IMG/VR virus record: IMGVR_UViG_3300047635_000036
Span: 1-60,640 of that record
Length of the DNA stretch: 60,640 bases
Direction: 5' to 3' (one strand)
Source: a virus
Lineage: Duplodnaviria; Caudoviricetes
Made by a program: the position numbers and the translations under genes. Below, piece after piece: positions 1 through 60,640 of the stretch (positions are counted from its first letter, which is position 1; each line of letters begins with the position of its first letter). The notes below the pieces were generated by a model. That model saw nothing but the letters and a program-made list of their open reading frames with translations. It made no database searches and had not been told where the DNA came from.

Positions 1-242
1 GTCTTGATTGGTATTAATCAATCAGACGTTATGTGACCAGGTAATAGTGTTTGTATGTAGTGTTGTTTAAGTACAATAAGACAACAAAGACAACAAATAC
101 ATATACCAAACGCACATGGGATCGTCAGTCTACGTGAACTATCTGGGGGCGCAGATCGCGTCTGGGGGGAGCGAGTGACAGCGGGCTCCGGGAGCCGGAG
201 AACAAGGTCGATTTTTCCTGTCTTCCTGTCTTCTTGACTTGC

Positions 243-323
243 AAGATCAACTTGAAGATCAACATCTGATCAACTTCTCCCGTCTTACAAGATCCACTTC
301 TGCCCTCCAGCAAGATCGACTTC
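243..323 (+). repeat. Five imperfect direct repeats, consensus (AA)GATC(A/C/G)ACTTC, in an AT-rich non-coding region
   Basis: aagatcaactt 243, aagatcaacat 255, tgatcaacttc 267, aagatccacttc 289, aagatcgacttc 312; bases 1-330 are far more AT-rich than the rest of the window. Confidence 0.75.
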
Positions 324-348
324 TCGCCGTCCCGGTAGACTCACTCGA

Positions 349-972
349 GTGGGCTGGCTGGCTGGGTACGAATGGCGCGAGCGCCGCCGGATGGCTCAGG
401 CGCGCCGCCTGGTCGTGCGGTGTGGCTGGGAGACGCGCCGAGCGGACGGCCGGACCTGCGAGAACCCGGCCGGCGAGCGCACCGCCCACGCCGGATACGG
501 CCCCTGCGCGTCGCACGGGGGCCCGAGGGCGCACAGGGCCTGGGAGGTAGCCGTGAGACTGGCCGGAGAGCTGGACGTAGGCCCCTGGGAGGCCCTCAAC
601 CTGGCCGTGCGCCTGGCCGCGCACCGCGTGAAGTGGACGGAGATCCAGGCGCAGCGGGCGGCCGACGCCGCGGACGGGAGCGACGCGGACCCGACGGTCA
701 TGCGCTGGCTGGCCGAGTCGAGGCGGGAGCGCGCGCTGCTGGTCAAGACGGCCAAGAGCGCGATCGACGCCGGCGTGGCCGAGCGCCTGGTCAGGCAGGT
801 GGAACTGGAGGGCCGCCTGGTCGCTGACGCCGTGGGCCGGGCGCTGGACGCGCTGGAGCTCTCCGAGGAGTCCCGGGCGCTGGCGTTCTCCGTCGCGCAT
901 CGCGCCCTGTTAGAGCCTGCTGCCGGCGCCGCTGACGGCTCGGAGGGCCTTCCGGGTGTCTCCACCCTCTGA
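349..972 (+). CDS. Terminase small subunit-like protein (Cys/His HGG motif)
   Basis: C-x11-C...HAGYGPCASHGG N-terminus plus helical C-terminus (AIDAGVAERLVR), as in actinophage TerS-like proteins; GTG lies 7 nt after a TAGACT hexamer; alternative ATG at 391. Confidence 0.6.
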   Translation: MGWLAGYEWRERRRMAQARRLVVRCGWETRRADGRTCENPAGERTAHAGYGPCASHGGPRAHRAWEVAVRLAGELDVGPWEALNLAVRLAAHRVKWTEIQAQRAADAADGSDADPTVMRWLAESRRERALLVKTAKSAIDAGVAERLVRQVELEGRLVADAVGRALDALELSEESRALAFSVAHRALLEPAAGAADGSEGLPGVSTL

Positions 973-1040
973 GGGCCTCCCGGGCCGTCTGCGGCCGCAG
1001 GGGCGTACCGGAACGGGGCGTCCCGGCGCGGCGGGGCCGG

Positions 1041-1364
1041 CTAGAACCTGCCGACCCTCTTCATGGCCCCTTGAGCGCCGATCGCGGGCAGTAGCAGGCG
1101 CAGGGCCAGCGACACGACCTGGAAGCTCAGGCGCATCAGCATCAGCAGGACCCTGGCGAGGCCGTCCAGCCCGACGCGCAGAGCGGCGAGCGAGGCCTGT
1201 TGGCCCCTGCTCGGCGGCTGCCTGCGCGCGGTCGGGGGGCGTCGCGTGGTAGACTCGCGCCGTGCGGCGCGATCAGGCGCGGGCGGCGGAGGTAGCGGCG
1301 GCGCGGGCGGCGCCGGCCGGAAGCCGACCGGCCGCCATCCGCCGGCCCAGTTGGGCTCGGTCAC
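1041..1364 (-). CDS. Hypothetical protein with Pro-rich N-terminus and hydrophobic C-terminus
   Basis: GTG overlaps the stop of the upstream gene; hydrophobic LARVLLMLMRLSFQVVSLAL segment. Confidence 0.4.
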   Translation of the reverse strand: MTEPNWAGGWRPVGFRPAPPAPPLPPPPAPDRAARRESTTRRPPTARRQPPSRGQQASLAALRVGLDGLARVLLMLMRLSFQVVSLALRLLLPAIGAQGAMKRVGRF

Positions 1365-1732
1365 CGGGGATCGACCATGTGCAGCTCCACGGCGGAGCGC
1401 ATGTGGTTCAGGGCGCGCTCCAGCTCCGCGCGGGAGGCCTGGCGGGTCAGGAAGAGCGCGACGGTGCTTTCCAGGTAGCCGAGCGCCTGCCCGTGGTTCA
1501 TCGGCGCGACCTTGCGGATGCTCCACACGCGGCCCGCGCGGGTGAGCCCCAGCTCGAAGGTCTCGCCCGACACGAACTGGTTCTGGATCTCGTAGGCGCA
1601 CGCGGAGTCGCTCTGGGTGAGCGCGTCGGTGCCGTCCTCGAAGTGCATGTGGTAGCGCGGGGTGCCGTTGCGGCTGTTGTCCAGCCGCTCCACGCGGGTG
1701 ACGGTCTTGATGACGGTGCTCTGGCCGGTCAT
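1361..1732 (-). CDS. Hypothetical early protein
   Basis: ATG after RBS gagg and promoter at 1776-1805; high GC3. Confidence 0.75.
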   Translation of the reverse strand: MTGQSTVIKTVTRVERLDNSRNGTPRYHMHFEDGTDALTQSDSACAYEIQNQFVSGETFELGLTRAGRVWSIRKVAPMNHGQALGYLESTVALFLTRQASRAELERALNHMRSAVELHMVDPR

Positions 1733-1775
1733 GGTCCTCGGTCTCCGTTCGCTCGGTCTCGCTTGCTCTGCTGTT

Positions 1776-1805
1776 AGTCTACCACGCGGGGCGCCCCCCG
1801 CGCAA
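1776..1805 (-). promoter_or_regulatory. Housekeeping sigma-type promoter TTGCGC-N18-TAGACT
   Basis: One of eight promoters with the same -10 and spacing. Confidence 0.8.
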
Positions 1806-2038
1806 GCCCCCGGACAGAGCGGCGCCCCGGGCAGGGCGCTCGGGGGAGCGGAGCCTGACACCGGGGCGTACGCTGGCCAGCGTAGCACGGGGCGTGATCG
1901 GGACGCTACCTCCGGGGAACTCCCACCGGGGTAGGGCGCACGCAGCCCCAGGTGGGCCTGTGCACGCGTCCGCCGCACGCCTCGCACCGTCGCTCGTCTC
2001 TCATCTCGTGCCTTCCTCTCGTCATTCGTCTCGTCTCG

Positions 2039-2629
2039 TCATCCGTGGAACGCGGCCGCGCGCTCCCGGCGCCAATAGAGCCAGGTGGTGGCCTGGACCT
2101 CTGCCGGAGAGAGCTGGGTGCCGTACTCGCGGGACAGGATGCGGGCGGCGCGCCGGTAGGCGTCGGCCACGGCGTCGTAGGCGCCGACCTTGCCGAGGAG
2201 GCGGCCGCGTTCCGCGTCGTCGAGGTTCCGTCCCACGGCCACGCTCACCGCGTGTCGGTCGACCACCACGGCGCGGGGGTCGCTGGGGTCGGCGATGGTG
2301 CGCCAGAACGCGCGCGTCTTGGGGCCGGAGACCACGTCCTCCGGGTCCGCGCCCGCGAGGATCAACTCGGCCTTGCGCGCGTTGGCGCCGATGACGCGCG
2401 GCGCGCGGCCCGCGTAGGCGTCCCGCGCCGCCTCGATGTTCTTGCGCCACGACAGGCGGGGGGACAGCACGGCGATCACGGCGGCCGCGCGGGAGGGGTC
2501 CTCCGGGTCCAGGCTCTCGGCCACGGCGCGGGCCGTCGCGTACCAGCTCCTGCCCTCTACCCGGTCGTCGACGCTGGCCAGGCGGTAGGCGGCCGTCACG
2601 TTCCGGGTGCTGGGTTCGGGGGCGCTCAT
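2039..2629 (-). CDS. HhH-GPD DNA glycosylase-like phage protein
   Basis: GRSWY, AVLSPRLSW..N, GPKTRAF (HhH-like), VVVDRH (cf. VDTH of endonuclease III), PAEVQATTW. Confidence 0.55.
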   Translation of the reverse strand: MSAPEPSTRNVTAAYRLASVDDRVEGRSWYATARAVAESLDPEDPSRAAAVIAVLSPRLSWRKNIEAARDAYAGRAPRVIGANARKAELILAGADPEDVVSGPKTRAFWRTIADPSDPRAVVVDRHAVSVAVGRNLDDAERGRLLGKVGAYDAVADAYRRAARILSREYGTQLSPAEVQATTWLYWRRERAAAFHG

Positions 2630-2668
2630 GTCTCGCGGTCTCCGTTCGCTCGATCTCGGTCTGCTGGT

Positions 2669-2698
2669 AGTCTACCATACGGCGGGCGGCCGGGTCAA
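2669..2698 (-). promoter_or_regulatory. Promoter TTGACC-N18-TAGACT
   Basis: Same architecture, upstream of 2629 ATG. Confidence 0.85.
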
Positions 2699-2753
2699 GA
2701 CGCGGCGACGCCCCGCTCTCCGGAGAGGGCGGAGCGCCGAGGGGTAGGTAAGC

Positions 2754-3329
2754 TCAGTTGCGGTAGTCGCCGAGCGCGTTCCGGCCGGCCGTGGTGACCT
2801 GGCGCGCACCCGCGCGGTTCTCCGAGAGGTAGCCGCGCCGCACCAGGTCGGCGAGCGTCTCGGCGCGCACGCCGCGCCGGCGCAGCTCCTCCCGGCGGTA
2901 GGCGCCCCCCTTGACGCAGGCGTGCGCGTAGATCCCGTCCAGCTCTTCCCTGGTGAGCTCCTCCGCCGCGGGCGGGAGCATGGTCTTGTCCATGAGGTCG
3001 GGCGAGACGTAGAGCGTGAGGAAGGTCTGCGGGTAGCCCTGCGAGCCGAGGACCACCACGCCGTTGGGCGGGAGCCGGTAGGCCTTCTGATCGCGGTCCA
3101 CGGGGTTAGTCGGGCAGAACGGGTTCTCCCCGCCCCACGAGCCGTACCGGCCGTCGACCTCGCCCGTGGACAGGTTGACCACGAGCACGAACGCGCGCCG
3201 CCCCCTGCTGCTCGCGCTGGACATCACCAGGTCGCGCGCGATCCTGACCTCCACGTCCCTGCGGCCGTAGCTCACGCGCGCGAGCGCGGTCCGCACCGCC
3301 TCCGGGAGCTGGCTGGTCTCGATCCACAT
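2754..3329 (-). CDS. Hypothetical early protein, possible C-terminal winged helix
   Basis: Own promoter and RBS; LVRRGYL...VTTAGR C-terminus. Confidence 0.75.
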   Translation of the reverse strand: MWIETSQLPEAVRTALARVSYGRRDVEVRIARDLVMSSASSRGRRAFVLVVNLSTGEVDGRYGSWGGENPFCPTNPVDRDQKAYRLPPNGVVVLGSQGYPQTFLTLYVSPDLMDKTMLPPAAEELTREELDGIYAHACVKGGAYRREELRRRGVRAETLADLVRRGYLSENRAGARQVTTAGRNALGDYRN

Positions 3330-3368
3330 CTCGCGTTCTCCGTTCCCTCGGTCCGTCGTTCTGCGGCT

Positions 3369-3398
3369 AGTCTACCGAACGCGCCGCCCCGGCGTCAA
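3369..3398 (-). promoter_or_regulatory. Promoter TTGACG-N18-TAGACT
   Basis: Same architecture. Confidence 0.85.
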
Positions 3399-3411
3399 CC
3401 TCTAGACGCGG

Positions 3412-3446
3412 GAACGCCCCGCCGAGGGTGGTACGGCGGGGCGTTC
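3412..3446 (-). terminator. 13-bp hairpin, terminator-like
   Basis: gaacgccccgccg-N9-cggcggggcgttc just downstream of the 3462 stop. Confidence 0.6.
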
Positions 3447-3461
3447 GGGGGTGAGGGTAGC

Positions 3462-3857
3462 TCAGTCGCGGTCCGCGTAGGCGTACTCCTCGAAGGTCTC
3501 GTCGTCGCCGAGGAACCTCCGCACGCGCTTGGCGATCTTGCCGCAGGCCTTCCACGTCGCGTAGGCCTCGCGGGAGTCCGCGTCGTACCCGAGGTCTTCC
3601 GCCCACTCCTCGAAGATCATCTCGCCGTCTACCGCGTCCGACAGGAGGCACTCGAGGACGTCGTGCGGCGTCGGGTCGTGCGTGATCGCGGACCCCGTGA
3701 AGAACGGCACCGTGATCTGCCGCCGCTTGCGGGTCAGGCGGACGGTCCAGGTCTTCGCGCCCTCGCTCCGGAAGGCCGGCGGGACCGTGTACGTCGTGCC
3801 GTAGTCGACGTGCGCGACGACGCCGTCTCGGCTGATCAGGCTCTTCAGGGTGGTCAT
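3462..3857 (-). CDS. Hypothetical phage protein
   Basis: PTPHDVLECLLSD...FEEWAEDLGYDADSREA motif recalled from other phage early proteins; own promoter and RBS. Confidence 0.8.
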   Translation of the reverse strand: MTTLKSLISRDGVVAHVDYGTTYTVPPAFRSEGAKTWTVRLTRKRRQITVPFFTGSAITHDPTPHDVLECLLSDAVDGEMIFEEWAEDLGYDADSREAYATWKACGKIAKRVRRFLGDDETFEEYAYADRD

Positions 3858-3901
3858 GTCTCTCGGTCTCCGTTCGGTCGGTCCGCCGTGCTGGTGAAGG
3901 T

Positions 3902-3931
3902 AGTCTACCACGCGGCCGGGCCGGACCGCAA
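3902..3931 (-). promoter_or_regulatory. Promoter TTGCGG-N18-TAGACT
   Basis: Same architecture. Confidence 0.8.
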
Positions 3932-3947
3932 GCCCCCGGAGACGCGA

Positions 3948-3975
3948 GAACGGCCCCCGTCTCCGGGGGCCGTTC
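3948..3975 (-). terminator. 11-bp hairpin, terminator-like
   Basis: gaacggccccc-gtctcc-gggggccgttc after the 3991 stop. Confidence 0.6.
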
Positions 3976-3990
3976 GCGGGGGAGCTGGGA

Positions 3991-4572
3991 TCAGCCCTCC
4001 TCGAGGACGGTCTCGAGGACCTCTTGGGCGACGCGCGCGTGCTTCATCGGTACGCGGGACTGGAAGTCGATCCCGCACGCGACCAGGTCACCGTGCGCGT
4101 CCCGCGCCACGTAGCGCCAGGTGCCTTCGTACGCCCTGCCGACGGTCCCCCCGCCGACCTTCTCGACCTCCACGCGCACGCCGTCAAGGGTGACGTACGC
4201 GTACTCCGGATCGAACGGCTCCTCGCGGAGCCAGAACGCGATCACGCGCAGATTGCCGTCCAGCACGTGTGCCGCCCACGGTCCCTCGACGAACCCGTCC
4301 GGGCCGTCGTCCCGCAGGACGGCGTCCACCTCGGCGCGCATGGAGGGCTCGTCGTCGCCGTAGTCGATGCCGTCCTCGGTCACGACGTAGCCGTGCTCGC
4401 GGGCCGTCTGCGGGTCGGTCGGCAGGGCCTCTGCCTCCGTCTCGTCGTCGCGGTCCGCGTACTCGCGCATGGCGTCGGCCAGCCGGGCGACCGCCTCCGC
4501 GCGGTCGGCGAACCACTCCGCGTCGCTCTCGGGCAGGTATCCCGCGATGTTGTGGCCGATGCTGTAGATCAT
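3991..4572 (-). CDS. Acidic hypothetical early protein
   Basis: ATG after ggaggaagcc; N-terminus MIYSIGHNIAGYLPESD. Confidence 0.8.
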   Translation of the reverse strand: MIYSIGHNIAGYLPESDAEWFADRAEAVARLADAMREYADRDDETEAEALPTDPQTAREHGYVVTEDGIDYGDDEPSMRAEVDAVLRDDGPDGFVEGPWAAHVLDGNLRVIAFWLREEPFDPEYAYVTLDGVRVEVEKVGGGTVGRAYEGTWRYVARDAHGDLVACGIDFQSRVPMKHARVAQEVLETVLEEG

Positions 4573-4601
4573 GGCTTCCTCCGGTCTCTCGGTCTGCAGG
4601 T

Positions 4602-4631
4602 AGTCTACCACGCGTCCCGAGGGGCGCGCAA
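4602..4631 (-). promoter_or_regulatory. Promoter TTGCGC-N18-TAGACT
   Basis: Same architecture; hairpin gagggcctctc-cgga-gagaggccctc upstream at about 4649-4674. Confidence 0.8.
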
Positions 4632-4691
4632 CCCCCCGAAACGCGCCCGAGGGCCTCTCCGGAGAGAGGCCCTCGAGGGCGGGGGGCCGGG

Positions 4692-4967
4692 CTACGGCGT
4701 CGGGAGGTCCAGGACCACGGCGACGCCGCACCCGCGCGCCAGCATCGCGGGGAAGTCGCGGGTCCGCTGCCCGGCCACGCCGCCCCACCGGTGGCCGGAG
4801 GCCTTGTCGACGACCATCCAGAAGCCGGAGAACTTCACGGCGTGCCAGTCGCCGCCCCGTAGCTCGGTCACCAGCCTCATCACCGCCGCCACCTCGTCGG
4901 CGCTGGGGTTCTTCGGGAACGGCCCGAGCTGGATCGCCTGCCTGTACAGGCGCGGGTAGTCGGTCAT
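4692..4967 (-). CDS. Hypothetical early protein
   Basis: Own promoter and RBS ggag; high GC3. Confidence 0.7.
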   Translation of the reverse strand: MTDYPRLYRQAIQLGPFPKNPSADEVAAVMRLVTELRGGDWHAVKFSGFWMVVDKASGHRWGGVAGQRTRDFPAMLARGCGVAVVLDLPTP

Positions 4968-4997
4968 CGCGGTCTCCGTTCGCTCGGTCATGTACGT

Positions 4998-5027
4998 AGT
5001 CTACAGCAGGAGGCCCGGGGCGCGCAA
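4998..5027 (-). promoter_or_regulatory. Promoter TTGCGC-N18-TAGACT with -35 in the loop of an 11-bp inverted repeat (5010-5038)
   Basis: gaggcccgggg-cgcgcaa-ccccgggcctc. Confidence 0.8.
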
Positions 5028-5155
5028 CCCCGGGCCTCACGATCATTCCCAGCCGCGTTGCCAGTCAGCGTCGGCCAGGCCGGCCCCCTCCGGCGTGGCC
5101 ACGGGGCCGTGCGCGTCGCTCCGGGAGGTCCAGTAGGCCTCCCGCTCCGCGGGGC

Positions 5156-5278
5156 TCATCGGGTGCGCCGAGGGTGGCGGGCCAGGCGGCGAGACAGGGC
5201 GTTGATGGCGCGGACGTCGCCGCTGGCGTGCGCTTCGCGCAGGTCGCGCCGCTGGCGCGGGTTCAGGTGGTTGGGCAT
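5156..5278 (-). CDS. 40-aa basic peptide (MPNHLNPRQRRDLREAH...)
   Basis: Strong RBS ggaggaagcc and same leader motif as neighbours; below ORF-track cutoff; its stop overlaps the ATG of a 38-aa ORF at 5043-5159. Confidence 0.55.
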   Translation of the reverse strand: MPNHLNPRQRRDLREAHASGDVRAINALSRRLARHPRRTR

Positions 5279-5368
5279 GGCTTCCTCCGGTCGTCGGTCT
5301 CGGGCTCATCGGCACGGGCCTCACCCGTGGACGGTGCGGCCCCCCGGAGGGGGCCGCGCCGTTTCGCC

Positions 5369-5629
5369 CTACAGCCCCAGCTCGGCGTCGCGCAGCCGGT
5401 CGTACTCCGCGTCCGCGTCCCCGGCGTCGTCCGCGTCCTCGGTCTCCCGGGCGTGCGCCTCAAGGACCGTGGTGGCGTCCTCGTCGCTCAGGACCGCGTT
5501 GGGGTCCTCGGAGAGCCCCAGCTCGGCGGCCGCCTCCTGCAGGAAGGACAGGTGCTCGGCGTAGGTGGCGTCCGGCTCGTTCACGGCCAGGCAGTGGGCC
5601 ATCTCGCGCAGGGTGGTGGTCTCGGTCAT
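5369..5629 (-). CDS. Small, highly acidic early protein
   Basis: 86 aa, 24 D/E, 4 R, no K; own promoter and RBS ggagg. Confidence 0.75.
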   Translation of the reverse strand: MTETTTLREMAHCLAVNEPDATYAEHLSFLQEAAAELGLSEDPNAVLSDEDATTVLEAHARETEDADDAGDADAEYDRLRDAELGL

Positions 5630-5659
5630 CGCGTCCTCCGGTCGTTCGGTCATGTACGT

Positions 5660-5689
5660 AGTCTACAACACGGAGGGCGCCCCCGTCAA
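5660..5689 (-). promoter_or_regulatory. Promoter TTGACG-N18-TAGACT with -35 in the loop of an 11-bp inverted repeat (5673-5700)
   Basis: gagggcgcccc-cgtcaa-ggggcgccctc. Confidence 0.85.
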
Positions 5690-5719
5690 GGGGCGCCCTC
5701 ATGATCCTCTACGGGGGAC

Positions 5720-6151
5720 CTAGCCCCAGGTGCGGGCGGGCGCCCCGGCCAGCAGCTCGTCGCAGCGGGGGCAGCCCGGGAGCTTGCGCCCCCACATCGG
5801 CCCGTTGCCCCCGTTGCACGTGTGCTCGGTGCCCGTGCGGGGCGCCCGGGAGCGGGGCTTGCGGGGCGTGACGCGCCCCGCGCGCACGCCGTCGGGGAAG
5901 GTGGCCGGTACGGCCGGCCGGTCCATCCGGGGGCGGGGTGCGCGGGGGAGGTCTCCCGACAGGGCCATCACCTGGGAGGCGACCAGGGCGGTCAGGGCCT
6001 CCGTGCTGGGGATCGGGCCGCTCCACCTGATCTCGGCCATGGGGCCGCGCGCGGTGAGCACGCCGTAGGCGTGCACGACGCCGTAGACGGCGAGCCTGCG
6101 GTGGTAGACGGTCGTGCCGTGGGTGAGGCCGTAGTGGGCAACGGTGCTCAT
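5720..6151 (-). CDS. Hypothetical protein with C-terminal HxC...CPRC metal-binding motif
   Basis: EHTCNGG...GRKLPGCPRCDELLAG. Confidence 0.65.
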   Translation of the reverse strand: MSTVAHYGLTHGTTVYHRRLAVYGVVHAYGVLTARGPMAEIRWSGPIPSTEALTALVASQVMALSGDLPRAPRPRMDRPAVPATFPDGVRAGRVTPRKPRSRAPRTGTEHTCNGGNGPMWGRKLPGCPRCDELLAGAPARTWG

Positions 6152-6153
6152 GA

Positions 6154-6411
6154 TCAGCCCGCCACCCACTCGTCGTAGCACGGGAGCGCGCTGTCGGTGC
6201 AGGCGTAGTGCCCGCCCTGCCCGTCCACGTGGCGCCCCTGGGGGGAGCGCCAGCACGGGCTGTCCTCGGTCTGGCAGGTGTCGTGCGCGGTCACGTGCTG
6301 TCCGGTGGAGGCGAGGGTGTGGCGGGTGAACAGCGCGCCGCCGACCACGCCGGACGTGGCCACGACCAGCAGGGCCAGGGCCAGGGCCTTCGCTCTCGTC
6401 TTGATCTTCAT
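6154..6411 (-). CDS. Small secreted or membrane-anchored Cys-containing protein
   Basis: Basic then hydrophobic N-terminus; two C-x5/6-C motifs (CQTEDSPC, CTDSALPC). Confidence 0.7.
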   Translation of the reverse strand: MKIKTRAKALALALLVVATSGVVGGALFTRHTLASTGQHVTAHDTCQTEDSPCWRSPQGRHVDGQGGHYACTDSALPCYDEWVAG

Positions 6412-6445
6412 CGTGTCTTCCTTCGGTCTCTCGGTCTGTGTGAGT

Positions 6446-6475
6446 AGTCTACCACGCTCGCCTCCGAGCTGGCAA
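6446..6475 (-). promoter_or_regulatory. Promoter TTGCCA-N18-TAGACT
   Basis: Same architecture. Confidence 0.8.
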
Positions 6476-6687
6476 GGGGCCGAGCATGATCAACTTCGTT
6501 GGTTGTTGATCACTAAGCGCGCGCTGTAGATGTTGGTTTATCACTCGCAGGGGGCCAGGGGGCCGCTCACCCCACCCCCACCTACCTCTTCCTTCCTCAT
6601 GTCCACTAACCACGCCCCCCTCCGCCCCCCTCTTCCTCCCCGCCTCGCCTTCCCAAATTTTTTCCCCTCCCGGGTACCCTCGCCGGC

Positions 6688-7041
6688 ATGCCCTTCGCAC
6701 CCCCACCGGCCTGCGTCGCCTGCGTCGCCTGCGGCGCCCCCGCCACCCGAGTCCACGTCCGGGAGGCCACCGCCCGCGAGCTCGCCTCCTGGGCCTCCGA
6801 CCCCCTGGTCCCCTCGGTCACCCCCCTGGACCTGGAGCCCTCCGCCGCCCCCACCCTGGTCCCCGCGCACTCCTGCGACGCCTGCGCCCCGCCCCCCGAG
6901 CGGGCCGCCCTGGTCCACTCCCCGACCTGCGCGCCTCCCTGGCCGGACTCCTCCTGCCGGGCCTGCGCGATGGACCTGGCCGGCCTGGACGCCCCCCTCG
7001 CCGACCTGGCCGCGCCCCGCGAGGCCCCCGACGCCCCCTAG
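6688..7041 (+). CDS. Cys-rich (CxxC) hypothetical protein
   Basis: CVACVAC, HSCDAC, CRAC; ATG 7 nt after TACCCT. Confidence 0.55.
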   Translation: MPFAPPPACVACVACGAPATRVHVREATARELASWASDPLVPSVTPLDLEPSAAPTLVPAHSCDACAPPPERAALVHSPTCAPPWPDSSCRACAMDLAGLDAPLADLAAPREAPDAP

Positions 7042-7065
7042 GCACCCGGCGCCCCCCCGGGGGGC

Positions 7066-7095
7066 TGGACGCGCCCCCCTCCCCTCTGGTAGGTT
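7066..7095 (+). promoter_or_regulatory. Promoter TGGACG-N18-TAGGTT for the rightward accessory operon
   Basis: 18-nt spacer, then GACCGA leader and RBS before 7139 ATG. Confidence 0.6.
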
Positions 7096-7138
7096 AACCA
7101 CCACGAGAGACCGACGACCGGAGGGAGACGCGACGACG

Positions 7139-7766
7139 ATGCACGACGCCGACGACCAGACACACGGGGGACCCCCCGACCCGCTGGACCTGGACCCCCC
7201 GCTCTCCGCCGCCGAGCGCGCCGCCCTGCTGCTCCCCTCCGCCGGGCCTGACGGCCGGGGCGCGGTCCACCCCACCGACCCGTTCGTCCGGGCCTCCCTG
7301 CTGGACCGGGGCCTGCTGGAGCGCGCGCCGGACGGGGAGCACGACCTCCCGCCCTCCTGGTGCTACACCGAGGCGGGCCTCGCCGCCCGCGCCTCCCTGC
7401 TCCGCGAGCGGGAGGCCGCCCTGCGCGCCGTCTACCGGAGCTACCGGCCGGGGGACCCCGACCCCAACCGGGACGTCCCCCACGCCCGGCGGTCCCCGCA
7501 CTGCCCCGCCGAGGCGGGCGGCTTCTCCTGCACCCGGCTGGCCGGGCACCGCGCCCCGCAGCACGTGGCGGGCACCGGGAGGCTGGTCGCCGCCGTCTGG
7601 ACCGGCGACGGCGGGGAGGACCTGGAGGTCTGGGGCGGCGAGCCGGACGCGCTCCGGCCGGGCGCGGCCCCCGCCCCGCGCGCCGACGCCGCTCACCGAG
7701 GGCTGGCGGGCCTGCCACCGCGCCGCGCTGGTCGCGATCGCGGAGGCGCTGGGGGTGGGCGAGTGA
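7139..7766 (+). CDS. Hypothetical multidomain protein with an apparent frameshift near 7670-7685
   Basis: High GC3 switches frame after a C-rich run; alternative frame ends at TGA 7766 overlapping GTG 7763. Confidence 0.55.
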
Positions 7767-8143
7767 CCGGGGACGGGCGCCCCGACGCGCCCCTCGGCGC
7801 GCCGACCGGCGCCTCCGACGCGCCCTTCTTCCGGACCGCCGGCACCCCCGACCCCTTCCTCATCCCGGACGACCGCCGCCACCTGCGGCACGCCTTCTAC
7901 CTGCGGCACCCGGAGATGGACCTGCGCGTCGAGGGCGAGGTGCTGCGGGACCGGGCCGCCTACGAGGCGGCGCGGGCCTCCGGCGCCTACCTGCCCGACG
8001 GGGACCCGGGGCCCGTCCCCGCGCCCTCCCCGGCCGTCGGCCCTCCGGGCGACCTGGCCGCCGCCGTCCGCGAGTTCCTGGGCGGCGGGGCGACCCTCGA
8101 CGAGCTGGCCGGGGCGCTGGGGGAGGCGGAGGGCCGTGGCTGA
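7763..8143 (+). CDS. Hypothetical protein
   Basis: GTGA overlap; ends in AVREFLGGG motif. Confidence 0.6.
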   Translation: MTGDGRPDAPLGAPTGASDAPFFRTAGTPDPFLIPDDRRHLRHAFYLRHPEMDLRVEGEVLRDRAAYEAARASGAYLPDGDPGPVPAPSPAVGPPGDLAAAVREFLGGGATLDELAGALGEAEGRG

Positions 8144-8834
8144 GGGACTGCACGCCCCCGACCGCGACGGCCTGCGCGAGGCGCTGCGCGGTCCCGTGCG
8201 CGACGCGGCGCTCTACCGCTGCGACGGCGGCGAGCCCCTGGTCGACGAGATCCTGGACGCCGTGCTGGGGATGCTGGCCGAGCGCCGCTTCCCGGTGGAG
8301 GTCTCCCCCGACCCGCCGCTGGACGACGCGGACCGCGCCGCCCTGCTCGGCCCCGCCGACGCCCTGGGCGCGCTGCACCCCTCCCCCGACGCGGCGTGCC
8401 GACTCGCCGACCGCGGCCTGCTGGACTGGGACTCCGTCGACGGCGGCTGGAAGCCGACCCGCGAGGGCTGGCGCGTGCGGGCGGCTCTCATAGGGGCGGC
8501 TACCCTCGCCGTTCCGGCGGCGTCCGCGCTCCGGACCTCCTTCTCCGCCGGGGACCCCGAGCCGCTCGAGGCGGGCCTGGTGCTGCGCGACGCGGACGGC
8601 GACCGCTGGGAGCGCCTGGGCGGGACCTGGCACCTGCGGACCCGCGACGGCGACGCGGGCGCCCCGCGGGGCTGGCGGGACGTGGTCCGCTACGGCCCGC
8701 TGGCGCGGGAGCGCGCCGGGGACCCGGCGGCCGCCCTCGACGACCTGCGCTGGGCGGTCCGCGAGTTCCTGGGCGGCGCGGGGTGCCTGGACGGCCTGCG
8801 CACCGCCCTAGACCGGGCCGGGGAGGTCCGGTGA
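8136..8834 (+). CDS. Hypothetical multidomain protein (wHTH-like, DxDGDxW and C-terminal AVREFLGG modules)
   Basis: RBS ggagg; modules shared with neighbours. Confidence 0.7.
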   Translation: MAEGLHAPDRDGLREALRGPVRDAALYRCDGGEPLVDEILDAVLGMLAERRFPVEVSPDPPLDDADRAALLGPADALGALHPSPDAACRLADRGLLDWDSVDGGWKPTREGWRVRAALIGAATLAVPAASALRTSFSAGDPEPLEAGLVLRDADGDRWERLGGTWHLRTRDGDAGAPRGWRDVVRYGPLARERAGDPAAALDDLRWAVREFLGGAGCLDGLRTALDRAGEVR

Positions 8835-9133
8835 GCGCCCGGCGCCCGGACCCGGCCCTGTTCCGGCTCCCGCCCGAGGAGCGGCTCGAGGCCGTGCGGC
8901 CCCTCGTCGGCAGCGCGGTGGACGTGGTGCACTCCCCGCTGCGGGGCGGCCCCGCCGCCGACCTGGTGTACCGGGGCAGGCTGGTCTGCGCCGCCCGGGC
9001 GCCGTTCCACCAGTCCCACCTGCTGGTGCTGACGGTGGACACCCGGGACCGGGGCACCTACGACCTGGCCGTGCCGCTGAGCCAGGTCCGCGAGGTGCGG
9101 CTCGCGACCCGGCGCGCCGCGTCGATTACCTAG
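8831..9133 (+). CDS. Hypothetical protein
   Basis: GTGA overlap, RBS ggagg, high GC3. Confidence 0.65.
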   Translation: MSARRPDPALFRLPPEERLEAVRPLVGSAVDVVHSPLRGGPAADLVYRGRLVCAARAPFHQSHLLVLTVDTRDRGTYDLAVPLSQVREVRLATRRAASIT

Positions 9134-9150
9134 ACCGAGGAGGTAGACCG

Positions 9151-10209
9151 ATGACCGACGTGACCGTCGTCGACGTGCGCGAGCTGGGCCCCGAGGCACT
9201 GGGCGACCCCGACTTCCCGCGCCGGGGGGACGCCCGACCCGACGACGACGTGCGCTTCGTGCGCACCCGCTACCGGCTCTTCAAGCGGTCCCGAGGCGAC
9301 GGCGCCTGGGTCTGCCAGTGCGGCCAGGCCTCCTGCGCGAGGCGCCGCTGGACCTGGGAGGAGCTCTCCGGCGCCTATCACCTCTGGATCGTGCCGGTCG
9401 CGGACGCGCGCCGCGTGGTCCGGGTGCTGAGGGCCGTCGGCGTGCACTTCGGCGCCGCCCCGGACCCCTGCCCGTGCGAGTGCCACGAGGGCTACGGCTA
9501 CGTGCACCCGCACGCGCCCTGCGCGTGCCGGGCGTACCGGACACCGGACGAGGCGGCGCCCGTGGCGTCGGCGACGCCGGCGGTCGTCTCCAACTACTCC
9601 GACCTCTCCGCCGTCCAGCGCGGGGTACTGCTGCTGGGGCCGGTCGACGGGCGGCGCTGGGTGCCGCCCACGACCCGGAACCCGCTGATCCGGCGGGGGC
9701 TGCTCCTCGACGACGAGGAGGGCTCCCGGACCGGCTGCTACCTGCTCAGCGAGGCCGGCCTGCGCGCCCGGCGGGCGGTGGTGCGCGGGGAGGTCCCCGA
9801 CCCTCCGGGCGTCTCGGCGCCCCGCGCGCCGCGTACCTGGGGCGCCGGGGATCCGGAGCCCCGCGAGGACGGTCTGGAGGTCGTGGACCGCGACGGGGAC
9901 GTCTGGCGGCGCCGGGACGGGAGTTGGTGGGCCGTGGAGTGGAATACCGGGCAGTCGGTGCGCGCGGACGCGGACTCCTCGTCCTGGGCGGAGGTGTGGG
10001 AGTTCGCGCCCCTGACCGAGCGCCTGACCCGAGACCCGAAGCGGGCGCGCCCGGCCGGGGCCAACCGGCCCGACTTCCGCGAGGAGCTGGCCGAGCTGCA
10101 CGCCGTCGTCTCGCAGTTCTTCACCGGGCACGCCTCCCTGGGCGACCTGCGGAGGGCCCGCAACGCGGCGGGCCGCGCGCTGGACCGCGTCCCCGGGAGG
10201 TCGCAGTGA
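9151..10209 (+). CDS. Hypothetical multidomain protein (Cys/His clusters, wHTH-like, DxDGDxW modules)
   Basis: RBS gaggagg; CPCECH...HPHAPCAC; VDRDGDVW. Confidence 0.75.
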   Translation: MTDVTVVDVRELGPEALGDPDFPRRGDARPDDDVRFVRTRYRLFKRSRGDGAWVCQCGQASCARRRWTWEELSGAYHLWIVPVADARRVVRVLRAVGVHFGAAPDPCPCECHEGYGYVHPHAPCACRAYRTPDEAAPVASATPAVVSNYSDLSAVQRGVLLLGPVDGRRWVPPTTRNPLIRRGLLLDDEEGSRTGCYLLSEAGLRARRAVVRGEVPDPPGVSAPRAPRTWGAGDPEPREDGLEVVDRDGDVWRRRDGSWWAVEWNTGQSVRADADSSSWAEVWEFAPLTERLTRDPKRARPAGANRPDFREELAELHAVVSQFFTGHASLGDLRRARNAAGRALDRVPGRSQ

Positions 10210-10309
10210 GCGCGGTCCAGAAGTCACTCGTCGCCCGGTACCTGGCCGACGCGCGGAGTCGATCGTGACGGACGAGACGAGAGACCGAACGAGCGAAGGA
10301 GGAACAGAC

Positions 10310-10804
10310 GTGACCGACGAGTACCGCGTCCACCCCGGCCGCATCGAGGACGAGGCCGACCTCGAGGTGGTCCGGGCCGCCACTGCGGCCGTGGACCGCG
10401 AGCACCCGCCCCCTCCGGGGATGGCCTGGAGCCTGGCCTGGGACCGCGACGGGAACCGCGACCCGCAGCACGACCAGGCGGTGTTCTCCCCGCAGGCGCC
10501 GCTCGAGCCCGCCGACGGGGCCGACTTCGAGCCCTTCCCGCTGGTCGACGACCCGGCCTCGTTCCGGGACCTGGCCGAGCTGCTCGAGGCCTACCGCGCC
10601 CTGCTGGGCAGCGGCCTGCGCCACGCGGTGCGGGTCCCGGCGGCGGTCGCCGTCCTGGTCCTGCCCGACGGCGTCCGGCCCGACGACCTCGCCTCCTGGT
10701 ACGGCCTGGCGCTGACGCGGATCGGGCACAGTCTCCCTGGACCGCACGAGTTCACCGGCTCCCCGTCGGCGGTCGCGGCCCTGCTGCGGGCGGTGGCCCC
10801 GTGA
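10310..10804 (+). CDS. Hypothetical protein
   Basis: RBS aaggagg before GTG. Confidence 0.7.
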   Translation: MTDEYRVHPGRIEDEADLEVVRAATAAVDREHPPPPGMAWSLAWDRDGNRDPQHDQAVFSPQAPLEPADGADFEPFPLVDDPASFRDLAELLEAYRALLGSGLRHAVRVPAAVAVLVLPDGVRPDDLASWYGLALTRIGHSLPGPHEFTGSPSAVAALLRAVAP

Positions 10805-11370
10805 GCGCGGCTGAGCCGCGCTACGCGGTCGAGGTGGACGTGCTGGCGCACCGCCGGCTGAGCGAGGTGGACGTGCGGTCCCTCGCCCAGCGCGCCGGGG
10901 TGGACGCCTACCGGATCCCGCCCCCGGATCCGAGGCGCTCGCGCTACCGCCTGGTGGGCTCGCTGGCCGCCCTGCGCGCCGCCCTGCTGCGCTGGTCCTC
11001 GAGCGACCACGAGACCGACCACGCCTGGGCGCTGGAGAAGCTGGTCGGGGCCGTACTGGTGTCCCTTCCCGACGACGCGGCGTCCGCCCGGGTCCAGCGC
11101 GGCGGCATGACCGCCCACGTCCTGAGCGGCGCGCTGACCGGGCTCCCGGGCGGCCTGCTGGAGGGCGTCTCCGAGGTCCCGCTCTGGGTACGCTACGCGG
11201 GGCAGGTGCACGAGGTGCGCCGCGTCGTGCAGGAGAGCGTCGGGGCGGAGGAGTCGCCGCCCGGCGCGCCGGTGCCGTACTCGGCCCGCCAGCGGGTCGT
11301 GGTGCTGGACCTCGACCCCCCGCACGCGCTGTCGGAGGTGGCGCTCGCCGTCGGGGAGGCGACCCCGTGA
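10801..11370 (+). CDS. Hypothetical protein
   Basis: GTGA overlap, high GC3. Confidence 0.65.
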   Translation: MSAAEPRYAVEVDVLAHRRLSEVDVRSLAQRAGVDAYRIPPPDPRRSRYRLVGSLAALRAALLRWSSSDHETDHAWALEKLVGAVLVSLPDDAASARVQRGGMTAHVLSGALTGLPGGLLEGVSEVPLWVRYAGQVHEVRRVVQESVGAEESPPGAPVPYSARQRVVVLDLDPPHALSEVALAVGEATP

Positions 11371-12194
11371 CGGCGCGGCGCGACGACCCCTCGGCGCCCT
11401 TTGACCGGCCGCCGGACTTCCCGCTCGGGTCCGCGGCCTCCAGCCCGGACCTCGCGGTGACCGTCGTCCGCACCCGGAACCGGCGCTGGACGCGCGACTC
11501 GGTCCGGCCGTACTTCTGGCACCCGGTCAACGCCGGGAAGCCCAGGCTCGAGCTCGAGCGATCCTGGAACGAGCTCGTCCGCCTGCACGACGTGTGGCTG
11601 GACGAGCCCGATCCCGCGACCGCTGGGCCGGAGGCGGCCGGCGCGCCGCTCCCCCCGCCCCCGTCCTGGATCCTCACCGCCGACACGCTCACGGCCACCT
11701 GGAAGCGCGGCCCGGGGAACACGTGGCTCCGGCTGGACGCCGCCGGCCAGGAGACCGTCTACGCGCTCACCTGGGAGCAGCTCCGGCGGATGCCGGGCGG
11801 CGTGCGCGCCCCCTCCGCGACCCCGACCGGCCGCGTGCGCGTCGAGCATCCGCCTGCCACGCAGTCAGCCCGGTACCGGCGCTGGGAGGACGTGAAGGCG
11901 GCGCGCGGGGCGCGCGAGGGCCTGTTCGACGACGTGCTCGAGCCGCTGGACGCCTACGGCGTGCTGCGCGGCCTCGTGGTCGCCGGAGACGCGCTCGCGG
12001 CGGCGCTGGACGAGTCGTTCCACGACCGCGACCTCCGCCGCCCCGAGCAGTCGCCGGTGCGCGCCCGGGTGCCGGGCATCGGCGAACCGGACCGCTACTA
12101 CCGGGTGGTCGACGTCAACCCGACGCGCCGGGACGGGCGCCTGACCGTGGAGCTGCTGCTGATGCCCGAACCGATCGAGGAAGGAGCCGAGTGA
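11367..12194 (+). CDS. Hypothetical Trp-rich protein
   Basis: GTGA overlap, RBS ggagg. Confidence 0.65.
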   Translation: MTARRDDPSAPFDRPPDFPLGSAASSPDLAVTVVRTRNRRWTRDSVRPYFWHPVNAGKPRLELERSWNELVRLHDVWLDEPDPATAGPEAAGAPLPPPPSWILTADTLTATWKRGPGNTWLRLDAAGQETVYALTWEQLRRMPGGVRAPSATPTGRVRVEHPPATQSARYRRWEDVKAARGAREGLFDDVLEPLDAYGVLRGLVVAGDALAAALDESFHDRDLRRPEQSPVRARVPGIGEPDRYYRVVDVNPTRRDGRLTVELLLMPEPIEEGAE

Positions 12195-12556
12195 TGAGCG
12201 AGAACGACGGAGAGGTCAGCGCGGTGGTGACCGTCGAACTGCTGGAGGCGCTGGGCGCGTGCGAGGACTACCGCGACCTGTTCCGGGAGAGGCTGGGGAC
12301 GGAGGCGATCACGGTCACCCCGGAGCTCTGCGAGCGATACCACGACGACTTCCTGTGGTCCTGGGCGGTCGACAAGCTGCTGCTTCCTGCGGGACGCAGC
12401 GCCTACTGCCCGGCCTTTGACGACAGCGACGCGCCGTGCGCTTGCTCTCGGGACTCCCGCAGAAGCGCTCGCCGCTTCGGCGAGGTGGCCGTCCGATACG
12501 GGATCGTCACCCTAGAGGAGGTGCTCGCCGGTCGGAGCCAGGAGTGGTCGACGTGA
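12194..12556 (+). CDS. Hypothetical protein (LGAC...F motif)
   Basis: TGATG overlap, RBS aaggag. Confidence 0.7.
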   Translation: MSENDGEVSAVVTVELLEALGACEDYRDLFRERLGTEAITVTPELCERYHDDFLWSWAVDKLLLPAGRSAYCPAFDDSDAPCACSRDSRRSARRFGEVAVRYGIVTLEEVLAGRSQEWST

Positions 12557-12873
12557 GCGACCAGCCGCCGGGCATGGCGGAGATGCTCTGGGCCGCCCGC
12601 CGGATCTGGGGCCGCGAGCCCATGGGGCTGCGCGAGGTCGCGGAGTGCGTCGCGGTGGTCTCCGGGGACCTGAGCCGGCAGGGCCGCGCCCTCGGCGAGG
12701 GCCGGGCGCCGGACATGGCCCAGGTCGCCAAAGAGCTGGGGAACCTGATGTTTTCCGCGCGCCGCTGGATGGACGACCTCGGGCTGGACGTCGCGGACTG
12801 CCTCGAGCGCGCGATGGCGTCGCAGGAGGAGTACGCGGCGACGCTGCGCGGAGCCTGGGGGAGGCCGACGTGA
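12553..12873 (+). CDS. MazG-like nucleotide pyrophosphohydrolase family protein, degenerate
   Basis: All-helical, VAKELGNLMF...DDLGLDVADCL resembles the ELGD/xLGxD pattern of MazG-like proteins. Confidence 0.5.
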   Translation: MSDQPPGMAEMLWAARRIWGREPMGLREVAECVAVVSGDLSRQGRALGEGRAPDMAQVAKELGNLMFSARRWMDDLGLDVADCLERAMASQEEYAATLRGAWGRPT

Positions 12874-13034
12874 GCGACCGGATCTCGTTCCAGTCCGTCG
12901 AGGAGGGGTCCCGCGACGGGCAGTGGGTGCTGGAGCTGCCGCATAGCGTCAGGGTCGCGGTCGAGACCTGGGACCTCGACGCGGACGTCCAGGCCTACCG
13001 GGTGGCCGAGCGGATCCTGGAGGTGCTCGGGTGA
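12870..13034 (+). CDS. Small hypothetical protein
   Basis: GTGA overlaps at both ends, RBS ggagg. Confidence 0.55.
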   Translation: MSDRISFQSVEEGSRDGQWVLELPHSVRVAVETWDLDADVQAYRVAERILEVLG

Positions 13035-13255
13035 GCCCCCGGGCGCGCAGCGGCCGCGAGTACGGGCGTCACTGGCTGGTCTGGGAGCGGCACTGCCGGC
13101 ACCCGTGCCTCTACCGGGGGCTCAACGTGATGCACGCGATGCCGGACGGCGCCCCGGTCCTCAAGGGAGAGTCGTCCTGGCGCACGATCTGCGGGCTGAT
13201 GGTCAGCGTCGGCCAGTGGCACGTCATGGTGCAGTTCAGGAGGTTCTACCAGTGA
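13031..13255 (+). CDS. Small hypothetical protein
   Basis: GTGA overlaps at both ends, RBS ggagg. Confidence 0.55.
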   Translation: MSPRARSGREYGRHWLVWERHCRHPCLYRGLNVMHAMPDGAPVLKGESSWRTICGLMVSVGQWHVMVQFRRFYQ

Positions 13256-13959
13256 GCGAGTCCGACGAGGCGGCCGAGACGATCGAGCGCAAGCGCGTCG
13301 AGATGTTCGGGGACGACCCGGCGGCTGGCCTCTGGAAGGGACACGAGGACGACCGAGGTGCCCTGCTGGGCGCCGGTCAGGGGACGTACCCCCGGGCCGT
13401 GCTGCTGTCCCGGGCCGAGACCTGGTACGCCCAGACGTTCCTGGACCCGGCGCCCGACCTCGAGCGGGTGGCGCGGGAGTATGCCGGCGTGCCGGTGCCC
13501 GGCGTGGTGGTCGGCATGGCGCCCGGCCCGCGCACCTCGGCGTCGATGCCGATGTTCCCGCACCCGCCCGGCTCGGCCGGCGGCCGGCTGCTGGCGATGT
13601 CCGGCATGCCGGTCGAGGCCTACCTGGGCAGGCTGGTGCGCGCGAACCTGTGCTCGGGCAAGTTCCGGATGGTCGAGGCCCGGGGCTCCGCCCGCGCGCT
13701 CTACTGGCGGTGGCGCACGGTCGGCGAGCCCGCGGTCCGGCTGGTGCTGTGCGGGCGGCGCGTCGCCGACGCGTTCGCCCACGTTCTCGAGGCGCCCGAC
13801 GCGCCCTGGTTCCGGCGGCGCGCGTGGGCGGGCATCGAATACGCGGCGATCCCGCACCCCAGCGGGCGCTGCCGCGAGTACAACGACCCGTCGTACGTGG
13901 CGCGGGCGCGGGAGGTCGTCCGCTGGGCGGCCCGGTACGAGGAAGAGGAGGAACGGTGA
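13252..13959 (+). CDS. Uracil-DNA glycosylase superfamily protein
   Basis: VVGMAPG (motif A, cf. GEAPG), SAGGRL, RANL, VLCGRRVA, IPHPSGR (motif B) in UDG order. Confidence 0.7.
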   Translation: MSESDEAAETIERKRVEMFGDDPAAGLWKGHEDDRGALLGAGQGTYPRAVLLSRAETWYAQTFLDPAPDLERVAREYAGVPVPGVVVGMAPGPRTSASMPMFPHPPGSAGGRLLAMSGMPVEAYLGRLVRANLCSGKFRMVEARGSARALYWRWRTVGEPAVRLVLCGRRVADAFAHVLEAPDAPWFRRRAWAGIEYAAIPHPSGRCREYNDPSYVARAREVVRWAARYEEEEER

Positions 13960-14525
13960 ACGAGGAGCAGGCGGGGCGCCTCCGGGCGGCCCTGGAATAC
14001 GTGACGGAGCACCCGCGCGAGTGGGTGCAGGAGTACTACGCGGTGCGCACCCCGTGCGGCACGATGGCGTGCCTGGCGGGCTGGATCGCGCTGCAGGCGG
14101 GGTGCGAGCTGTCCGGGTGGATCCCGATGCACTACTACGACCGGGGCACCGACACCTACGTCCCGATGCCGGAGACGGAGAAGTCGATGGCGGTCATGTT
14201 CGGCCGCCTGGACGACTATCGCGACGGCGACGACCTCTTCGATCGCGACGGTGACGGCTCCTTCAAGAGCGGCATCGCTACGGTCGCCGCCCACCTGATC
14301 GGGCTGGGCTGGCTCGAGGCCGAGGCGCTCTTCGCGGCCTCCAACTCGCTGCGCCACCTCTGGGAACACGCGGCCCGGTTCAGCGGCGGCCTGATCGAGG
14401 TGCCGGCCGACCTGCCGGAGTGGGCGGACCTGACCGTGAGCGACGTGGACCGTCCCGCCGAGCCCGCGACGTTCGTCGCGCACGTGGCCGCCTACCTCGA
14501 CCAGGTGGAGCGGGGGACCCGGTGA
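13956..14525 (+). CDS. CGTxACLAG family protein, paralogue 1
   Basis: HPREWVQ..Y...CGTMACLAGW...LF..SNSLRHLW. Confidence 0.8.
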   Translation: MNEEQAGRLRAALEYVTEHPREWVQEYYAVRTPCGTMACLAGWIALQAGCELSGWIPMHYYDRGTDTYVPMPETEKSMAVMFGRLDDYRDGDDLFDRDGDGSFKSGIATVAAHLIGLGWLEAEALFAASNSLRHLWEHAARFSGGLIEVPADLPEWADLTVSDVDRPAEPATFVAHVAAYLDQVERGTR

Positions 14526-14920
14526 GCTGGCTGACCCCCCTCGCCCTGACGTTGGGAGTGGCCTACGTGGGGGCGGACGTGCTGGTGTGCGCGGTCGTCC
14601 TCGCGATCGGGCGAGACGTCCATACGAGCGTGCCCGTCAGCCGCTGGGCGGCCAGGGTCGTCGCCGCCCTGGTCGCGTCGCTGGCGGCCCTGCTGCTCGC
14701 GGCCACCGTCGAGACGGCGGTCCGCGTCCCGGCGCTGGCCGTGTTCCCGATGCTCGGCGCGCTCTGGGTGCTCGCCGACCTGCCCCCGATGCTCAAGATC
14801 GGCTTCGGGAAGGGCCGCGCGGACCGGCTGCGCACCGTCTCGACGCTCTTGACGCTCGGCGGCCTCGCGCTCCTGATCGGGCTGATGTTCGCGGTGGTCG
14901 AGAGGCAGGTGTCCCGGTGA
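14522..14920 (+). CDS. Membrane protein with about four TM segments
   Basis: Four hydrophobic stretches; GTGA overlaps. Confidence 0.7.
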   Translation: MSWLTPLALTLGVAYVGADVLVCAVVLAIGRDVHTSVPVSRWAARVVAALVASLAALLLAATVETAVRVPALAVFPMLGALWVLADLPPMLKIGFGKGRADRLRTVSTLLTLGGLALLIGLMFAVVERQVSR

Positions 14921-15477
14921 CCGACCGGCTCACTCCCCTCACCTACCCGGAGCACGCCTCGCACTACGAGCGACTCAACGTCGCCCTGCTGGTCGGCGCC
15001 CTGCGGCACGTCACCGCGCGGCCCGACCTCTGGACCCAGACCTCCTACCTGCTGGATACGCGGGCGCACGGCTACCGGGAGGGACCCGCCGCCTGCCTGA
15101 GCGGCCGGATCGTCCTGATGGCCGGCGCCCGGCCGTACTGGCCGCCTGAGTCGCGCGTCACCGCGCGGGCGATCTACGCGCTCGCTGACGAGGAGCACAC
15201 GTGGTCGATACCCACGCTGGCGTCGCGACTGCTGGGCGTCCCCACCGGCTTCGGCGACCAGCTCTTCGCGGCCGAGCGCACGCTGCGCGAGCTGTGGGAG
15301 CTCTCCGCCCAGTGGGCCGGCGACCACGGGTCCGACCGGATCCGGGTGCCCGAGAGGATGCCCTCCTGGGCCGACCTGCGGCAGCCGTCCGAGCGCGTCG
15401 GAGACCGCTGGTGGTCCCCCGCCGCGCGGTGGTTGGCGGTCAACGACGAGAGGGTGCGGAAACATGACAGAGACTGA
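14917..15477 (+). CDS. CGTxACLAG family protein, paralogue 2 (first Cys lost)
   Basis: RPDLWTQ..Y...EGPAACLSGR...LF..ERTLRELW. Confidence 0.75.
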   Translation: MTDRLTPLTYPEHASHYERLNVALLVGALRHVTARPDLWTQTSYLLDTRAHGYREGPAACLSGRIVLMAGARPYWPPESRVTARAIYALADEEHTWSIPTLASRLLGVPTGFGDQLFAAERTLRELWELSAQWAGDHGSDRIRVPERMPSWADLRQPSERVGDRWWSPAARWLAVNDERVRKHDRD

Positions 15478-15937
15478 GTCGGTCGTCCCGACCGAGGAGC
15501 AGCTCGACCGCCTGGAGGGCGCGCTGCGCCACATCCAGGCGCACCCGGGAGAGTGGGACCAGAGCGACTGGCTGACCGTGACCGAGTGCGGGACGGCCGC
15601 ATGCCTGGCCGGTCACGTCGTGCTGCGCGAGGGGTACCGCGTCAAGGTCGCCCCCTGGTACTTCGACGCCAGCGGCCAGTACCTGACCGTGCCCCAGGTG
15701 CTGGTCGAGGGCGAGTGGAGGACGGCCAACGTCACCTCGGAGATCGCCCAGGAGTTGCTGGGCCTGGACGACTACCGGGCCGGGCTGCTGTTCGCGTCGA
15801 GCAACACGCTGCCCGTCCTGTGGCTGGCGTTCGAGGTGATCAGCGGCGGCGCGCGGCGCGCGCCGGAGGGCGCGGTCACCGAGAGGCAGCGCTCGGACTT
15901 CGCGAGGCACCTCGAGTTCTACCGGGCCGACTCGTGA
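15464..15937 (+). CDS. CGTxACLAG family protein, paralogue 3
   Basis: HPGEWDQ..W...CGTAACLAGH...LF..SNTLPVLW. Confidence 0.8.
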   Translation: MTETESVVPTEEQLDRLEGALRHIQAHPGEWDQSDWLTVTECGTAACLAGHVVLREGYRVKVAPWYFDASGQYLTVPQVLVEGEWRTANVTSEIAQELLGLDDYRAGLLFASSNTLPVLWLAFEVISGGARRAPEGAVTERQRSDFARHLEFYRADS

Positions 15938-16128
15938 GCGCCCCGGTGACGGGGGAGGGCTGGACGCCGGTCGCCTCGGGGGCGACGACGTTCGCTCACC
16001 GCGGTCCGGACGGCTCGGTCTGGGTCTCGGACGGGTCGGCGGTGGTCCGGGTCCCCCGGGACCTACTCGTGCCGCTGGCGAAGGCGCTGATCGCGGAGCG
16101 CGTCTCGGTGGCGCGGAAGGGCGCTTGA
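15934..16128 (+). CDS. Small hypothetical protein
   Basis: GTGA overlap, high GC3. Confidence 0.5.
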   Translation: MSAPVTGEGWTPVASGATTFAHRGPDGSVWVSDGSAVVRVPRDLLVPLAKALIAERVSVARKGA

Positions 16129-16154
16129 CGCGGTAGATTAGCTCAGCGTACGAT
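16125..16154 (+). promoter_or_regulatory. Promoter TTGACG-N18-TACGAT
   Basis: Near-consensus hexamers, 18-nt spacer, purine-rich leader before 16192. Confidence 0.75.
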
Positions 16155-16191
16155 CGTGGAGACCGGACGAGAACGAGGAAGGGAGACCGAG

Positions 16192-16575
16192 GTGGCGAAT
16201 GCCGAGCGGCTGCTGGACGTACTGACGTTCCTGGCGGCGCACCCCGAGAGGCACGACCAGAACTTCTGGCTGAAGAAGCGGGACTGCGGCACGGTGGCGT
16301 GCCTGGCCGGGTGGGCCGTCCTGCGAAACGGGTACGTGGAACACTACGCGCCGGAAATCCCGGATTTCTTCCGTGGCGTGTATCGCTCCGACGACCCCCA
16401 TCAGGAGCTTCGCCACGTCTCCTACGTCGCCGAGGAGGTCCTCGGTCTCACACCCGACGAGGGTGCCCGGCTGTTCGACGAACAGAACACCCTCACGGAC
16501 CTCTGGCGCCTCGCCGACGAGTTCACCGACGGCGAGGTCAGCCGCCTGCTGGACGCGGGCTCGGTGACGGCGTGA
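16192..16575 (+). CDS. CGTxACLAG family protein, paralogue 4
   Basis: HPERHDQ..W...CGTVACLAGW...LF..QNTLTDLW. Confidence 0.8.
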   Translation: MANAERLLDVLTFLAAHPERHDQNFWLKKRDCGTVACLAGWAVLRNGYVEHYAPEIPDFFRGVYRSDDPHQELRHVSYVAEEVLGLTPDEGARLFDEQNTLTDLWRLADEFTDGEVSRLLDAGSVTA

Positions 16576-16946
16576 ACCTCGAGCGCCTCGAGCAGGTGAT
16601 GCGGTTCGTCACCGACAACCCCGACCTGCACGACCAGGGTATGTGGATCACGACCGACACCCCGTGCGGGACGACCGCCTGCCTCGCGGGTTGGACGTGC
16701 CTGCTCAACGGGTACGAGCCCGCGAAGAGTGCCTGGGTCCACGACAGGGCGGACGGCGGCCGCGAGCTCTGCGCGGTCCAGCGGGTCGGGAGCACCGACG
16801 GCGAGGAACTCGGCGTGTTCGAGACGGCGTGCCGGGTCCTCGACCTGGACCCCGGCGTCGCGGGCTGGCTGTTCGACGCCTCGCAGACCCTGGACTCGCT
16901 CTGGGCGCACGTGGAGTACTGGACCGACGGCCGGGTGAGTCGGTGA
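16572..16946 (+). CDS. CGTxACLAG family protein, paralogue 5
   Basis: NPDLHDQ..W...CGTTACLAGW...LF..SQTLDSLW. Confidence 0.8.
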   Translation: MNLERLEQVMRFVTDNPDLHDQGMWITTDTPCGTTACLAGWTCLLNGYEPAKSAWVHDRADGGRELCAVQRVGSTDGEELGVFETACRVLDLDPGVAGWLFDASQTLDSLWAHVEYWTDGRVSR

Positions 16947-17465
16947 GCTCGTCCTCGGACGGCGCCGACTCGGTCACCCTGGACGATGTGCTGCGGATCG
17001 TGCCGGCGTCCGTCCTGATCGGTGGGCTGATCGTGTTCGTCATCGTGTGGTGGATCCTGCGGAGGAGGTGAGGAACGTGAACGCGGTGGAGAAGGTCGCC
17101 GGCGCGGCGGTCGCGGTCGGCCTGGGCAGCTTCCCCCTGTGGGTCGCGCTGTTCGTGGCCGAGGTCCGGAGCCTGCGCAGGCGGGCGCGCGCCCTCGCCG
17201 TCGAGGAGCCTCGGCGATGAGGCGCGGCTACGCGGCCCAGGTCGTCCAGGTGGGGCGGCGCGGGGTGCTGAGCGGCCTCGTCGGTGGCGCGTTCGAGCTG
17301 GGAGTGCTGGTCCTCAAGTGGACGGTGATCGCGGCGATCGTCGCTATGGGACTGATGGTCGTGGGCCTGATCAAGTTCGCCGGCTGGGTCACCGGCGAGG
17401 CGCGCGGGAGGCCGGCCGTCCAGTGGTACCGCGACGCGCGGGGCGACTGGCGACCGTACGTGTAG
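16943..17465 (+). CDS. Run of three small single-pass membrane proteins (16943-17071, 17077-17220, 17217-17465)
   Basis: Each has one hydrophobic helix; coupled starts and stops. Confidence 0.55.
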
Positions 17466-17493
17466 GAAGTCCGAACGAACGGAGGAGGAAGTC

Positions 17494-17883
17494 ATGGGAG
17501 AGATGGCAGACCACGATGCCGAGGTGTACGGGTTCGTCTCGAACTACTTCAGGGTCCGGGTACCGGGGGTTCGGCCGCCTGCGGCGCCCACGGCGAGCGT
17601 CCTGCGGAGCCAGATGGCCGCGCTCGCGGCGGAGGTCGTCCGGATCGAGGCGCTCCCGAAGGAGCCGGACGCCAAGGTGATCCGGTTCCGGAAGTGCTAC
17701 AGGAACACGGGCGCGAACGGGAACAATTGGTACAGCTACGCGGCGCTCAAGGTCGGGGACGCCTGGTTCGTCACGGGCCAGGTCACGGCCTCGTACACCT
17801 GGGACCAGCTCCTGGTCTTCATCGGCGACGAGTACCTGCACACGATCCGCGTCGCTGCGGGCTGGCAGAAGCTCGGGGCGTAG
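17494..17883 (+). CDS. Hypothetical actinophage protein
   Basis: RBS ggaggagg; YSYAALK...WFVTG...TWDQL. Confidence 0.75.
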   Translation: MGEMADHDAEVYGFVSNYFRVRVPGVRPPAAPTASVLRSQMAALAAEVVRIEALPKEPDAKVIRFRKCYRNTGANGNNWYSYAALKVGDAWFVTGQVTASYTWDQLLVFIGDEYLHTIRVAAGWQKLGA

Positions 17884-17885
17884 GA

Positions 17886-18398
17886 ATGAGTTACCGAAAA
17901 GTGAGGGGAAGACCGAACAGGAGGTGGACCTGGCAGCAGGAGGTCGCCAAGTTGGTCTCTCACGTCAGGTACCTAGGAGACGACGGCGACGGGCAATGCG
18001 AGGCCTACCGCTGGTCGAGGATGCCCCTCAAGGCCGTTTACGATCTTGAGTTACGCGAGCGCTATCGGTGCAAGCAAACTGCGCGGTGGCGGTATCGATA
18101 CCTCCGCAGTAGTAGGCAGCCAGAGTCTAGGAAGATGTGCTGGGCCCATCTCGTACACGCCGGGCTCTGTTACTCGATGGAGGAGATGGACCGCAACGAC
18201 CGGTGGTGGCGCCGGCACCTCGACGAAGTCAACGCGGTGCGCGAGCGCTACGGCCTCCCGCCGGCGTCAGGCGATGGCCATGAAGGGCATGAATCCGGAC
18301 CCGCTGGCTCCGGCGACGACGTCGATGGTGGCCGCCCAGGAGGACCCTCCGGTGGTGAGGTATCGGCGGTGTCCGCCGCCGAACCCGCCGTCGAGTAG
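17886..18398 (+). CDS. Basic hypothetical protein with atypical codon usage
   Basis: Many A/T-ending codons; 3' end overlaps the convergent gene by about 130 nt. Confidence 0.45.
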   Translation: MSYRKVRGRPNRRWTWQQEVAKLVSHVRYLGDDGDGQCEAYRWSRMPLKAVYDLELRERYRCKQTARWRYRYLRSSRQPESRKMCWAHLVHAGLCYSMEEMDRNDRWWRRHLDEVNAVRERYGLPPASGDGHEGHESGPAGSGDDVDGGRPGGPSGGEVSAVSAAEPAVE

Positions 18399-19694
18399 TC
18401 CGGCGTTGGAGGAGCCCTGCATGAACGGGAAGGACGGCGGGACCGAGTACCCGCTTACCCGGAGCCCCAGGTAGACGAACCGGTCGACGTCCTGGGCGGC
18501 GACCGGCGCGGGCAGTGCCTTGGACCTCGGTCCGATGGCCGTCCAGAGGTTGTCGTCGGACACCGTCTGGGTGACCTTGTTCCCGGCGTCGTCGTAGATC
18601 GCGAAGCCGTTCTCGCCGCCGGCGCCTACCGTGCCGGCGGCGTGCAGCGCTGACCAGCAGGTGGTGATCGCTTTGCCGGCCGGGACGAGCATCCGGGCGT
18701 ACCCGGCCCCGGCCCCGAGGGGGCTGTTGTCTCGGAAGTTGTCCAGGTCGGCCGAGGCGGCGATCAGCGCGTCCCCGGAGAACGGGTAGGCGCTGCGCAC
18801 CCGGTCCTGGTATCGGAACCGGGACGGCTGACTCAGGTCGACGGTGAGCACCTGCCCGCTGGTGCCGACCGCGAACCGGGTGACGGCGTCCGGTCCGGTA
18901 CCGACGATCAGGTCCCCGGCGACGTCCACGATCGCGGCCGCGATCTTCCCGGCCAGGTCGGGGACTAGGTTGGTGACGTCAGACTCGGCGTGCGAGTGCG
19001 CCAGGGGCGCGCGGGCGTCGGAGTTGCGCGGGTCGTTGCCCTGGGTGGCGGTTCCGGCGATCGATCCGTAGACGACGGCCAGGGACCGGTCCGCAGTCAG
19101 GTCCCCGCCCCCGGAGAGGCCGGTTCCGGCCCCCACGGACCGCGTGTTCGGGACCTTGGAGGCCAGGTCCGCGACCAGGTTGGTCACCTTGGACTCCGGG
19201 ATCACCCCGACGCCGACCTTCGGGTTGGTCGCGGTGTTCGTGATCAGGATGGTGGCGTCGGCCGGGGTGACCGAGGCGACCCCGCCCCCTCCGCCACCGC
19301 CCCCCGCGACGTCGACGTTGCCGGCGGAGTCCGGGCGGATCCCGTTGACGGTCTGGACCACGGTGACGAATGAGAGGGGTGCCTCGAGGTGCGGGGCGGT
19401 CGAGAGGTCGGTGGTCAGGCCGGCCGGCACGTCGATCACGTAGCGGCGCCGGTGCTTGGTCCCCAGGTCCTCGGTGACCGCGTACTTCCACGCCGCGGTC
19501 GTCGCGGCGACCGTCTTGGCCTGCGGGCCGCCGGTCACCGCGATGGTCAGGGCCTCGGGGACCACGATCACGCCGAGGTCCTGGCGGTAGCCGGTGGGAA
19601 CCAGGTGGACCGTGCCGAGGATGGCCGGGGCACCGTCGGCACGCTCGAAGTCGAACGAGACGATGCCGGTGGCCATGCCGGGGGGAAGGGGCAT
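18267..19694 (-). CDS. Tail fibre-like / virion structural protein
   Basis: TVNGIRPDSAGNV, Gly linker, GTGLSGGGDL, HSHAESDVTNL and GDLIVGTG...VGTSGQVLT segments typical of fibre shafts. Confidence 0.7.
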   Translation of the reverse strand: MPLPPGMATGIVSFDFERADGAPAILGTVHLVPTGYRQDLGVIVVPEALTIAVTGGPQAKTVAATTAAWKYAVTEDLGTKHRRRYVIDVPAGLTTDLSTAPHLEAPLSFVTVVQTVNGIRPDSAGNVDVAGGGGGGGGVASVTPADATILITNTATNPKVGVGVIPESKVTNLVADLASKVPNTRSVGAGTGLSGGGDLTADRSLAVVYGSIAGTATQGNDPRNSDARAPLAHSHAESDVTNLVPDLAGKIAAAIVDVAGDLIVGTGPDAVTRFAVGTSGQVLTVDLSQPSRFRYQDRVRSAYPFSGDALIAASADLDNFRDNSPLGAGAGYARMLVPAGKAITTCWSALHAAGTVGAGGENGFAIYDDAGNKVTQTVSDDNLWTAIGPRSKALPAPVAAQDVDRFVYLGLRVSGYSVPPSFPFMQGSSNAGLLDGGFGGGHRRYLTTGGSSWAATIDVVAGASGSGFMPFMAIA

Positions 19695-19718
19695 CGCGAC
19701 CTCCCCTCGAGGTCGGCG

Positions 19719-20708
19719 CTACTGCGCGGGGCGAGCCAGCCGCGTGGCCAGCGCGTCTACGATAGCGTCCGCCTCCGCGTGCGCGTCGCTGGCGATCGCG
19801 TCCTTGATCGCCTGGAGGGCCGGCAGCACGTCGTCGGCCACCAGCGCGTGGAAGGACGCGTCGAGGTGCGCGAGCACGTCGGCGGAGGAGAGGTCGTCCT
19901 TCTGGTTGGCGAGCACCGTGGCCAGCATGGCCTTGACGTCCGTGACGGCGGACTCGGTGCGCTGGGACGCCCCGGAACCGTCGATCACCACGTCGGCGAA
20001 CCTCTTGTGCCACACGGGCGCGGTAGTCGGGTTCTGCGGGAGGGCGTACAGCTTCTGCTGGCCCCAGACCACTTCGGCGTCGGCTTCTCCGGCCACGGCG
20101 GCTGCCTCCAATACTCGGACGTCTGCGGCGTAGGACAGGTCGACCCAGCCGGACACCCCGGCGACGGTGCCGCGCGAGGTGTACTGGTGGGCGTCAACCC
20201 TACCCGCGTAGTGGGTGATCGGGTGTTGGCTCCCGTCGTTGTTGCCGTACTCGGCCGCCCAGGTGACGTCCCAGTCGTAGGGCATGGAGTCGACGTCGAG
20301 CTGGGTGAGCCACGTGGTGGACGAGTAGGTGCCCACCCGGCAGCCGAACGCGCTGTGCACGGTCTCCAGGAACGCCCGGACGAACGGGCGGCGCTGCGCG
20401 ACCGGGATGCCGCCGTTCTCGATGTCCAGGATCGGGGCGAGGTGTCCCCGGTCCAGCGCGAACCCCAGGCGGCGGAGCTGGGCGACGAAGACGAGGGCCT
20501 GGGAGACGGGGTCGCCCGGCTCGGCGAAGTGGTAGCCGCCCCAGAGGATCTGGTGCGCGACGCAGGCGGTGACGTAGGCGTCGGCGTGGACGACCGGCTG
20601 GTCCCCGCCGTCGGAGACCTTGATCCAGGCGAAGTCGACGGCGGCCGCGAGCGCGTTCCAGTCCGTGACGTCGTTATAACGCTGATACAGGTCGATCCCG
20701 GTAGCCAC
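19719..20708 (-). CDS. Endolysin, GH25 muramidase
   Basis: GIDL, FAWIKVSDG, GGYHFA, LDIE, WAAEY, HQYTSRG, GWVDL. Confidence 0.9.
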   Translation of the reverse strand: MATGIDLYQRYNDVTDWNALAAAVDFAWIKVSDGGDQPVVHADAYVTACVAHQILWGGYHFAEPGDPVSQALVFVAQLRRLGFALDRGHLAPILDIENGGIPVAQRRPFVRAFLETVHSAFGCRVGTYSSTTWLTQLDVDSMPYDWDVTWAAEYGNNDGSQHPITHYAGRVDAHQYTSRGTVAGVSGWVDLSYAADVRVLEAAAVAGEADAEVVWGQQKLYALPQNPTTAPVWHKRFADVVIDGSGASQRTESAVTDVKAMLATVLANQKDDLSSADVLAHLDASFHALVADDVLPALQAIKDAIASDAHAEADAIVDALATRLARPAQ

Positions 20709-20772
20709 CGACTCACCGCCTCCGCAGACCTCGGAGATCTTGCCCGTAGACTAGCAGACGGGTAGGTTAACA

Positions 20773-21102
20773 ATGACCAGGACGGAGGCGCGTGCGGTGA
20801 GCGAACCCAAGCACGGCAGCCAGCGGGCCTACGTCAACGACGGGTGCCACTGCCGGGTGTGCCGGGAGGGCAACACTGCCCGGCACCGCGACCTGCGCCG
20901 GGGGCGGTTCAACCGGCGGGTCCTCGTCGACGGCAGGCTGGTCGCCCCCGTCCCGCCGGAGCGGCACGCGCTGATGACGACGTATAACAACTGGGGGTGC
21001 CGGTGCTGGCCCTGCACGAAGGCGGCCAGCGCCTACAAGGTGGCGGCCCGGCGAGGCGCCGGGACGCCGCAGACCGACGACGTGAGAGAGGAAGGGAAAT
21101 GA
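20773..21102 (+). CDS. Small protein with two H...Y..GCxCxxC zinc-binding repeats
   Basis: HGSQRAYVNDGCHCRVC and HALMTTYNNWGCRCWPC; promoter-like TTGCCC-N17-TAGGTT at 20740-20768. Confidence 0.75.
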   Translation: MTRTEARAVSEPKHGSQRAYVNDGCHCRVCREGNTARHRDLRRGRFNRRVLVDGRLVAPVPPERHALMTTYNNWGCRCWPCTKAASAYKVAARRGAGTPQTDDVREEGK

Positions 21103-21398
21103 CCGCGATCGCGCACTCCGTTTACTCCCGACTGAGCCCCAGGGTCACCTGGAAGCTGGCCGGCGCGCTGCTGGCGCTCGGGGCCTACCTGGCGCCGGGG
21201 CGCCGGGTCCGGCACGGGGGCCACGGGCACCTCTGCCGCCAGCCGCGGCTGACCGTCCTGCCGGTGCTGGCCGCGCATTATCTGCTGGCCCTGACCCAGA
21301 GCGAGGAGTCCGCGATCACGCGCCGCTGGGTGCGCGTCGCCGGGCGGTCGCTGGTCGGCGCGGCGGCGGTCGGACTCGCTACCCTGGCGGGAGTTTAA
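21099..21398 (+). CDS. Hypothetical membrane-associated protein
   Basis: ATGA overlap, RBS; hydrophobic segments. Confidence 0.55.
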   Translation: MTAIAHSVYSRLSPRVTWKLAGALLALGAYLAPGRRVRHGGHGHLCRQPRLTVLPVLAAHYLLALTQSEESAITRRWVRVAGRSLVGAAAVGLATLAGV

Positions 21399-21650
21399 TC
21401 TACCGCCGGGGCTGGTTCCGTGCTAGCGTCGACTCGCACACCGAGAGAGCGTCGATGCGTCAAAGCGTTGCCGTCGCTGCGTGACCCAGGTTCTGGCGCA
21501 AAGGCCGTTCGGGAGGCTAAGGGCGGCTGTCTACCTCCTGACATGAACGCGTCCTGCGCGATCGGCGCTCGAGGAAGCTCGCGGCGGCCCGTCGGGTGGC
21601 CTCACGGGTCGCCGCGACCTCTCGCCAGACCGAAGGAAGGGAGTCCGACG

Positions 21651-22001
21651 ATGTTCTGCAAGCTCTTCTCCGCCCTGCTCGACTCGAGACCCGCCGAGAG
21701 CGGCGTCTTCCGAGGCGCGCGGCTGTCCGCAGCGCGCTCCGCCCTCGGTCCGCGCTACTCGATCACGTTCTCCCCAGCCGGCTACCGCAACGTCCAGTTG
21801 GACTGGATCGGCGTCCTGGACGGCGTGCCGCTCACCCCCGAGGAGGTCCACGTCGGGTTCCGGAAGTGGCTGGACACCGCGCCGCTCTCCGACGGCGGTG
21901 TCCCCGAACGGACGATCAGGGTCTGGATCCAGGGCGTCTACAGCGAGATCACCTTCCGCACGGACTGGGTCTCCGGCTTCTCCGTCCAGCGGGCCGGGTG
22001 A
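21651..22001 (+). CDS. Hypothetical protein
   Basis: RBS gaaggaagggag. Confidence 0.6.
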   Translation: MFCKLFSALLDSRPAESGVFRGARLSAARSALGPRYSITFSPAGYRNVQLDWIGVLDGVPLTPEEVHVGFRKWLDTAPLSDGGVPERTIRVWIQGVYSEITFRTDWVSGFSVQRAG

Positions 22002-22005
22002 CGGC

Positions 22006-22200
22006 GTGGCCCTGCACGTCCCCCTGCACGGCAACGTCCGCTGCGCGGCCTGCGAGCGGCCGGCCGGCGCGCTCTGGTTGTCCAACCTGGACGTCGAAGA
22101 CGGCCGGCGGGTGCGGTTCAACGAGATCACCCCCTGCGGGTGCCGCGTCTACCTGCCCCTCAACGACCCCCGCCCCCTGCCTCGTAGGGTGCGCCGGTGA
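22006..22200 (+). CDS. Small zinc-binding protein
   Basis: CAAC and PCGC. Confidence 0.5.
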   Translation: MALHVPLHGNVRCAACERPAGALWLSNLDVEDGRRVRFNEITPCGCRVYLPLNDPRPLPRRVRR

Positions 22201-22808
22201 GCACCGTCGCGGTCTGCGTACCGTCCATCCCGGTCCGGCGCGTCCAGCTCGCGGCGGCCCTGCGCACGGTCGCGCAGCAGACCCGGCTGCCTGAGCAGAT
22301 CCACGTCGAGGTCGACGTCGGACGCACCGGGGCGGCGCCCACCCGCAACCGGGCCTGGCGCCGCGCCGACACCGACTGGATCGCCTTCCTGGACGACGAC
22401 GACGAGCTCATGCCCGAGCACCTCGAGGTACTCCTGGACCACCGGGAGGGAGCCGACCTGGTCTATAGCTGGTTCCACCTCCCCGAGGCCGACGACCCCC
22501 TCGCGGTACCGGTGAACGGCGTGCTGCGGAGCCCCTTCGGCGTCGAGTTCGGGCCCGAGCAGCGCGACTACCTGATGACCGCGGGCAACTTCGTCCCGAT
22601 CACCGCGCTGGTGCGCCGCAGTCTCCTCGAGGAGGTCGACGGGTTCCCGATCCCCGGCACCGAGCGCTGGCCCAACGAGCACTGCGAGGACTGGGGCTGC
22701 TGGCGGGACATGCTCCAGGTCGGCGCGCGGTTCTGGCACGTCCCGCAGCGCACCTGGACCTGGCACCACCACGGCAGGAACACCAGCGGAAGGAACGACA
22801 GATGGTGA
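22197..22808 (+). CDS. Glycosyltransferase family 2
   Basis: VAVCVPS, AAPTRNRA, WIAFLDDDD, GF...EDW. Confidence 0.9.
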   Translation: MSTVAVCVPSIPVRRVQLAAALRTVAQQTRLPEQIHVEVDVGRTGAAPTRNRAWRRADTDWIAFLDDDDELMPEHLEVLLDHREGADLVYSWFHLPEADDPLAVPVNGVLRSPFGVEFGPEQRDYLMTAGNFVPITALVRRSLLEEVDGFPIPGTERWPNEHCEDWGCWRDMLQVGARFWHVPQRTWTWHHHGRNTSGRNDRW

Positions 22809-23509
22809 GCGTCCTGGTCCCCACCCGGGGCAGACCGGAGGGCGTCGAGCGGCTGCTCGAGTCCGCCTACGAACTCTGCGAGGGTCCGGTGGAGTTCGTG
22901 TTCTACGTCGACGACGACGACCCCCGGCGCTGGGAGACGCACCAGGTCATCGCGCAGTACGACGCCGCCACCGCCGTCGTCTTCGGAAAGCGGATCACGC
23001 TCTCCCGGATGTGGAACGCGTGCTACGAGCGCGCCACCCACGACCTGCTGATGCAGTGCGGCGACGACATCGTCTTCCGCACCCAGGGATGGGACGTGCG
23101 GTTCGCCGAGGCCTTCGAACAGTACTCCGACCGGATCGCCTTCGTGCACGGCGACGACGGGTTCCAGCACGAGCGCATCGGCACCCACGGCGTCCTGCAC
23201 CGCGACTGGGTCAGGACGGTCGGGTACTTCGTCCCGCCGCACTTCGCCAGCGACTACAACGACCTCTGGCTCACCGAGGTCGCCGACGCCCTGGGCCGAC
23301 GCGTCTACCTGCCCGACGTGCTCACCGAGCACATGCACCCGGTCGCCGGCAAGGGCGAGCTGGATCTCACTCACCAGGAGCGCCTCGAGCGTCACCGGGT
23401 CGAGGACTGCGACCGGATCTGGCGGGAGACCGCCGGCGAGCGCGCGGCCGACGTGACCAAGTTGCGCGCGGCCATCCTGCGACACCGGGGAATCGAGGTC
23501 CCGTCGTGA
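22802..23509 (+). CDS. Glycosyltransferase family 2
   Basis: VSVLVPTRGR, YVDDDD, MQCGDD, EHMH. Confidence 0.85.
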   Translation: MVSVLVPTRGRPEGVERLLESAYELCEGPVEFVFYVDDDDPRRWETHQVIAQYDAATAVVFGKRITLSRMWNACYERATHDLLMQCGDDIVFRTQGWDVRFAEAFEQYSDRIAFVHGDDGFQHERIGTHGVLHRDWVRTVGYFVPPHFASDYNDLWLTEVADALGRRVYLPDVLTEHMHPVAGKGELDLTHQERLERHRVEDCDRIWRETAGERAADVTKLRAAILRHRGIEVPS

Positions 23510-24204
23510 TCGGAGAAGACCCGACCTGGACGATCCTGGTCCCCACCCTCCAGCGGCGCGAGAGTCGGTTCGCGGTCCTGCGCGACGAGCTGCTGCGCCA
23601 GACCGAGCCCTACGACGGGCGGGTCCGCGTCTGCGCGCTGTGGAACCGCGGCCAGCGCGCCCTCGGCGAGCTGCGCCAGGCCCTGGTCACCTACGTCCTG
23701 AGCGACTACGTGTCCTTCGTGGACGATGACGACGAGGTCCCGTCCTACTTCGTCGAGGAGGTCGTCCGCGCGCTGGAGTCCTGGCCCGACCAGGTCGGCT
23801 GGCGGATGCAGTGTGTCCGGGACGGCGCGATGCTCAAGCCCACCTTCCACAGCGTCAGGTACGGCTCCTGGTACGAGGACGACGCGGGTTACTACCGAGA
23901 CGTCAGCCACCTCAACCCCGTGCGGCGCGCGCTGGCGCTCCAGTGCGACTTCCGGGAGGGCAGCCCCCCGGAGGACGTGGCCTGGGTCAAGCAGATGCGC
24001 GGGCTCGTCAAGACCGAGCAGGCCGTGCCCGACAGAGTCATGTACTACTACCGGTCGTCGTCGGTGGACAGCACCTGGCAGCTCGGGAGCGTCTCGCCGC
24101 CGACCGCCGAGGAACTGACCGCCGAGGCGCCCTACGTCGCCCACCGCGACTTCTTCTACCATCCGTGGTCCTACGGCCCGAAGAACTGGGAGTCCCGTGT
24201 CTGA
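23506..24204 (+). CDS. Glycosyltransferase family 2
   Basis: WTILVPT, YVSFVDDDD, EDVAW, YYYR. Confidence 0.85.
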   Translation: MIGEDPTWTILVPTLQRRESRFAVLRDELLRQTEPYDGRVRVCALWNRGQRALGELRQALVTYVLSDYVSFVDDDDEVPSYFVEEVVRALESWPDQVGWRMQCVRDGAMLKPTFHSVRYGSWYEDDAGYYRDVSHLNPVRRALALQCDFREGSPPEDVAWVKQMRGLVKTEQAVPDRVMYYYRSSSVDSTWQLGSVSPPTAEELTAEAPYVAHRDFFYHPWSYGPKNWESRV

Positions 24205-25156
24205 TCGAGTCCTCATCACCGGCGTCACCGGCTTCGTGGGCAGCCACGTCCTCGAGCGGCAGCTCCGGGTACCGGACCCCCCGTGCGTCGTCGGCGTCGG
24301 GTCGTTCCGGAGCAACGGCACCGCCGACCGTGTCCTGCACGCCCTCTCGGGCCGCCGCGACCTCTGCTACACGCAGCTCACGCACGACCTGACCGTGCCG
24401 ATGTCCCCACTTCAGCTACTTCAGTTGAACGGGGTGAACAGGATCATCCACGTCGCCTCGCGCTGCTCGGTCGACGAGAGCATCCGGGACCCCGAGTCGT
24501 TCGTCCGAAACAACGTCGACCTCCAGCTCACCGTGCTCGGGCTCGCCCGGGAGCTCGGCGTCGACCGGTTCACCCACCTGTCCACCGACGAGGTGTTCGG
24601 CCCCCACTCGCCGTCCACGCTCAACGACCACCGGCCGTCCAGCCCATACTCCGCGTCCAAGGCCGCCCAACTGGACCTGTGCGCCGCCTGGGCGACGACC
24701 TTCGGCGTGCCGGTCTCCGTGCTCACCAGCGTGAACATGTTCGGCGAGAGGCAGAGCCAGCTCGCGTTCATCCCCCGCCTGGTGCGCCTGATGCTGGCCG
24801 GCGAGCCGGTGACGGTGCACGTCAGCGACGGCGTGCCCGGCGGGCGCAACTACGTCTACGTCGGGGACGTGGCCACCCGGCTCATCGAGGTGTCCCAGTC
24901 CGAAACAGACGACCTGAGCCACGAGGTGATCTTCGGCGCGGCCTACGTGGATAACCTCGATCTCGCGCAGCAGGTGGCCAAGCTCCTGGACGTCGAGCCG
25001 AGGATCGACCTCGTGGAGGCCTCGGTCTCGCGCCCCGGCTACGACCACTCCTACGGCCTGTACGGGGACTACGGCGCGGAGTCGCTCACCCCGTTCGACG
25101 CCGGACTGCGGCGCACGGTCGAGTGGTTCGCGGAGCACCCGACGTGGCTGACGTAG
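24197..25156 (+). CDS. dTDP-glucose 4,6-dehydratase-like NAD-dependent epimerase/dehydratase
   Basis: GVTGFVG, SVDESI, STDEVFG, PSSPYSASK, NMFGERQ, RPG.D..Y. Confidence 0.85.
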   Translation: MSDRVLITGVTGFVGSHVLERQLRVPDPPCVVGVGSFRSNGTADRVLHALSGRRDLCYTQLTHDLTVPMSPLQLLQLNGVNRIIHVASRCSVDESIRDPESFVRNNVDLQLTVLGLARELGVDRFTHLSTDEVFGPHSPSTLNDHRPSSPYSASKAAQLDLCAAWATTFGVPVSVLTSVNMFGERQSQLAFIPRLVRLMLAGEPVTVHVSDGVPGGRNYVYVGDVATRLIEVSQSETDDLSHEVIFGAAYVDNLDLAQQVAKLLDVEPRIDLVEASVSRPGYDHSYGLYGDYGAESLTPFDAGLRRTVEWFAEHPTWLT

Positions 25157-25692
25157 ACGTCGACTGGCGCGAGGTCTACGACTGGGCCGGCTTGCAGGTG
25201 CGCCAACTCATCACGATGCGCTACGACCCGGCCGAGACCGTGCTGCTGGACGTCGGCGCCGGCCAGGGGAAGTACGCGCGGCTGCTGCCCGAGTACCGGG
25301 ACTTCGACGCGATCGAGGTCTGGGAGCCCAGCGTCAACCGCTACGCCCTACGCGACATCTACCGGATGGTGCACGTGGCCGACGTGTCGGACATGGTCCG
25401 CAGGCCTAGCTGGACCCAGCTCTACCAGGTGGGGATCCTTGGCGACGTCCTGGAACACCTCGAGGCGGAGGAGGCCGGCTACGCGCTGCGCTGCCTAGCG
25501 GCGCGCTGCGCGAGCCTCCTCGTGGTCGTCCCCTACCTCTACCCGCAGGGCGCGGAGGACGGTAACGAGCACCAGCGCCACCTCCAGGACGACCTGACCC
25601 CCGAGGTGATGGCTGTCCGTTACCCTGACCTCAAGTTGATCGCGCTCGAGACCCGCGACGGGCGACCGTTCAAGGGGCTCTACCGAGGGTAG
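25144..25692 (+). CDS. Class I SAM-dependent methyltransferase
   Basis: LLDVGAGQGKY, GDVLEHL. Confidence 0.85.
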   Translation: MADVDVDWREVYDWAGLQVRQLITMRYDPAETVLLDVGAGQGKYARLLPEYRDFDAIEVWEPSVNRYALRDIYRMVHVADVSDMVRRPSWTQLYQVGILGDVLEHLEAEEAGYALRCLAARCASLLVVVPYLYPQGAEDGNEHQRHLQDDLTPEVMAVRYPDLKLIALETRDGRPFKGLYRG

Positions 25693-25704
25693 GAGGGACG
25701 CCCC

Positions 25705-26934
25705 ATGGCGAACGTCGGGTGGGTCGGGCTGGGCAAGCTGGGGGCACCGTGCGCCGCTGCCCTGCAGTACTACGGCGAGCACGTGGTCTACGGCTACGAC
25801 CTGCGCGGGACCGACCCGGGTGACTACGTCTGGGCCGGGCAGCGGCCCGTCGAGCTCGTCGAGTCGATCGCCGACGTCGTGAAGCTCACCGACGAGGTCG
25901 TCTACGTCGCGGTCCAGACCCCCCACGCGCCGCTGTACGGCGGCGAGCGGGTGGCTCCGGAGCAGCGATTCGACTTCGAGTACGCCTACCTCGTCAACGC
26001 CGTCCGAGAGGTGTGCCTGGCGGCCAGGGTCCAGCGCAAGCACGTCACCGTCGCGGTCGTGTCTACCGTGCTCCCCGGTACCTTCGGCCGGTACCTGCGC
26101 CAGTTGGGCGACGAGTACGTCACCTTCGTCTACCACCCGTTCTTCATCGCCATGGGGACCGAGGTGGACGACTTCACGCGGCCCGAGATGGTCATCTACG
26201 GGACCGACCGGGACGGCGACCATGGGGTGATCGACGAGCTCTACTCCGAGATCCACGACGCCCCCGTGGCGAGCATGTCGATCGACAGCGCCGAGCTCGC
26301 GAAGGTCGCCTACAACACCTTCATCACGATGAAGATCGTCTTCGCGAACTCCCTGATGGAGATCTGCGAGGGTACCGGCGCGGACGTCGACGAGGTCACC
26401 GACGCGCTGGTCATGGGTACCCAGAGGATCACCTCGGGTCGGTACATGAGGGCGGGGATGGGCGACGGCGGGGGTTGCCATCCCCGGGACAACATCGCGC
26501 TCGCGGCGCTGGGAGAGCGCCTGGGCGTCTCGACGGCCCTGAACGAGTTCCTGATCCGCGCTCGGGAGGCCCAGACCGGCTGGATCGCCGACTTCGCGGT
26601 GCGCTGGATCCAGCAGACCGACATGTCCGCGGTCGTGCTCGGGCTGACCTACAAGCCGGACGTCCCGCTCACGGACGGTTCGCCCGCGCTGCTGCTGGTC
26701 TCGCTCCTGGAGGAGCGCGGCGTCGGCGTGAACGTCTACGACCCGGTCCTCGACCGGGAGGAGTCCCTCCAGCACTTCCTCGACCGGTTCGGTCCCCGGG
26801 TCTACGTGATCGCCACCGAGCACGCTCAGCTACTCCGCCAGACGTATCCTGCCGGCAGCGTGGTGATCGACCCGTTCGGTACCGTCACTCGCTTCCCGGA
26901 CGTCACCTACGTCACTCCGGGCCGCAAGGGGTGA
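25705..26934 (+). CDS. UDP-glucose/GDP-mannose 6-dehydrogenase family protein
   Basis: GLGKLG, VQTP, STVLPGT, AELAKVAYNT, GGGCHPRD (catalytic Cys), GLTYKPD. Confidence 0.9.
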   Translation: MANVGWVGLGKLGAPCAAALQYYGEHVVYGYDLRGTDPGDYVWAGQRPVELVESIADVVKLTDEVVYVAVQTPHAPLYGGERVAPEQRFDFEYAYLVNAVREVCLAARVQRKHVTVAVVSTVLPGTFGRYLRQLGDEYVTFVYHPFFIAMGTEVDDFTRPEMVIYGTDRDGDHGVIDELYSEIHDAPVASMSIDSAELAKVAYNTFITMKIVFANSLMEICEGTGADVDEVTDALVMGTQRITSGRYMRAGMGDGGGCHPRDNIALAALGERLGVSTALNEFLIRAREAQTGWIADFAVRWIQQTDMSAVVLGLTYKPDVPLTDGSPALLLVSLLEERGVGVNVYDPVLDREESLQHFLDRFGPRVYVIATEHAQLLRQTYPAGSVVIDPFGTVTRFPDVTYVTPGRKG

Positions 26935-27092
26935 GCGCGGTCGTCTGGGACCTCCTCGCCTCGGTCCTGTGGTTCGGGGCGTTCCTGACCTGCGTCGGCG
27001 TGCTGGTGAGGTACGCCCGGCGCTCTCGAGCCGACCGGCGCTCCCGGGACCACGGACTCGACGTGATCAAGGACCTCCAGGACGTGACCTAG
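26931..27092 (+). CDS. Small membrane protein
   Basis: GTGA overlap; one TM helix then basic tail. Confidence 0.5.
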   Translation: MSAVVWDLLASVLWFGAFLTCVGVLVRYARRSRADRRSRDHGLDVIKDLQDVT

Positions 27093-27102
27093 ACTCACCT
27101 CC

Positions 27103-28830
27103 GTGACCGGTGACCAGGTGGACGTGGGGCAGCTCGCCGCCGCCGTCGCCCGGCACCTGGAGATGTACCAGCTCCGCCCGGCCACCTGGCGCCCCCAGCC
27201 GCACCAGGTCCCCCCGCCCGGTAGCTGGTACGGCTGGCTGCTCAACGCCGGCCGCGGGGCCGGCAAGACGGCCGCCGCCGCGCGCTACGTCTCCGCCCAC
27301 GTGCACGGGCCTCCCTGCCTGCCCGGACCAGTCCCGCACTGGGTCGGCATCATCGCCCCGACGCTCGGCGACGGCGTCACCGCCTGCTTCCAGGGACCCT
27401 CGGGCCTGGGTTCGTTCGACGAGAACGCGCGGCTGCTGCAGACCACCGGCGGCACCGTGGTTCGCTGGCAGAACGGTTCTCAGGCCAAGATGTTCGGCGC
27501 GCACTCCCAGGAGGACGTAGAGCGCCTCAGAGCGGGCGGCAATACCTCGCTCGCGGCCGGCACCTTGGTCCGGACGAAGACCGGCGAGGTCCCGATCGAG
27601 GACGTCCGGATGGGGGACCAGGTCTGGACCCGCAACGGGCTCCGCACGGTGCGGCGAGCCGGGCAGACCGGGGTCAAGCCTACCTGGCGCCTGACGACGC
27701 GGGCAGGTCGGGAACTTGAGCTGACCGGGGACCACGAGGTACTGGTGAGCGGACGCTGGGTCGCCGCCGAACTCCTGCGACCGGGCGACTCGCTCACCGA
27801 GTTGGACGAGGTCGCGAGTTGCGTGAACGAGGACCGCGTCCAGCCCGTCTACGACCTGTCCGTGGAGTACGACCACGAGTTCTTCGCCAACGGGATCCTG
27901 GTCTCCAACTGCCTGATCTGGGCAGAGGAACTGGCAGCCTGGCGCTACCTCGACGCGAGCTGGCAGCAGATGCGCTTCGGCCTGCGCAGCGGTCCCCGGC
28001 CGCACTGGGTGGCCAGCACCACCCCGAAACCGCGCGCCCTGATCAAGAAGCTGATCAAGCAGACCCCGCACAACGTCGTCGTCACGCACGCTACCACCGA
28101 CGACAACCCGCACCTGGAGGCGCACGTCCGCGCCGCCCTGGACGAGGAGTACGGCGGCCTGCAGATCGGCCAGCAGGAGCTCTACGCCGAGATCCTCGAG
28201 CAGGACGTGCACGCCCTCTGGCAACGCGACGACCTCAACGAGTACCGGCTCAAGGAGTCCCCGCCGCTGGTCCGGATCACCGTCGGGGTCGACCCGTCCG
28301 GCGGCGCCGGAGAGCAGGGCATCATCGTCGCCGGCAAGGCCTTCGAGGACTCCATCGCCAATGGGAAGGCCCAGCGCCTCGCGCACGGCTACGTGTTGGC
28401 CGACCAGACCTGCAGCCTTTCGCCGGACGGCTGGGGGCGTCGCGCCGTGCAGGCCGCGGTCGACTGGGAGGCAGACGACATCGTCGTAGAGATCAACTTC
28501 GGCGGGGACATGGCGATCTCCACGATCGCCGGCGCGGCCGAGGTCATGGGAATCTCCATTCCGATCCGGGAGACCCGGGCCTCCCGCGGCAAGCGCGTGC
28601 GGGCCGAGCCGGTGTCCGTCCTGTCCGCGCGCGGGCGCTGGCACCACGTCGGGCGCTATGAGCAGCTCGAGGACCAGCTCTGCACCTGGGTCCCTGACCA
28701 GGCTGACTACTCCCCCGACCGACTCGACGCCATGGTCTGGACCGGCTGGCACCAGAGGCTGGTCGGGACCTCCCTGCGCGCCCCCGGCAACTTCGGTGGC
28801 CTGGCCGTCGTCCGCTCAGTCATCTCGTAG
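27103..28830 (+). CDS. terL: Terminase large subunit containing a mini-intein
   Basis: Walker A GRGAGKT, Walker B-like LIWAEE, STTP, nuclease VGVDPSGG and SPDRLDA. Confidence 0.92.
   Translation: MTGDQVDVGQLAAAVARHLEMYQLRPATWRPQPHQVPPPGSWYGWLLNAGRGAGKTAAAARYVSAHVHGPPCLPGPVPHWVGIIAPTLGDGVTACFQGPSGLGSFDENARLLQTTGGTVVRWQNGSQAKMFGAHSQEDVERLRAGGNTSLAAGTLVRTKTGEVPIEDVRMGDQVWTRNGLRTVRRAGQTGVKPTWRLTTRAGRELELTGDHEVLVSGRWVAAELLRPGDSLTELDEVASCVNEDRVQPVYDLSVEYDHEFFANGILVSNCLIWAEELAAWRYLDASWQQMRFGLRSGPRPHWVASTTPKPRALIKKLIKQTPHNVVVTHATTDDNPHLEAHVRAALDEEYGGLQIGQQELYAEILEQDVHALWQRDDLNEYRLKESPPLVRITVGVDPSGGAGEQGIIVAGKAFEDSIANGKAQRLAHGYVLADQTCSLSPDGWGRRAVQAAVDWEADDIVVEINFGGDMAISTIAGAAEVMGISIPIRETRASRGKRVRAEPVSVLSARGRWHHVGRYEQLEDQLCTWVPDQADYSPDRLDAMVWTGWHQRLVGTSLRAPGNFGGLAVVRSVIS
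27547..27909 (+). mobile_element. 121-aa mini-intein (Hint domain, no homing endonuclease)
   Basis: Block A SLAAGTLV, block B LTGDHEVL, blocks F/G VYDLSV...FFANGILVSN followed by Cys+1. Confidence 0.9.
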
Positions 28831-28846
28831 GGAGGAGGTACCGTGA

Positions 28847-29203
28847 GTGAATCTAGCCCAGTTCGGACTCGCCGGCGGGCTCGCGCTCGCACTGGTCGGG
28901 GTCATCGGCTACCTGCTGAACTCCAACCGCCAAGACCGCGCACAGCACCGTGAGATCGTCGCCGACCTGCGCGAGACGATCAAGAACAACGACGAGCGCT
29001 ACGAGAAGCGCATCCAGGACGTCGAGCAGCGCTCCCGAGAGCGGATCGCCGAGCTGGAGAAGCGCTGCGACGTGCTGGAGCTCGAGGTCCAGACCGAGCG
29101 CAGCCAGCGGCTGACCGCCGAGTACACCGTGGCGACCGAGCGGCGTCGCGCCGCCGAGGCCGAGTACCAACTGACCCGCCTGCAGGCGGGAGGACCGCCG
29201 TGA
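28847..29203 (+). CDS. Membrane-anchored coiled-coil protein (lysis cassette)
   Basis: N-terminal TM and heptad-rich tail. Confidence 0.7.
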
Positions 29204-29856
29204 CAGATCCGAGATCGGCGCGCCGTCGCGACGCCGGCGACGCGCCCTACCAGCTTCGACACCGGTCCCAGACCGTCATCGGGATTCTGGCCCTCCTGCT
29301 CCTCGCCGGCATCCTCTACCTCGTCTTCCAGGCCGTCCAGACCGCGCACGTCGCGCAGCAGGACCAGGCCTCCCTCGCCCAGCGCGTCACCGAGGCCTGC
29401 GCCAACGGCGGTCCGGCCGCCGTCGAGCTGCACCGCGTCGGGGCCTGCCAGCAGGCCGCCGGGATCCCCGGACCGCCGGGGGCGCCCGGGGCTCCAGGAC
29501 CCGAAGGTCCGAGCGGCCCGCGCGGGGAGCCGGGACTGCCCGGTCCCCCCGGACCCGCCGGCGGCGCCGGTCCGCCGGGACCGGCCGGGTCCGCCGGCCT
29601 GCAGGGGGACCCCGGGTCGCAGGGAGCCGCCGGGGAGCCCGGTCCGGCGGGGCCGGCCGGTTCCCCCGGGGAGCCTGGGGCGAGCGGCGCGGCGGGACCG
29701 CCGGGACCGCCGGGACCCGCCGGATCCCCCTGCCCGGAGGGCCAGCAGCTCGAGCCGTACGTCTACCCGGACGGGCGGGCGGGGAGCCGCTGCGTCGAGC
29801 CGGTGGTGCCCCCGCCGCCGTCGAGTAGACTATCGAACCAGCGTCGAGTGAAGTGA
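29200..29856 (+). CDS. Membrane-anchored collagen-like protein
   Basis: TM helix, Cys pair, about 30 uninterrupted Gly-X-Y triplets, Cys pair. Confidence 0.85.
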
Positions 29857-29864
29857 GGTCCAGC

Positions 29865-30314
29865 ATGGCCGGAGGTACCCCCCGCAGCGCCCCGAGTCGC
29901 GCCAAGACGCCCGAGCCCGAGGCCGCGCCGACGACCCCCTCCGGCGTCTCTCCCCGCCCCGTCGAGGAGATCGAGCTGACGGTCCTCGAGACGCCGAGCC
30001 TCGAGGTCGAGGAGGCCCCGCCGCCGCCGCTGCCGCCGGAGCAGCCGCCGGCCCCCGAGAAGCTCCCGCGCCTCAACGAGCGCCTCAGCACGATCCACAT
30101 CCACAACGCCGTCAACGACGGCTACCCGTCGCACGCCATCGCGCTGGTCCAGGGCGCCCTCACCGGCGCCGGACACGACCCCGGCCCCTACGACGGGGTC
30201 GGCGGCCGGCGGACCCGGGCCGCGCTGGCCGAGTTCGCCGCCGCGCGCGGCATCGAGCTCACCGACCTGGACTCCCTCGCCGAGACACTCGACGCGCTCG
30301 GCTTCGACGTCTGA
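29865..30314 (+). CDS. Protein with peptidoglycan-binding-like domain
   Basis: VQGALTGAGHDPGPYDGVGGRRTRAAL. Confidence 0.7.
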   Translation: MAGGTPRSAPSRAKTPEPEAAPTTPSGVSPRPVEEIELTVLETPSLEVEEAPPPPLPPEQPPAPEKLPRLNERLSTIHIHNAVNDGYPSHAIALVQGALTGAGHDPGPYDGVGGRRTRAALAEFAAARGIELTDLDSLAETLDALGFDV

Positions 30315-30338
30315 CCGACACGACCGAAGGAGCACGAC

Positions 30339-30578
30339 GTGAACGACTACCTGACCCTGGCCTTCTGGAAGGGCGCCCTCGACAGGGCGATCAAGTCCGT
30401 CGCGCAGACCCTGCTCCTGCTGTGGGGCGCGGACGGCGCCGTGCACATCCTGCACGTCGACTGGACCGCCGCGCTCGAGGTCGGCGCCGGCGCCGCCGTC
30501 CTCTCCCTGCTCACGTCGCTGCTCTCCAGCACCACCGGGGACAGGGGCACCACGTCCATGATCCCCGGCGCGAAGTAG
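30339..30578 (+). CDS. Holin (r1t-like)
   Basis: FWKGALDRAIKSVAQT...VDW...AAVLSLLTS. Confidence 0.85.
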   Translation: MNDYLTLAFWKGALDRAIKSVAQTLLLLWGADGAVHILHVDWTAALEVGAGAAVLSLLTSLLSSTTGDRGTTSMIPGAK

Positions 30579-30585
30579 CCCGGAC

Positions 30586-30927
30586 GTGTCCCTCCCGCTC
30601 CTGCTGGTCCTGATGACGCTCGCGACCTACCGGATCACCCGCCTGGTCGTCGAGGACACCTTCCCGCCGGTGGCCTGGGTCCGGGAGCGCCTCACCGGAC
30701 ACGAGCCCACCCTCTCCGAGCCCTACCGGGTGGCCCGGTGGAAGATCGTCCCCGCGTGGATCGGCGACCTCGTGTCGTGCTGCTGGTGCACCTCGGTGTG
30801 GGTCTCCGCCGGCGTCGTCGCAGCAGTCGATCTTACGGTGGGGCTACCGTTACCCTTACTCGCGTGGGGCGCGGTCGCCGCCGCCGCCGCGTGGGTGTCC
30901 CACCTCGAGGAGTTCTTCGTCCGCTAG
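30586..30927 (+). CDS. DUF1360-like membrane protein
   Basis: LATYRITRLVVED...LVSCCWCTSVW. Confidence 0.8.
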   Translation: MSLPLLLVLMTLATYRITRLVVEDTFPPVAWVRERLTGHEPTLSEPYRVARWKIVPAWIGDLVSCCWCTSVWVSAGVVAAVDLTVGLPLPLLAWGAVAAAAAWVSHLEEFFVR

Positions 30928-30937
30928 GGAGGCTACC

Positions 30938-32755
30938 GTGGCGTGGCGCCTGCTCGGACCCCACTGGACGAAGCCGCGACGCCGCGCACCGTCGACCTCC
31001 CCGACCGCGCCCGAGGTGCTCACCTCCGCCGCGCTGGTCACCAACGCGGTCAAGGCCGGCCAGCGCGTCCTCGTCCCCACCTACGAGAACTGGCAGCGCG
31101 AGCTCTGGACCTACTTCGAGGAAGTGGGCGAGTTCAGCACCACCGTGAGCTGGCGCTCCGGCATGATGTCCCGGGTCCGGCTCCGCGCGGCGCGCATGCA
31201 ACCCGACACCGACGAGCCGAAGATCGTGGACAGCGGCCCGGCCGCGGACCTGGTCAACGAGCTCTTCGGCGGCATCATCGGACAGGCCGAGGGTATGCGG
31301 ACGATGACGACCCTCCTCGACGTCTGCGCGGAGGCGTGGGTAGTCGGCGAGACCGTCGGCGGCGTCACGACCTGGCAGGTGCGCTCCACCGACGAGATCC
31401 GAGCCGGCAGGTCCCGGGACGGCGAGTACGAGATCGTCGACGACGCCGCGTCCAGCCTCGGCCGGCTGATCTGGCGGTCGCTCGCCGCCGACCACATGGT
31501 CACCAGGATCTGGAACCCGCACCCCCGGGTACGCCACCTCCCGCACGCCCCGGCCAAGGCCGCGCGCTCCGCGCTGCGCGAGCTCAGCCTGGTCAACCGG
31601 CACATCCAGGCCCAGTACCTGTCTCGGCTCGCCTCGGCCGGCATCATCGTCCTGCCGGACGAGATCACCTTTCCGGTGCGCCCGGAGTTCGAGGACGCCC
31701 CCGACCCCTTCATCGCGGAGTGGATCGAGACCGCCAAGCAGGCCATCCAGACCCCGGGTACGGCGGCTGCGGCCGTGCCGATCCCCATGCGCCTGCCCGG
31801 CGAATACGTCGACAAGGTGAAGCACATCGACTTCACCCTCAAGCTCGACGAGCGGATCATCGAGAAGCGCGACTCGGCCCGCCACCAGCTAGCGACCCAG
31901 CTCAACGTCCCGGCCGACCTGCTCTTCGACACCAGCAAGGTCAACCACTGGGGCCTCTGGCAGCTCGAGGACGTGGCGATCAAGGCCTACATCGCGCCGG
32001 ACGCCGAGGTCATCTGCGGGGGCCTGACCACCAGCTACCTGCACCCCCGACTGCGCGCGAAGGGCGTCGAGGACTGGGCGCAGTGGATCGTCTGGTACGA
32101 CACCTCCGAGATCCAGGTGCGCCCCGACCGGTCGGCCAACGCCCTCAAGGCCTACCAGTCCCTGGAGATCTCCGGCAAGGCGCTGCGCCGCGAGACCGGG
32201 TTCGACGAGGACGACGCCCCCACCGACGACGAGCTCACCCAGATGGCGCTGCGCCGACTCGCGGTCAACCCACAGGTCGGGTTCCTCGCCCTCCAGGGAC
32301 TCACCGGCTTCCAGCCCCTGGGCGGCGCCGCGCCGGCGCCCGGGGCGGAGACCCCGCCCAACCCGGTCACGCCGGAGCCGCGACCCGTCGAGCCCGTCGA
32401 CCCGGGAGCGCCCCCGGTCAGCAAAGACGCGGAACCCCAGGCACCCGGCAAGCGGCTCAACGGGTCGACCCGCGACGCGCTCACCGTGCTCCAGGCCAAC
32501 ACCGACCACGTCATCGAGTTCGGCGTCAGCGGCTGGAAGCTCCGGCACCCTCTGCTGTGCGAGCCGCACGTCTTCTCCTGCCCGTTCACCCACGTGACGT
32601 CTCGCGGGGTGACCGCGCACCCCGGCACGTCCGGCAGCTACGAGTGCCGGCTGTCGGACACCGGCGAGCTCGTCATCGGGACGCGCGTGTTCCCCCGAGA
32701 GGTCGACACCGTCGAGGGGACCCCGAGGGCGGTGAACGGTGCCCGACACCGCTGA
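30938..32755 (+). CDS. Portal protein
   Basis: Position and size; WQRELW..VGE, IWNPHPR, SRLASAGI, NHWGLW motifs of cluster B-like portals. Confidence 0.85.
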   Translation: MAWRLLGPHWTKPRRRAPSTSPTAPEVLTSAALVTNAVKAGQRVLVPTYENWQRELWTYFEEVGEFSTTVSWRSGMMSRVRLRAARMQPDTDEPKIVDSGPAADLVNELFGGIIGQAEGMRTMTTLLDVCAEAWVVGETVGGVTTWQVRSTDEIRAGRSRDGEYEIVDDAASSLGRLIWRSLAADHMVTRIWNPHPRVRHLPHAPAKAARSALRELSLVNRHIQAQYLSRLASAGIIVLPDEITFPVRPEFEDAPDPFIAEWIETAKQAIQTPGTAAAAVPIPMRLPGEYVDKVKHIDFTLKLDERIIEKRDSARHQLATQLNVPADLLFDTSKVNHWGLWQLEDVAIKAYIAPDAEVICGGLTTSYLHPRLRAKGVEDWAQWIVWYDTSEIQVRPDRSANALKAYQSLEISGKALRRETGFDEDDAPTDDELTQMALRRLAVNPQVGFLALQGLTGFQPLGGAAPAPGAETPPNPVTPEPRPVEPVDPGAPPVSKDAEPQAPGKRLNGSTRDALTVLQANTDHVIEFGVSGWKLRHPLLCEPHVFSCPFTHVTSRGVTAHPGTSGSYECRLSDTGELVIGTRVFPREVDTVEGTPRAVNGARHR

Positions 32756-35414
32756 GCACGTCGGCGCGATGGTCGCCTTGGTCCCGAGCGAGGCAGACCT
32801 CGACCGCCTCGCGCTGCCCGGCGGAGAGCCGCGCGAGGAGCTGCACCTGACGCTGGCCTACCTCGGCGACGCGGTCGACATCGCGCCCGAGGTCGCCGAC
32901 GCGCTGTTCGGCTACCTCCAGGAGGTCGCCGCCGAGACGGGCGGCCCCGTCGTCGCCAACGCGTTCGGGGTGGCGTACTGGAACCCGACGGGACCGGAGC
33001 CGGCCTGGGTACTCAACGTGGGCGACGACCGCGAAGGCGCCGGGCCGACGCTGGCCGACGTGCACGGCGCGGTGGAGGAGCTCACTGAGAACCTCGTCCC
33101 CACCCTGCCGACCCAGCACTCGCCCTGGCAGCCGCACGTCTGCATCGCCTACTCCGTGACGGGGGTGTTCGACGACCTGGTCCAGCGGCTCGGGCCGATC
33201 ACCTTCGACCGGCTGCGCCTCGCCATGGGCGGCGACGTGCGCGATCTCGACCTGGGAAGACTCGGATCACAGGCTGCTACCATCCGGTCAGCAGCGGGAG
33301 GTGACGCGGTGCCGTGGCACAAGGTGCAGGGTTCGGGGGACTGTCCGACTGACGAGCCGTGGGCCGTCGTGGAGGACGGCACCGACGAGCTCGAGGGCTG
33401 CTTCGCCGACGAAGCCGAGGCGGACGCGAAGATCGCGGAGCTCGTCGCCGACGAGGGGCCGAACGGGGGCTGCGTCGACTGCGCGGACGACGCCGACCAC
33501 TTCGCCGGCCGGGACTTCGCCAGCGACGCGCCGTGGAACGGCGCGGCCTCGCGGTTCAGCGACGACCAGTACAAGAAGGCGACGGCGGCCTGCGACCCCG
33601 GCGACGGCACGGTCAAGGAGCGCTGCTTCCTGCCCCACCACGAGCCAGGCGGCGCGCTGAACGTCAACGGGCTGCACGCCGCGGCCTCCCGCTTCAACCA
33701 GGTCAGCGGACACGACCCCGGTGCCGTGGCGCGGGCGAAGGCCCACCTGCGCTCGCACTACGGAGAGGTGGGCGAGGACGTGCCCGACGTACTCAAGGCC
33801 GAGGGCGAGGTCGTGACCGCGGCCGCGCCGCAGTCCGGCGACTGCGCCCCCGGCTACCACAAGATGCCCGACGGCTCGTGCATGAGCGACGAGGAGATGG
33901 ACTACGCGGCGCGCTGGTCCGGCGTGCTGTGCGTGGAGGGCACCCCCACCGGGGACGGCCGGGAGTTCTCGCCGGACGCGCTGGACTGGGCGAACCACAT
34001 GCTCCTGCGCTGGCAGAAGGAGGGCAGCCACGGCGGCGACCACGACGTCACGGTCACCGTCGGGCGCATCGACCGGGCCTGGCGCGACGGCCCCCTGGTG
34101 CGCGGCGAGGGCACCCTCGACCTGATGAACCCGGACGGCTTCGAGATCCGGCGCCGGCTGGCCGGCGGGTTCGCCGGCGGCGTCTCCATCGACGCGGACG
34201 ACATCGAGGACGCCGACGTCGAGCTCATCTGGCCCGAGGCCGACGCCGAGGGCGGGGAGCTGTCCGAGGGCGACGACGTCCTCAACATGCTCTTCGGGCG
34301 CCCGCTCAAGACCGTCTACCACGGCGGCCGGGTGAGGGCCGCGACGTTAGTGGATATCCCCGCCTTCGTCGAGGCCGCGATCGCGCTCACCGGAGACGAG
34401 GGCGACGCGAAGGCGGTCGCCGCGTCCGGACGCCACCTGACCGCCGTCTCGGACGCCCCCTGGGCCTACACGATCCAGATGCACCGCGAGCTCCCGGACG
34501 ACGCCTACGCCTGGGTGGCCGCAGACGGCACCGGTCGCCTGCTGCCGCACCACGAGCTGGCCGAGGGCGACCTCGGGCCGGCCAACGTGACCGCCTGCGC
34601 CGCCGCGATCGCGAAGCTCTCGACGCGGGGAACGCTCTCGACCGTCGGCGAGGTCCGCGCGGCCTACGCGCACCTGGCCCAGCACCTCCGGGACGCCGGC
34701 CAGGTCCCGCCACCGCTGGACCTCGGCGAGGGCGCGGTGACGGCCGCCGTCGCGACCGACGCGTGGCGCCCGTCCCGCGAGTGGTTCAAGAACCCGGAGC
34801 TCACCGTCCCGCTGGGCACGGTGGTCACCGACGACGGCCGCGTCTACGGGCACCTCGCGCACTGGCAGGACTGCCACATCGGCTACGAGGACGTGTGCGT
34901 CGCCCCGCCGCGCGAGGACAGCCACCCCTACTTCATGACCGGGGAGGTCGTGTGCGCCGACGGGAGCCGCGTCTCGGTCGGCCAGGTCACGGTCGGCATC
35001 GGCCACGCGCCGTCCCACTACCGGGCCGCGCGCGCCGCGGAGCACTACGACGACACCTCCGCGGTCGTCGCCGACGTCGCGGTGGGCAACGACGAGCACG
35101 GGATCTGGATGGCCGGGGCGATCCGGCCGCACGCGGAGTCCAAGCGCGTGTACGACCTGCGCGCCTCCGGCCGGGTGAGCGGCGACTGGCGGCGCATCGG
35201 CAACCAGTTGCGGCTGGTGGGGGTGCTCGGGGTGAACGTCGGCGGGTTTCTCATGCCGAACCTCACCGTCCGCGTGGCCAGCGGGGTGCAGACCGCGCTG
35301 GTGGCCGCCGGCATCCCGAGGGTCGGGCCGCCTCTGGTCACCGAGAACGACTTGGACCGCCGGGCCCTGCGACTGATGATGGACCGGGTCGCCGCGCGGG
35401 TGCGCGGGGCCTGA
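32739..35414 (+). CDS. 2H phosphoesterase domain fused to capsid maturation protease polyprotein
   Basis: LHLTLAY and PHVC (two His motifs); EGTPTGDGR..H..VGRI..GVSID; GRVYGHLA..GIW.AG..SGDWR; between portal and capsid. Confidence 0.8.
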   Translation: MPDTAEHVGAMVALVPSEADLDRLALPGGEPREELHLTLAYLGDAVDIAPEVADALFGYLQEVAAETGGPVVANAFGVAYWNPTGPEPAWVLNVGDDREGAGPTLADVHGAVEELTENLVPTLPTQHSPWQPHVCIAYSVTGVFDDLVQRLGPITFDRLRLAMGGDVRDLDLGRLGSQAATIRSAAGGDAVPWHKVQGSGDCPTDEPWAVVEDGTDELEGCFADEAEADAKIAELVADEGPNGGCVDCADDADHFAGRDFASDAPWNGAASRFSDDQYKKATAACDPGDGTVKERCFLPHHEPGGALNVNGLHAAASRFNQVSGHDPGAVARAKAHLRSHYGEVGEDVPDVLKAEGEVVTAAAPQSGDCAPGYHKMPDGSCMSDEEMDYAARWSGVLCVEGTPTGDGREFSPDALDWANHMLLRWQKEGSHGGDHDVTVTVGRIDRAWRDGPLVRGEGTLDLMNPDGFEIRRRLAGGFAGGVSIDADDIEDADVELIWPEADAEGGELSEGDDVLNMLFGRPLKTVYHGGRVRAATLVDIPAFVEAAIALTGDEGDAKAVAASGRHLTAVSDAPWAYTIQMHRELPDDAYAWVAADGTGRLLPHHELAEGDLGPANVTACAAAIAKLSTRGTLSTVGEVRAAYAHLAQHLRDAGQVPPPLDLGEGAVTAAVATDAWRPSREWFKNPELTVPLGTVVTDDGRVYGHLAHWQDCHIGYEDVCVAPPREDSHPYFMTGEVVCADGSRVSVGQVTVGIGHAPSHYRAARAAEHYDDTSAVVADVAVGNDEHGIWMAGAIRPHAESKRVYDLRASGRVSGDWRRIGNQLRLVGVLGVNVGGFLMPNLTVRVASGVQTALVAAGIPRVGPPLVTENDLDRRALRLMMDRVAARVRGA

Positions 35415-35430
35415 ACGGAGGGCGAGACAG

Positions 35431-35595
35431 ATGTGCAACTGCCGCAAGAACAAGAGGACCGTCGACCCGGGCGCGGCCGCGGGTCAGCAGCTCTCCGACC
35501 AGCAGATCAGCCAGCTCGTGGCGTCCGCCGAGACTATCGCCACGAGGGTCGAGCAGGGTCCAATAACACCGTCATCCAACACTGCTACACTCTGA
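35431..35595 (+). CDS. Small MCNCRK-type protein upstream of capsid
   Basis: RBS ggagg, 54 aa, not in ORF track. Confidence 0.55.
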   Translation: MCNCRKNKRTVDPGAAAGQQLSDQQISQLVASAETIATRVEQGPITPSSNTATL

Positions 35596-35646
35596 CCCAG
35601 TCGCAGCGCGCGGACGTCCGCACGCCCTCATCCATCGGAGGCTACC

Positions 35647-37437
35647 GTGGCCGACCAGCCTGCGGAGCTTGTGAGCGTCCCCGCTGACCTGACTCTCGTC
35701 AGTGACGACGACCTGTCCAACCTCGAGACGACCGTCACCGCCGAGTTCGACCGCGTCAACGCGGCGGACGTGACCCCCGAGGCGCTCGAGTACGCGATGC
35801 AGCTCGCGGACCACGCCGACCGCATCCGGGCCGAGCTCGCCGCCCGGCGCGCCCGCACCGAGCAGGCCGAGGCCCAGAAGCGCGCCGCGATGCTGAAGAC
35901 CCAGCAGACGCTCCAGGCCCGCATGGACCGGGGCAACGGCGGCGAGGGCGGCGGCGGCACCGGCCCGCTCGGCGGGGAGAGCGGCGGGGCGGTCGACGCC
36001 GAGGCGATCGCCGCGGCCGCCGCCCGCGGCGCCACCGCGGCCCTGGTGGCCGCCCTCGGTGACCGGGTGGTCGGCCGGAGCCTGGTCCAGGTGACTGAGC
36101 GCGCCACCGACAGCCTGAGCGCCGCGCGGCGCTTCCAGCCCGCGACCAAGGCCCCCGAGAAGCGACTCACGGTCACCGCGAGCGTGGACATCCCGGGCGT
36201 GGCGCGCGGCGAGGGCATCAACAACCTCGAGCACCTCACCGAGATCGTGCGCCGCAAGGCGCGGTCGATGCCGGTCACCAACGAGAGCCCGAACCAGCAG
36301 CTCGTGGCGAGCATCCGCAACGAGTTCGCGCACACGGTGGACGACCGGACCTCTCCCGGGCAGATCGACGAGCTGTTCCGCTTCCTCACCTCGGACGACA
36401 AGAAGAACTCCCTGGTGGCCGCCGGCGGCTGGTGCGCGCCGTCGGAGATCCGCTACGACTTCTTCAACATCGCCTGCGCGGACGGCCTGGTGGACCTGCC
36501 GACCTTCGGCGTGTCCCGCGGCGGCGTGCAGGTCCCGGTGTCCCCCTCCCTGGCCGACGTGCTGGGGACTAACCCGAACCAGGCGTTCGGCGGGTTCTCC
36601 GTGGCGTTCAACGTCAACTCGATCCCGTGGCTGTGGACCGAGGCGAGCGACATCGCGGCCGTCACGGGCTCCCCGACCAAGCACTGCATCCGGGTGCCCT
36701 GCCCGACGTTCACCGACCGGCGGCTGGAGTGCTACGGCATCTGCGTCACGGCGGGCAACCTGGCCGACGACGCCTACCCCGAGAGCACTGCCAACTTCAT
36801 TCGGCTCATGATGGCCGCGCACGCGCACGCCATGAACGGCCAGATCATCAACACGATGCTCAGCCTGTGCTCGGCGGCCGTCTCCACCGGCGGGTTCGCG
36901 GCCACCACCAACCCGGCCTACCAGCAGATCTACGGCGGCATCTCGCTCGGCGTGGTGGACTACCGGGCGCGCTACGGCATGTGCGAGGACGACGTCCTCG
37001 AGGTCGTCGCCCCGTTCTGGCTGAAGTCGGTCATCCGCGCGGATCTCGCGCACCGCACCGGCATCGACCCCGACCAGGTCTCCAACGCCGAGATCGACGG
37101 CTGGTTCACCGACCTGAACGTCCGCGTCCAGTGGGTCAACGACTGGCAGGTGCGCGGCTCCGGCCAGTTCGGCAACGCCACCCCGATGACCGCGTGGCCG
37201 ACCACCGCCGACGTCATGATCTACGCCGCCGGCACCTTCCTGCTGGGCAACGGCCTCTCGCTGGACCTCGGCGTGGTCCGGGACAGCGCGCTCAACGCGA
37301 CCAACGACCACACCGCGGCCTGGACCGAGGAGTGCCACCTGGTCACCCGAGTCGGCCACGAGGCCCGGCGCTACTCGATCGCCTTCAACGTGGTCGGCCG
37401 CACCGGCTCGGCCAACATCACGGGCGCCAACCTGTAG
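35647..37437 (+). CDS. Major capsid (hexamer) protein with N-terminal scaffold-like region
   Basis: Coiled-coil N-terminus; LVAAGGWCAPSEIRYD, SRGG, LDLGVVRDSALN..ND. Confidence 0.85.
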   Translation: MADQPAELVSVPADLTLVSDDDLSNLETTVTAEFDRVNAADVTPEALEYAMQLADHADRIRAELAARRARTEQAEAQKRAAMLKTQQTLQARMDRGNGGEGGGGTGPLGGESGGAVDAEAIAAAAARGATAALVAALGDRVVGRSLVQVTERATDSLSAARRFQPATKAPEKRLTVTASVDIPGVARGEGINNLEHLTEIVRRKARSMPVTNESPNQQLVASIRNEFAHTVDDRTSPGQIDELFRFLTSDDKKNSLVAAGGWCAPSEIRYDFFNIACADGLVDLPTFGVSRGGVQVPVSPSLADVLGTNPNQAFGGFSVAFNVNSIPWLWTEASDIAAVTGSPTKHCIRVPCPTFTDRRLECYGICVTAGNLADDAYPESTANFIRLMMAAHAHAMNGQIINTMLSLCSAAVSTGGFAATTNPAYQQIYGGISLGVVDYRARYGMCEDDVLEVVAPFWLKSVIRADLAHRTGIDPDQVSNAEIDGWFTDLNVRVQWVNDWQVRGSGQFGNATPMTAWPTTADVMIYAAGTFLLGNGLSLDLGVVRDSALNATNDHTAAWTEECHLVTRVGHEARRYSIAFNVVGRTGSANITGANL

Positions 37438-37485
37438 CAGTCAGATCGACCGGGCGGAGGCAGCGCGGAGAGAGTGAGGTGAGCG

Positions 37486-38385
37486 GTGGCCGGACCCCGA
37501 CTGATCATCGAGCCGCCGTCGTTCGCCTCCTCGTCCTACGGGCTGCTCAGCGTCGTTCAGACCCCGGACGTCTCGAGCCCGCACTGGCAGAACGGCGTGA
37601 CCTGGCAGTCGCGCTGCATGGAGACCGGCATGGGTGCCTCGACCTACGACGAGTGCATCGCGGTCACCGGCGTCGGCGCGGTACCCGAGCCCAGCCCGAA
37701 GACGCACAACGTGCACCAGGTGCTGCGGGCGGCCACGCCGTTCACTCCGCTCACCCGGTTCGACTGCTCGCCCGTCGGGCTCGGCGACGCGTCCGCGCTC
37801 GCCCAGGCCGCGCTCGCCCAGAGCGAGACCTGGCAGGTCGAGCGGGCCTTCTGGACCGGGCTGGTGGACGGTAAGCCGATCGCCTTCCCGCACCTGGCGG
37901 CCAACGCCGACGTCTTCGACACGCAGGGCGCCCAGCTCCAGTCCGCGGCCACCGTCGTCACCTCCGGCACCGCGGTCGACGTGGCCACCGCCCTGGGCCT
38001 GGTCGAGGAGGGGCTGGCCAACTGCTACAACGGCCAGGGGGTCGTCCACGTCCCGACCCGGGTGCTGCCCACCCTGGACATGCACGGCATCATCCGGGTC
38101 GTCGACGGGCACCTGGAGACCCTGCGGGGTAACCGCGTCTCCGTGGGCGGCGGCTACCCGGGCACCTCCCCGGCCGGTGCGACGGCGGCAGCCGGGGAGG
38201 CCTGGATCTACGCCACCGGGGCCGTGTTCCTGCTCCGCGGCGACGTCCGGATCCTGCCCACGACCCCCGACTCGTTCGATCGGTCGACCAACACCGTCCA
38301 GCAGATCGCCGAGCGGACGTACGTACTGGGCTGGGACTGCTGCCACGTGGCGGCCCAGGTCCACTTCGGCGTACCGGTGACGTAG
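37486..38385 (+). CDS. Second capsid (pentamer-type) protein
   Basis: Follows MCP; GLLSV, HWQNGV, VERAFWTG, GGGY, WIYATG, AERTYV. Confidence 0.7.
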   Translation: MAGPRLIIEPPSFASSSYGLLSVVQTPDVSSPHWQNGVTWQSRCMETGMGASTYDECIAVTGVGAVPEPSPKTHNVHQVLRAATPFTPLTRFDCSPVGLGDASALAQAALAQSETWQVERAFWTGLVDGKPIAFPHLAANADVFDTQGAQLQSAATVVTSGTAVDVATALGLVEEGLANCYNGQGVVHVPTRVLPTLDMHGIIRVVDGHLETLRGNRVSVGGGYPGTSPAGATAAAGEAWIYATGAVFLLRGDVRILPTTPDSFDRSTNTVQQIAERTYVLGWDCCHVAAQVHFGVPVT

Positions 38386-38397
38386 GAGGAGACCATC

Positions 38398-39078
38398 GTG
38401 GCTGGCATCTGCGCGACGCCCATCAAGGGCACCCACATGCGCATCGTCAAGGTCGACGCCTGCGGCATCCCCGTGACCGGCGCCTCGGCCCTGTGCATCG
38501 TCACCAAGGGCTTCGTCCAGGTGAACCAGGACCCCGACTACGAGGCCGGCCAGGAGTTCCTGGAAAAGAACGCCGACGGCGACCTGTGCGTCAACCAGAA
38601 GGACAAGCCGCTGCTCAAGCGGATGAAGCTGACCGTCGACTACTGCGAGATCGACCCGGTCGCGGCCGCCTACGTGCTCGACGCCCGCCTCCTGGACACC
38701 GTGAGCCCCGCCGTCACCGGCACCGGCTTCGCGTTCATGGAGGGCGCCAACGACAACCGCTTCTCGATGGAGGTCTGGCAGCGCGTGGCCGGGTCCGGCG
38801 CCTGCGACCCGTCCGGCGCGCAGCGCTACATCTACAACGCCTGGCCCAACGTCGGCAACGCCCAGGTCGGCGCCTACTCCATCCAGAACGGCAAGGCCAC
38901 CCTGCAGTTCGTCGCGGAGACCAACGCCGCGGCCAACCAGTGGGGCCACGGGCCGGGCGTCACCACCTGGCTGCCGACCGGCCGCGTGGTGAACGAGGCC
39001 GGCCTGGACCACTGGCTGTGGAACATCACGACCGTGGCGCTGCCGAACGCCGCCTGCGGTCCCACCACCCTGACGTAA
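38398..39078 (+). CDS. Major tail (tube) protein
   Basis: RIVKVDACG, KNADGDLC, FSMEVW. Confidence 0.8.
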   Translation: MAGICATPIKGTHMRIVKVDACGIPVTGASALCIVTKGFVQVNQDPDYEAGQEFLEKNADGDLCVNQKDKPLLKRMKLTVDYCEIDPVAAAYVLDARLLDTVSPAVTGTGFAFMEGANDNRFSMEVWQRVAGSGACDPSGAQRYIYNAWPNVGNAQVGAYSIQNGKATLQFVAETNAAANQWGHGPGVTTWLPTGRVVNEAGLDHWLWNITTVALPNAACGPTTLT

Positions 39079-39090
39079 GGGGGTACGCCC

Positions 39091-39912
39091 TTGAGCGCCC
39101 CCCTGACCACGCAGTTCGGGCCCTGCGATCCCTGGCCCGCGCGGTTCCCGTGCAAGGACATCACCGAGGTCCCCGAGGACCTGCTACAGCAGGCCGTCCA
39201 GGTGGCCACCGAGGTCGTCTGGTCGCTGTCCGGGCGCCAGTTCGGGCTGTGCACCCAGAAGCTGCGGCCCTGCCGCGGCGACTGCGGGGACGCTCCCTGG
39301 CCCTGGGGTGACTACTGGTCGAACCTGCCCACCGCCGGCGGGGGGAGCTGGCCGACGCCGGCGCTGATCGGCGGCCAGTGGTTCAACCTCGTCTGCGGCG
39401 GGTGCTCCGGCAACTGCTCGTGCAGCGTGGTGTCCGAGGTGCGGCTACCGGCGCCCGTGCACGACGTCGTCGAGGTTCGCCTGGACGGCTCACCCATGAC
39501 CACCGGCTCCTACCGGATCGACGACAACCGCCTGCTCGTCCGCACCGACGGCGGCCTCTGGCCGCTGTGCAACGACCTGAACAAGGACGACACCAAGGCG
39601 GGCACCTGGTCGGTCACCGCGCGATTCGGCGTCGAGGTCCCCGAGGGGGGCGCTTGGGCCGTCGGCGAGCTCGCCTGCCAGTTGGTGAAGGCGTTCAACG
39701 GGGGCGACTGCCTGATCCCCGCCCAGGTCGTGCAGCTCATCAGGCAGGGCGCCACCCTCCAGTTCCCCAACCCGGTGGAGCTCCTCAAGCAGGGGCTGAC
39801 CAACCTCTACCTGGTCAACCTCTTCCTCACGACCTGGAACCCCAACAGGCTCAGGCGACGAGCGGGGACCTACTCCGTCGACTACCCGACACCCCGCAGG
39901 ACGGCGACGTGA
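39091..39912 (+). CDS. Head-to-tail adaptor
   Basis: LSGRQFG, LRPC, LVRTDG..WP.C, GELAC, TWNP. Confidence 0.8.
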   Translation: MSAPLTTQFGPCDPWPARFPCKDITEVPEDLLQQAVQVATEVVWSLSGRQFGLCTQKLRPCRGDCGDAPWPWGDYWSNLPTAGGGSWPTPALIGGQWFNLVCGGCSGNCSCSVVSEVRLPAPVHDVVEVRLDGSPMTTGSYRIDDNRLLVRTDGGLWPLCNDLNKDDTKAGTWSVTARFGVEVPEGGAWAVGELACQLVKAFNGGDCLIPAQVVQLIRQGATLQFPNPVELLKQGLTNLYLVNLFLTTWNPNRLRRRAGTYSVDYPTPRRTAT

Positions 39913-40433
39913 CCCAACTGAGCGGGCCGACCGCCTTCTACCAGGTGGCCTCGGTCCTGGTCACCGGAGTCGCGGACGAGCTGGTCGGCAGCCTCGGCGG
40001 CGCGGTGGAGCGCGCCGGGGTGGTCCCGGCGGACGTCGTGTGGGACGACTGCAGTTGCGGGCTGCTCGCGGTCACGCTCAGCCGGTTCTTCCTCTCGGAG
40101 AACTTCCCCGCCGACTCCGTGACTACCGGGGAGATCCGGATCGGGCCCTGCGACCTGCCGTGGATCGTCGGGGAGATCCACCTCGACGTGGTGCGGTGCG
40201 CGCCCCTGCCGACGGGAGAGGCGCTCGCGCCGAGTGTGGAGGCGCTCGACGGGAGCGCGCAGGTCCTGCTCGACGACGCCTGGCACGCCCTGCACCGGGC
40301 CACCCAGGAGCTCTGCGCGCTCAAGTCGGACGAGAGGATCGTCGACTACGTGACCGGGGAGCAGACCGCGGTCGGGCCGCTCGGCGACTGCGTGGGCACC
40401 GACCTGCGGCTGCTGGTCGCGCTGGAGAGATAG
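39909..40433 (+). CDS. Tail terminator / neck protein
   Basis: Position; WDDCSCG, VVRCAP, GPLGDCVG. Confidence 0.65.
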   Translation: MTQLSGPTAFYQVASVLVTGVADELVGSLGGAVERAGVVPADVVWDDCSCGLLAVTLSRFFLSENFPADSVTTGEIRIGPCDLPWIVGEIHLDVVRCAPLPTGEALAPSVEALDGSAQVLLDDAWHALHRATQELCALKSDERIVDYVTGEQTAVGPLGDCVGTDLRLLVALER

Positions 40434-40440
40434 GTGCCCC

Positions 40441-40845
40441 GTGACCGACGTCCAGATCGACCTCGACGAGGTCCAGCTCCAGGTCCTGCTCCGCTCCGAC
40501 GATGGCGTGGTGGGCAAGGACACGATGAAGCGGGCCAGGAAGGTCGAGGCGTCAGCGAAGCGCCGGGTCCGCGTCAAGACCGGCCGGCTCCAGCGCTCCA
40601 TCAAGGCGCGCCGCGACCGCTCCGAGGGCGAGGCCTCCGCGGTCGTGGAGGCCACCGCCAGGCACGCCCGGTTCGTCCACGAGGGCACCGGGGTCTACGG
40701 GCCGACCGGGCTCCCGATCCAGCCCAGGACCCGCAGCGTGCTGAAGTTCCGGGTCGGCGGCGGGATGACGATCTTCGCGCCGAGCGTGCGCGGCCAGCGC
40801 GGCACCCACTTCCTGCGCGACGCGATGGCGGCCGCCGTCGACTAG
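40441..40845 (+). CDS. HK97 gp10-like neck/tail completion protein
   Basis: VKTGRLQRSI, ARFVHEGT, HFLRDAM. Confidence 0.8.
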   Translation: MTDVQIDLDEVQLQVLLRSDDGVVGKDTMKRARKVEASAKRRVRVKTGRLQRSIKARRDRSEGEASAVVEATARHARFVHEGTGVYGPTGLPIQPRTRSVLKFRVGGGMTIFAPSVRGQRGTHFLRDAMAAAVD

Positions 40846-40926
40846 CTCTTGACGCTATCGAGGGCGGGGGCCCGACCCGGGCTACCGTCGTCCACGACCG
40901 CCGACGAGCGGAGGGAGAGAGCAGAC

Positions 40927-41394
40927 GTGACCAGTCCCGCGACCGTGAGCATCGACCTCGACGACGAGGGCATACCCGACTTCACCCCGCCGCCCGGACC
41001 CCGGTTCCGGGTCTACGAGGAGGTCTACGAGGGCGTCCGGGAGATCGCCGCCGACACCATCCTCGGCGTGCTGGCGAACATCCAGAACATGGAGGGGAGC
41101 AAACCCGAGGACCAGGTGCAGACGATCAAGGACATCATGACGACGGTCCTGGTCGCCGAGTCAGCCGAGCGCTTCGTGGCCAACATGAGCAACAGCGCCG
41201 CGCCGATCGGCCTGAAGACCCTGATGACGACGCTCAACTGGATGATCGAGCAGTACGGCGGACGCCCTACCGAGCCGGACTCGGACTCCTCGCCTGGGTC
41301 CGAGAACCCGGAGTCTGGCACGAGCTCGACGGCGACCACCTCAGCCGAGGTATCGACATCCTCAGATTACCGGCAGATCGATTCCTCAACGTGA
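40927..41394 (+). CDS. Tail assembly chaperone (short form)
   Basis: Upstream of tape measure; ends YGGRPT plus Ser/Thr-rich tail. Confidence 0.8.
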   Translation: MTSPATVSIDLDDEGIPDFTPPPGPRFRVYEEVYEGVREIAADTILGVLANIQNMEGSKPEDQVQTIKDIMTTVLVAESAERFVANMSNSAAPIGLKTLMTTLNWMIEQYGGRPTEPDSDSSPGSENPESGTSSTATTSAEVSTSSDYRQIDSST

Positions 41395-41615
41395 TCTACG
41401 CGGCCATGGTGCGCAACCTGGGCCACGACGAGGACGACCCGGGCGCGCCGCGCCGCAGGCTGGACAGCACGCTCGACGTAGCCCACTGGTCGGTTCCGGG
41501 CAGGGGTCCGACCGCACGCCAGAGGCTGCGCAGGGAGAACCCCGGCGCACCGGACTGGTGGTACGGAGACGAGGACGCTTCCCAGAGCTTCCTCACGGAG
41601 ATGGGAGCGGGGTGA
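40927..41615 (+). CDS. Tail assembly chaperone, -1 frameshifted long form
   Basis: The -1 frame from about 41265 is high GC3 (LPADRFLNVIY...PDWWYGDEDASQS) and ends 4 nt before the tape measure start. Confidence 0.7.
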
Positions 41616-41619
41616 CCTC

Positions 41620-44295
41620 GTGGCGGAGGTGATCGGGCGCGCGCTGATCCGGGTTCTGCCCCAGACGGCTGAGTTCGCCGTGCGCCTCCGCAACGACCTC
41701 AAGCGCACCTTCCAGACCGTCACGGACAGCTTCGCAGTGTTGGGTACCCAGGCGCTGGCCGGCGCGGGCGTCGCGCTCGGCGGGGCGGCCTTCAACCTCG
41801 CCGGCGCGTTCGCCCTCATCCCGGCAGCGGCCGCCTCCACCACCGTCGCGCTGGGCGCCTTGGCGGTCGGGTTCCAGGGCGTCGGCAAGGCGATCAAGGA
41901 CTCGGGCGACCCGAAGAAGTTCGCCAAGGACCTCGAGAAGCTGTCCCCCGAGGCGCGCAAGGCGGCGATCGCCGTCAAGGACCTCGGGATCAAGGCCGGC
42001 GAGTTCCGGGTGGCCGTCCAGGACGCCCTGTTCAAGAACCTCGACACGACCATCACCAAGCTGGGCAACACGCTGCTGCCCGGGGTGAAGAAGAACTTCG
42101 TCGAGATCGCCTCGGCGGTCAACGACGGGGCGCGCGCGTTCGCCCTGTTCGCCGGGTCCAAGCAGACCGTCGCCGACATCAACAACCTGTTCAACAACAC
42201 CAAGACCTCCCTGAAGATCCTGGCGCCGGCGGGAATCGCGTTCAGCACCGCGATTCGGGACATCGTCTCCGTCGGGTCGAATTTCCTGCCGATCATCGCG
42301 AGCTCGATCACCTCGGTCACCGAGCGGTTCTCGGCCTTCATCGCTCGAGCGCGCGACTCGGGTCAGCTCAGCGCGTTCTTCGCGAAGGGCCTCGAGACGC
42401 TCCACACCCTGATCGACATATTCAAGAACCTCGGTCAGACGATCCTGTCGATATTCCACACCGCCAGCGACGCCGGGGCCGGGTTCCTCCAGTCGATCGA
42501 CAACGTCACCAAGTCGCTCAAGGACTTCTTCACCAACGACCCGGGTAAGTTCGCCGTCACCCAGTTCCTGATCTCCGCCAAGGACGCCGCCCAGGCGCTC
42601 GCGCCGGTATTGAAGGCCGTGTTCCAGGTGTTCGCCGGCGAGGTCACGCCGATCCTGGCCAACATCGGGACGATCCTCGGTCCCCCGGTCACCGAATTCG
42701 TCAACTCCCTCGGCTCCGCGCTCAAGATCGCGGAGCCCGGCATCACCGCGCTCGCGCAGGGGTTCGGCGCGCTGGTGCGAGGGATCGCGCCGGCGCTGCC
42801 GTCGATCGGACGGCTGGCCAGCGTCATCGGGCAGAGCCTGGGGCGCGTGCTCGAGGCGCTGGCCCCGACGCTCGAGAAGGTCGTGACCGTCCTCGCGGAC
42901 TCGCTCTCCACGGCGCTGAGCGACCCGAAACTGATCGACGGCCTGATCGCCATGGGCAAGGCCTTCGGCGACCTGATCATCGCGCTGGCCCCCATACTGC
43001 CCGATCTCGCGCAGTTGGCCGGCGTGATTCTCAAGGCGATGGCCGACGTGTTGACGGCTATCGCCCCGGTACTGGCAGACGTGATCAAGCAGTTCGTAGA
43101 AGCGTTGCTTCCGTTCTTGCCCGGCATCTTGGACGCCTTCGTAGAATTCGTCAAGATACTGGGAAAGATCGTCGAAGAAGCCCTTCCCCCGTTCATCGAA
43201 CTGCTGAAGGTCATCTTTCCGATTCTCGAACCCGTGATCAGGATAATCGTATTCCTGTTTAGGATACTCGATCCGCTTCGCATAGTGATATCCGCCGTAG
43301 TCACTGCGGTACTAAAGTTCGTCGGGGTCATCGAGAAAGTGTTCGGAGCCATACTCGACTTCATTCCCAGGGTCGCCAAGCTACTGTCCGGGAACGGGCT
43401 GGACGAACTGATCCGGATGACCCAGGAGATAGCCGACTCTCAGATCAGCGTATTCCACGCGGTCAACGAGGCCATCGACAAGCTCAACAGCGGCCTGTTC
43501 CACTTCATCGCGGTCGCGACGCACACGAGCGACGACGTGTCGGGCTCGTCGGAACGCATGGCCAAGCGGACGGCGGACGCGTTCAACGCGATAACCGGGA
43601 GCGCGGGGGACACGGTCAACAAACTGATCAACATCCTGTTCCCCGGATTCGACGCGGTCGCCCAGAAGGGCGCGGGCGCGTTCTCGGCGATCGCGGACGC
43701 CGCCAACCGGGCCTTCCTGATCACCGTCAAGCAGTCCCGAGACACCCTGATCCAGGTCGCCGAGATCTTCAACAACGCGGACCTCAGCCCGGCCGGCACC
43801 GCGCTGGTCGGCGGGTTCGCGGCGGGCATGGTCAACGCCCGCGCGCAGCTACTCATCCAGAAGGCGGCCCGCCAGGTCGTCGAGGCGGTGGCGAGCTGGT
43901 TCCCGCACAGCCCTGCGGAACAGGGTCCGTTCAGCGGCACGGGCTGGACGCCGTTCCGCGGCCAGGCCCTCGTCGAAGGCTTCGCCCAGGGCATCGTGTC
44001 CAGCAAGGACACGCTCAACTCCGCCCTCGGCGGCCTCTTCGGCGACGTGACCACCCAGTTCGGCGGGGTGCGGGCGCCCAACGTCCCGCTGCGTGTCGGC
44101 GCGTTCGGCAGCAGCGGGGGCGTCGCCTCGGCGGCCGCCGCCTCGTCGGTCGGCGCGGCCGCCGCCGGAGACATGCCCGAGGTGCACGTCTTCATCGGGG
44201 AGCAGGAGCTCACCCAGCTCGTGACTGGGGTCGTCGTCAAGAAGAACCGAGACACCAGGCGCCAGGCCCTGGCCGGCACGGGGAGGGCGCGGTGA
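41620..44295 (+). CDS. Tape measure protein
   Basis: 891 aa, helical with amphipathic repeats; FPHSPAEQGPFSG near C-terminus. Confidence 0.9.
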   Translation: MAEVIGRALIRVLPQTAEFAVRLRNDLKRTFQTVTDSFAVLGTQALAGAGVALGGAAFNLAGAFALIPAAAASTTVALGALAVGFQGVGKAIKDSGDPKKFAKDLEKLSPEARKAAIAVKDLGIKAGEFRVAVQDALFKNLDTTITKLGNTLLPGVKKNFVEIASAVNDGARAFALFAGSKQTVADINNLFNNTKTSLKILAPAGIAFSTAIRDIVSVGSNFLPIIASSITSVTERFSAFIARARDSGQLSAFFAKGLETLHTLIDIFKNLGQTILSIFHTASDAGAGFLQSIDNVTKSLKDFFTNDPGKFAVTQFLISAKDAAQALAPVLKAVFQVFAGEVTPILANIGTILGPPVTEFVNSLGSALKIAEPGITALAQGFGALVRGIAPALPSIGRLASVIGQSLGRVLEALAPTLEKVVTVLADSLSTALSDPKLIDGLIAMGKAFGDLIIALAPILPDLAQLAGVILKAMADVLTAIAPVLADVIKQFVEALLPFLPGILDAFVEFVKILGKIVEEALPPFIELLKVIFPILEPVIRIIVFLFRILDPLRIVISAVVTAVLKFVGVIEKVFGAILDFIPRVAKLLSGNGLDELIRMTQEIADSQISVFHAVNEAIDKLNSGLFHFIAVATHTSDDVSGSSERMAKRTADAFNAITGSAGDTVNKLINILFPGFDAVAQKGAGAFSAIADAANRAFLITVKQSRDTLIQVAEIFNNADLSPAGTALVGGFAAGMVNARAQLLIQKAARQVVEAVASWFPHSPAEQGPFSGTGWTPFRGQALVEGFAQGIVSSKDTLNSALGGLFGDVTTQFGGVRAPNVPLRVGAFGSSGGVASAAAASSVGAAAAGDMPEVHVFIGEQELTQLVTGVVVKKNRDTRRQALAGTGRAR

Positions 44296-45710
44296 GCCTC
44301 ACCCTCACCTACGAGTCCACGCTGTCCCGCGTGAAGATCGTGGCCACCGGGATGGGCACCGCCACCACCGGGCTGGTCGAGAAGTCCCTCAACCAGATCA
44401 CCTGGACGACGGTGCGCGGCGGCCAGGACGCCCCGATCGTCGGCGGCTCTATCACGGTCTACGACTACGAGTTCACCTCCGACGCGGTGAACTACTACCG
44501 CGTGACCACCCCCAAGGACGTCTCCTTCGTCTCCAAGGGGACGGTCGCGCACGGGGACAACGCCAGCCTGAACCCGGGCCTACCGGCCGGCGGCGCGGCG
44601 GGCGACGTCCTGGTCCTCACCAGCGCGATCTTCGGCCTCGCGGCCTTCCCGCAGACCCCCGCCGGCTACACCCTGATCGGCAACGCGTCCAACTTCCGCG
44701 TCTTCGCCAAGACCCACGTCGGTGGCGGCGAGGCCGCGCCCACCGTCGCCTTCTCCGGCGGCGTCTCCGGCGACACGACCTCGGCCCAGCTCGCGTGCTT
44801 CCGCAACCTGTCGGGACCCTTCCTCGCCGACCCCCTCGCCCTGAGCCTGCGCACCCCGGCCGCGCAGAACATCGCCTACGCCGGCCTGGCGGTCAGCCCG
44901 ATCCACGCGTTGATCCTCTACACCGGTTGGAAGGCCGACGACTGGATCTCCACCACGACCCTGGCCGGCGACGGCGGGGTGGGCGTCAAGATCGACGACC
45001 CCTCCACGACCACCGGCAGCGACCAGGGGCTGGTCTGGGACTACTGCATCCAGACCACCAAGATCAACGTCGCCGCCGGCTCCTTCCTCGTCACCGGGGG
45101 TGGCGCGGCGCTGTCCAGCAGCATGATCATGGACTTCAAGCCGGCGGACCTGGTGCAGACCGCCAGCATCACGCCGGCCATCAGCGGGGTCTGGCTCAAG
45201 TCGATCCGGTTCCCGTTCCTCAACCGGCAGCTCTTCTGCGTCACCAACATCTCGCCGATCACCAGGAAGGCCCGGACGGCGCTGTTCGACGTCATCGGCC
45301 GCAGCTACCCCGTGGCCATCACCGACCTGAGACGGTCGAAGGAGCTCAGCCTCGACGTCGTCACCCAGACGGCCGTCCAGTGGCAGGACATGGACCTCGC
45401 GCTCTCCACCGGCGACGAGATGTTCCTGCAGACCCCGGCCAGTTACCCGTACCCCTCGCTCTACGTCGTGGTGGGCGACGTCGTCATGGCCCGCCCGCTG
45501 CTCAACCGGTCCTGCAACAACGACTGGCGGGTGTTCACCCTCCCGCTCACCGAGGTCGCGGCGCCCGGTCCGGACGTGGTCGGCTCCACGGTCACCTGGC
45601 AGGGCGTGCTCAACGCGTTCGCCACCTGGCAGGACGTGGTCAACGCGAAGGCCACCTGGCTGGACCTCCTGCAGAGCGTCGGCACCCCGGCCGACGTGAT
45701 CGTGCCGTGA
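44292..45710 (+). CDS. Minor tail protein (distal tail-like with inserted beta domain)
   Basis: Follows TMP; VRGG, DYE, VWLKS, TWQ repeats at C-terminus. Confidence 0.75.
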   Translation: MSLTLTYESTLSRVKIVATGMGTATTGLVEKSLNQITWTTVRGGQDAPIVGGSITVYDYEFTSDAVNYYRVTTPKDVSFVSKGTVAHGDNASLNPGLPAGGAAGDVLVLTSAIFGLAAFPQTPAGYTLIGNASNFRVFAKTHVGGGEAAPTVAFSGGVSGDTTSAQLACFRNLSGPFLADPLALSLRTPAAQNIAYAGLAVSPIHALILYTGWKADDWISTTTLAGDGGVGVKIDDPSTTTGSDQGLVWDYCIQTTKINVAAGSFLVTGGGAALSSSMIMDFKPADLVQTASITPAISGVWLKSIRFPFLNRQLFCVTNISPITRKARTALFDVIGRSYPVAITDLRRSKELSLDVVTQTAVQWQDMDLALSTGDEMFLQTPASYPYPSLYVVVGDVVMARPLLNRSCNNDWRVFTLPLTEVAAPGPDVVGSTVTWQGVLNAFATWQDVVNAKATWLDLLQSVGTPADVIVP

Positions 45711-45723
45711 GGGGGGATGCCGG

Positions 45724-46848
45724 ATGAGACCGGTCAGCGCGGCGTTCAACCGCATCGTCCGCGGCAGCCACTCCATCGACGTCACCGCCCGGGTCCTGAC
45801 CACCTACCAGGAGGGCGTGAGCCCGGTCGGGACGGACCTGCAGGTCATCCACGGCGAGGTCCACATGGACTCCACCGCCGACGTGCGGAGCACCCTGACC
45901 CTGGAGGTCAACGGGAACGACATGTGGCCGCTCGAGCCGACCGGACTGCTCACCCCGTACGGGAACGAGGTGTTTGTCCAGCGCGGCGTGGTGGTCTCCG
46001 CCGACGGCTCCTCCGAACTCGTCTCCCTCGGGTACTTCCGCATCTACTCGGTCGACCAGGACGGCACCACGGACACCTCCATCACCCTGGAGTGCCGGGA
46101 TCGGATGTCCGGGATCGTGGACGCCAGGCTGGAGGCACCGATCCAGTTCCAGTCCTCCCAGTCCGTGCAGGACGTCTTTACCCAGCTCGTGCAGGACGTC
46201 TACCCGACCGCCACGATCGTCTTCGACTTCAACGCGGCCGGCACGCTGCTCGGCGCCGACCAGGTGGCCGACGAGGACCGCTACGGCTTCCTGCTGGACG
46301 TGGCCCGCTCCCGCGGGAAGGTCATCTACTGGGACTACGCGGGCCGGCTCCAGGTGAAGACGGCGCCCGACCCCCGCGTGCCCGTCTTCGACGTGAACGC
46401 GGGCCACAACGGCGTCCTGATCCGGCTGCGGCGCACGCTGGACCGGGACGGGGTCTACAACGCGGTCGTCGCGCTCGGCGAGTCCCCCAGCGGCGACGAG
46501 CCGGTCCGGGCCGTCGCCCGGGACCTCGACCCGACGTCGCCCACCAGGTGGGGCGGCCGGTTCGGCAAGGTGCCCCGGTTCTTCTACTCGGCGTTCATGC
46601 GCACCGTCCAGCAGGCCTCGGACGCGGCGGTGGCGATGCTGCAGCGCAGCATCGGCCTGCCGTACAACGTGGACTTCAGCGCGGTACCCAACCCGGCCCT
46701 CGAGCCGCTGGACCCGATCCTGGTCACCCACGAGGACAAGTCGGAGCTGCACGTCATCGAGACCCTCACCATCCCGCTGCAGCAGGACGACCCGATGTCC
46801 GGCACCACCCGCAAGCAGACCGGCTCCGTGATCGAGGTGAGCACGTGA
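45724..46848 (+). CDS. Minor tail / baseplate hub protein (DUF5047-like)
   Basis: LTPYGNE, SLGYFRI, GVYNAVV, FGKVPRFF, VPNPALEP.D. Confidence 0.8.
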   Translation: MRPVSAAFNRIVRGSHSIDVTARVLTTYQEGVSPVGTDLQVIHGEVHMDSTADVRSTLTLEVNGNDMWPLEPTGLLTPYGNEVFVQRGVVVSADGSSELVSLGYFRIYSVDQDGTTDTSITLECRDRMSGIVDARLEAPIQFQSSQSVQDVFTQLVQDVYPTATIVFDFNAAGTLLGADQVADEDRYGFLLDVARSRGKVIYWDYAGRLQVKTAPDPRVPVFDVNAGHNGVLIRLRRTLDRDGVYNAVVALGESPSGDEPVRAVARDLDPTSPTRWGGRFGKVPRFFYSAFMRTVQQASDAAVAMLQRSIGLPYNVDFSAVPNPALEPLDPILVTHEDKSELHVIETLTIPLQQDDPMSGTTRKQTGSVIEVST

Positions 46849-47525
46849 GCAGCAGGACCGACGACCTCACCCAGTTCCTCAGCGTCACCACCTCGCTGGC
46901 CAGCGCGGGACGCAACGGGAGCTCGGACAGCGAGATCAGCTTCCACCAGGGGAAGATCCTGTCCTGGAACGGCTCGGGCGGCACCAACACCATCGAGGTA
47001 GCCGGCGCGACGCTGGAGAACCTGCCGGCGCTCACCTCGGCCGGCCTGATCGCCCTGCGCGAGGGCGACGTGGTCGGCGTGCTGCGCTACCGGACGTCCT
47101 ACTTCGTGCTAGGGCGAGTGGTGGCGCTGAACACCCAGCTCGTCGAGCCGCAGTGGCCGATCGTGGTGTACCCGCAGTTCCAGCGCAGCGAGGCGCTGGG
47201 CACCAGCGGGTACACCAGCATCGCGGCCACCTCGCTGTTCACGTGGGAGGGCCGGATCCGGGCCAGCCACCCGAAGGTCGAGGTCGACGGGGTGTGGGGG
47301 CAGTCGAGCGGGTCGAACACGACCACCTACGCGATCAAGCTCGGGGGCGCCGTCGTGGGCCAGTGGACGGTGGGCGGGGCGCTGGAGGTCGCCCGGCACG
47401 GCCCGTACGACATCAGCCAGTTCATCGGCCAGGACTGGCTCAAGATAGAGGTCGCGATCACCGCCAGCACCGGTACCGGGCAGGTCGCCTTCCAGCCCCT
47501 CGGCCTGTACTTCCGGCAGACCTAG
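46845..47525 (+). CDS. Minor tail protein
   Basis: GTGA overlap; N-terminal OB-like GDVVGVL..YFVLGRV. Confidence 0.7.
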   Translation: MSSRTDDLTQFLSVTTSLASAGRNGSSDSEISFHQGKILSWNGSGGTNTIEVAGATLENLPALTSAGLIALREGDVVGVLRYRTSYFVLGRVVALNTQLVEPQWPIVVYPQFQRSEALGTSGYTSIAATSLFTWEGRIRASHPKVEVDGVWGQSSGSNTTTYAIKLGGAVVGQWTVGGALEVARHGPYDISQFIGQDWLKIEVAITASTGTGQVAFQPLGLYFRQT

Positions 47526-47538
47526 GAGGTCACCCCCG

Positions 47539-48141
47539 ATGCCCGTCACTCCGATCTACGGTATCCCGTACCCGGCCCTGTCCGACCCCCCGAACGGGCC
47601 GAGCCAGATGCAGGCGCTCGCCCTGGAGGTGGAGACCGAGCTCGCTCGGATCGACGCCGTGGACGGCACGCAGAACGCGAACATCTCCGCCCTGCAGTCC
47701 GCGACCAACGTGCCCACGTTCTTCATCCGCAACACCGCCGCGCAGTCGCTCAACAACACGACGTTCACCGCGCTGCTGTTCAACACCGAGGACAACGACA
47801 GCGATAACGGGCACTCCACGGTCACCAACACCGACCGATACACCGTGCCGAAGTCGGGGCTCTGGCAGGCGTCGGCCGGGGTGAGCTTCGCCACCAACGT
47901 GACCGGGATCCGGTTCATCCGGCTCACGCTCAACGGCACGCCCATCGCCGGGTCGGCGAACTCCTCCCCCCAGCTCGGGGCCGGCGAGTTCTCGCAGGTG
48001 ATCACCCGCGTGGTGCGCGTCCAGTGCTCCGCCGGGGACATCCTGCGCGTCGAGGGCTGGCAGTCCGGCGGCGGCGCCCTCAACACCGGCACCACCAGCG
48101 AGGTCCAGCCGAGCTTCACCGGCCAGTGGCTCAAGACGTAG
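47539..48141 (+). CDS. Tail fibre / receptor-binding protein with C1q-like head
   Basis: TPIYGIPYP N-terminus, short coiled coil, FNTED..RYTVPKSGLW..AGD beta domain. Confidence 0.7.
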   Translation: MPVTPIYGIPYPALSDPPNGPSQMQALALEVETELARIDAVDGTQNANISALQSATNVPTFFIRNTAAQSLNNTTFTALLFNTEDNDSDNGHSTVTNTDRYTVPKSGLWQASAGVSFATNVTGIRFIRLTLNGTPIAGSANSSPQLGAGEFSQVITRVVRVQCSAGDILRVEGWQSGGGALNTGTTSEVQPSFTGQWLKT

Positions 48142-48154
48142 TAGACTAGCCACC

Positions 48155-49243
48155 GTGAAGGTACTGGTCATTCCCGCCGATCAGCACGGCTGCGGCGCCC
48201 ACCGGCTGATCTGGCCGAGCGAGGAGCTGCTGCGCGCCGGCCACGACGTCACGGTGGTTGACCCAGGCGCCCGCCGCCTGGAGCTGCACATGGCCGGGGA
48301 CGAGGTGGTCGGCGTCAACCTCGACCCCTCCTACGAGGTCGTGGTGATGCAGCGGGTCTCCCACGCCTACCTCGCCCAGGCCGTGGGCGTGCTGCGCCGG
48401 CAGGGCCACGCGGTGGTGGTCGACGTCGACGACGACCTGGGCGCCATCCACCCGGCCAACCCGGCATTCGCCTGGCTGCACCCCACCAAGAGCCCCAAGG
48501 AGACGGTGGGCGGCCAGCCGAACCTGCACTCCTGGGCGAACGTAGCGCGGGCCTGCCGGGACGCCTCGCTGGTCACCGCGACGACGCCCGCCCTGCAGCA
48601 GCGTTACGCGGCGCACGGGCGCGGCGTCGTGCTCCCCAACTACCTCGCCGGGCACTACTACGGGGTCCCGCACGAGGACTCCGACCTGGTCGGCTGGCCG
48701 GCGGCGCTGCACTCCCACCCGGACGACCCGAGCGCGGTCGGTCCCGCCGTGGCGCGCCTGGTCGGGGAGGGCGTCCGGTTCCGCGGATTCGGGCTGGCCG
48801 ACGACCTGGGGAAGGCCTTCGGCGTGCCGCGCGAGCACTGGACCAGGATCGACGGCTGCCGCGAGGCAATCGACCTGCTGGACTGGCCGGCCCGAGTCGC
48901 CGAGTTGGGGATCGGGCTGGCCCCGCTCGTCGACACCCGGTTCAACCAGTCGAAGTCGTGGCTGAAGATCCTGGAACTCTCGGCGGCCGGGGTGCCCTGG
49001 ATCGGCTCCCCGCGCGCCGAGTACCAGCGGCTGCACCGGCTGGGCTGCGGGATACTGGTGGACCGACCCAAGGACTGGTACTCCCGGATCCGGCGCCTGG
49101 TCGGCGACCCGGCCCTGCGCGCGGACCTCTCCGCCGCGGGGCGGGCGGTGGCCGAGGGGCTGCGCCTGCGCGACCACGCGTGGCGCTGGGCCGAGGCCTG
49201 GGAGCACGCCCTGGACCTCGACGGACGACTGGTGAGGAGCTGA
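48155..49243 (+). CDS. GT-B fold (GT4-like) glycosyltransferase
   Basis: GCGAHRL..P, VVMQR, VDVDDD, IGLAPL..FNQSKSWLKILELSAAGVP. Confidence 0.85.
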   Translation: MKVLVIPADQHGCGAHRLIWPSEELLRAGHDVTVVDPGARRLELHMAGDEVVGVNLDPSYEVVVMQRVSHAYLAQAVGVLRRQGHAVVVDVDDDLGAIHPANPAFAWLHPTKSPKETVGGQPNLHSWANVARACRDASLVTATTPALQQRYAAHGRGVVLPNYLAGHYYGVPHEDSDLVGWPAALHSHPDDPSAVGPAVARLVGEGVRFRGFGLADDLGKAFGVPREHWTRIDGCREAIDLLDWPARVAELGIGLAPLVDTRFNQSKSWLKILELSAAGVPWIGSPRAEYQRLHRLGCGILVDRPKDWYSRIRRLVGDPALRADLSAAGRAVAEGLRLRDHAWRWAEAWEHALDLDGRLVRS

Positions 49244-49248
49244 TCGAC

Positions 49249-49596
49249 GTGGCCGCTACCCTCGACGAAGCCACCTACGACGACCCGTACGACCTCGGCG
49301 AGGGGGTGCGCGGCTGCTACGTCGGCTGGGCCCCCGACCGCGAGCTGAACCCGCAGTACGAGGGCGTCCCCGACGAGCCCCGGTACGGCCTGATCGAGTT
49401 CCACCGGACCCCCGAGGGCGAGCCCTGCAGCGGCACGGTGACCTTCGACGGGGAGGTCCAGCGCAGGGTCGAGGCCTCCGGTCGACCGACGTGGACGGTG
49501 GAGTCCTGGGACCCGCTGACGCTGAGCCCCTCGATCCTCTGCCAGCGGTGCGGGCACCACGGATTCATCAGGGAAGGGCGCTGGGTCAGCGCGTAA
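49249..49596 (+). CDS. DUF6527-like protein
   Basis: PLTLSPSILCQRCGHHGFIREGRW. Confidence 0.7.
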   Translation: MAATLDEATYDDPYDLGEGVRGCYVGWAPDRELNPQYEGVPDEPRYGLIEFHRTPEGEPCSGTVTFDGEVQRRVEASGRPTWTVESWDPLTLSPSILCQRCGHHGFIREGRWVSA

Positions 49597-49654
49597 GCGA
49601 GATCGGACCGGCGTCCTTCGGGACCCGGTCCGACCTCGACTCGCCGCGCTGTCA

Positions 49655-49771
49655 TCACCGAGAGGTCTGGCCGCACTGCCCCGGGGTCCGGCTGCACCCG
49701 TTGAACGAGTCGGGCTGCTTGCAGGCCGCGAGCGCCAGCAAGACGACGACCAGCGCGACCGCCCGCCTCAC
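49655..49771 (-). CDS. 38-aa lipoprotein
   Basis: Signal peptide and lipobox LAAC; RBS aaggg; GTGA overlap. Confidence 0.55.
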   Translation of the reverse strand: MRRAVALVVVLLALAACKQPDSFNGCSRTPGQCGQTSR

Positions 49772-50058
49772 TTGCTGCCCTTCTTGATCGGACCCGGGTC
49801 GTCGGAGCACTCCGGCCAGTGCGCCTTCGGGACGCAGGCCGGCCAGTCGGCCCCCTCCCCCGACCCCACCGTGTGGAGATTGTGGTCCGAGTCGTAGACG
49901 ATCTTCAACTGGAGCGTGCCGTTCTTCAGCACGGTCCGGGACTGCACGACCCCCGTCTCGTGCACGTTGGGGCTGTGGCCCTGACACGCCGCCAGCGCCG
50001 CCGCCAGCGCGATCGCGGCGGCCGAGACCGCCGCCCCGCGCCTCCATCTTCCGTCCAC
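49768..50058 (-). CDS. Lipoprotein
   Basis: Signal peptide and lipobox LAAC; WPAC/WPEC. Confidence 0.7.
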   Translation of the reverse strand: MDGRWRRGAAVSAAAIALAAALAACQGHSPNVHETGVVQSRTVLKNGTLQLKIVYDSDHNLHTVGSGEGADWPACVPKAHWPECSDDPGPIKKGSK

Positions 50059-50088
50059 TATCTCTCCATCTCCCTTCGCTCGGTCTTC

Positions 50089-50829
50089 CTAGGACTGGAT
50101 CTGGGGGCGCCCGGAACCCACCTCGGCCTCGTTGACTCGGGCGAGGCGCCCGGCCCGCCGACCGGCGTCCCTGGCGTTCCCGTCGCCGACCATGCGAGAG
50201 CGCACTTTCCGGATGTCCGGGTGCCGGTCGGCCATGTGCACGTCCAGGTGGGCCGCGCGGCTGACGATCGCCAGCGCGGTCCCCGGCTCGGCGAGCTCGG
50301 CCTCGGCCTCGGTCCCCCTGCGCTGGATCATGAGCCGGTCCCGAACGCCCTCCCCGAAGCTGATCAGGAACTGGCGCCGGGCGCGGAACCTCTCGTTGGG
50401 CGTGTCGTACCACCACCGCTCGTCGGCCCACCAGCGCTTCAGCGCGTCCGAAGACTGCATGCCGATCGAGGTGATCAGCACCATCGCGGCGTCCACGTCG
50501 GAGGCGTGGCCCACGACGTAGAAGACGTCGTAGTTTCGGTGCGACACGTAGAACTCTCGGCAGGTCCCGAGCCCGCTCACCACGGAGAAGGCGAGCCTGC
50601 GCAGCGCGACCCGGTAGGAGCCGGTCATCTTGATGGCGACGGTCCTGATCTCCTCGCGTCGCGCGTCGTCGGGCGCCATCAGCGCCTCGACCCTGGCCTG
50701 GTCGATCCCGTGCCGCACCATGAGGGCGGCCGCGTGCGCGGTGAAGGTCCGGGCCTCGTCCTCGTTGTCGGTTCCCTCGGCCTGGCGCAGCAGCTTGGCG
50801 ATCTTGTCGGCGATCTTGTCCTCGGTCAC
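50089..50829 (-). CDS. DUF2786 domain protein
   Basis: DKIAKLLRQAE...EA...AAALMVRHGID. Confidence 0.85.
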   Translation of the reverse strand: MTEDKIADKIAKLLRQAEGTDNEDEARTFTAHAAALMVRHGIDQARVEALMAPDDARREEIRTVAIKMTGSYRVALRRLAFSVVSGLGTCREFYVSHRNYDVFYVVGHASDVDAAMVLITSIGMQSSDALKRWWADERWWYDTPNERFRARRQFLISFGEGVRDRLMIQRRGTEAEAELAEPGTALAIVSRAAHLDVHMADRHPDIRKVRSRMVGDGNARDAGRRAGRLARVNEAEVGSGRPQIQS

Positions 50830-51221
50830 CGGTCACCTCCCTGGTAGACCCTGACGTCGCGGTGGGTCGGGAACCCGACGGCGGGCGCCCCGTGGTGGAC
50901 GAGGAAGGCGACGAGCTCCCAGGTGGCGTTGGTGCGGGTGTGCAGCCGGTAGGGGCGCTCGATCGGTCTGTAGAGGGTAGCGGGGACCGCGTCTCGGGAG
51001 TGCCCGAGGTCGTCGATCCCGATGCCCCGGAAGGCGCTGCGGTGCACGGTGAAGGTCCATCCCGTGCCGGTATCGGCCGGCCTGACCCAGCCCAGCAGCC
51101 GGTCGTTGTCGCGCCGGCGCACCTGGTAGCCGCCGAACGTGTGCCGCGCGTACCGGACGTACACGGCGTGGCGCGCGCCGCGCTGGGTGAAGACGACGTG
51201 CGGCCTGGTCCTCGTGTTCAT
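50826..51221 (-). CDS. Hypothetical protein
   Basis: RBS ggagg and own promoter. Confidence 0.65.
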   Translation of the reverse strand: MNTRTRPHVVFTQRGARHAVYVRYARHTFGGYQVRRRDNDRLLGWVRPADTGTGWTFTVHRSAFRGIGIDDLGHSRDAVPATLYRPIERPYRLHTRTNATWELVAFLVHHGAPAVGFPTHRDVRVYQGGDR

Positions 51222-51249
51222 CGTTCCTCCGTTCCTCGGTCGTAGACTA

Positions 51250-51279
51250 ACCATACCGATCGCGCGGTAGGCGCGTCAA
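51250..51279 (-). promoter_or_regulatory. Promoter TTGACG-N18-TATGGT
   Basis: Same spacing as left-arm promoters; GACCGA leader follows. Confidence 0.7.
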
Positions 51280-51683
51280 GTCACCCGGGCGCGCAGGGGC
51301 CAGGAGTGGGCGCAGGCGACGCAGACCCCGCTCCCCTCCTCGGACACCACCGCCACGCTCGCGCACACCGGGCAGCGCTTGCGCGCTGCGGGGCGCCCGA
51401 GCAGGCCGCGCTGGTAGGCGGTCAGGCCGCCCCACACCCCGAAGTCCTCTCCGCGTCCGGCGGCGTCGCAGTCGTCTCGGACCGGGCAGCGGCCGCAGTA
51501 CGCCCTCTGCTCCTCGGTCGGGTAGGCGGGCTCCGCGCTGTCCTCGTTGTCGGGGTCTTCGAGAAGGAAGAACAGGTCCGGCGGCGCGCCCTGACACGCG
51601 GCGTGGTCTCGCCACGCCCGCCGGTCCGCGCGCCACCGGAACCCGTCCCGGGGGTCGTCGTACGCGGGATCCGCAACCGACAA
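51276..51683 (-). CDS. whiB: WhiB family transcription factor with C-terminal zinc ribbon
   Basis: WRDHAAC, DLFF, CGRCPVRDDC, GVWGGLT; extra CPVC..CVAC. Confidence 0.9.
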   Translation of the reverse strand: MSVADPAYDDPRDGFRWRADRRAWRDHAACQGAPPDLFFLLEDPDNEDSAEPAYPTEEQRAYCGRCPVRDDCDAAGRGEDFGVWGGLTAYQRGLLGRPAARKRCPVCASVAVVSEEGSGVCVACAHSWPLRARVT

Positions 51684-51700
51684 CTCGACCCCCTCTGCGG

Positions 51701-52201
51701 CTAGAGCCGGGTGGCTCGGTACAGGACCTCGTCCTCGTCTTGGATCACGAAGCCCCCGGCGACCGGGCCGACCTCCTCGAAGACGCGCTTGGTCGGCGTC
51801 GGCGCCTCGGTCGGGGCGACGGCGCCCGCCTTCGGGACGTAGCCGCCGACCGAGACCCCGACCGACGAGTTGGCGTCCTGGGGAGAGAAGGGTCCGCTGA
51901 GGACCACCGGGCCGTTCATCGGGGTCGTCGGCGGGGCCTCGGAGGCGTCCGGCAGCCCGGGAACCACGTACCGCCAGGAGTTGCCGCGAATCACGGTCTC
52001 GATCTGCTTGCTGGGGTGGTTCGGGTTCTCCCGGTTGTAGTAGCGGAAGCTGTTGATGCTGTTGCGGATGCGTTCCTCGGGGATACGCGTCGACGTGGAG
52101 ATCATCTTGATCGTGACGACCTGGTTCGGGTGCCTGGCGAAGTAGTCGACGATCCGGTTGATGACTGCCTTACTCCGCTTGACCTTGGGTTTCTCCGACA
52201 A
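51701..52201 (-). CDS. Winged-helix DNA-binding protein
   Basis: TTG after aggagg; IVDYFARHPNQVVTIKMIS...IRNSI...RGNSWRY. Confidence 0.6.
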   Translation of the reverse strand: MSEKPKVKRSKAVINRIVDYFARHPNQVVTIKMISTSTRIPEERIRNSINSFRYYNRENPNHPSKQIETVIRGNSWRYVVPGLPDASEAPPTTPMNGPVVLSGPFSPQDANSSVGVSVGGYVPKAGAVAPTEAPTPTKRVFEEVGPVAGGFVIQDEDEVLYRATRL

Positions 52202-52472
52202 CTCGGTTCCTCCTGTCTGACGTTCACTGGTCTCGATCCGGTGGGGCCGCCGACGCCCGGGAGGGAGTGCTGACTCCCGGACGCCGGCGGGGCTCAGAGA
52301 TGGGCGGTACTGACGGTGTCCACGTGCGGTCCGGTCTCCTCGATCTAGTCGTTCGACGTTCTGGATATTTTCTAGCACATAGTTAAGTGCTGTGTCCACT
52401 AGCTGGGACCGCGTCCGTCCGACAGGTCTGGTGTCGGGTGGGACCACCGGGCGGACGCGGTCCTTTCCGAGG

Positions 52473-52694
52473 CTACGCCGGCCTCCAGTAGTGCCTCTTG
52501 CCGATCGAGGCGTGCCGGACGAGCCCCTCGGCCTGCAGCCGCCGCAGGGCCAGGTAGACCACGCTGGGCGAGACCTTCAGCGCCTCGGCCAGCTCGTACT
52601 TCGTCATGTCGGGCACCTCCCGCAGGACCTGAAGCAGCCGCTCGTCACGCTGGATCGTCTCCTGGGGCCTCGGTCGGCCACGCCGCCTCGCCAT
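52473..52694 (-). CDS. Helix-turn-helix DNA-binding protein
   Basis: RRGRPR; MTKYELAEALKVSPSVVYLALRRLQAEGLV. Confidence 0.8.
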   Translation of the reverse strand: MARRRGRPRPQETIQRDERLLQVLREVPDMTKYELAEALKVSPSVVYLALRRLQAEGLVRHASIGKRHYWRPA

Positions 52695-53718
52695 CGCCCG
52701 CCTCCTTCCGGGGGGTCGGGCTGGGGGCGCTCGCGCGCCACCGGCCCACCTGGTGCTCGACCCAGGCGTAGGTGTGCGCGACCCCGCCGACCAGCGCGGT
52801 GCCGGGCTCCCAGTCCAGGTACTTGCGGATGAGGGTGTTGTCCGACCCGCGGCTGCGCACGCCGTACGGGGCGTCCGGCAGGTAGCGCCGCTCGACGGTC
52901 ACCTCGGCCGCGTACTCGATCGTCGAGAGGAGCTCGTCGACGGTGTGCCGGTCGGCGGAGCCGAGGTTGAGCGGCTCGTCCACCTCGGACCGCGCGATCC
53001 GCAGGATGCCCTCCACGCAGTCGTTGGAGTGGGTGAACGAGCGGACTTGGGTGCCGTCCCCCCACACCGCGACGTGGTCCGCGAAGCCGAGCTTGACCTC
53101 GGCGACCTGCCGGCACAGCGCGGTCACCACCTGCTCCCGTCCGCCGCGCCACGGGGAGTAGGGGCCGTAGACGGCGTGCAGCCGGGCGACGCGGGTCTGC
53201 AGGCCGCCCTCCTCCTGGAAGTGCCGGCACAGCCGCTCGCCGAACAGGCGCTCCCAGCCGTGGCCGCCCTCGGCCTCGGCCGGGTAGGCGTCCTGCTCGC
53301 GCAGCGCCGCCGCGTCGCCCTCGCGCTGCAGGTGCCGCGGGTACACCGCGGCCGACGACGCGTAGAAGACGCGTCCCCAGCCGTAGTGCGCTGCCGCCTC
53401 CAGCACGTTCACCGTCGCCTTGATCGACATCGCGGGGGCGAGCTGGTTGTTGCTGACGTAGCCGATGCCGCCGGTGTCCGCCGCCAGGTGGTAGACCTCG
53501 TCGAACGGTCGACGCTCCATGCTCGCCAGCAGCTCCAGGGCCTGCGGCTCGGAGACGTCCATCAGGTCGAAGGTCCTGGCGCTGAGGTGGTGGTCCTGCC
53601 ACCAGTCGGCGCGGGACTTGCGGTCGACGGCGACCACCTCGTGGCCGTCCTTGGCGAGGCGGCCGACGAGGTGGCCGCCGACGAAGCCGCCGGCGCCGAG
53701 TACGAGTGCGTAGCTCAC
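52645..53718 (-). CDS. GDP-mannose 3,5-epimerase-like NAD-dependent epimerase
   Basis: GAGGFVG, HLAADTGGIGY, YASSAAVYP, DAYPA, HGWER (for YxxxK), WGDGTQVRSF, GVRSRGSDN. Confidence 0.85.
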   Translation of the reverse strand: MSYALVLGAGGFVGGHLVGRLAKDGHEVVAVDRKSRADWWQDHHLSARTFDLMDVSEPQALELLASMERRPFDEVYHLAADTGGIGYVSNNQLAPAMSIKATVNVLEAAAHYGWGRVFYASSAAVYPRHLQREGDAAALREQDAYPAEAEGGHGWERLFGERLCRHFQEEGGLQTRVARLHAVYGPYSPWRGGREQVVTALCRQVAEVKLGFADHVAVWGDGTQVRSFTHSNDCVEGILRIARSEVDEPLNLGSADRHTVDELLSTIEYAAEVTVERRYLPDAPYGVRSRGSDNTLIRKYLDWEPGTALVGGVAHTYAWVEHQVGRWRASAPSPTPRKEAGDGEAAWPTEAPGDDPA

Positions 53719-53936
53719 GGTGGGGGTCTCTCCTCTTCGTTCTTACGGTCGGTTCTCAGTTCGCGGTCCGGAGCCCAGCACTGGAGCCCGGCCTGGTCGT
53801 CGAGGTCGATGACCCAGCCCGCCTCCTTCCCGGCGTCCATCGAGGCACTGATCGTCCCCGAGATCCCGGACCAGGGGTGGTCGGGAGCGACGATCGTGAC
53901 CCGGTCCCCCGGTGCGTAGCGGTAGTCGTCCGTCAC
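53715..53936 (-). CDS. Small SH3/KOW-like protein
   Basis: PGDRVTI...GISGTI. Confidence 0.55.
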   Translation of the reverse strand: MTDDYRYAPGDRVTIVAPDHPWSGISGTISASMDAGKEAGWVIDLDDQAGLQCWAPDRELRTDRKNEEERPPP

Positions 53937-54262
53937 CGAGGTACCGCCTTACTGTGCTGCGGGTGGACGTGATGCCAGGTACCGGCCGTCACGTCGAGTT
54001 CCACGTGCCTGCACCCCTCGACCAGCGCGCGGGCCAGGGTCGGCACGACCAGTGCGCAGCCGTCCGAGTACCACCACTGCTCGGTCTGGACCTCGCGGAT
54101 CGGGCGCCCCTCGCTGCGGTCGAACGACCTCGGAACCGTGGTCCGTGCGGAGACCGTGACGTACTGGCCGACCTCGGTGACCATCGCGGGGTGGCACCGG
54201 AGATCGTCGGGGGGTCCGTCGACGTAGTGGACGACGGTGCCCACGGCGGGGCACTCGCTCAC
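53933..54262 (-). CDS. Hypothetical protein
   Basis: PAVGTVVHYV..PAMVTEV..GTWH. Confidence 0.65.
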   Translation of the reverse strand: MSECPAVGTVVHYVDGPPDDLRCHPAMVTEVGQYVTVSARTTVPRSFDRSEGRPIREVQTEQWWYSDGCALVVPTLARALVEGCRHVELDVTAGTWHHVHPQHSKAVPR

Positions 54263-54516
54263 GGCGTCACGTCCGGGCCGGGCAGCGGGGGCGGGAACGG
54301 CGGCACCAGGTCCGGGGCCGCGAGCCAGCCGTGCGAGTCCGCGGTCCGGAACGCCCGCGCGAAGCGCCAGCGTTCCGGCCTCGAGAGCGTCACCGTGCCG
54401 TCGTCGTGGTGCACCACGGAGAGGACCTCGCCCGCGTTGTGGAACATCCACACCAGCGAGTCTGCGGCGGACTGCGTCCAGACGTCGTGGTTGACCGACT
54501 GGGTCGTATCGGACAC
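54259..54516 (-). CDS. Hypothetical protein
   Basis: RBS aggagg, coupled to next gene. Confidence 0.6.
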   Translation of the reverse strand: MSDTTQSVNHDVWTQSAADSLVWMFHNAGEVLSVVHHDDGTVTLSRPERWRFARAFRTADSHGWLAAPDLVPPFPPPLPGPDVTP

Positions 54517-54526
54517 GGTCGGCCTC

Positions 54527-55402
54527 CTAGATCGGCATCTGCGGCGGGGGCGGCGGCGCGACCTGCGCCTGCTGGACGGGCAAGGCGGGCGGGGCCAGCG
54601 GCGCCTGCGGGGCCTGCTGCGCCGCTACCGGGGGCGCGTAGGCCGGGGCCTGATACACCGGGGCCGGCGGCGCCTGGTTGGTCATCTCCGCGACGGCCGG
54701 GTCCACCGGGGGCGCCGGCGGGGTCGGGGCCTGCTGGACCGGAGGCGCGGCCGGGGGCGCGTAGGCCTGGACCGGCTGCGGAGGGGCCACCGGAGCAGCC
54801 GGGGCGGCCGGCTGGGCAGCGACGGGCTGGTAGACCGGCGCCGGAGGCGCGAGCGGGGCGGGCGGCGCGGCCACCGGCGCGACAGGGGCCTGCGGAGCCA
54901 TCGGTGGCGGGGGAGGCATGGCCGGCACGCCCGGGAGGCCGGGCACGTTCGGGACGCCGGGGACCCCCGGGGCGCCCGCAGCCGGAGCGCCGGTAACCGG
55001 CCGGAACCCCTCGCAGTTGTTGCGCATCTCGCCCTGCCACTCGCGGTGGCCCAGCTTGACGTAGGCCTCGCGACCCATCAGCGCGGCGGCCACGGGGTCC
55101 AGCGAGCCCTGGTCACCGAGCGCGGCGAAGAACTGCTCGTCGAGCCCGAAGGCCCTCATGTGCCGGAAGAAGATCGACACCGCGTTGGGGTTCTCCAGCG
55201 TGAGGGTGAACTGGTTGAACACCTTGCGCGGAGCGTAGGGGCCCTCCGTGACCTCCATCTTGACCTTGATCATCGGCTTGCCCGACTGCGCGGTGGTCGC
55301 GGTCGACTCGATGATCCGGATGCGGTACTCCCCGATGGGGAGCGCCTCGAAGCTGACGCTCTTCGCGTCCTGGATCGCCTGGTTGAAGTTGATCGTCGTC
55401 AC
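54527..55402 (-). CDS. ssDNA-binding protein (DUF669-like) with long Pro/Ala/Gln tail
   Basis: FEALPIGEY, SGKPMI, GPYAPRKVF, EWQGEMRN; follows Sak4-like gene. Confidence 0.75.
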   Translation of the reverse strand: MTTINFNQAIQDAKSVSFEALPIGEYRIRIIESTATTAQSGKPMIKVKMEVTEGPYAPRKVFNQFTLTLENPNAVSIFFRHMRAFGLDEQFFAALGDQGSLDPVAAALMGREAYVKLGHREWQGEMRNNCEGFRPVTGAPAAGAPGVPGVPNVPGLPGVPAMPPPPPMAPQAPVAPVAAPPAPLAPPAPVYQPVAAQPAAPAAPVAPPQPVQAYAPPAAPPVQQAPTPPAPPVDPAVAEMTNQAPPAPVYQAPAYAPPVAAQQAPQAPLAPPALPVQQAQVAPPPPPQMPI

Positions 55403-56226
55403 TGGGTGACTTCCTCTCGGGGCGCCTGCGGCGCCGGGGTTTCGATCGACGTCGCGGTGACGCCGAAGATGACCCGCATCCAACGCTCGATGTCGTCGCC
55501 GCTGGTGCCGGCCGCCGGTTGCGGGACCGTGATCAGGCCGCCGAGGCGACCCTGGACCCGCTCGCCGGCCTCGAACTGGGAGTTGGGCGCGATCAGCAGC
55601 CGGCGGACCTCCAGGGTCGGCTGGCCGTTCGCATCCACGTCGCGGTCCGGGTAGAGGTACCCGCAGATGTCCATCCAGTAGGGCAGCGCGGTGGAGATCT
55701 GGCCCTGCATGAACGGGACCCACTTGCCGGCCTGGGACTGACGGGTCTCCGCGATGAAGACCACGCACCGCACGTTGATGCCGGGCAGCAGCGCGAGGTC
55801 CCGGAACCCCCGGATGGCCTTGTCCATCCGGGACAGGAGGGTGCCCCAGTCCTGGATCTTCATCGCCTCCTCGCCGCGCAGGTTCTCCTTGCAGCGGCGC
55901 TGGATCTCGGTGACCGAGTCGACCACCACGGAGGTGAACGGGAGCTGGTAGGAGCGCAGCCACTGCAGGCACGTCTCCACCGTCCCCCACTCCCGCACGT
56001 GTACCACGCAGGCGTCCCAGGTCCCGTCGTAGACCGGCGGGGGCCCGGAGGTGGGCTCCCAGTACACCTTGCGCAGGTTGATGAACCGCCAGGAGCCCTC
56101 CGCGTCCAGCACGAGGATCGGCTTCGGCGCGGTGCCGGACAGGGTCGACTTGCCGACCTTGGACGCGGCGTGGATCAGCAGCGAGATCCGCTGGTCGGTG
56201 GTGAAGTAGCTGAGCGGCGTCGTCAC
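55399..56226 (-). CDS. Sak4/AAA_24-type RecA-like ATPase (recombinase)
   Basis: AASKVGKST, LDAEG, VVVDSVTE, DWG, FIAE. Confidence 0.8.
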   Translation of the reverse strand: MTTPLSYFTTDQRISLLIHAASKVGKSTLSGTAPKPILVLDAEGSWRFINLRKVYWEPTSGPPPVYDGTWDACVVHVREWGTVETCLQWLRSYQLPFTSVVVDSVTEIQRRCKENLRGEEAMKIQDWGTLLSRMDKAIRGFRDLALLPGINVRCVVFIAETRQSQAGKWVPFMQGQISTALPYWMDICGYLYPDRDVDANGQPTLEVRRLLIAPNSQFEAGERVQGRLGGLITVPQPAAGTSGDDIERWMRVIFGVTATSIETPAPQAPREEVTQ

Positions 56227-57749
56227 AGGGCTGCTCCGTCTCGCGCCAGGTAGCGCTCGTGGGGGTCGACCGGGTGGTAGAGCGCGGCGAGCATGTCCTC
56301 CGCCCGGGACCCGTCGTCGAACAGGCCGCAGACGGCGAAGAAGTCGCAGTCGTAGCGGCAGCTCGGCCGGGGCGACGGGTAGGCGACGGCGAGGTGGGAC
56401 TCGCCCCGGTCGAGGCGCTCGGTCGCCGCGGCGACCTCGTCGACGGCCGCGAGCATCCTGGTCCGGTAGGACTCGAGCTCGTGGACGTTGTGGTCGACCT
56501 GCACCCGCTCGTAGAACGGCGGCGTGGCCCGCGCGGTGCGCTTCACCCGGCGCAGCATGTTATACAGCGCGCCGTCGCAGCGCGCCTCGCCCTCGCCGGT
56601 GTTGAGCCACTCGAGCAGGTGGTAGTGCAGCATCTGCTCGTCCTGCTGCAGCGTGTATCGCGGGGAGGTGAGCTCCTGGACGGACTTGTGGTCGATGAAC
56701 ATCCGCGCGCCGTCGACCTCGCGGTAGGTGCGGGCGTCCAGCAGGCCGACCGCGCGCACGGGCCGCCCGGAGGCGGTCTCCAACTCGGCGGTGAGCGCGG
56801 TCTCCGAGGCGATGACCCGCAGGCCGGAGTCGACGCCGGTCTCCTCGAGCCACTGGACGTAGCCCTCGACCATGGCCCGCTCGAGGTTGGTGCTCTGCGC
56901 GAACTCGTGGGCGAGCGAGTCCATCTGGTCCTGGTCGGCCAGGCGCTGCTCGGCCAGCGTGGAGATCTTCGTCCAGTCCTCCAGGACGGCGCGCTCCAGC
57001 GCCGCCCGCGGGTCGACCCTGACCTGGCCGTCCGGCACGTACCAGGCGGCCAGCGCGGCGTGGATGCGGGTGCCGGTGGACCGGATCCCGACGTAGTTCT
57101 CGGTCTGCAGCGCCAGGCTGCGGTACCAGCGCAGCCACCACCGGCGCCGGCAGCGCTTGAAGTCCTGGAGCAGCGAGTTGCTGACCGGGAACCCGGCTGC
57201 CGCGTGCGGTTCCTCGTGCGCCTCGTCGGGGACGGGCAGGTACTCCTCCTGCAGGTCGGCGTCCCAGTTCGCCGGCACCAGGCGCGCCGTCTCCAGGAGT
57301 TCCTGCGGGACCTCGATCCCGGCGGCGACGGCCACGAGATCGACCTCCGCCAGGACGGGAGCCTTGCGCTGGTCGGTAGCGACCCAGAGCTCGCCGTCGG
57401 GTCCGTACCAGGTGTACGGCGACTCAACGTTCTCCTCAGCGGACACCGTGACGAGGGTGTCCTCCTCGAGGTCCTCCTCAGGAGGGTCGTCCTCGAGGTC
57501 CTCCAAGTACAGCACCTCGTCGGGCGGCGCGTCCGGCGCATCCGGCACGCCGTCGAGCCGGTTGAGCGCGGCGACTACCCTCTCCCGGTCCCCGGGCTTC
57601 CACGACTCGAGCCGCTCGATGTTGGTCAGCCGCGCGGTGCTCCTGCCCGCGAACCCGATGATCTCGGTGAGCTGGGGGCGGGTGAGCTTGTGCCGCTTGC
57701 GCGCGGCGGCCACCTCGGCCCCGGTGATGGTCTCTACTGCGTACGTCAC
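56223..57749 (-). CDS. Cas4/RecB-like PD-(D/E)xK exonuclease with N-terminal XRE-like HTH
   Basis: ARKRHKLTRPQL..LTNIE; KRCRRRW, GTRIH, LD..IDHKS, QMLHY, C..CDFFAVC. Confidence 0.85.
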   Translation of the reverse strand: MTYAVETITGAEVAAARKRHKLTRPQLTEIIGFAGRSTARLTNIERLESWKPGDRERVVAALNRLDGVPDAPDAPPDEVLYLEDLEDDPPEEDLEEDTLVTVSAEENVESPYTWYGPDGELWVATDQRKAPVLAEVDLVAVAAGIEVPQELLETARLVPANWDADLQEEYLPVPDEAHEEPHAAAGFPVSNSLLQDFKRCRRRWWLRWYRSLALQTENYVGIRSTGTRIHAALAAWYVPDGQVRVDPRAALERAVLEDWTKISTLAEQRLADQDQMDSLAHEFAQSTNLERAMVEGYVQWLEETGVDSGLRVIASETALTAELETASGRPVRAVGLLDARTYREVDGARMFIDHKSVQELTSPRYTLQQDEQMLHYHLLEWLNTGEGEARCDGALYNMLRRVKRTARATPPFYERVQVDHNVHELESYRTRMLAAVDEVAAATERLDRGESHLAVAYPSPRPSCRYDCDFFAVCGLFDDGSRAEDMLAALYHPVDPHERYLARDGAAL

Positions 57750-59665
57750 TCGGTCTCCCGTGTTACTTCGTCGACGACCGCGAACAGGTCGGTTCGGAGG
57801 ATGCGCGCCTCTTCGGCGTCCAGCGCCGAGGTGTCGAGGTTGGCCCTGGCTAGCTCGGCGCGGTCCCGGGTGATCTCGTCGAGGCGCAGCATCTTCTCCA
57901 GCAGCGCGTCGATCTGGTCCTCCTCCACCGTGTCCTCGGTGATGATGTCGATCACCAGCACGGACTCGTGGCGCTCGCTGCCGATCCGGTGGTTGCGGTC
58001 CTCCTTCTGGCGCTCGTCGATCAGCGACCAGGACCGCTGGAGGTTGATCAGTACGTCGGCCGCGGACATGTCCAGGCCGGTACCGCCGGACTGCCCGGTG
58101 AACAGCAGGACCTTGATCCGGCCCTCGTTCATGGCCTGCAGCGCCCGGTCCCGGTCGTGCTGGGAGACGTCGCCGTCGATGACCGCGTGCGGGACGCCGA
58201 GCTTCTCCAGCCTCTTGGCGGCCATCCGCAGGAGCTGCTTGAACTGGGCGGCCACCAGCACCGGCGGCCGGGCGTGGTTCGGAGAGAGCACGCCGAGCTC
58301 CTCGAGCACGACCTCGAACTCGTCGAGCTTCGGGGACGGCTCGCGGAGACTCACGATCCAGGTACTGGGCTTGTCCGGATCCACCCGGTCGACGTCGACG
58401 CTGGCGCAGGCGAACTGCATCAGGCGCGCGTTCTTGACGAGGTGGTTCGGGGCCACGAACAGGCCGCCGTCCACCGTGGTCCGCAGGTCCTGCTTGAGCT
58501 CCTCGTAAACCCGGCGCATCTGCGGGGAGAGCTGGGTGCGCCGGGTCATCCGGGCGCGCGGCGGGAGCTGGGACAGCACGACCGCCTTGAGCATCCGGCG
58601 GAACCGCGGGTCGAGGATCCTGAACAGCTCGTCCCGGGTGTCCGGGCGGATGCCGACGAACTCCATGTTCCCGAACGCCGTGGTCTGGCCGAGGCAGAAC
58701 CGGTTGAGGTAGTCGCCCCTGGTGGGGAAGTCGTCGGGCGCCACCGCGTGCATGATCGACCAGAGGTCGCCGGGGTGGTTGGCGATCGGCGTGCCGGTGA
58801 GCGCCCAGCGCCTGGTCACCGACGGGGAGTGCATGACGTGCCAGACGGCGCGGGTCTGGAGGGCCTGGGGGTTCTTTCCCCGGTGGGCCTCGTCCCAGAC
58901 GACCGTCTTGAACTCGAAGTCATTGAGCTCCTTGTGGTGGACCTCGCAGCGCGCCGTGGACAGCCCCTCCTCCCCGTACTTCGGGTCGCAGGTCCGGCAG
59001 CGCTTGAGACGCACCGAGCCGTAGGGGGCGAGTCGGCTGAACAGCCGCATGGCCTCGATCCCGACGAACACGACTGCGGTCGGATCAGCGATCGCGGCCT
59101 TGAGGATCTTTCGTCGCTTGGCGGCGGTGCCGTCCACCATGTAGGGCGTGGCCGCCGGGAGCCATTTCGGAACGTGGCGCTCCCAGTGCCGCTTCACGCC
59201 GGAGGGGCAGATCACCAGGGCCGGCAGCGCCTGCTCGAGGCCCGCGACCGCGTGCAGCAGGCCCATGACCTGCACGGTCTTTCCGACTCCAGGCTCATCA
59301 GCGAGTAGTCCCGACCCGGCGACGTGCATGAACTGCACGCCGGCGGCCTGGAACGGGTAGAGGCCCTCGAGCAGCGGGAGGTCGTCCCAGGAGTCGGGGT
59401 CGATCTCCGAGCGCTTCTGCATGGCCGGGTCGACGCGCTCCTCACGGACCCGCCAGGCCCAGTCGACCGCGTCCTGGCCGAGGGTGAGCTGCTGGCCGAA
59501 CAGGCCGCGCGCGGTGACCAGGGAGGCCCAGGCGGGGACGAGGCGCCAGGTCTCGGCCCTGGCGTCCCAGCGGGAGCCGGGGATCGCCTCGGCGAGGGCC
59601 TTCTCGTTCCACACCGTGGCGAGCAGGATCTCGCCGGTCGCGGGGTCGATCGTGGCGTGGGCCAT
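57746..59665 (-). CDS. SNF2-family helicase
   Basis: LADEPGVGKT, WDEAH, LTGTPIAN, GTGLDM, QKEDRNHRIG. Confidence 0.92.
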   Translation of the reverse strand: MAHATIDPATGEILLATVWNEKALAEAIPGSRWDARAETWRLVPAWASLVTARGLFGQQLTLGQDAVDWAWRVREERVDPAMQKRSEIDPDSWDDLPLLEGLYPFQAAGVQFMHVAGSGLLADEPGVGKTVQVMGLLHAVAGLEQALPALVICPSGVKRHWERHVPKWLPAATPYMVDGTAAKRRKILKAAIADPTAVVFVGIEAMRLFSRLAPYGSVRLKRCRTCDPKYGEEGLSTARCEVHHKELNDFEFKTVVWDEAHRGKNPQALQTRAVWHVMHSPSVTRRWALTGTPIANHPGDLWSIMHAVAPDDFPTRGDYLNRFCLGQTTAFGNMEFVGIRPDTRDELFRILDPRFRRMLKAVVLSQLPPRARMTRRTQLSPQMRRVYEELKQDLRTTVDGGLFVAPNHLVKNARLMQFACASVDVDRVDPDKPSTWIVSLREPSPKLDEFEVVLEELGVLSPNHARPPVLVAAQFKQLLRMAAKRLEKLGVPHAVIDGDVSQHDRDRALQAMNEGRIKVLLFTGQSGGTGLDMSAADVLINLQRSWSLIDERQKEDRNHRIGSERHESVLVIDIITEDTVEEDQIDALLEKMLRLDEITRDRAELARANLDTSALDAEEARILRTDLFAVVDEVTRETE

Positions 59666-59698
59666 CGGTCCGTCGTTCCTCCGGGTCCGGTCGATCTA

Positions 59699-60217
59699 TT
59701 AGTCAATAGTAGCATCGGGCCGGCGGGTGCGCTCCAGCAGCCGGCAGTAGGTCTGGGCGCGGTGCGTGGCCAGGCAGAGCAGGGCGTGCCGGGCGGCGTC
59801 GCGGACGTCGTCGGCGTCCGGCGCCCCCACCTCGGCCGGGGTGACCCAGAGGTCGAGCTTGCGCAGGAAGTCGTTGGTGGTGAAGCTCTTCGCGTCGGCC
59901 GGGCTCTGGAACACGACCGGGATCCCGTAGCGCGCGGCCAGCTCGATGACCGCGCCGACCACCTGCTGGGCGTCGGTCTGGCGGGTGTGTCGGGCCGAGC
60001 CGCCCGTGAAGCGCTCCATCGCGACCAGCACGTCCCCGCCGTCGGGCTCGACGAACTCGAGCAGCCTCTCCAGGTAGGCCAGGGCGCCCTCGGGCGGTCC
60101 CTGGTAGAAGCCGGCCGGCAGGCCGTTGCGCAGGCCGAACACGCCGGCGCTCCTGCCCGGGTCCACCCCGATCACCCAGCACGCCGGGGCGATCTCGTAC
60201 TCCGCGTTCCCGTCCAT
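59699..60217 (-). CDS. RuvC-like Holliday junction resolvase
   Basis: IGVDPG, VAMERF, DDVRDAARH. Confidence 0.75.
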   Translation of the reverse strand: MDGNAEYEIAPACWVIGVDPGRSAGVFGLRNGLPAGFYQGPPEGALAYLERLLEFVEPDGGDVLVAMERFTGGSARHTRQTDAQQVVGAVIELAARYGIPVVFQSPADAKSFTTNDFLRKLDLWVTPAEVGAPDADDVRDAARHALLCLATHRAQTYCRLLERTRRPDATID

Positions 60218-60640
60218 CACGCCGCCACCAGCTCCCTGCACTCGCCCCAGTTGGGTCCGACCTCCACGCTCCAGGTGAGCGGCACGCTGAGCGTCTGGTC
60301 GTCGCTGACCACGTCGAGCAGGGTCGCGGCGACGTCCCGCACCTCCGCCTCGGGCACGTCGAGGTCGAACTCGTCGTGCACGAACAGGGTCAGGTACTCC
60401 CCGAGGCCGGCGTGGTCGGCCGCGACCGCCTTCAGCTTGAGCAGCTCCGCCGCGGTGCCCTGGATCAGGTAGTTCACCAGCGCGTAGATCCGGCGCGGGT
60501 CGGCCACGTGCTTGCGGCCGGTGAGCGGGGAGCGCACGTACGGCTCGCCCTCGCTGGCGAAGCGCTGGTTGGCCAGCCGCTCCACCTCCCGAATCCAGGC
60601 CGGCACCCGCGGGTAGAGGGCGTCGAAGCGGCGCATGAAC
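60217..60640 (-). CDS. polA: DNA polymerase family A, C-terminal part (runs off window)
   Basis: NYLIQGTAAELLK, FVHDE, VPL...GPNWG. Confidence 0.9.
   Translation of the reverse strand, partial: FMRRFDALYPRVPAWIREVERLANQRFASEGEPYVRSPLTGRKHVADPRRIYALVNYLIQGTAAELLKLKAVAADHAGLGEYLTLFVHDEFDLDVPEAEVRDVAATLLDVVSDDQTLSVPLTWSVEVGPNWGECRELVAA

Follow-up and report, generated by a model that had tools for sequence, protein, structure and literature searches.

An uncultured phage of high-GC bacteria (an actinophage) carries seven conserved genes that we read, with about an even chance of being right, as a late-expressed, phage-encoded protein glycosylation system whose targets are proteins of the virion, its major capsid and tail tube subunits being the most probable acceptors. 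The window, i.e. the whole stretch of DNA analysed, is an IMG/VR virus record of 60,640 bases (~70% G+C; CheckV completeness estimate 63%). All eight genes listed in an initial annotation of this DNA were found, six of them forming a cassette of overlapping or near-abutting genes at 22197-26934, directly upstream of terL, and one, a GT-B gene, following the last tail gene (Table 1). Gene limits were set by third-position G+C. The first four junctions overlap (GT2a/GT2b -7, GT2b/GT2c -4, GT2c/SDR1 -8 and SDR1/methyltransferase -34), a 12-nt gap separates methyltransferase from dehydrogenase, and 168 nt lie between the latter and terL. TerL itself carries a 121-aa mini-intein (27547-27909; Hint and intein domains; junctions ..GGNT|S...VSN|C), while the TerL proteins of relatives align as residues 1-150 and ~268-575, without the insert.

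Table 1 Features of the window discussed in the text
Feature	Position	Strand	Matches
GT2a, GT2 glycosyltransferase	22197..22808	+	PF00535, phrog_14775
GT2b, GT2 glycosyltransferase	22802..23509	+	PF00535, phrog_14945
GT2c, GT2 glycosyltransferase	23506..24204	+	PF00535, phrog_14775
SDR1, RmlB-type extended SDR (NDP-hexose 4,6-dehydratase)	24197..25156	+	PF01370, PF16363
Probable class I SAM-dependent methyltransferase	25123..25692	+	orthologue profile, PDB 3cc8
NDP-sugar 6-dehydrogenase	25705..26934	+	PF00984, PF03720, PF03721
TerL, large terminase; start of virion module	27103..28830	+	Terminase_6N, 6C
Major capsid protein	35647..37437	+	phrog_777
Major tail (tube) protein	38398..39078	+	phrog_792
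Probable GT-B (GT1/GT4-like) glycosyltransferase	48155..49243	+	phrog_7162
GME-derived SDR, catalytic tetrad replaced	52645..53718	-	AtGME 2c54

The initial annotation had proposed that the phage carries a glycan pathway of several enzymes, among them a methyltransferase and enzymes that modify sugar nucleotides, and this is borne out by family matches and intact motifs. In the HMM comparison that it had called for, the GT2 trio, SDR1 and the dehydrogenase were matched, while the methyltransferase and the GT-B protein on its own stayed under thresholds and were supported via homologues. Against PF00535 (cut-off 23.3 bits), GT2a (203 aa) scores 45.1 bits (E 1.3e-11), GT2b (235 aa) 26.2 bits and GT2c (232 aa) 25.6 bits; GT2a and GT2c also match phrog_14775, ‘glycosyltransferase’ (3.3e-32 and 2.1e-39, respectively), and GT2b matches phrog_14945 (2.2e-43). 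GT2a is classed as a GT-A/GT2 glycosyltransferase and is a distant paralogue of GT2c. The start of GT2c was placed at a GTG by a frame switch in third-position G+C, and not at the longest ORF from 23011. Invariant motifs are the DDDD of GT2a in ‘AFLDDDDEL’ (8/8 orthologues), DDDD and GDD in GT2b (8/8) and ‘FVDDDDE’ in GT2c (9/9), and dN/dS is 0.18 (against the relative G001), 0.28 and 0.13, respectively.

SDR1 (319 aa) scores 126 bits against PF01370 and 106 bits against PF16363. Its best NCBIfam match and its top 8 PDB matches are dTDP-glucose 4,6-dehydratases, the score against TIGR01181 (138.8 bits) lying under the equivalog cut-off of 365; its STDEV-G and Y-x-x-x-K motifs are invariant in 9/9 orthologues (dN/dS 0.20). 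No phage-encoded reductase partner for a 4,6-dehydratase (deoxy-sugar branch) was found. In the dehydrogenase (409 aa), all three UDPG_MGDP_dh domains exceed their cut-offs (PF00984 72.5, PF03720 37.6 and PF03721 32.8 bits), TIGR03026 gives 164 bits (cut-off 189.8), and the catalytic-Cys motif ‘GGGCHPRD’ is invariant (10/10; dN/dS 0.14). The best PDB matches are UDP-Glc dehydrogenases (4a7p and 3vtf, 102-104 bits), with a GDP-Man dehydrogenase at 91 bits, and the protein appears most like UDP-glucose 6-dehydrogenase. The gene between the two probably encodes a class I SAM-dependent methyltransferase of 189 aa, its start codon being uncertain. No family in Pfam, NCBIfam or PHROG matched it above threshold (PF13489 only 14.6 bits); a profile of 9 orthologues matches the PDB methyltransferase 3cc8 (E 4.7e-5) and, more weakly, sugar N-methyltransferases, and tblastn finds annotated phage class I SAM methyltransferases (2e-7 to 6e-14). 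Its ‘LDVGAGxGKY’ and ‘GDVLEH’ motifs are invariant in 9/9 orthologues (dN/dS 0.17). A nucleotidyltransferase over cut-off was found in 0/5 phages of the lineage; therefore, host NDP-glucose must be remodelled. Thus, the claim that the phage makes its own donors stands as far as the 6-dehydrogenase and the 4,6-dehydratase modify NDP-sugars, and falls for synthesis from scratch.

At the other end of the virion module, the product of the last gene of the rightward block (362 aa) is a probable GT-B-like (GT1/GT4-like) glycosyltransferase. Alone, it scores 21.4 bits against PF13524 (cut-off 25); 36 of its 40 homologues match that family at E<=0.01, and it matches phrog_7162 ‘glycosyltransferase’ at 8.7e-30 (dN/dS 0.17). 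A PDB sequence search gave no match. The remaining gene, in the replication arm, encodes a protein scoring 238 bits against Arabidopsis GDP-mannose 3,5-epimerase (AtGME 2c54). Here, the positions of C145, Y174, K178 and K217 hold Ala, His, Arg and Gln, as in the 9 closest homologues (Ser for Ala in one), whereas Cys, Tyr, Lys and Lys are retained in the others (110-111 of the 121 homologues in the alignment, depending on the position). This gene (dN/dS 0.17) was found in 1/5 complete or near-complete relatives. It was rejected as a donor enzyme on both counts and probably lies outside the core pathway, so the ‘epimerised sugar’ donor of the initial annotation is dropped. Nor is donor synthesis placed among early genes, as had been supposed: both credible donor enzymes sit in the cassette beside the transferases, and of the sugar genes the replication arm holds only the doubtful GME-like one.

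The gene set is a conserved feature of one lineage of uncultured phages (84-101 kb). The suggested synteny search recovered the same cassette order in 9/11 viral loci with the dehydrogenase (50-92% identity), a recurrence that exceeds chance; the methyltransferase is missing from one of the nine (L003). In G002 and L003-L005, the GT-B gene is contiguous with the cassette (in L003 without methyltransferase), in one block directly 3’ of the tail genes, an arrangement that connects the far-off GT-B gene of the window with the cassette; the GT-B gene is present in 5/5 complete or near-complete relatives. This gene order, together with a gene pair of phage Zuko described below, indicates that the seven genes are functionally linked. 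Glycosylation genes occur in 7/7 relatives with a portal identity of at least 43% (G001-G005, G207 and G208) and are absent in 3/3 with 31-34%: the trait tracks the lineage. The possibility raised earlier, of a locus near-identical to a host polysaccharide locus and absent from related phages, is contradicted by this conservation and by the nearest cellular homologues, which are only 37-39% identical (39% for the nearest named homologue of SDR1, 37% for the best match of the dehydrogenase in 201 Streptomycetaceae genomes); the locus was therefore not copied recently from a host.

Across 6-10 orthologues, the DxD, STDE plus YxxxK and catalytic-Cys motifs do not vary. The seven genes have dN/dS values of 0.13-0.28, and those of portal, capsid and tail tube 0.12-0.21; purifying selection acts on the seven as it does on portal and capsid. 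These data bear on whether we are dealing with auxiliary metabolic genes that redirect host sugar-nucleotide pools, or attach sugars to a protein of the host or to a small molecule, and leave the particle without glycan. A phage without nucleotidyltransferase does feed on host NDP-glucose, and isolated UDP-glucose dehydrogenase/epimerase genes of unknown role occur in many phages; 32 phage records match the window dehydrogenase (tblastn, E<=1e-5), mostly cyanophages and pelagiphages among the matches listed. However, four transferases, the methyltransferase and the two donor enzymes have been inherited together despite rearrangements, which points to the assembly of a defined glycan and not to altered metabolite pools, and selection on them equals that on structural genes. 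We consider auxiliary metabolic genes a very unlikely reading.

Two arrangements of the genes were seen, at the head before terL or at the tail after the last tail gene, both co-oriented with the virion module and flanking it; from this position, late expression is suggested. Our best reading, virion glycosylation, rests on this bracketing and on homology to Che8 gp108, phiAsp2 Pas33/34 and Zuko gp4/gp5, and as to whether virion, envelope or DNA would bear the glycan, the evidence favours the virion. Close to the cassette lie a holin and a divergent endolysin gene, which would also fit modification, during infection, of a host envelope glycopolymer or lipid-linked precursor (e.g. a teichuronic-acid-like polymer or other wall glycan), which could destroy or mask the receptor and so prevent superinfection or progeny loss on cell debris, or could aid lysis. 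Weak NCBIfam matches of GT2a and the dehydrogenase are TuaG and TuaD (teichuronic acid) and colanic acid/EPS transferases, all far below cut-offs. In the teichuronic, colanic and EPS pathways, GT2 enzymes are peripheral proteins free of TM segments, and no such segments were found in the GT2 enzymes of the window; since such enzymes can act on membrane lipid-linked acceptors, their solubility is compatible with envelope targets. Nevertheless, we regard the envelope as an unlikely target: the cassette encodes no membrane protein of any kind, and neither a priming phosphoglycosyltransferase, a flippase nor a polymerase; it is the virion module that the genes bracket, and not early or lysis genes; an integrase was found in 0/5 records of the lineage, making lysogenic conversion unlikely; and the closest homologues in cultured phages belong to phages for which virion glycosylation has been shown or proposed.

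Finally, the glycan could sit on a hydroxymethylated base of hypermodified phage DNA, built from phage-made donors and serving restriction evasion. Hypermodification of DNA with diverse glycans by phage GTs is on record (Pyle et al. 2024, as cited in PMC12619734), and Bacillus phage SP-15, described in PMC5977210 as having hypermodified thymine, encodes a UDP-glucose dehydrogenase and is among the tblastn matches listed. A divergent ThyA-family enzyme is encoded by 3/4 complete relatives (G002, G003 and G005; 63-71 bits against cut-offs of at least 108). In G002 and G005, the two that were read, it carries ‘PYDVFMF’, with Asp where thymidylate synthase has Asn, so that hydroxymethyl-cytosine chemistry on DNA is possible in those relatives. 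Yet neither the window nor G001, its closest complete relative, which also has the full cassette, carries a ThyA-family gene by HMM or tblastn, and no other recognisable base-modification gene was found among 10 G001 right-arm ORFs scanned. Moreover, the cassette lies among the late virion genes, apart from the replication genes, which are on the other strand, and GT2c homologues include gp108 of Che8, a phage for which virion glycosylation is reported to have been shown. We hold DNA to be a very unlikely target.

On the virion, the major capsid protein (phrog_777, 5.7e-126) and the major tail (tube) protein (phrog_792, 6.1e-37) are candidate acceptors. The capsid protein ends in ..SANITGANL, an (N/Q)L end being found in 7/7 relatives with glycosylation genes and a different one in relatives without; the tail tube protein ends in ..WNITTVALPNAACGPTTLT, with ‘PTTLT’ in 4/4 close relatives. 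[quoted passage not shown] In the mechanism that we propose, host NDP-glucose would be taken up as precursor, a phage nucleotidyltransferase being absent. The 6-dehydrogenase would convert UDP-glucose to UDP-glucuronic acid, and the RmlB-type SDR would convert dTDP- or UDP-glucose to a 4-keto-6-deoxy intermediate, which host RmlC/RmlD-type enzymes, or the SDR itself, may turn into a 6-deoxyhexose. Working in the cytoplasm, the three soluble GT2 enzymes and the GT-B enzyme would then furnish virion subunits, before these assemble or while they do so, with a short hetero-oligosaccharide, a sugar being O-methylated by the SAM methyltransferase. The GME-like gene is left outside this pathway.

Virion O-glycosylation is reportedly carried out by mycobacteriophages Che8 (gp108-110), Corndog (gp35-38) and Myrna (Freeman et al. 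2023). According to PMC11600133 and PMC12363180, all three use GTs of their own to glycosylate capsid and tail tube, and a paper citing Freeman et al. gives Che8 gp110 and Corndog gp38 as the essential ones. Like Che8 and Corndog, the phage of the window is an actinophage with small soluble GT2-type transferases in tandem, adjoining terminase or virion genes. Homology of GT2c to Che8 gp108 can be detected (26% identity over 202 aa, E 4e-19), and the cultured-phage records matching GT2c are all actinophages (61/61); with blastp, the window proteins resemble neither Corndog gp35-39 nor Che8 gp109, and match Che8 gp110 at no better than E 0.009. Corndog is annotated with an O-methyltransferase and three GTs between portal and capsid, and a methyltransferase likewise adjoins three GTs in the window, although the two methyltransferases are analogous, with no homology detectable by blastp. 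Glycosylation was shown in these three phages and is proposed for that of the window, whose set adds the NDP-sugar 6-dehydrogenase, the 4,6-dehydratase and the GT-B enzyme.

Streptomyces phage Zuko (82 kb) encodes, by annotation only, a nucleotide-sugar epimerase/dehydratase (gp4), homologous to SDR1 (32% identity; same MSTDEVFG and YSASK motifs), beside a glycosyltransferase (gp5), homologous to the GT-B protein (hhalign probability 99.5%). The pair lies just upstream of terL, separated only by the small gene 6, but the first 10.8 kb of the Zuko record lack the GT2 trio, methyltransferase and dehydrogenase, and its virion module is unrelated (no blastp match for terL, portal or capsid). In Actinoplanes phage phiAsp2, downstream of the major head gene, Pas33 is 40% identical to GT2c, and the N-terminal domain of Pas34 (596 aa, annotated putative O-methyltransferase) is 27% identical to GT2b (E 3e-18); Pas34 thus appears to join in one protein glycosyltransferase-like and methyltransferase parts that are separate genes in the window. 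No donor-modifying enzymes are annotated in the phiAsp2 stretch around them. Microbacterium cluster EC phages (Quhwah, Merry and Sunny), lytic actinophages according to PMC7302621 and PMC12614000, similarly pair two GT genes with a UDP-glucose dehydrogenase gene, a set smaller, as described there, than the window's. No cluster EC phage is among 30 of the 32 tblastn matches to the window dehydrogenase (E<=1e-5). Chloroviruses and mimiviruses encode sugar-nucleotide-modifying enzymes, such as UDP-Glc dehydrogenase and 4,6-dehydratases, and transferases for their own structural glycan. Their capsid glycosylation is described as autonomous in PMC5408694 and PMC7019647. Sugar-nucleotide-modifying enzymes and transferases are likewise both virus-encoded in the window, a likeness in gene functions to giant viruses of eukaryotes, whereas our phage needs host NDP-glucose. 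The cassette would be a more elaborate form of a trait that, to our knowledge, has so far been proven in only a few mycobacteriophages.

Checks of reading frames and junctions agreed with the initial annotation in placing six tightly packed genes just upstream of terL. Successive genes of this cassette overlap by 7, 4, 8 and 34 nt and are then separated by a 12-nt gap, with 168 nt between the last gene and terL; GT2c, the third glycosyltransferase gene, starts with a GTG at 23506, the point at which the third-position G+C signal switches frame. GT2a, GT2b and GT2c score 45.1, 26.2 and 25.6 bits against PF00535, all above the gathering threshold of 23.3, and match phage glycosyltransferase PHROGs as well. 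When 6-10 orthologues per gene were aligned, from relatives at 50-92% identity, a DDDD or GDD (DxD-type) motif was invariant in 8, 8 and 9 orthologues of the three enzymes. Compared with G001, a related uncultured phage, the six genes plus the GT-B gene situated beyond the tail genes have dN/dS values of 0.13-0.28 (portal, capsid and tail tube, 0.12-0.21). In none of the seven proteins was a hydrophobic stretch suggesting a membrane segment found.

Two enzymes of the cassette would remodel sugar nucleotides. Firstly, SDR1 is an extended SDR that matches dTDP-glucose 4,6-dehydratases best in both NCBIfam and the PDB. Its Rossmann motif TGVTGFVGSH and its STDEVFG and YSASK motifs align with the same motifs in entries 8du1 and 2hun, and STDEV-G and YxxxK are invariant in all nine orthologues; we take the STDE and YxxxK residues to have the catalytic roles that they have in RmlB-type dehydratases. 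With 138.8 bits against TIGR01181, below the equivalog cut-off of 365.1, SDR1 is, as judged by sequence, a divergent clade of the phage lineage. Assignment as a UDP-glucuronate decarboxylase or 4-epimerase was rejected since the corresponding PDB matches are weaker (54-70 versus 95 bits) and the Thr-Asp-Glu motif fits a dehydratase. Secondly, the 409-aa dehydrogenase has a three-domain architecture (PF03721, PF00984 and PF03720, all above their cut-offs) and a catalytic-Cys motif, GGGCHPRD, invariant in 10 of 10 sequences. It scores 164.2 bits against TIGR03026, under the cut-off of 189.8. Its closest PDB entries are UDP-glucose dehydrogenases (103.6 bits, versus 91.1 for the GDP-Man type), a margin too small to fix the substrate. 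The dehydrogenase would make UDP-glucuronic acid, with GDP-mannuronic acid as the alternative, and SDR1 would make an NDP-4-keto-6-deoxyhexose, any further step from which would require a reductase. Neither the window nor four complete relatives gave a nucleotidyltransferase above threshold, and therefore the phage must start from host NDP-glucose. These genomes all share no SDR other than SDR1, and the missing reductase may be supplied by host dTDP-rhamnose enzymes or by an intrinsic reductase activity of SDR1. The sugars and nucleotide specificities named here are those predicted from the enzyme assignments.

The label "SAM methyltransferase" given to the 189-aa cassette protein is reasonable but short of proof. 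It matches no family at threshold (PF13489, 14.6 bits versus 27), yet LDVGAGQGKY (LDVGAGxGKY) is invariant in its orthologues, a profile built from nine of these matches PDB methyltransferases (3cc8, E 4.7e-5), and among the tblastn hits are genes of large actinophages annotated as class I SAM methyltransferases. The 362-aa protein encoded 3' of the tail genes is probably a GT-B enzyme. It matches phrog_7162 and reaches 21.4 bits against PF13524, below the cut-off of 25; of 40 homologues, 36 match PF13524, three PF13692 and two PF13439 at E<=0.01, and neither sequence nor profile searches gave a meaningful PDB match. In one relative, G004, the orthologue is interrupted by an intein lying between the Lys and Ser of an otherwise invariant NAAKSWLKPLE motif, which because of this insertion is likely to be an active-site element. 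No other phage glycosyltransferase is known to us to carry an intein.

Coordinates and composition of features in the window and in related phage records
Feature	Record	Coordinates	Strand	Description
G+C-rich region	window	6000-12200	rightward	76-79% G+C; ORFs of 179-537 aa without a Pfam match, 36-66% identical to G001 counterparts, far below the rest of the genome
Small paralogous family	window	15464-16575		157- and 139-aa proteins, ~30-35% mutual identity; G001 (16.3-20.0 kb) holds five or more copies in tandem; copies adjoin the cassette in G005
GH25 endolysin	window		-	Divergent from cassette
Genes before cassette	window	21420-22200		Candidate core members, rejected: only in G001, weakly in L010
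Rightward order, first part	window		+	Small HTH protein, glycan cassette, terL, holin and small membrane proteins
Glycan cassette	window	22197-26934	+	GT2a, GT2b, GT2c, SDR1, methyltransferase, dehydrogenase
Hairpin	window	26977-27018
terL	window	27103-28830	+	Contains mini-intein
terL mini-intein	window	27547-27909	+	121 aa; Hint and intein-splicing domains; junctions ..GGNT|S...VSN|C; missing from G001 terL (97% identical) and all other relatives
terL-portal interval	window	28847-30927		Several small genes; distance only ~0.7 kb in more distant relatives
 118-aa protein	window			N-terminal TM segment, coiled-coil-like stretch
 218-aa collagen-like protein	window			G-x-y repeat, N-terminal TM anchor
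 153-aa protein	window			Pro-rich
 Holin	window			phrog_443, 2.9e-21
 113-aa protein	window			Membrane protein
Rightward order, second part	window		+	Portal, MuF-like 891-aa protein, capsid, tail tube, adaptor, tape measure, tail proteins
891-aa protein, 3' of portal	window	32739-35414	+	N-terminal domain and MuF/minor-head-like region; residues 6-175 match "RNA ligase" PHROGs (2e-25); G001 right arm also carries an RtcB ligase gene
Capsid C-terminus	window	37380-37437	+	N-I-T tripeptide, ..SANITGANL
Tail tube C-terminus	window	39000-39078	+	N-I-T tripeptide, ..WNITT..PTTLT
GT-B (last rightward gene)	window	48155-49243	+	362 aa
Hairpin	window	49598-49638
Replication genes after GT-B	window		leftward	WhiB-like protein, Sak4, exonuclease, helicase, family A polymerase
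GME-like gene	window	52645-53718	-	In leftward replication arm
GT-B orthologue (L022)	G004	C1:9679-13482		746-aa ORF with ~370-aa intein, LAGLIDADG-type motifs
Single-block arrangement	G002, L003-L005			GT2b, 1.2-kb insert, GT2c, SDR1, methyltransferase, dehydrogenase, GT2a, GT-B
Insert (L031)	G002	C1:55359-56595		1.2 kb, 57% G+C, between GT2b and GT2c; low-GC3 182-aa Cys-rich ORF and 271-aa ORF, neither with an NCBIfam match; may be a mobile element
ThyA-like gene (L033)	G002	C1:83411-84283
ThyA-like gene (L035)	G005	C1:33510-34373

The window (an IMG/VR virus record of 60640 bases, ~70% G+C) is 63% complete by the CheckV estimate. It is colinear with G001 (86650 bases, direct terminal repeats, rated 100% complete), of which it matches ~1.6-64 kb. 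Between ~20.8 and 49.2 kb, the genes with strong support point rightward. The WhiB gene and the base composition indicate an actinobacterial host. A promoter scan returned no promoter, and a terminator scan gave two terminator-like sites versus 1.0 +/- 1.0 in shuffles, i.e. background; only two hairpins were seen (Table). Late expression of the glycan genes would follow from their position.

A search with the dehydrogenase gave 11 viral loci, nine of which carry the cassette in the same order. Three of these nine are complete, with terL after the six genes, a further three run into a contig end, and the last three have another arrangement; the methyltransferase is missing from a single one (L003). 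In the relative G002 and at loci L003-L005, the whole set forms one block directly 3' of the tail genes, an arrangement that ties the distant GT-B gene to the cassette, and GT-B was found in all five complete or near-complete relatives. Further away, G207 and G208 (portal 43% identical) retain GT-B, 49-50% identical, and carry two GT2 genes at other places, and G209, G210 and G211 (portal identity 31-34%, G211 being only 68% complete) have neither GT-B nor GT2 genes. In metagenomes, the GT-B family comprises at least 1095 proteins at E<=1e-5 (8000 candidates scored), with 54-88% identity among the 120 listed and contigs of up to 98 kb. As to cellular sequences, 201 Streptomycetaceae genomes hold no closer match to the dehydrogenase than one at 37% identity, and among named cellular proteins SDR1 comes nearest to a Streptomyces dTDP-glucose 4,6-dehydratase (39% identical). 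The GT-B profile gave two short matches only (19 and 42 residues) against one genome per species, and hence nothing to suggest prophage copies. For the initial annotation, a host locus nearly identical to the set and missing from related phages would have spoken against the proposed pathway; the low cellular identities and the presence of the set in relatives show that this is not the case.

A GDP-mannose epimerase-like (GME-like) gene had also been proposed to provide an epimerised donor, a suggestion that is not borne out. Its match to the GDP-mannose 3,5-epimerase of Arabidopsis reaches 238 bits. In the alignment with that enzyme, anchored on the K178R mutation of entry 2c54, four residues that we take to be catalytic in the epimerase are replaced (Arabidopsis numbering): Cys145 by Ala, Tyr174 by His, Lys178 by Arg and Lys217 by Gln. 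In a second alignment, of the window protein with 120 homologues, His, Arg and Gln are shared by this protein and the nine homologues closest to it (70-92% identical), with Ala at the Cys145 position in nine of these ten sequences and Ser in one; depending on the position, the remaining 110-111 of the 121 sequences keep Cys, Tyr, Lys and Lys. The gene is present in one of five complete or near-complete relatives. These replacements, together with the sparse occurrence and the location in the replication arm, indicate that it lies outside the core set and that an epimerised donor cannot credibly be ascribed to it. Its dN/dS of 0.17 indicates purifying selection, and the protein could be a pseudoenzyme, or its chemistry may be rewired; it offers a clean natural case of a sugar-nucleotide enzyme in which all four catalytic residues are replaced yet the gene is under purifying selection.

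The initial annotation had left open whether the glycan is placed on the virion, on the host envelope or on DNA. Glycosylation of capsid and tail tube is the best-supported reading. Several points lead to it: the homology of GT2c to gp108 of mycobacteriophage Che8 (26% identity, E 4e-19; GT2a, E 1.3e-5), the parallels with Che8, Corndog, phiAsp2 and Zuko described below, and the fact that the glycan genes bracket the virion module, co-oriented with it, in every arrangement seen. All 61 cultured-phage records matching GT2c are actinophages (39 Mycobacterium, 20 Gordonia, 2 Actinoplanes). Counting against this reading, blastp gave no match to Corndog gp35-39 or Che8 gp109, and Che8 gp110, named as essential in excerpts of a citing paper, was matched only at E 0.009. 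According to excerpts of PMC11600133 and PMC12363180, the transferases that glycosylate capsid and tail tube in Che8, Corndog and Myrna are encoded by the phages themselves, and in cluster O phages an O-methyltransferase gene precedes three transferase genes.

Attachment of the glycan to DNA is a rival reading. A divergent ThyA-like protein is encoded in three complete relatives, G002, G003 and G005, and the two copies read, those of G002 and G005, contain a PYDVFMF motif with Asp at the thymidylate synthase Asn position. This protein could be a dCMP-specific hydroxymethylase or methylase and, if so, would hint at modified cytosine in these three phages. The DNA reading is weakened because G001 and the window are without a ThyA-family gene; moreover, ten ORFs scanned in the G001 right arm include no recognisable base-modification gene. 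Modification of the host envelope is a reading with which the solubility of the enzymes is by itself compatible. Against it, the set lacks components for priming, flipping or polymerisation, and none of five genomes (the window and four complete relatives) gave an integrase.

As to the acceptor site on the virion, in Che8 the capsid ends in ..KTGS and the tail tube in ..SDGS, and in Corndog the capsid ends in ..LVGS and gp49 in ..KGDS. From the mention of "C-termini" in an excerpt of PMC12619734, we infer that this terminal Ser is the glycan acceptor in both phages. The window capsid ends in ..TGANL and its tail tube in ..PTTLT; neither has a terminal Ser after G/D, which counts against glycosylation of the virion. 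These tails are kept in relatives with glycosylation genes and differ in those without, a correlation that is suggestive only. An N-I-T tripeptide lies near both C-termini, and WNITT was present in all six tail tubes from relatives with glycosylation genes whose C-terminus was read; the shared tripeptide may reflect chance or shared ancestry and provides a lead for the acceptor position. The collagen-like protein encoded between terL and portal was rejected as a conserved acceptor: it is absent from cassette-keeping relatives, and the terL-portal gap is ~0.7 kb in loci L007-L010.

Together, these results can be assembled into a single reading, which we put forward tentatively and consider unlikely to hold in all its parts. 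A widespread, integrase-less actinophage lineage would carry a near-autonomous pathway in which four transferases draw on UDP-glucuronate and a 6-deoxyhexose donor made by the phage and, together with O-methylation, give capsid and tail tube a hetero-oligosaccharide that is acidic and methylated, at an acceptor unlike the mycobacteriophage C-terminal Ser (candidates being the ..PTTLT and ..NL tails and the nearby N-I-T). If true, such a pathway would be the equivalent, in a bacterial virus, of the way in which chloroviruses and mimiviruses glycosylate themselves. Separately, the GME paralogue would be a new GDP-sugar-binding pseudoenzyme or rewired enzyme of early infection.

It was only recently that glycosylation of phage particles was demonstrated, in a few mycobacteriophages, where it shields virions from antibodies (excerpts of PMC11600133 and PMC12363180). 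The locus described here suggests that the trait is broader and chemically richer, with seven genes including two sugar-nucleotide remodelling enzymes, kept through rearrangements in a phage lineage abundant in metagenomes. Adsorption, environmental stability and immune recognition would all be affected by a glycan carried on the virion, and the set would then be a source of new protein-glycosylating enzymes. A full-text literature search, limited in reach, found no published description of the seven-gene set, and the Jabs preprint has no passage on glycans. Its parts have parallels in other actinophages, differently placed. In Corndog, the O-methyltransferase and transferase genes lie between portal and capsid, whereas in Che8 the transferase genes are at the right genome end, adjoining the terminase across the cohesive ends. 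The Actinoplanes phage phiAsp2 has close homologues of GT2c and GT2b 3' of the major head gene, the GT2b-like domain being part of a protein annotated as O-methyltransferase. Microbacterium cluster EC phages have a smaller set, two glycosyltransferases and a UDP-glucose dehydrogenase, according to excerpts of PMC7302621 and PMC12614000. The set of Streptomyces phage Zuko is also smaller (SDR and GT, known from annotation alone), with homologues of SDR1 and GT-B just upstream of terL and only the small gene 6 in between; since this cultured phage carries the SDR and GT-B core next to terL, the central question is accessible at the bench now. Set against the proven examples, the gene set is more elaborate; it is real and conserved, but as a concept it was anticipated.
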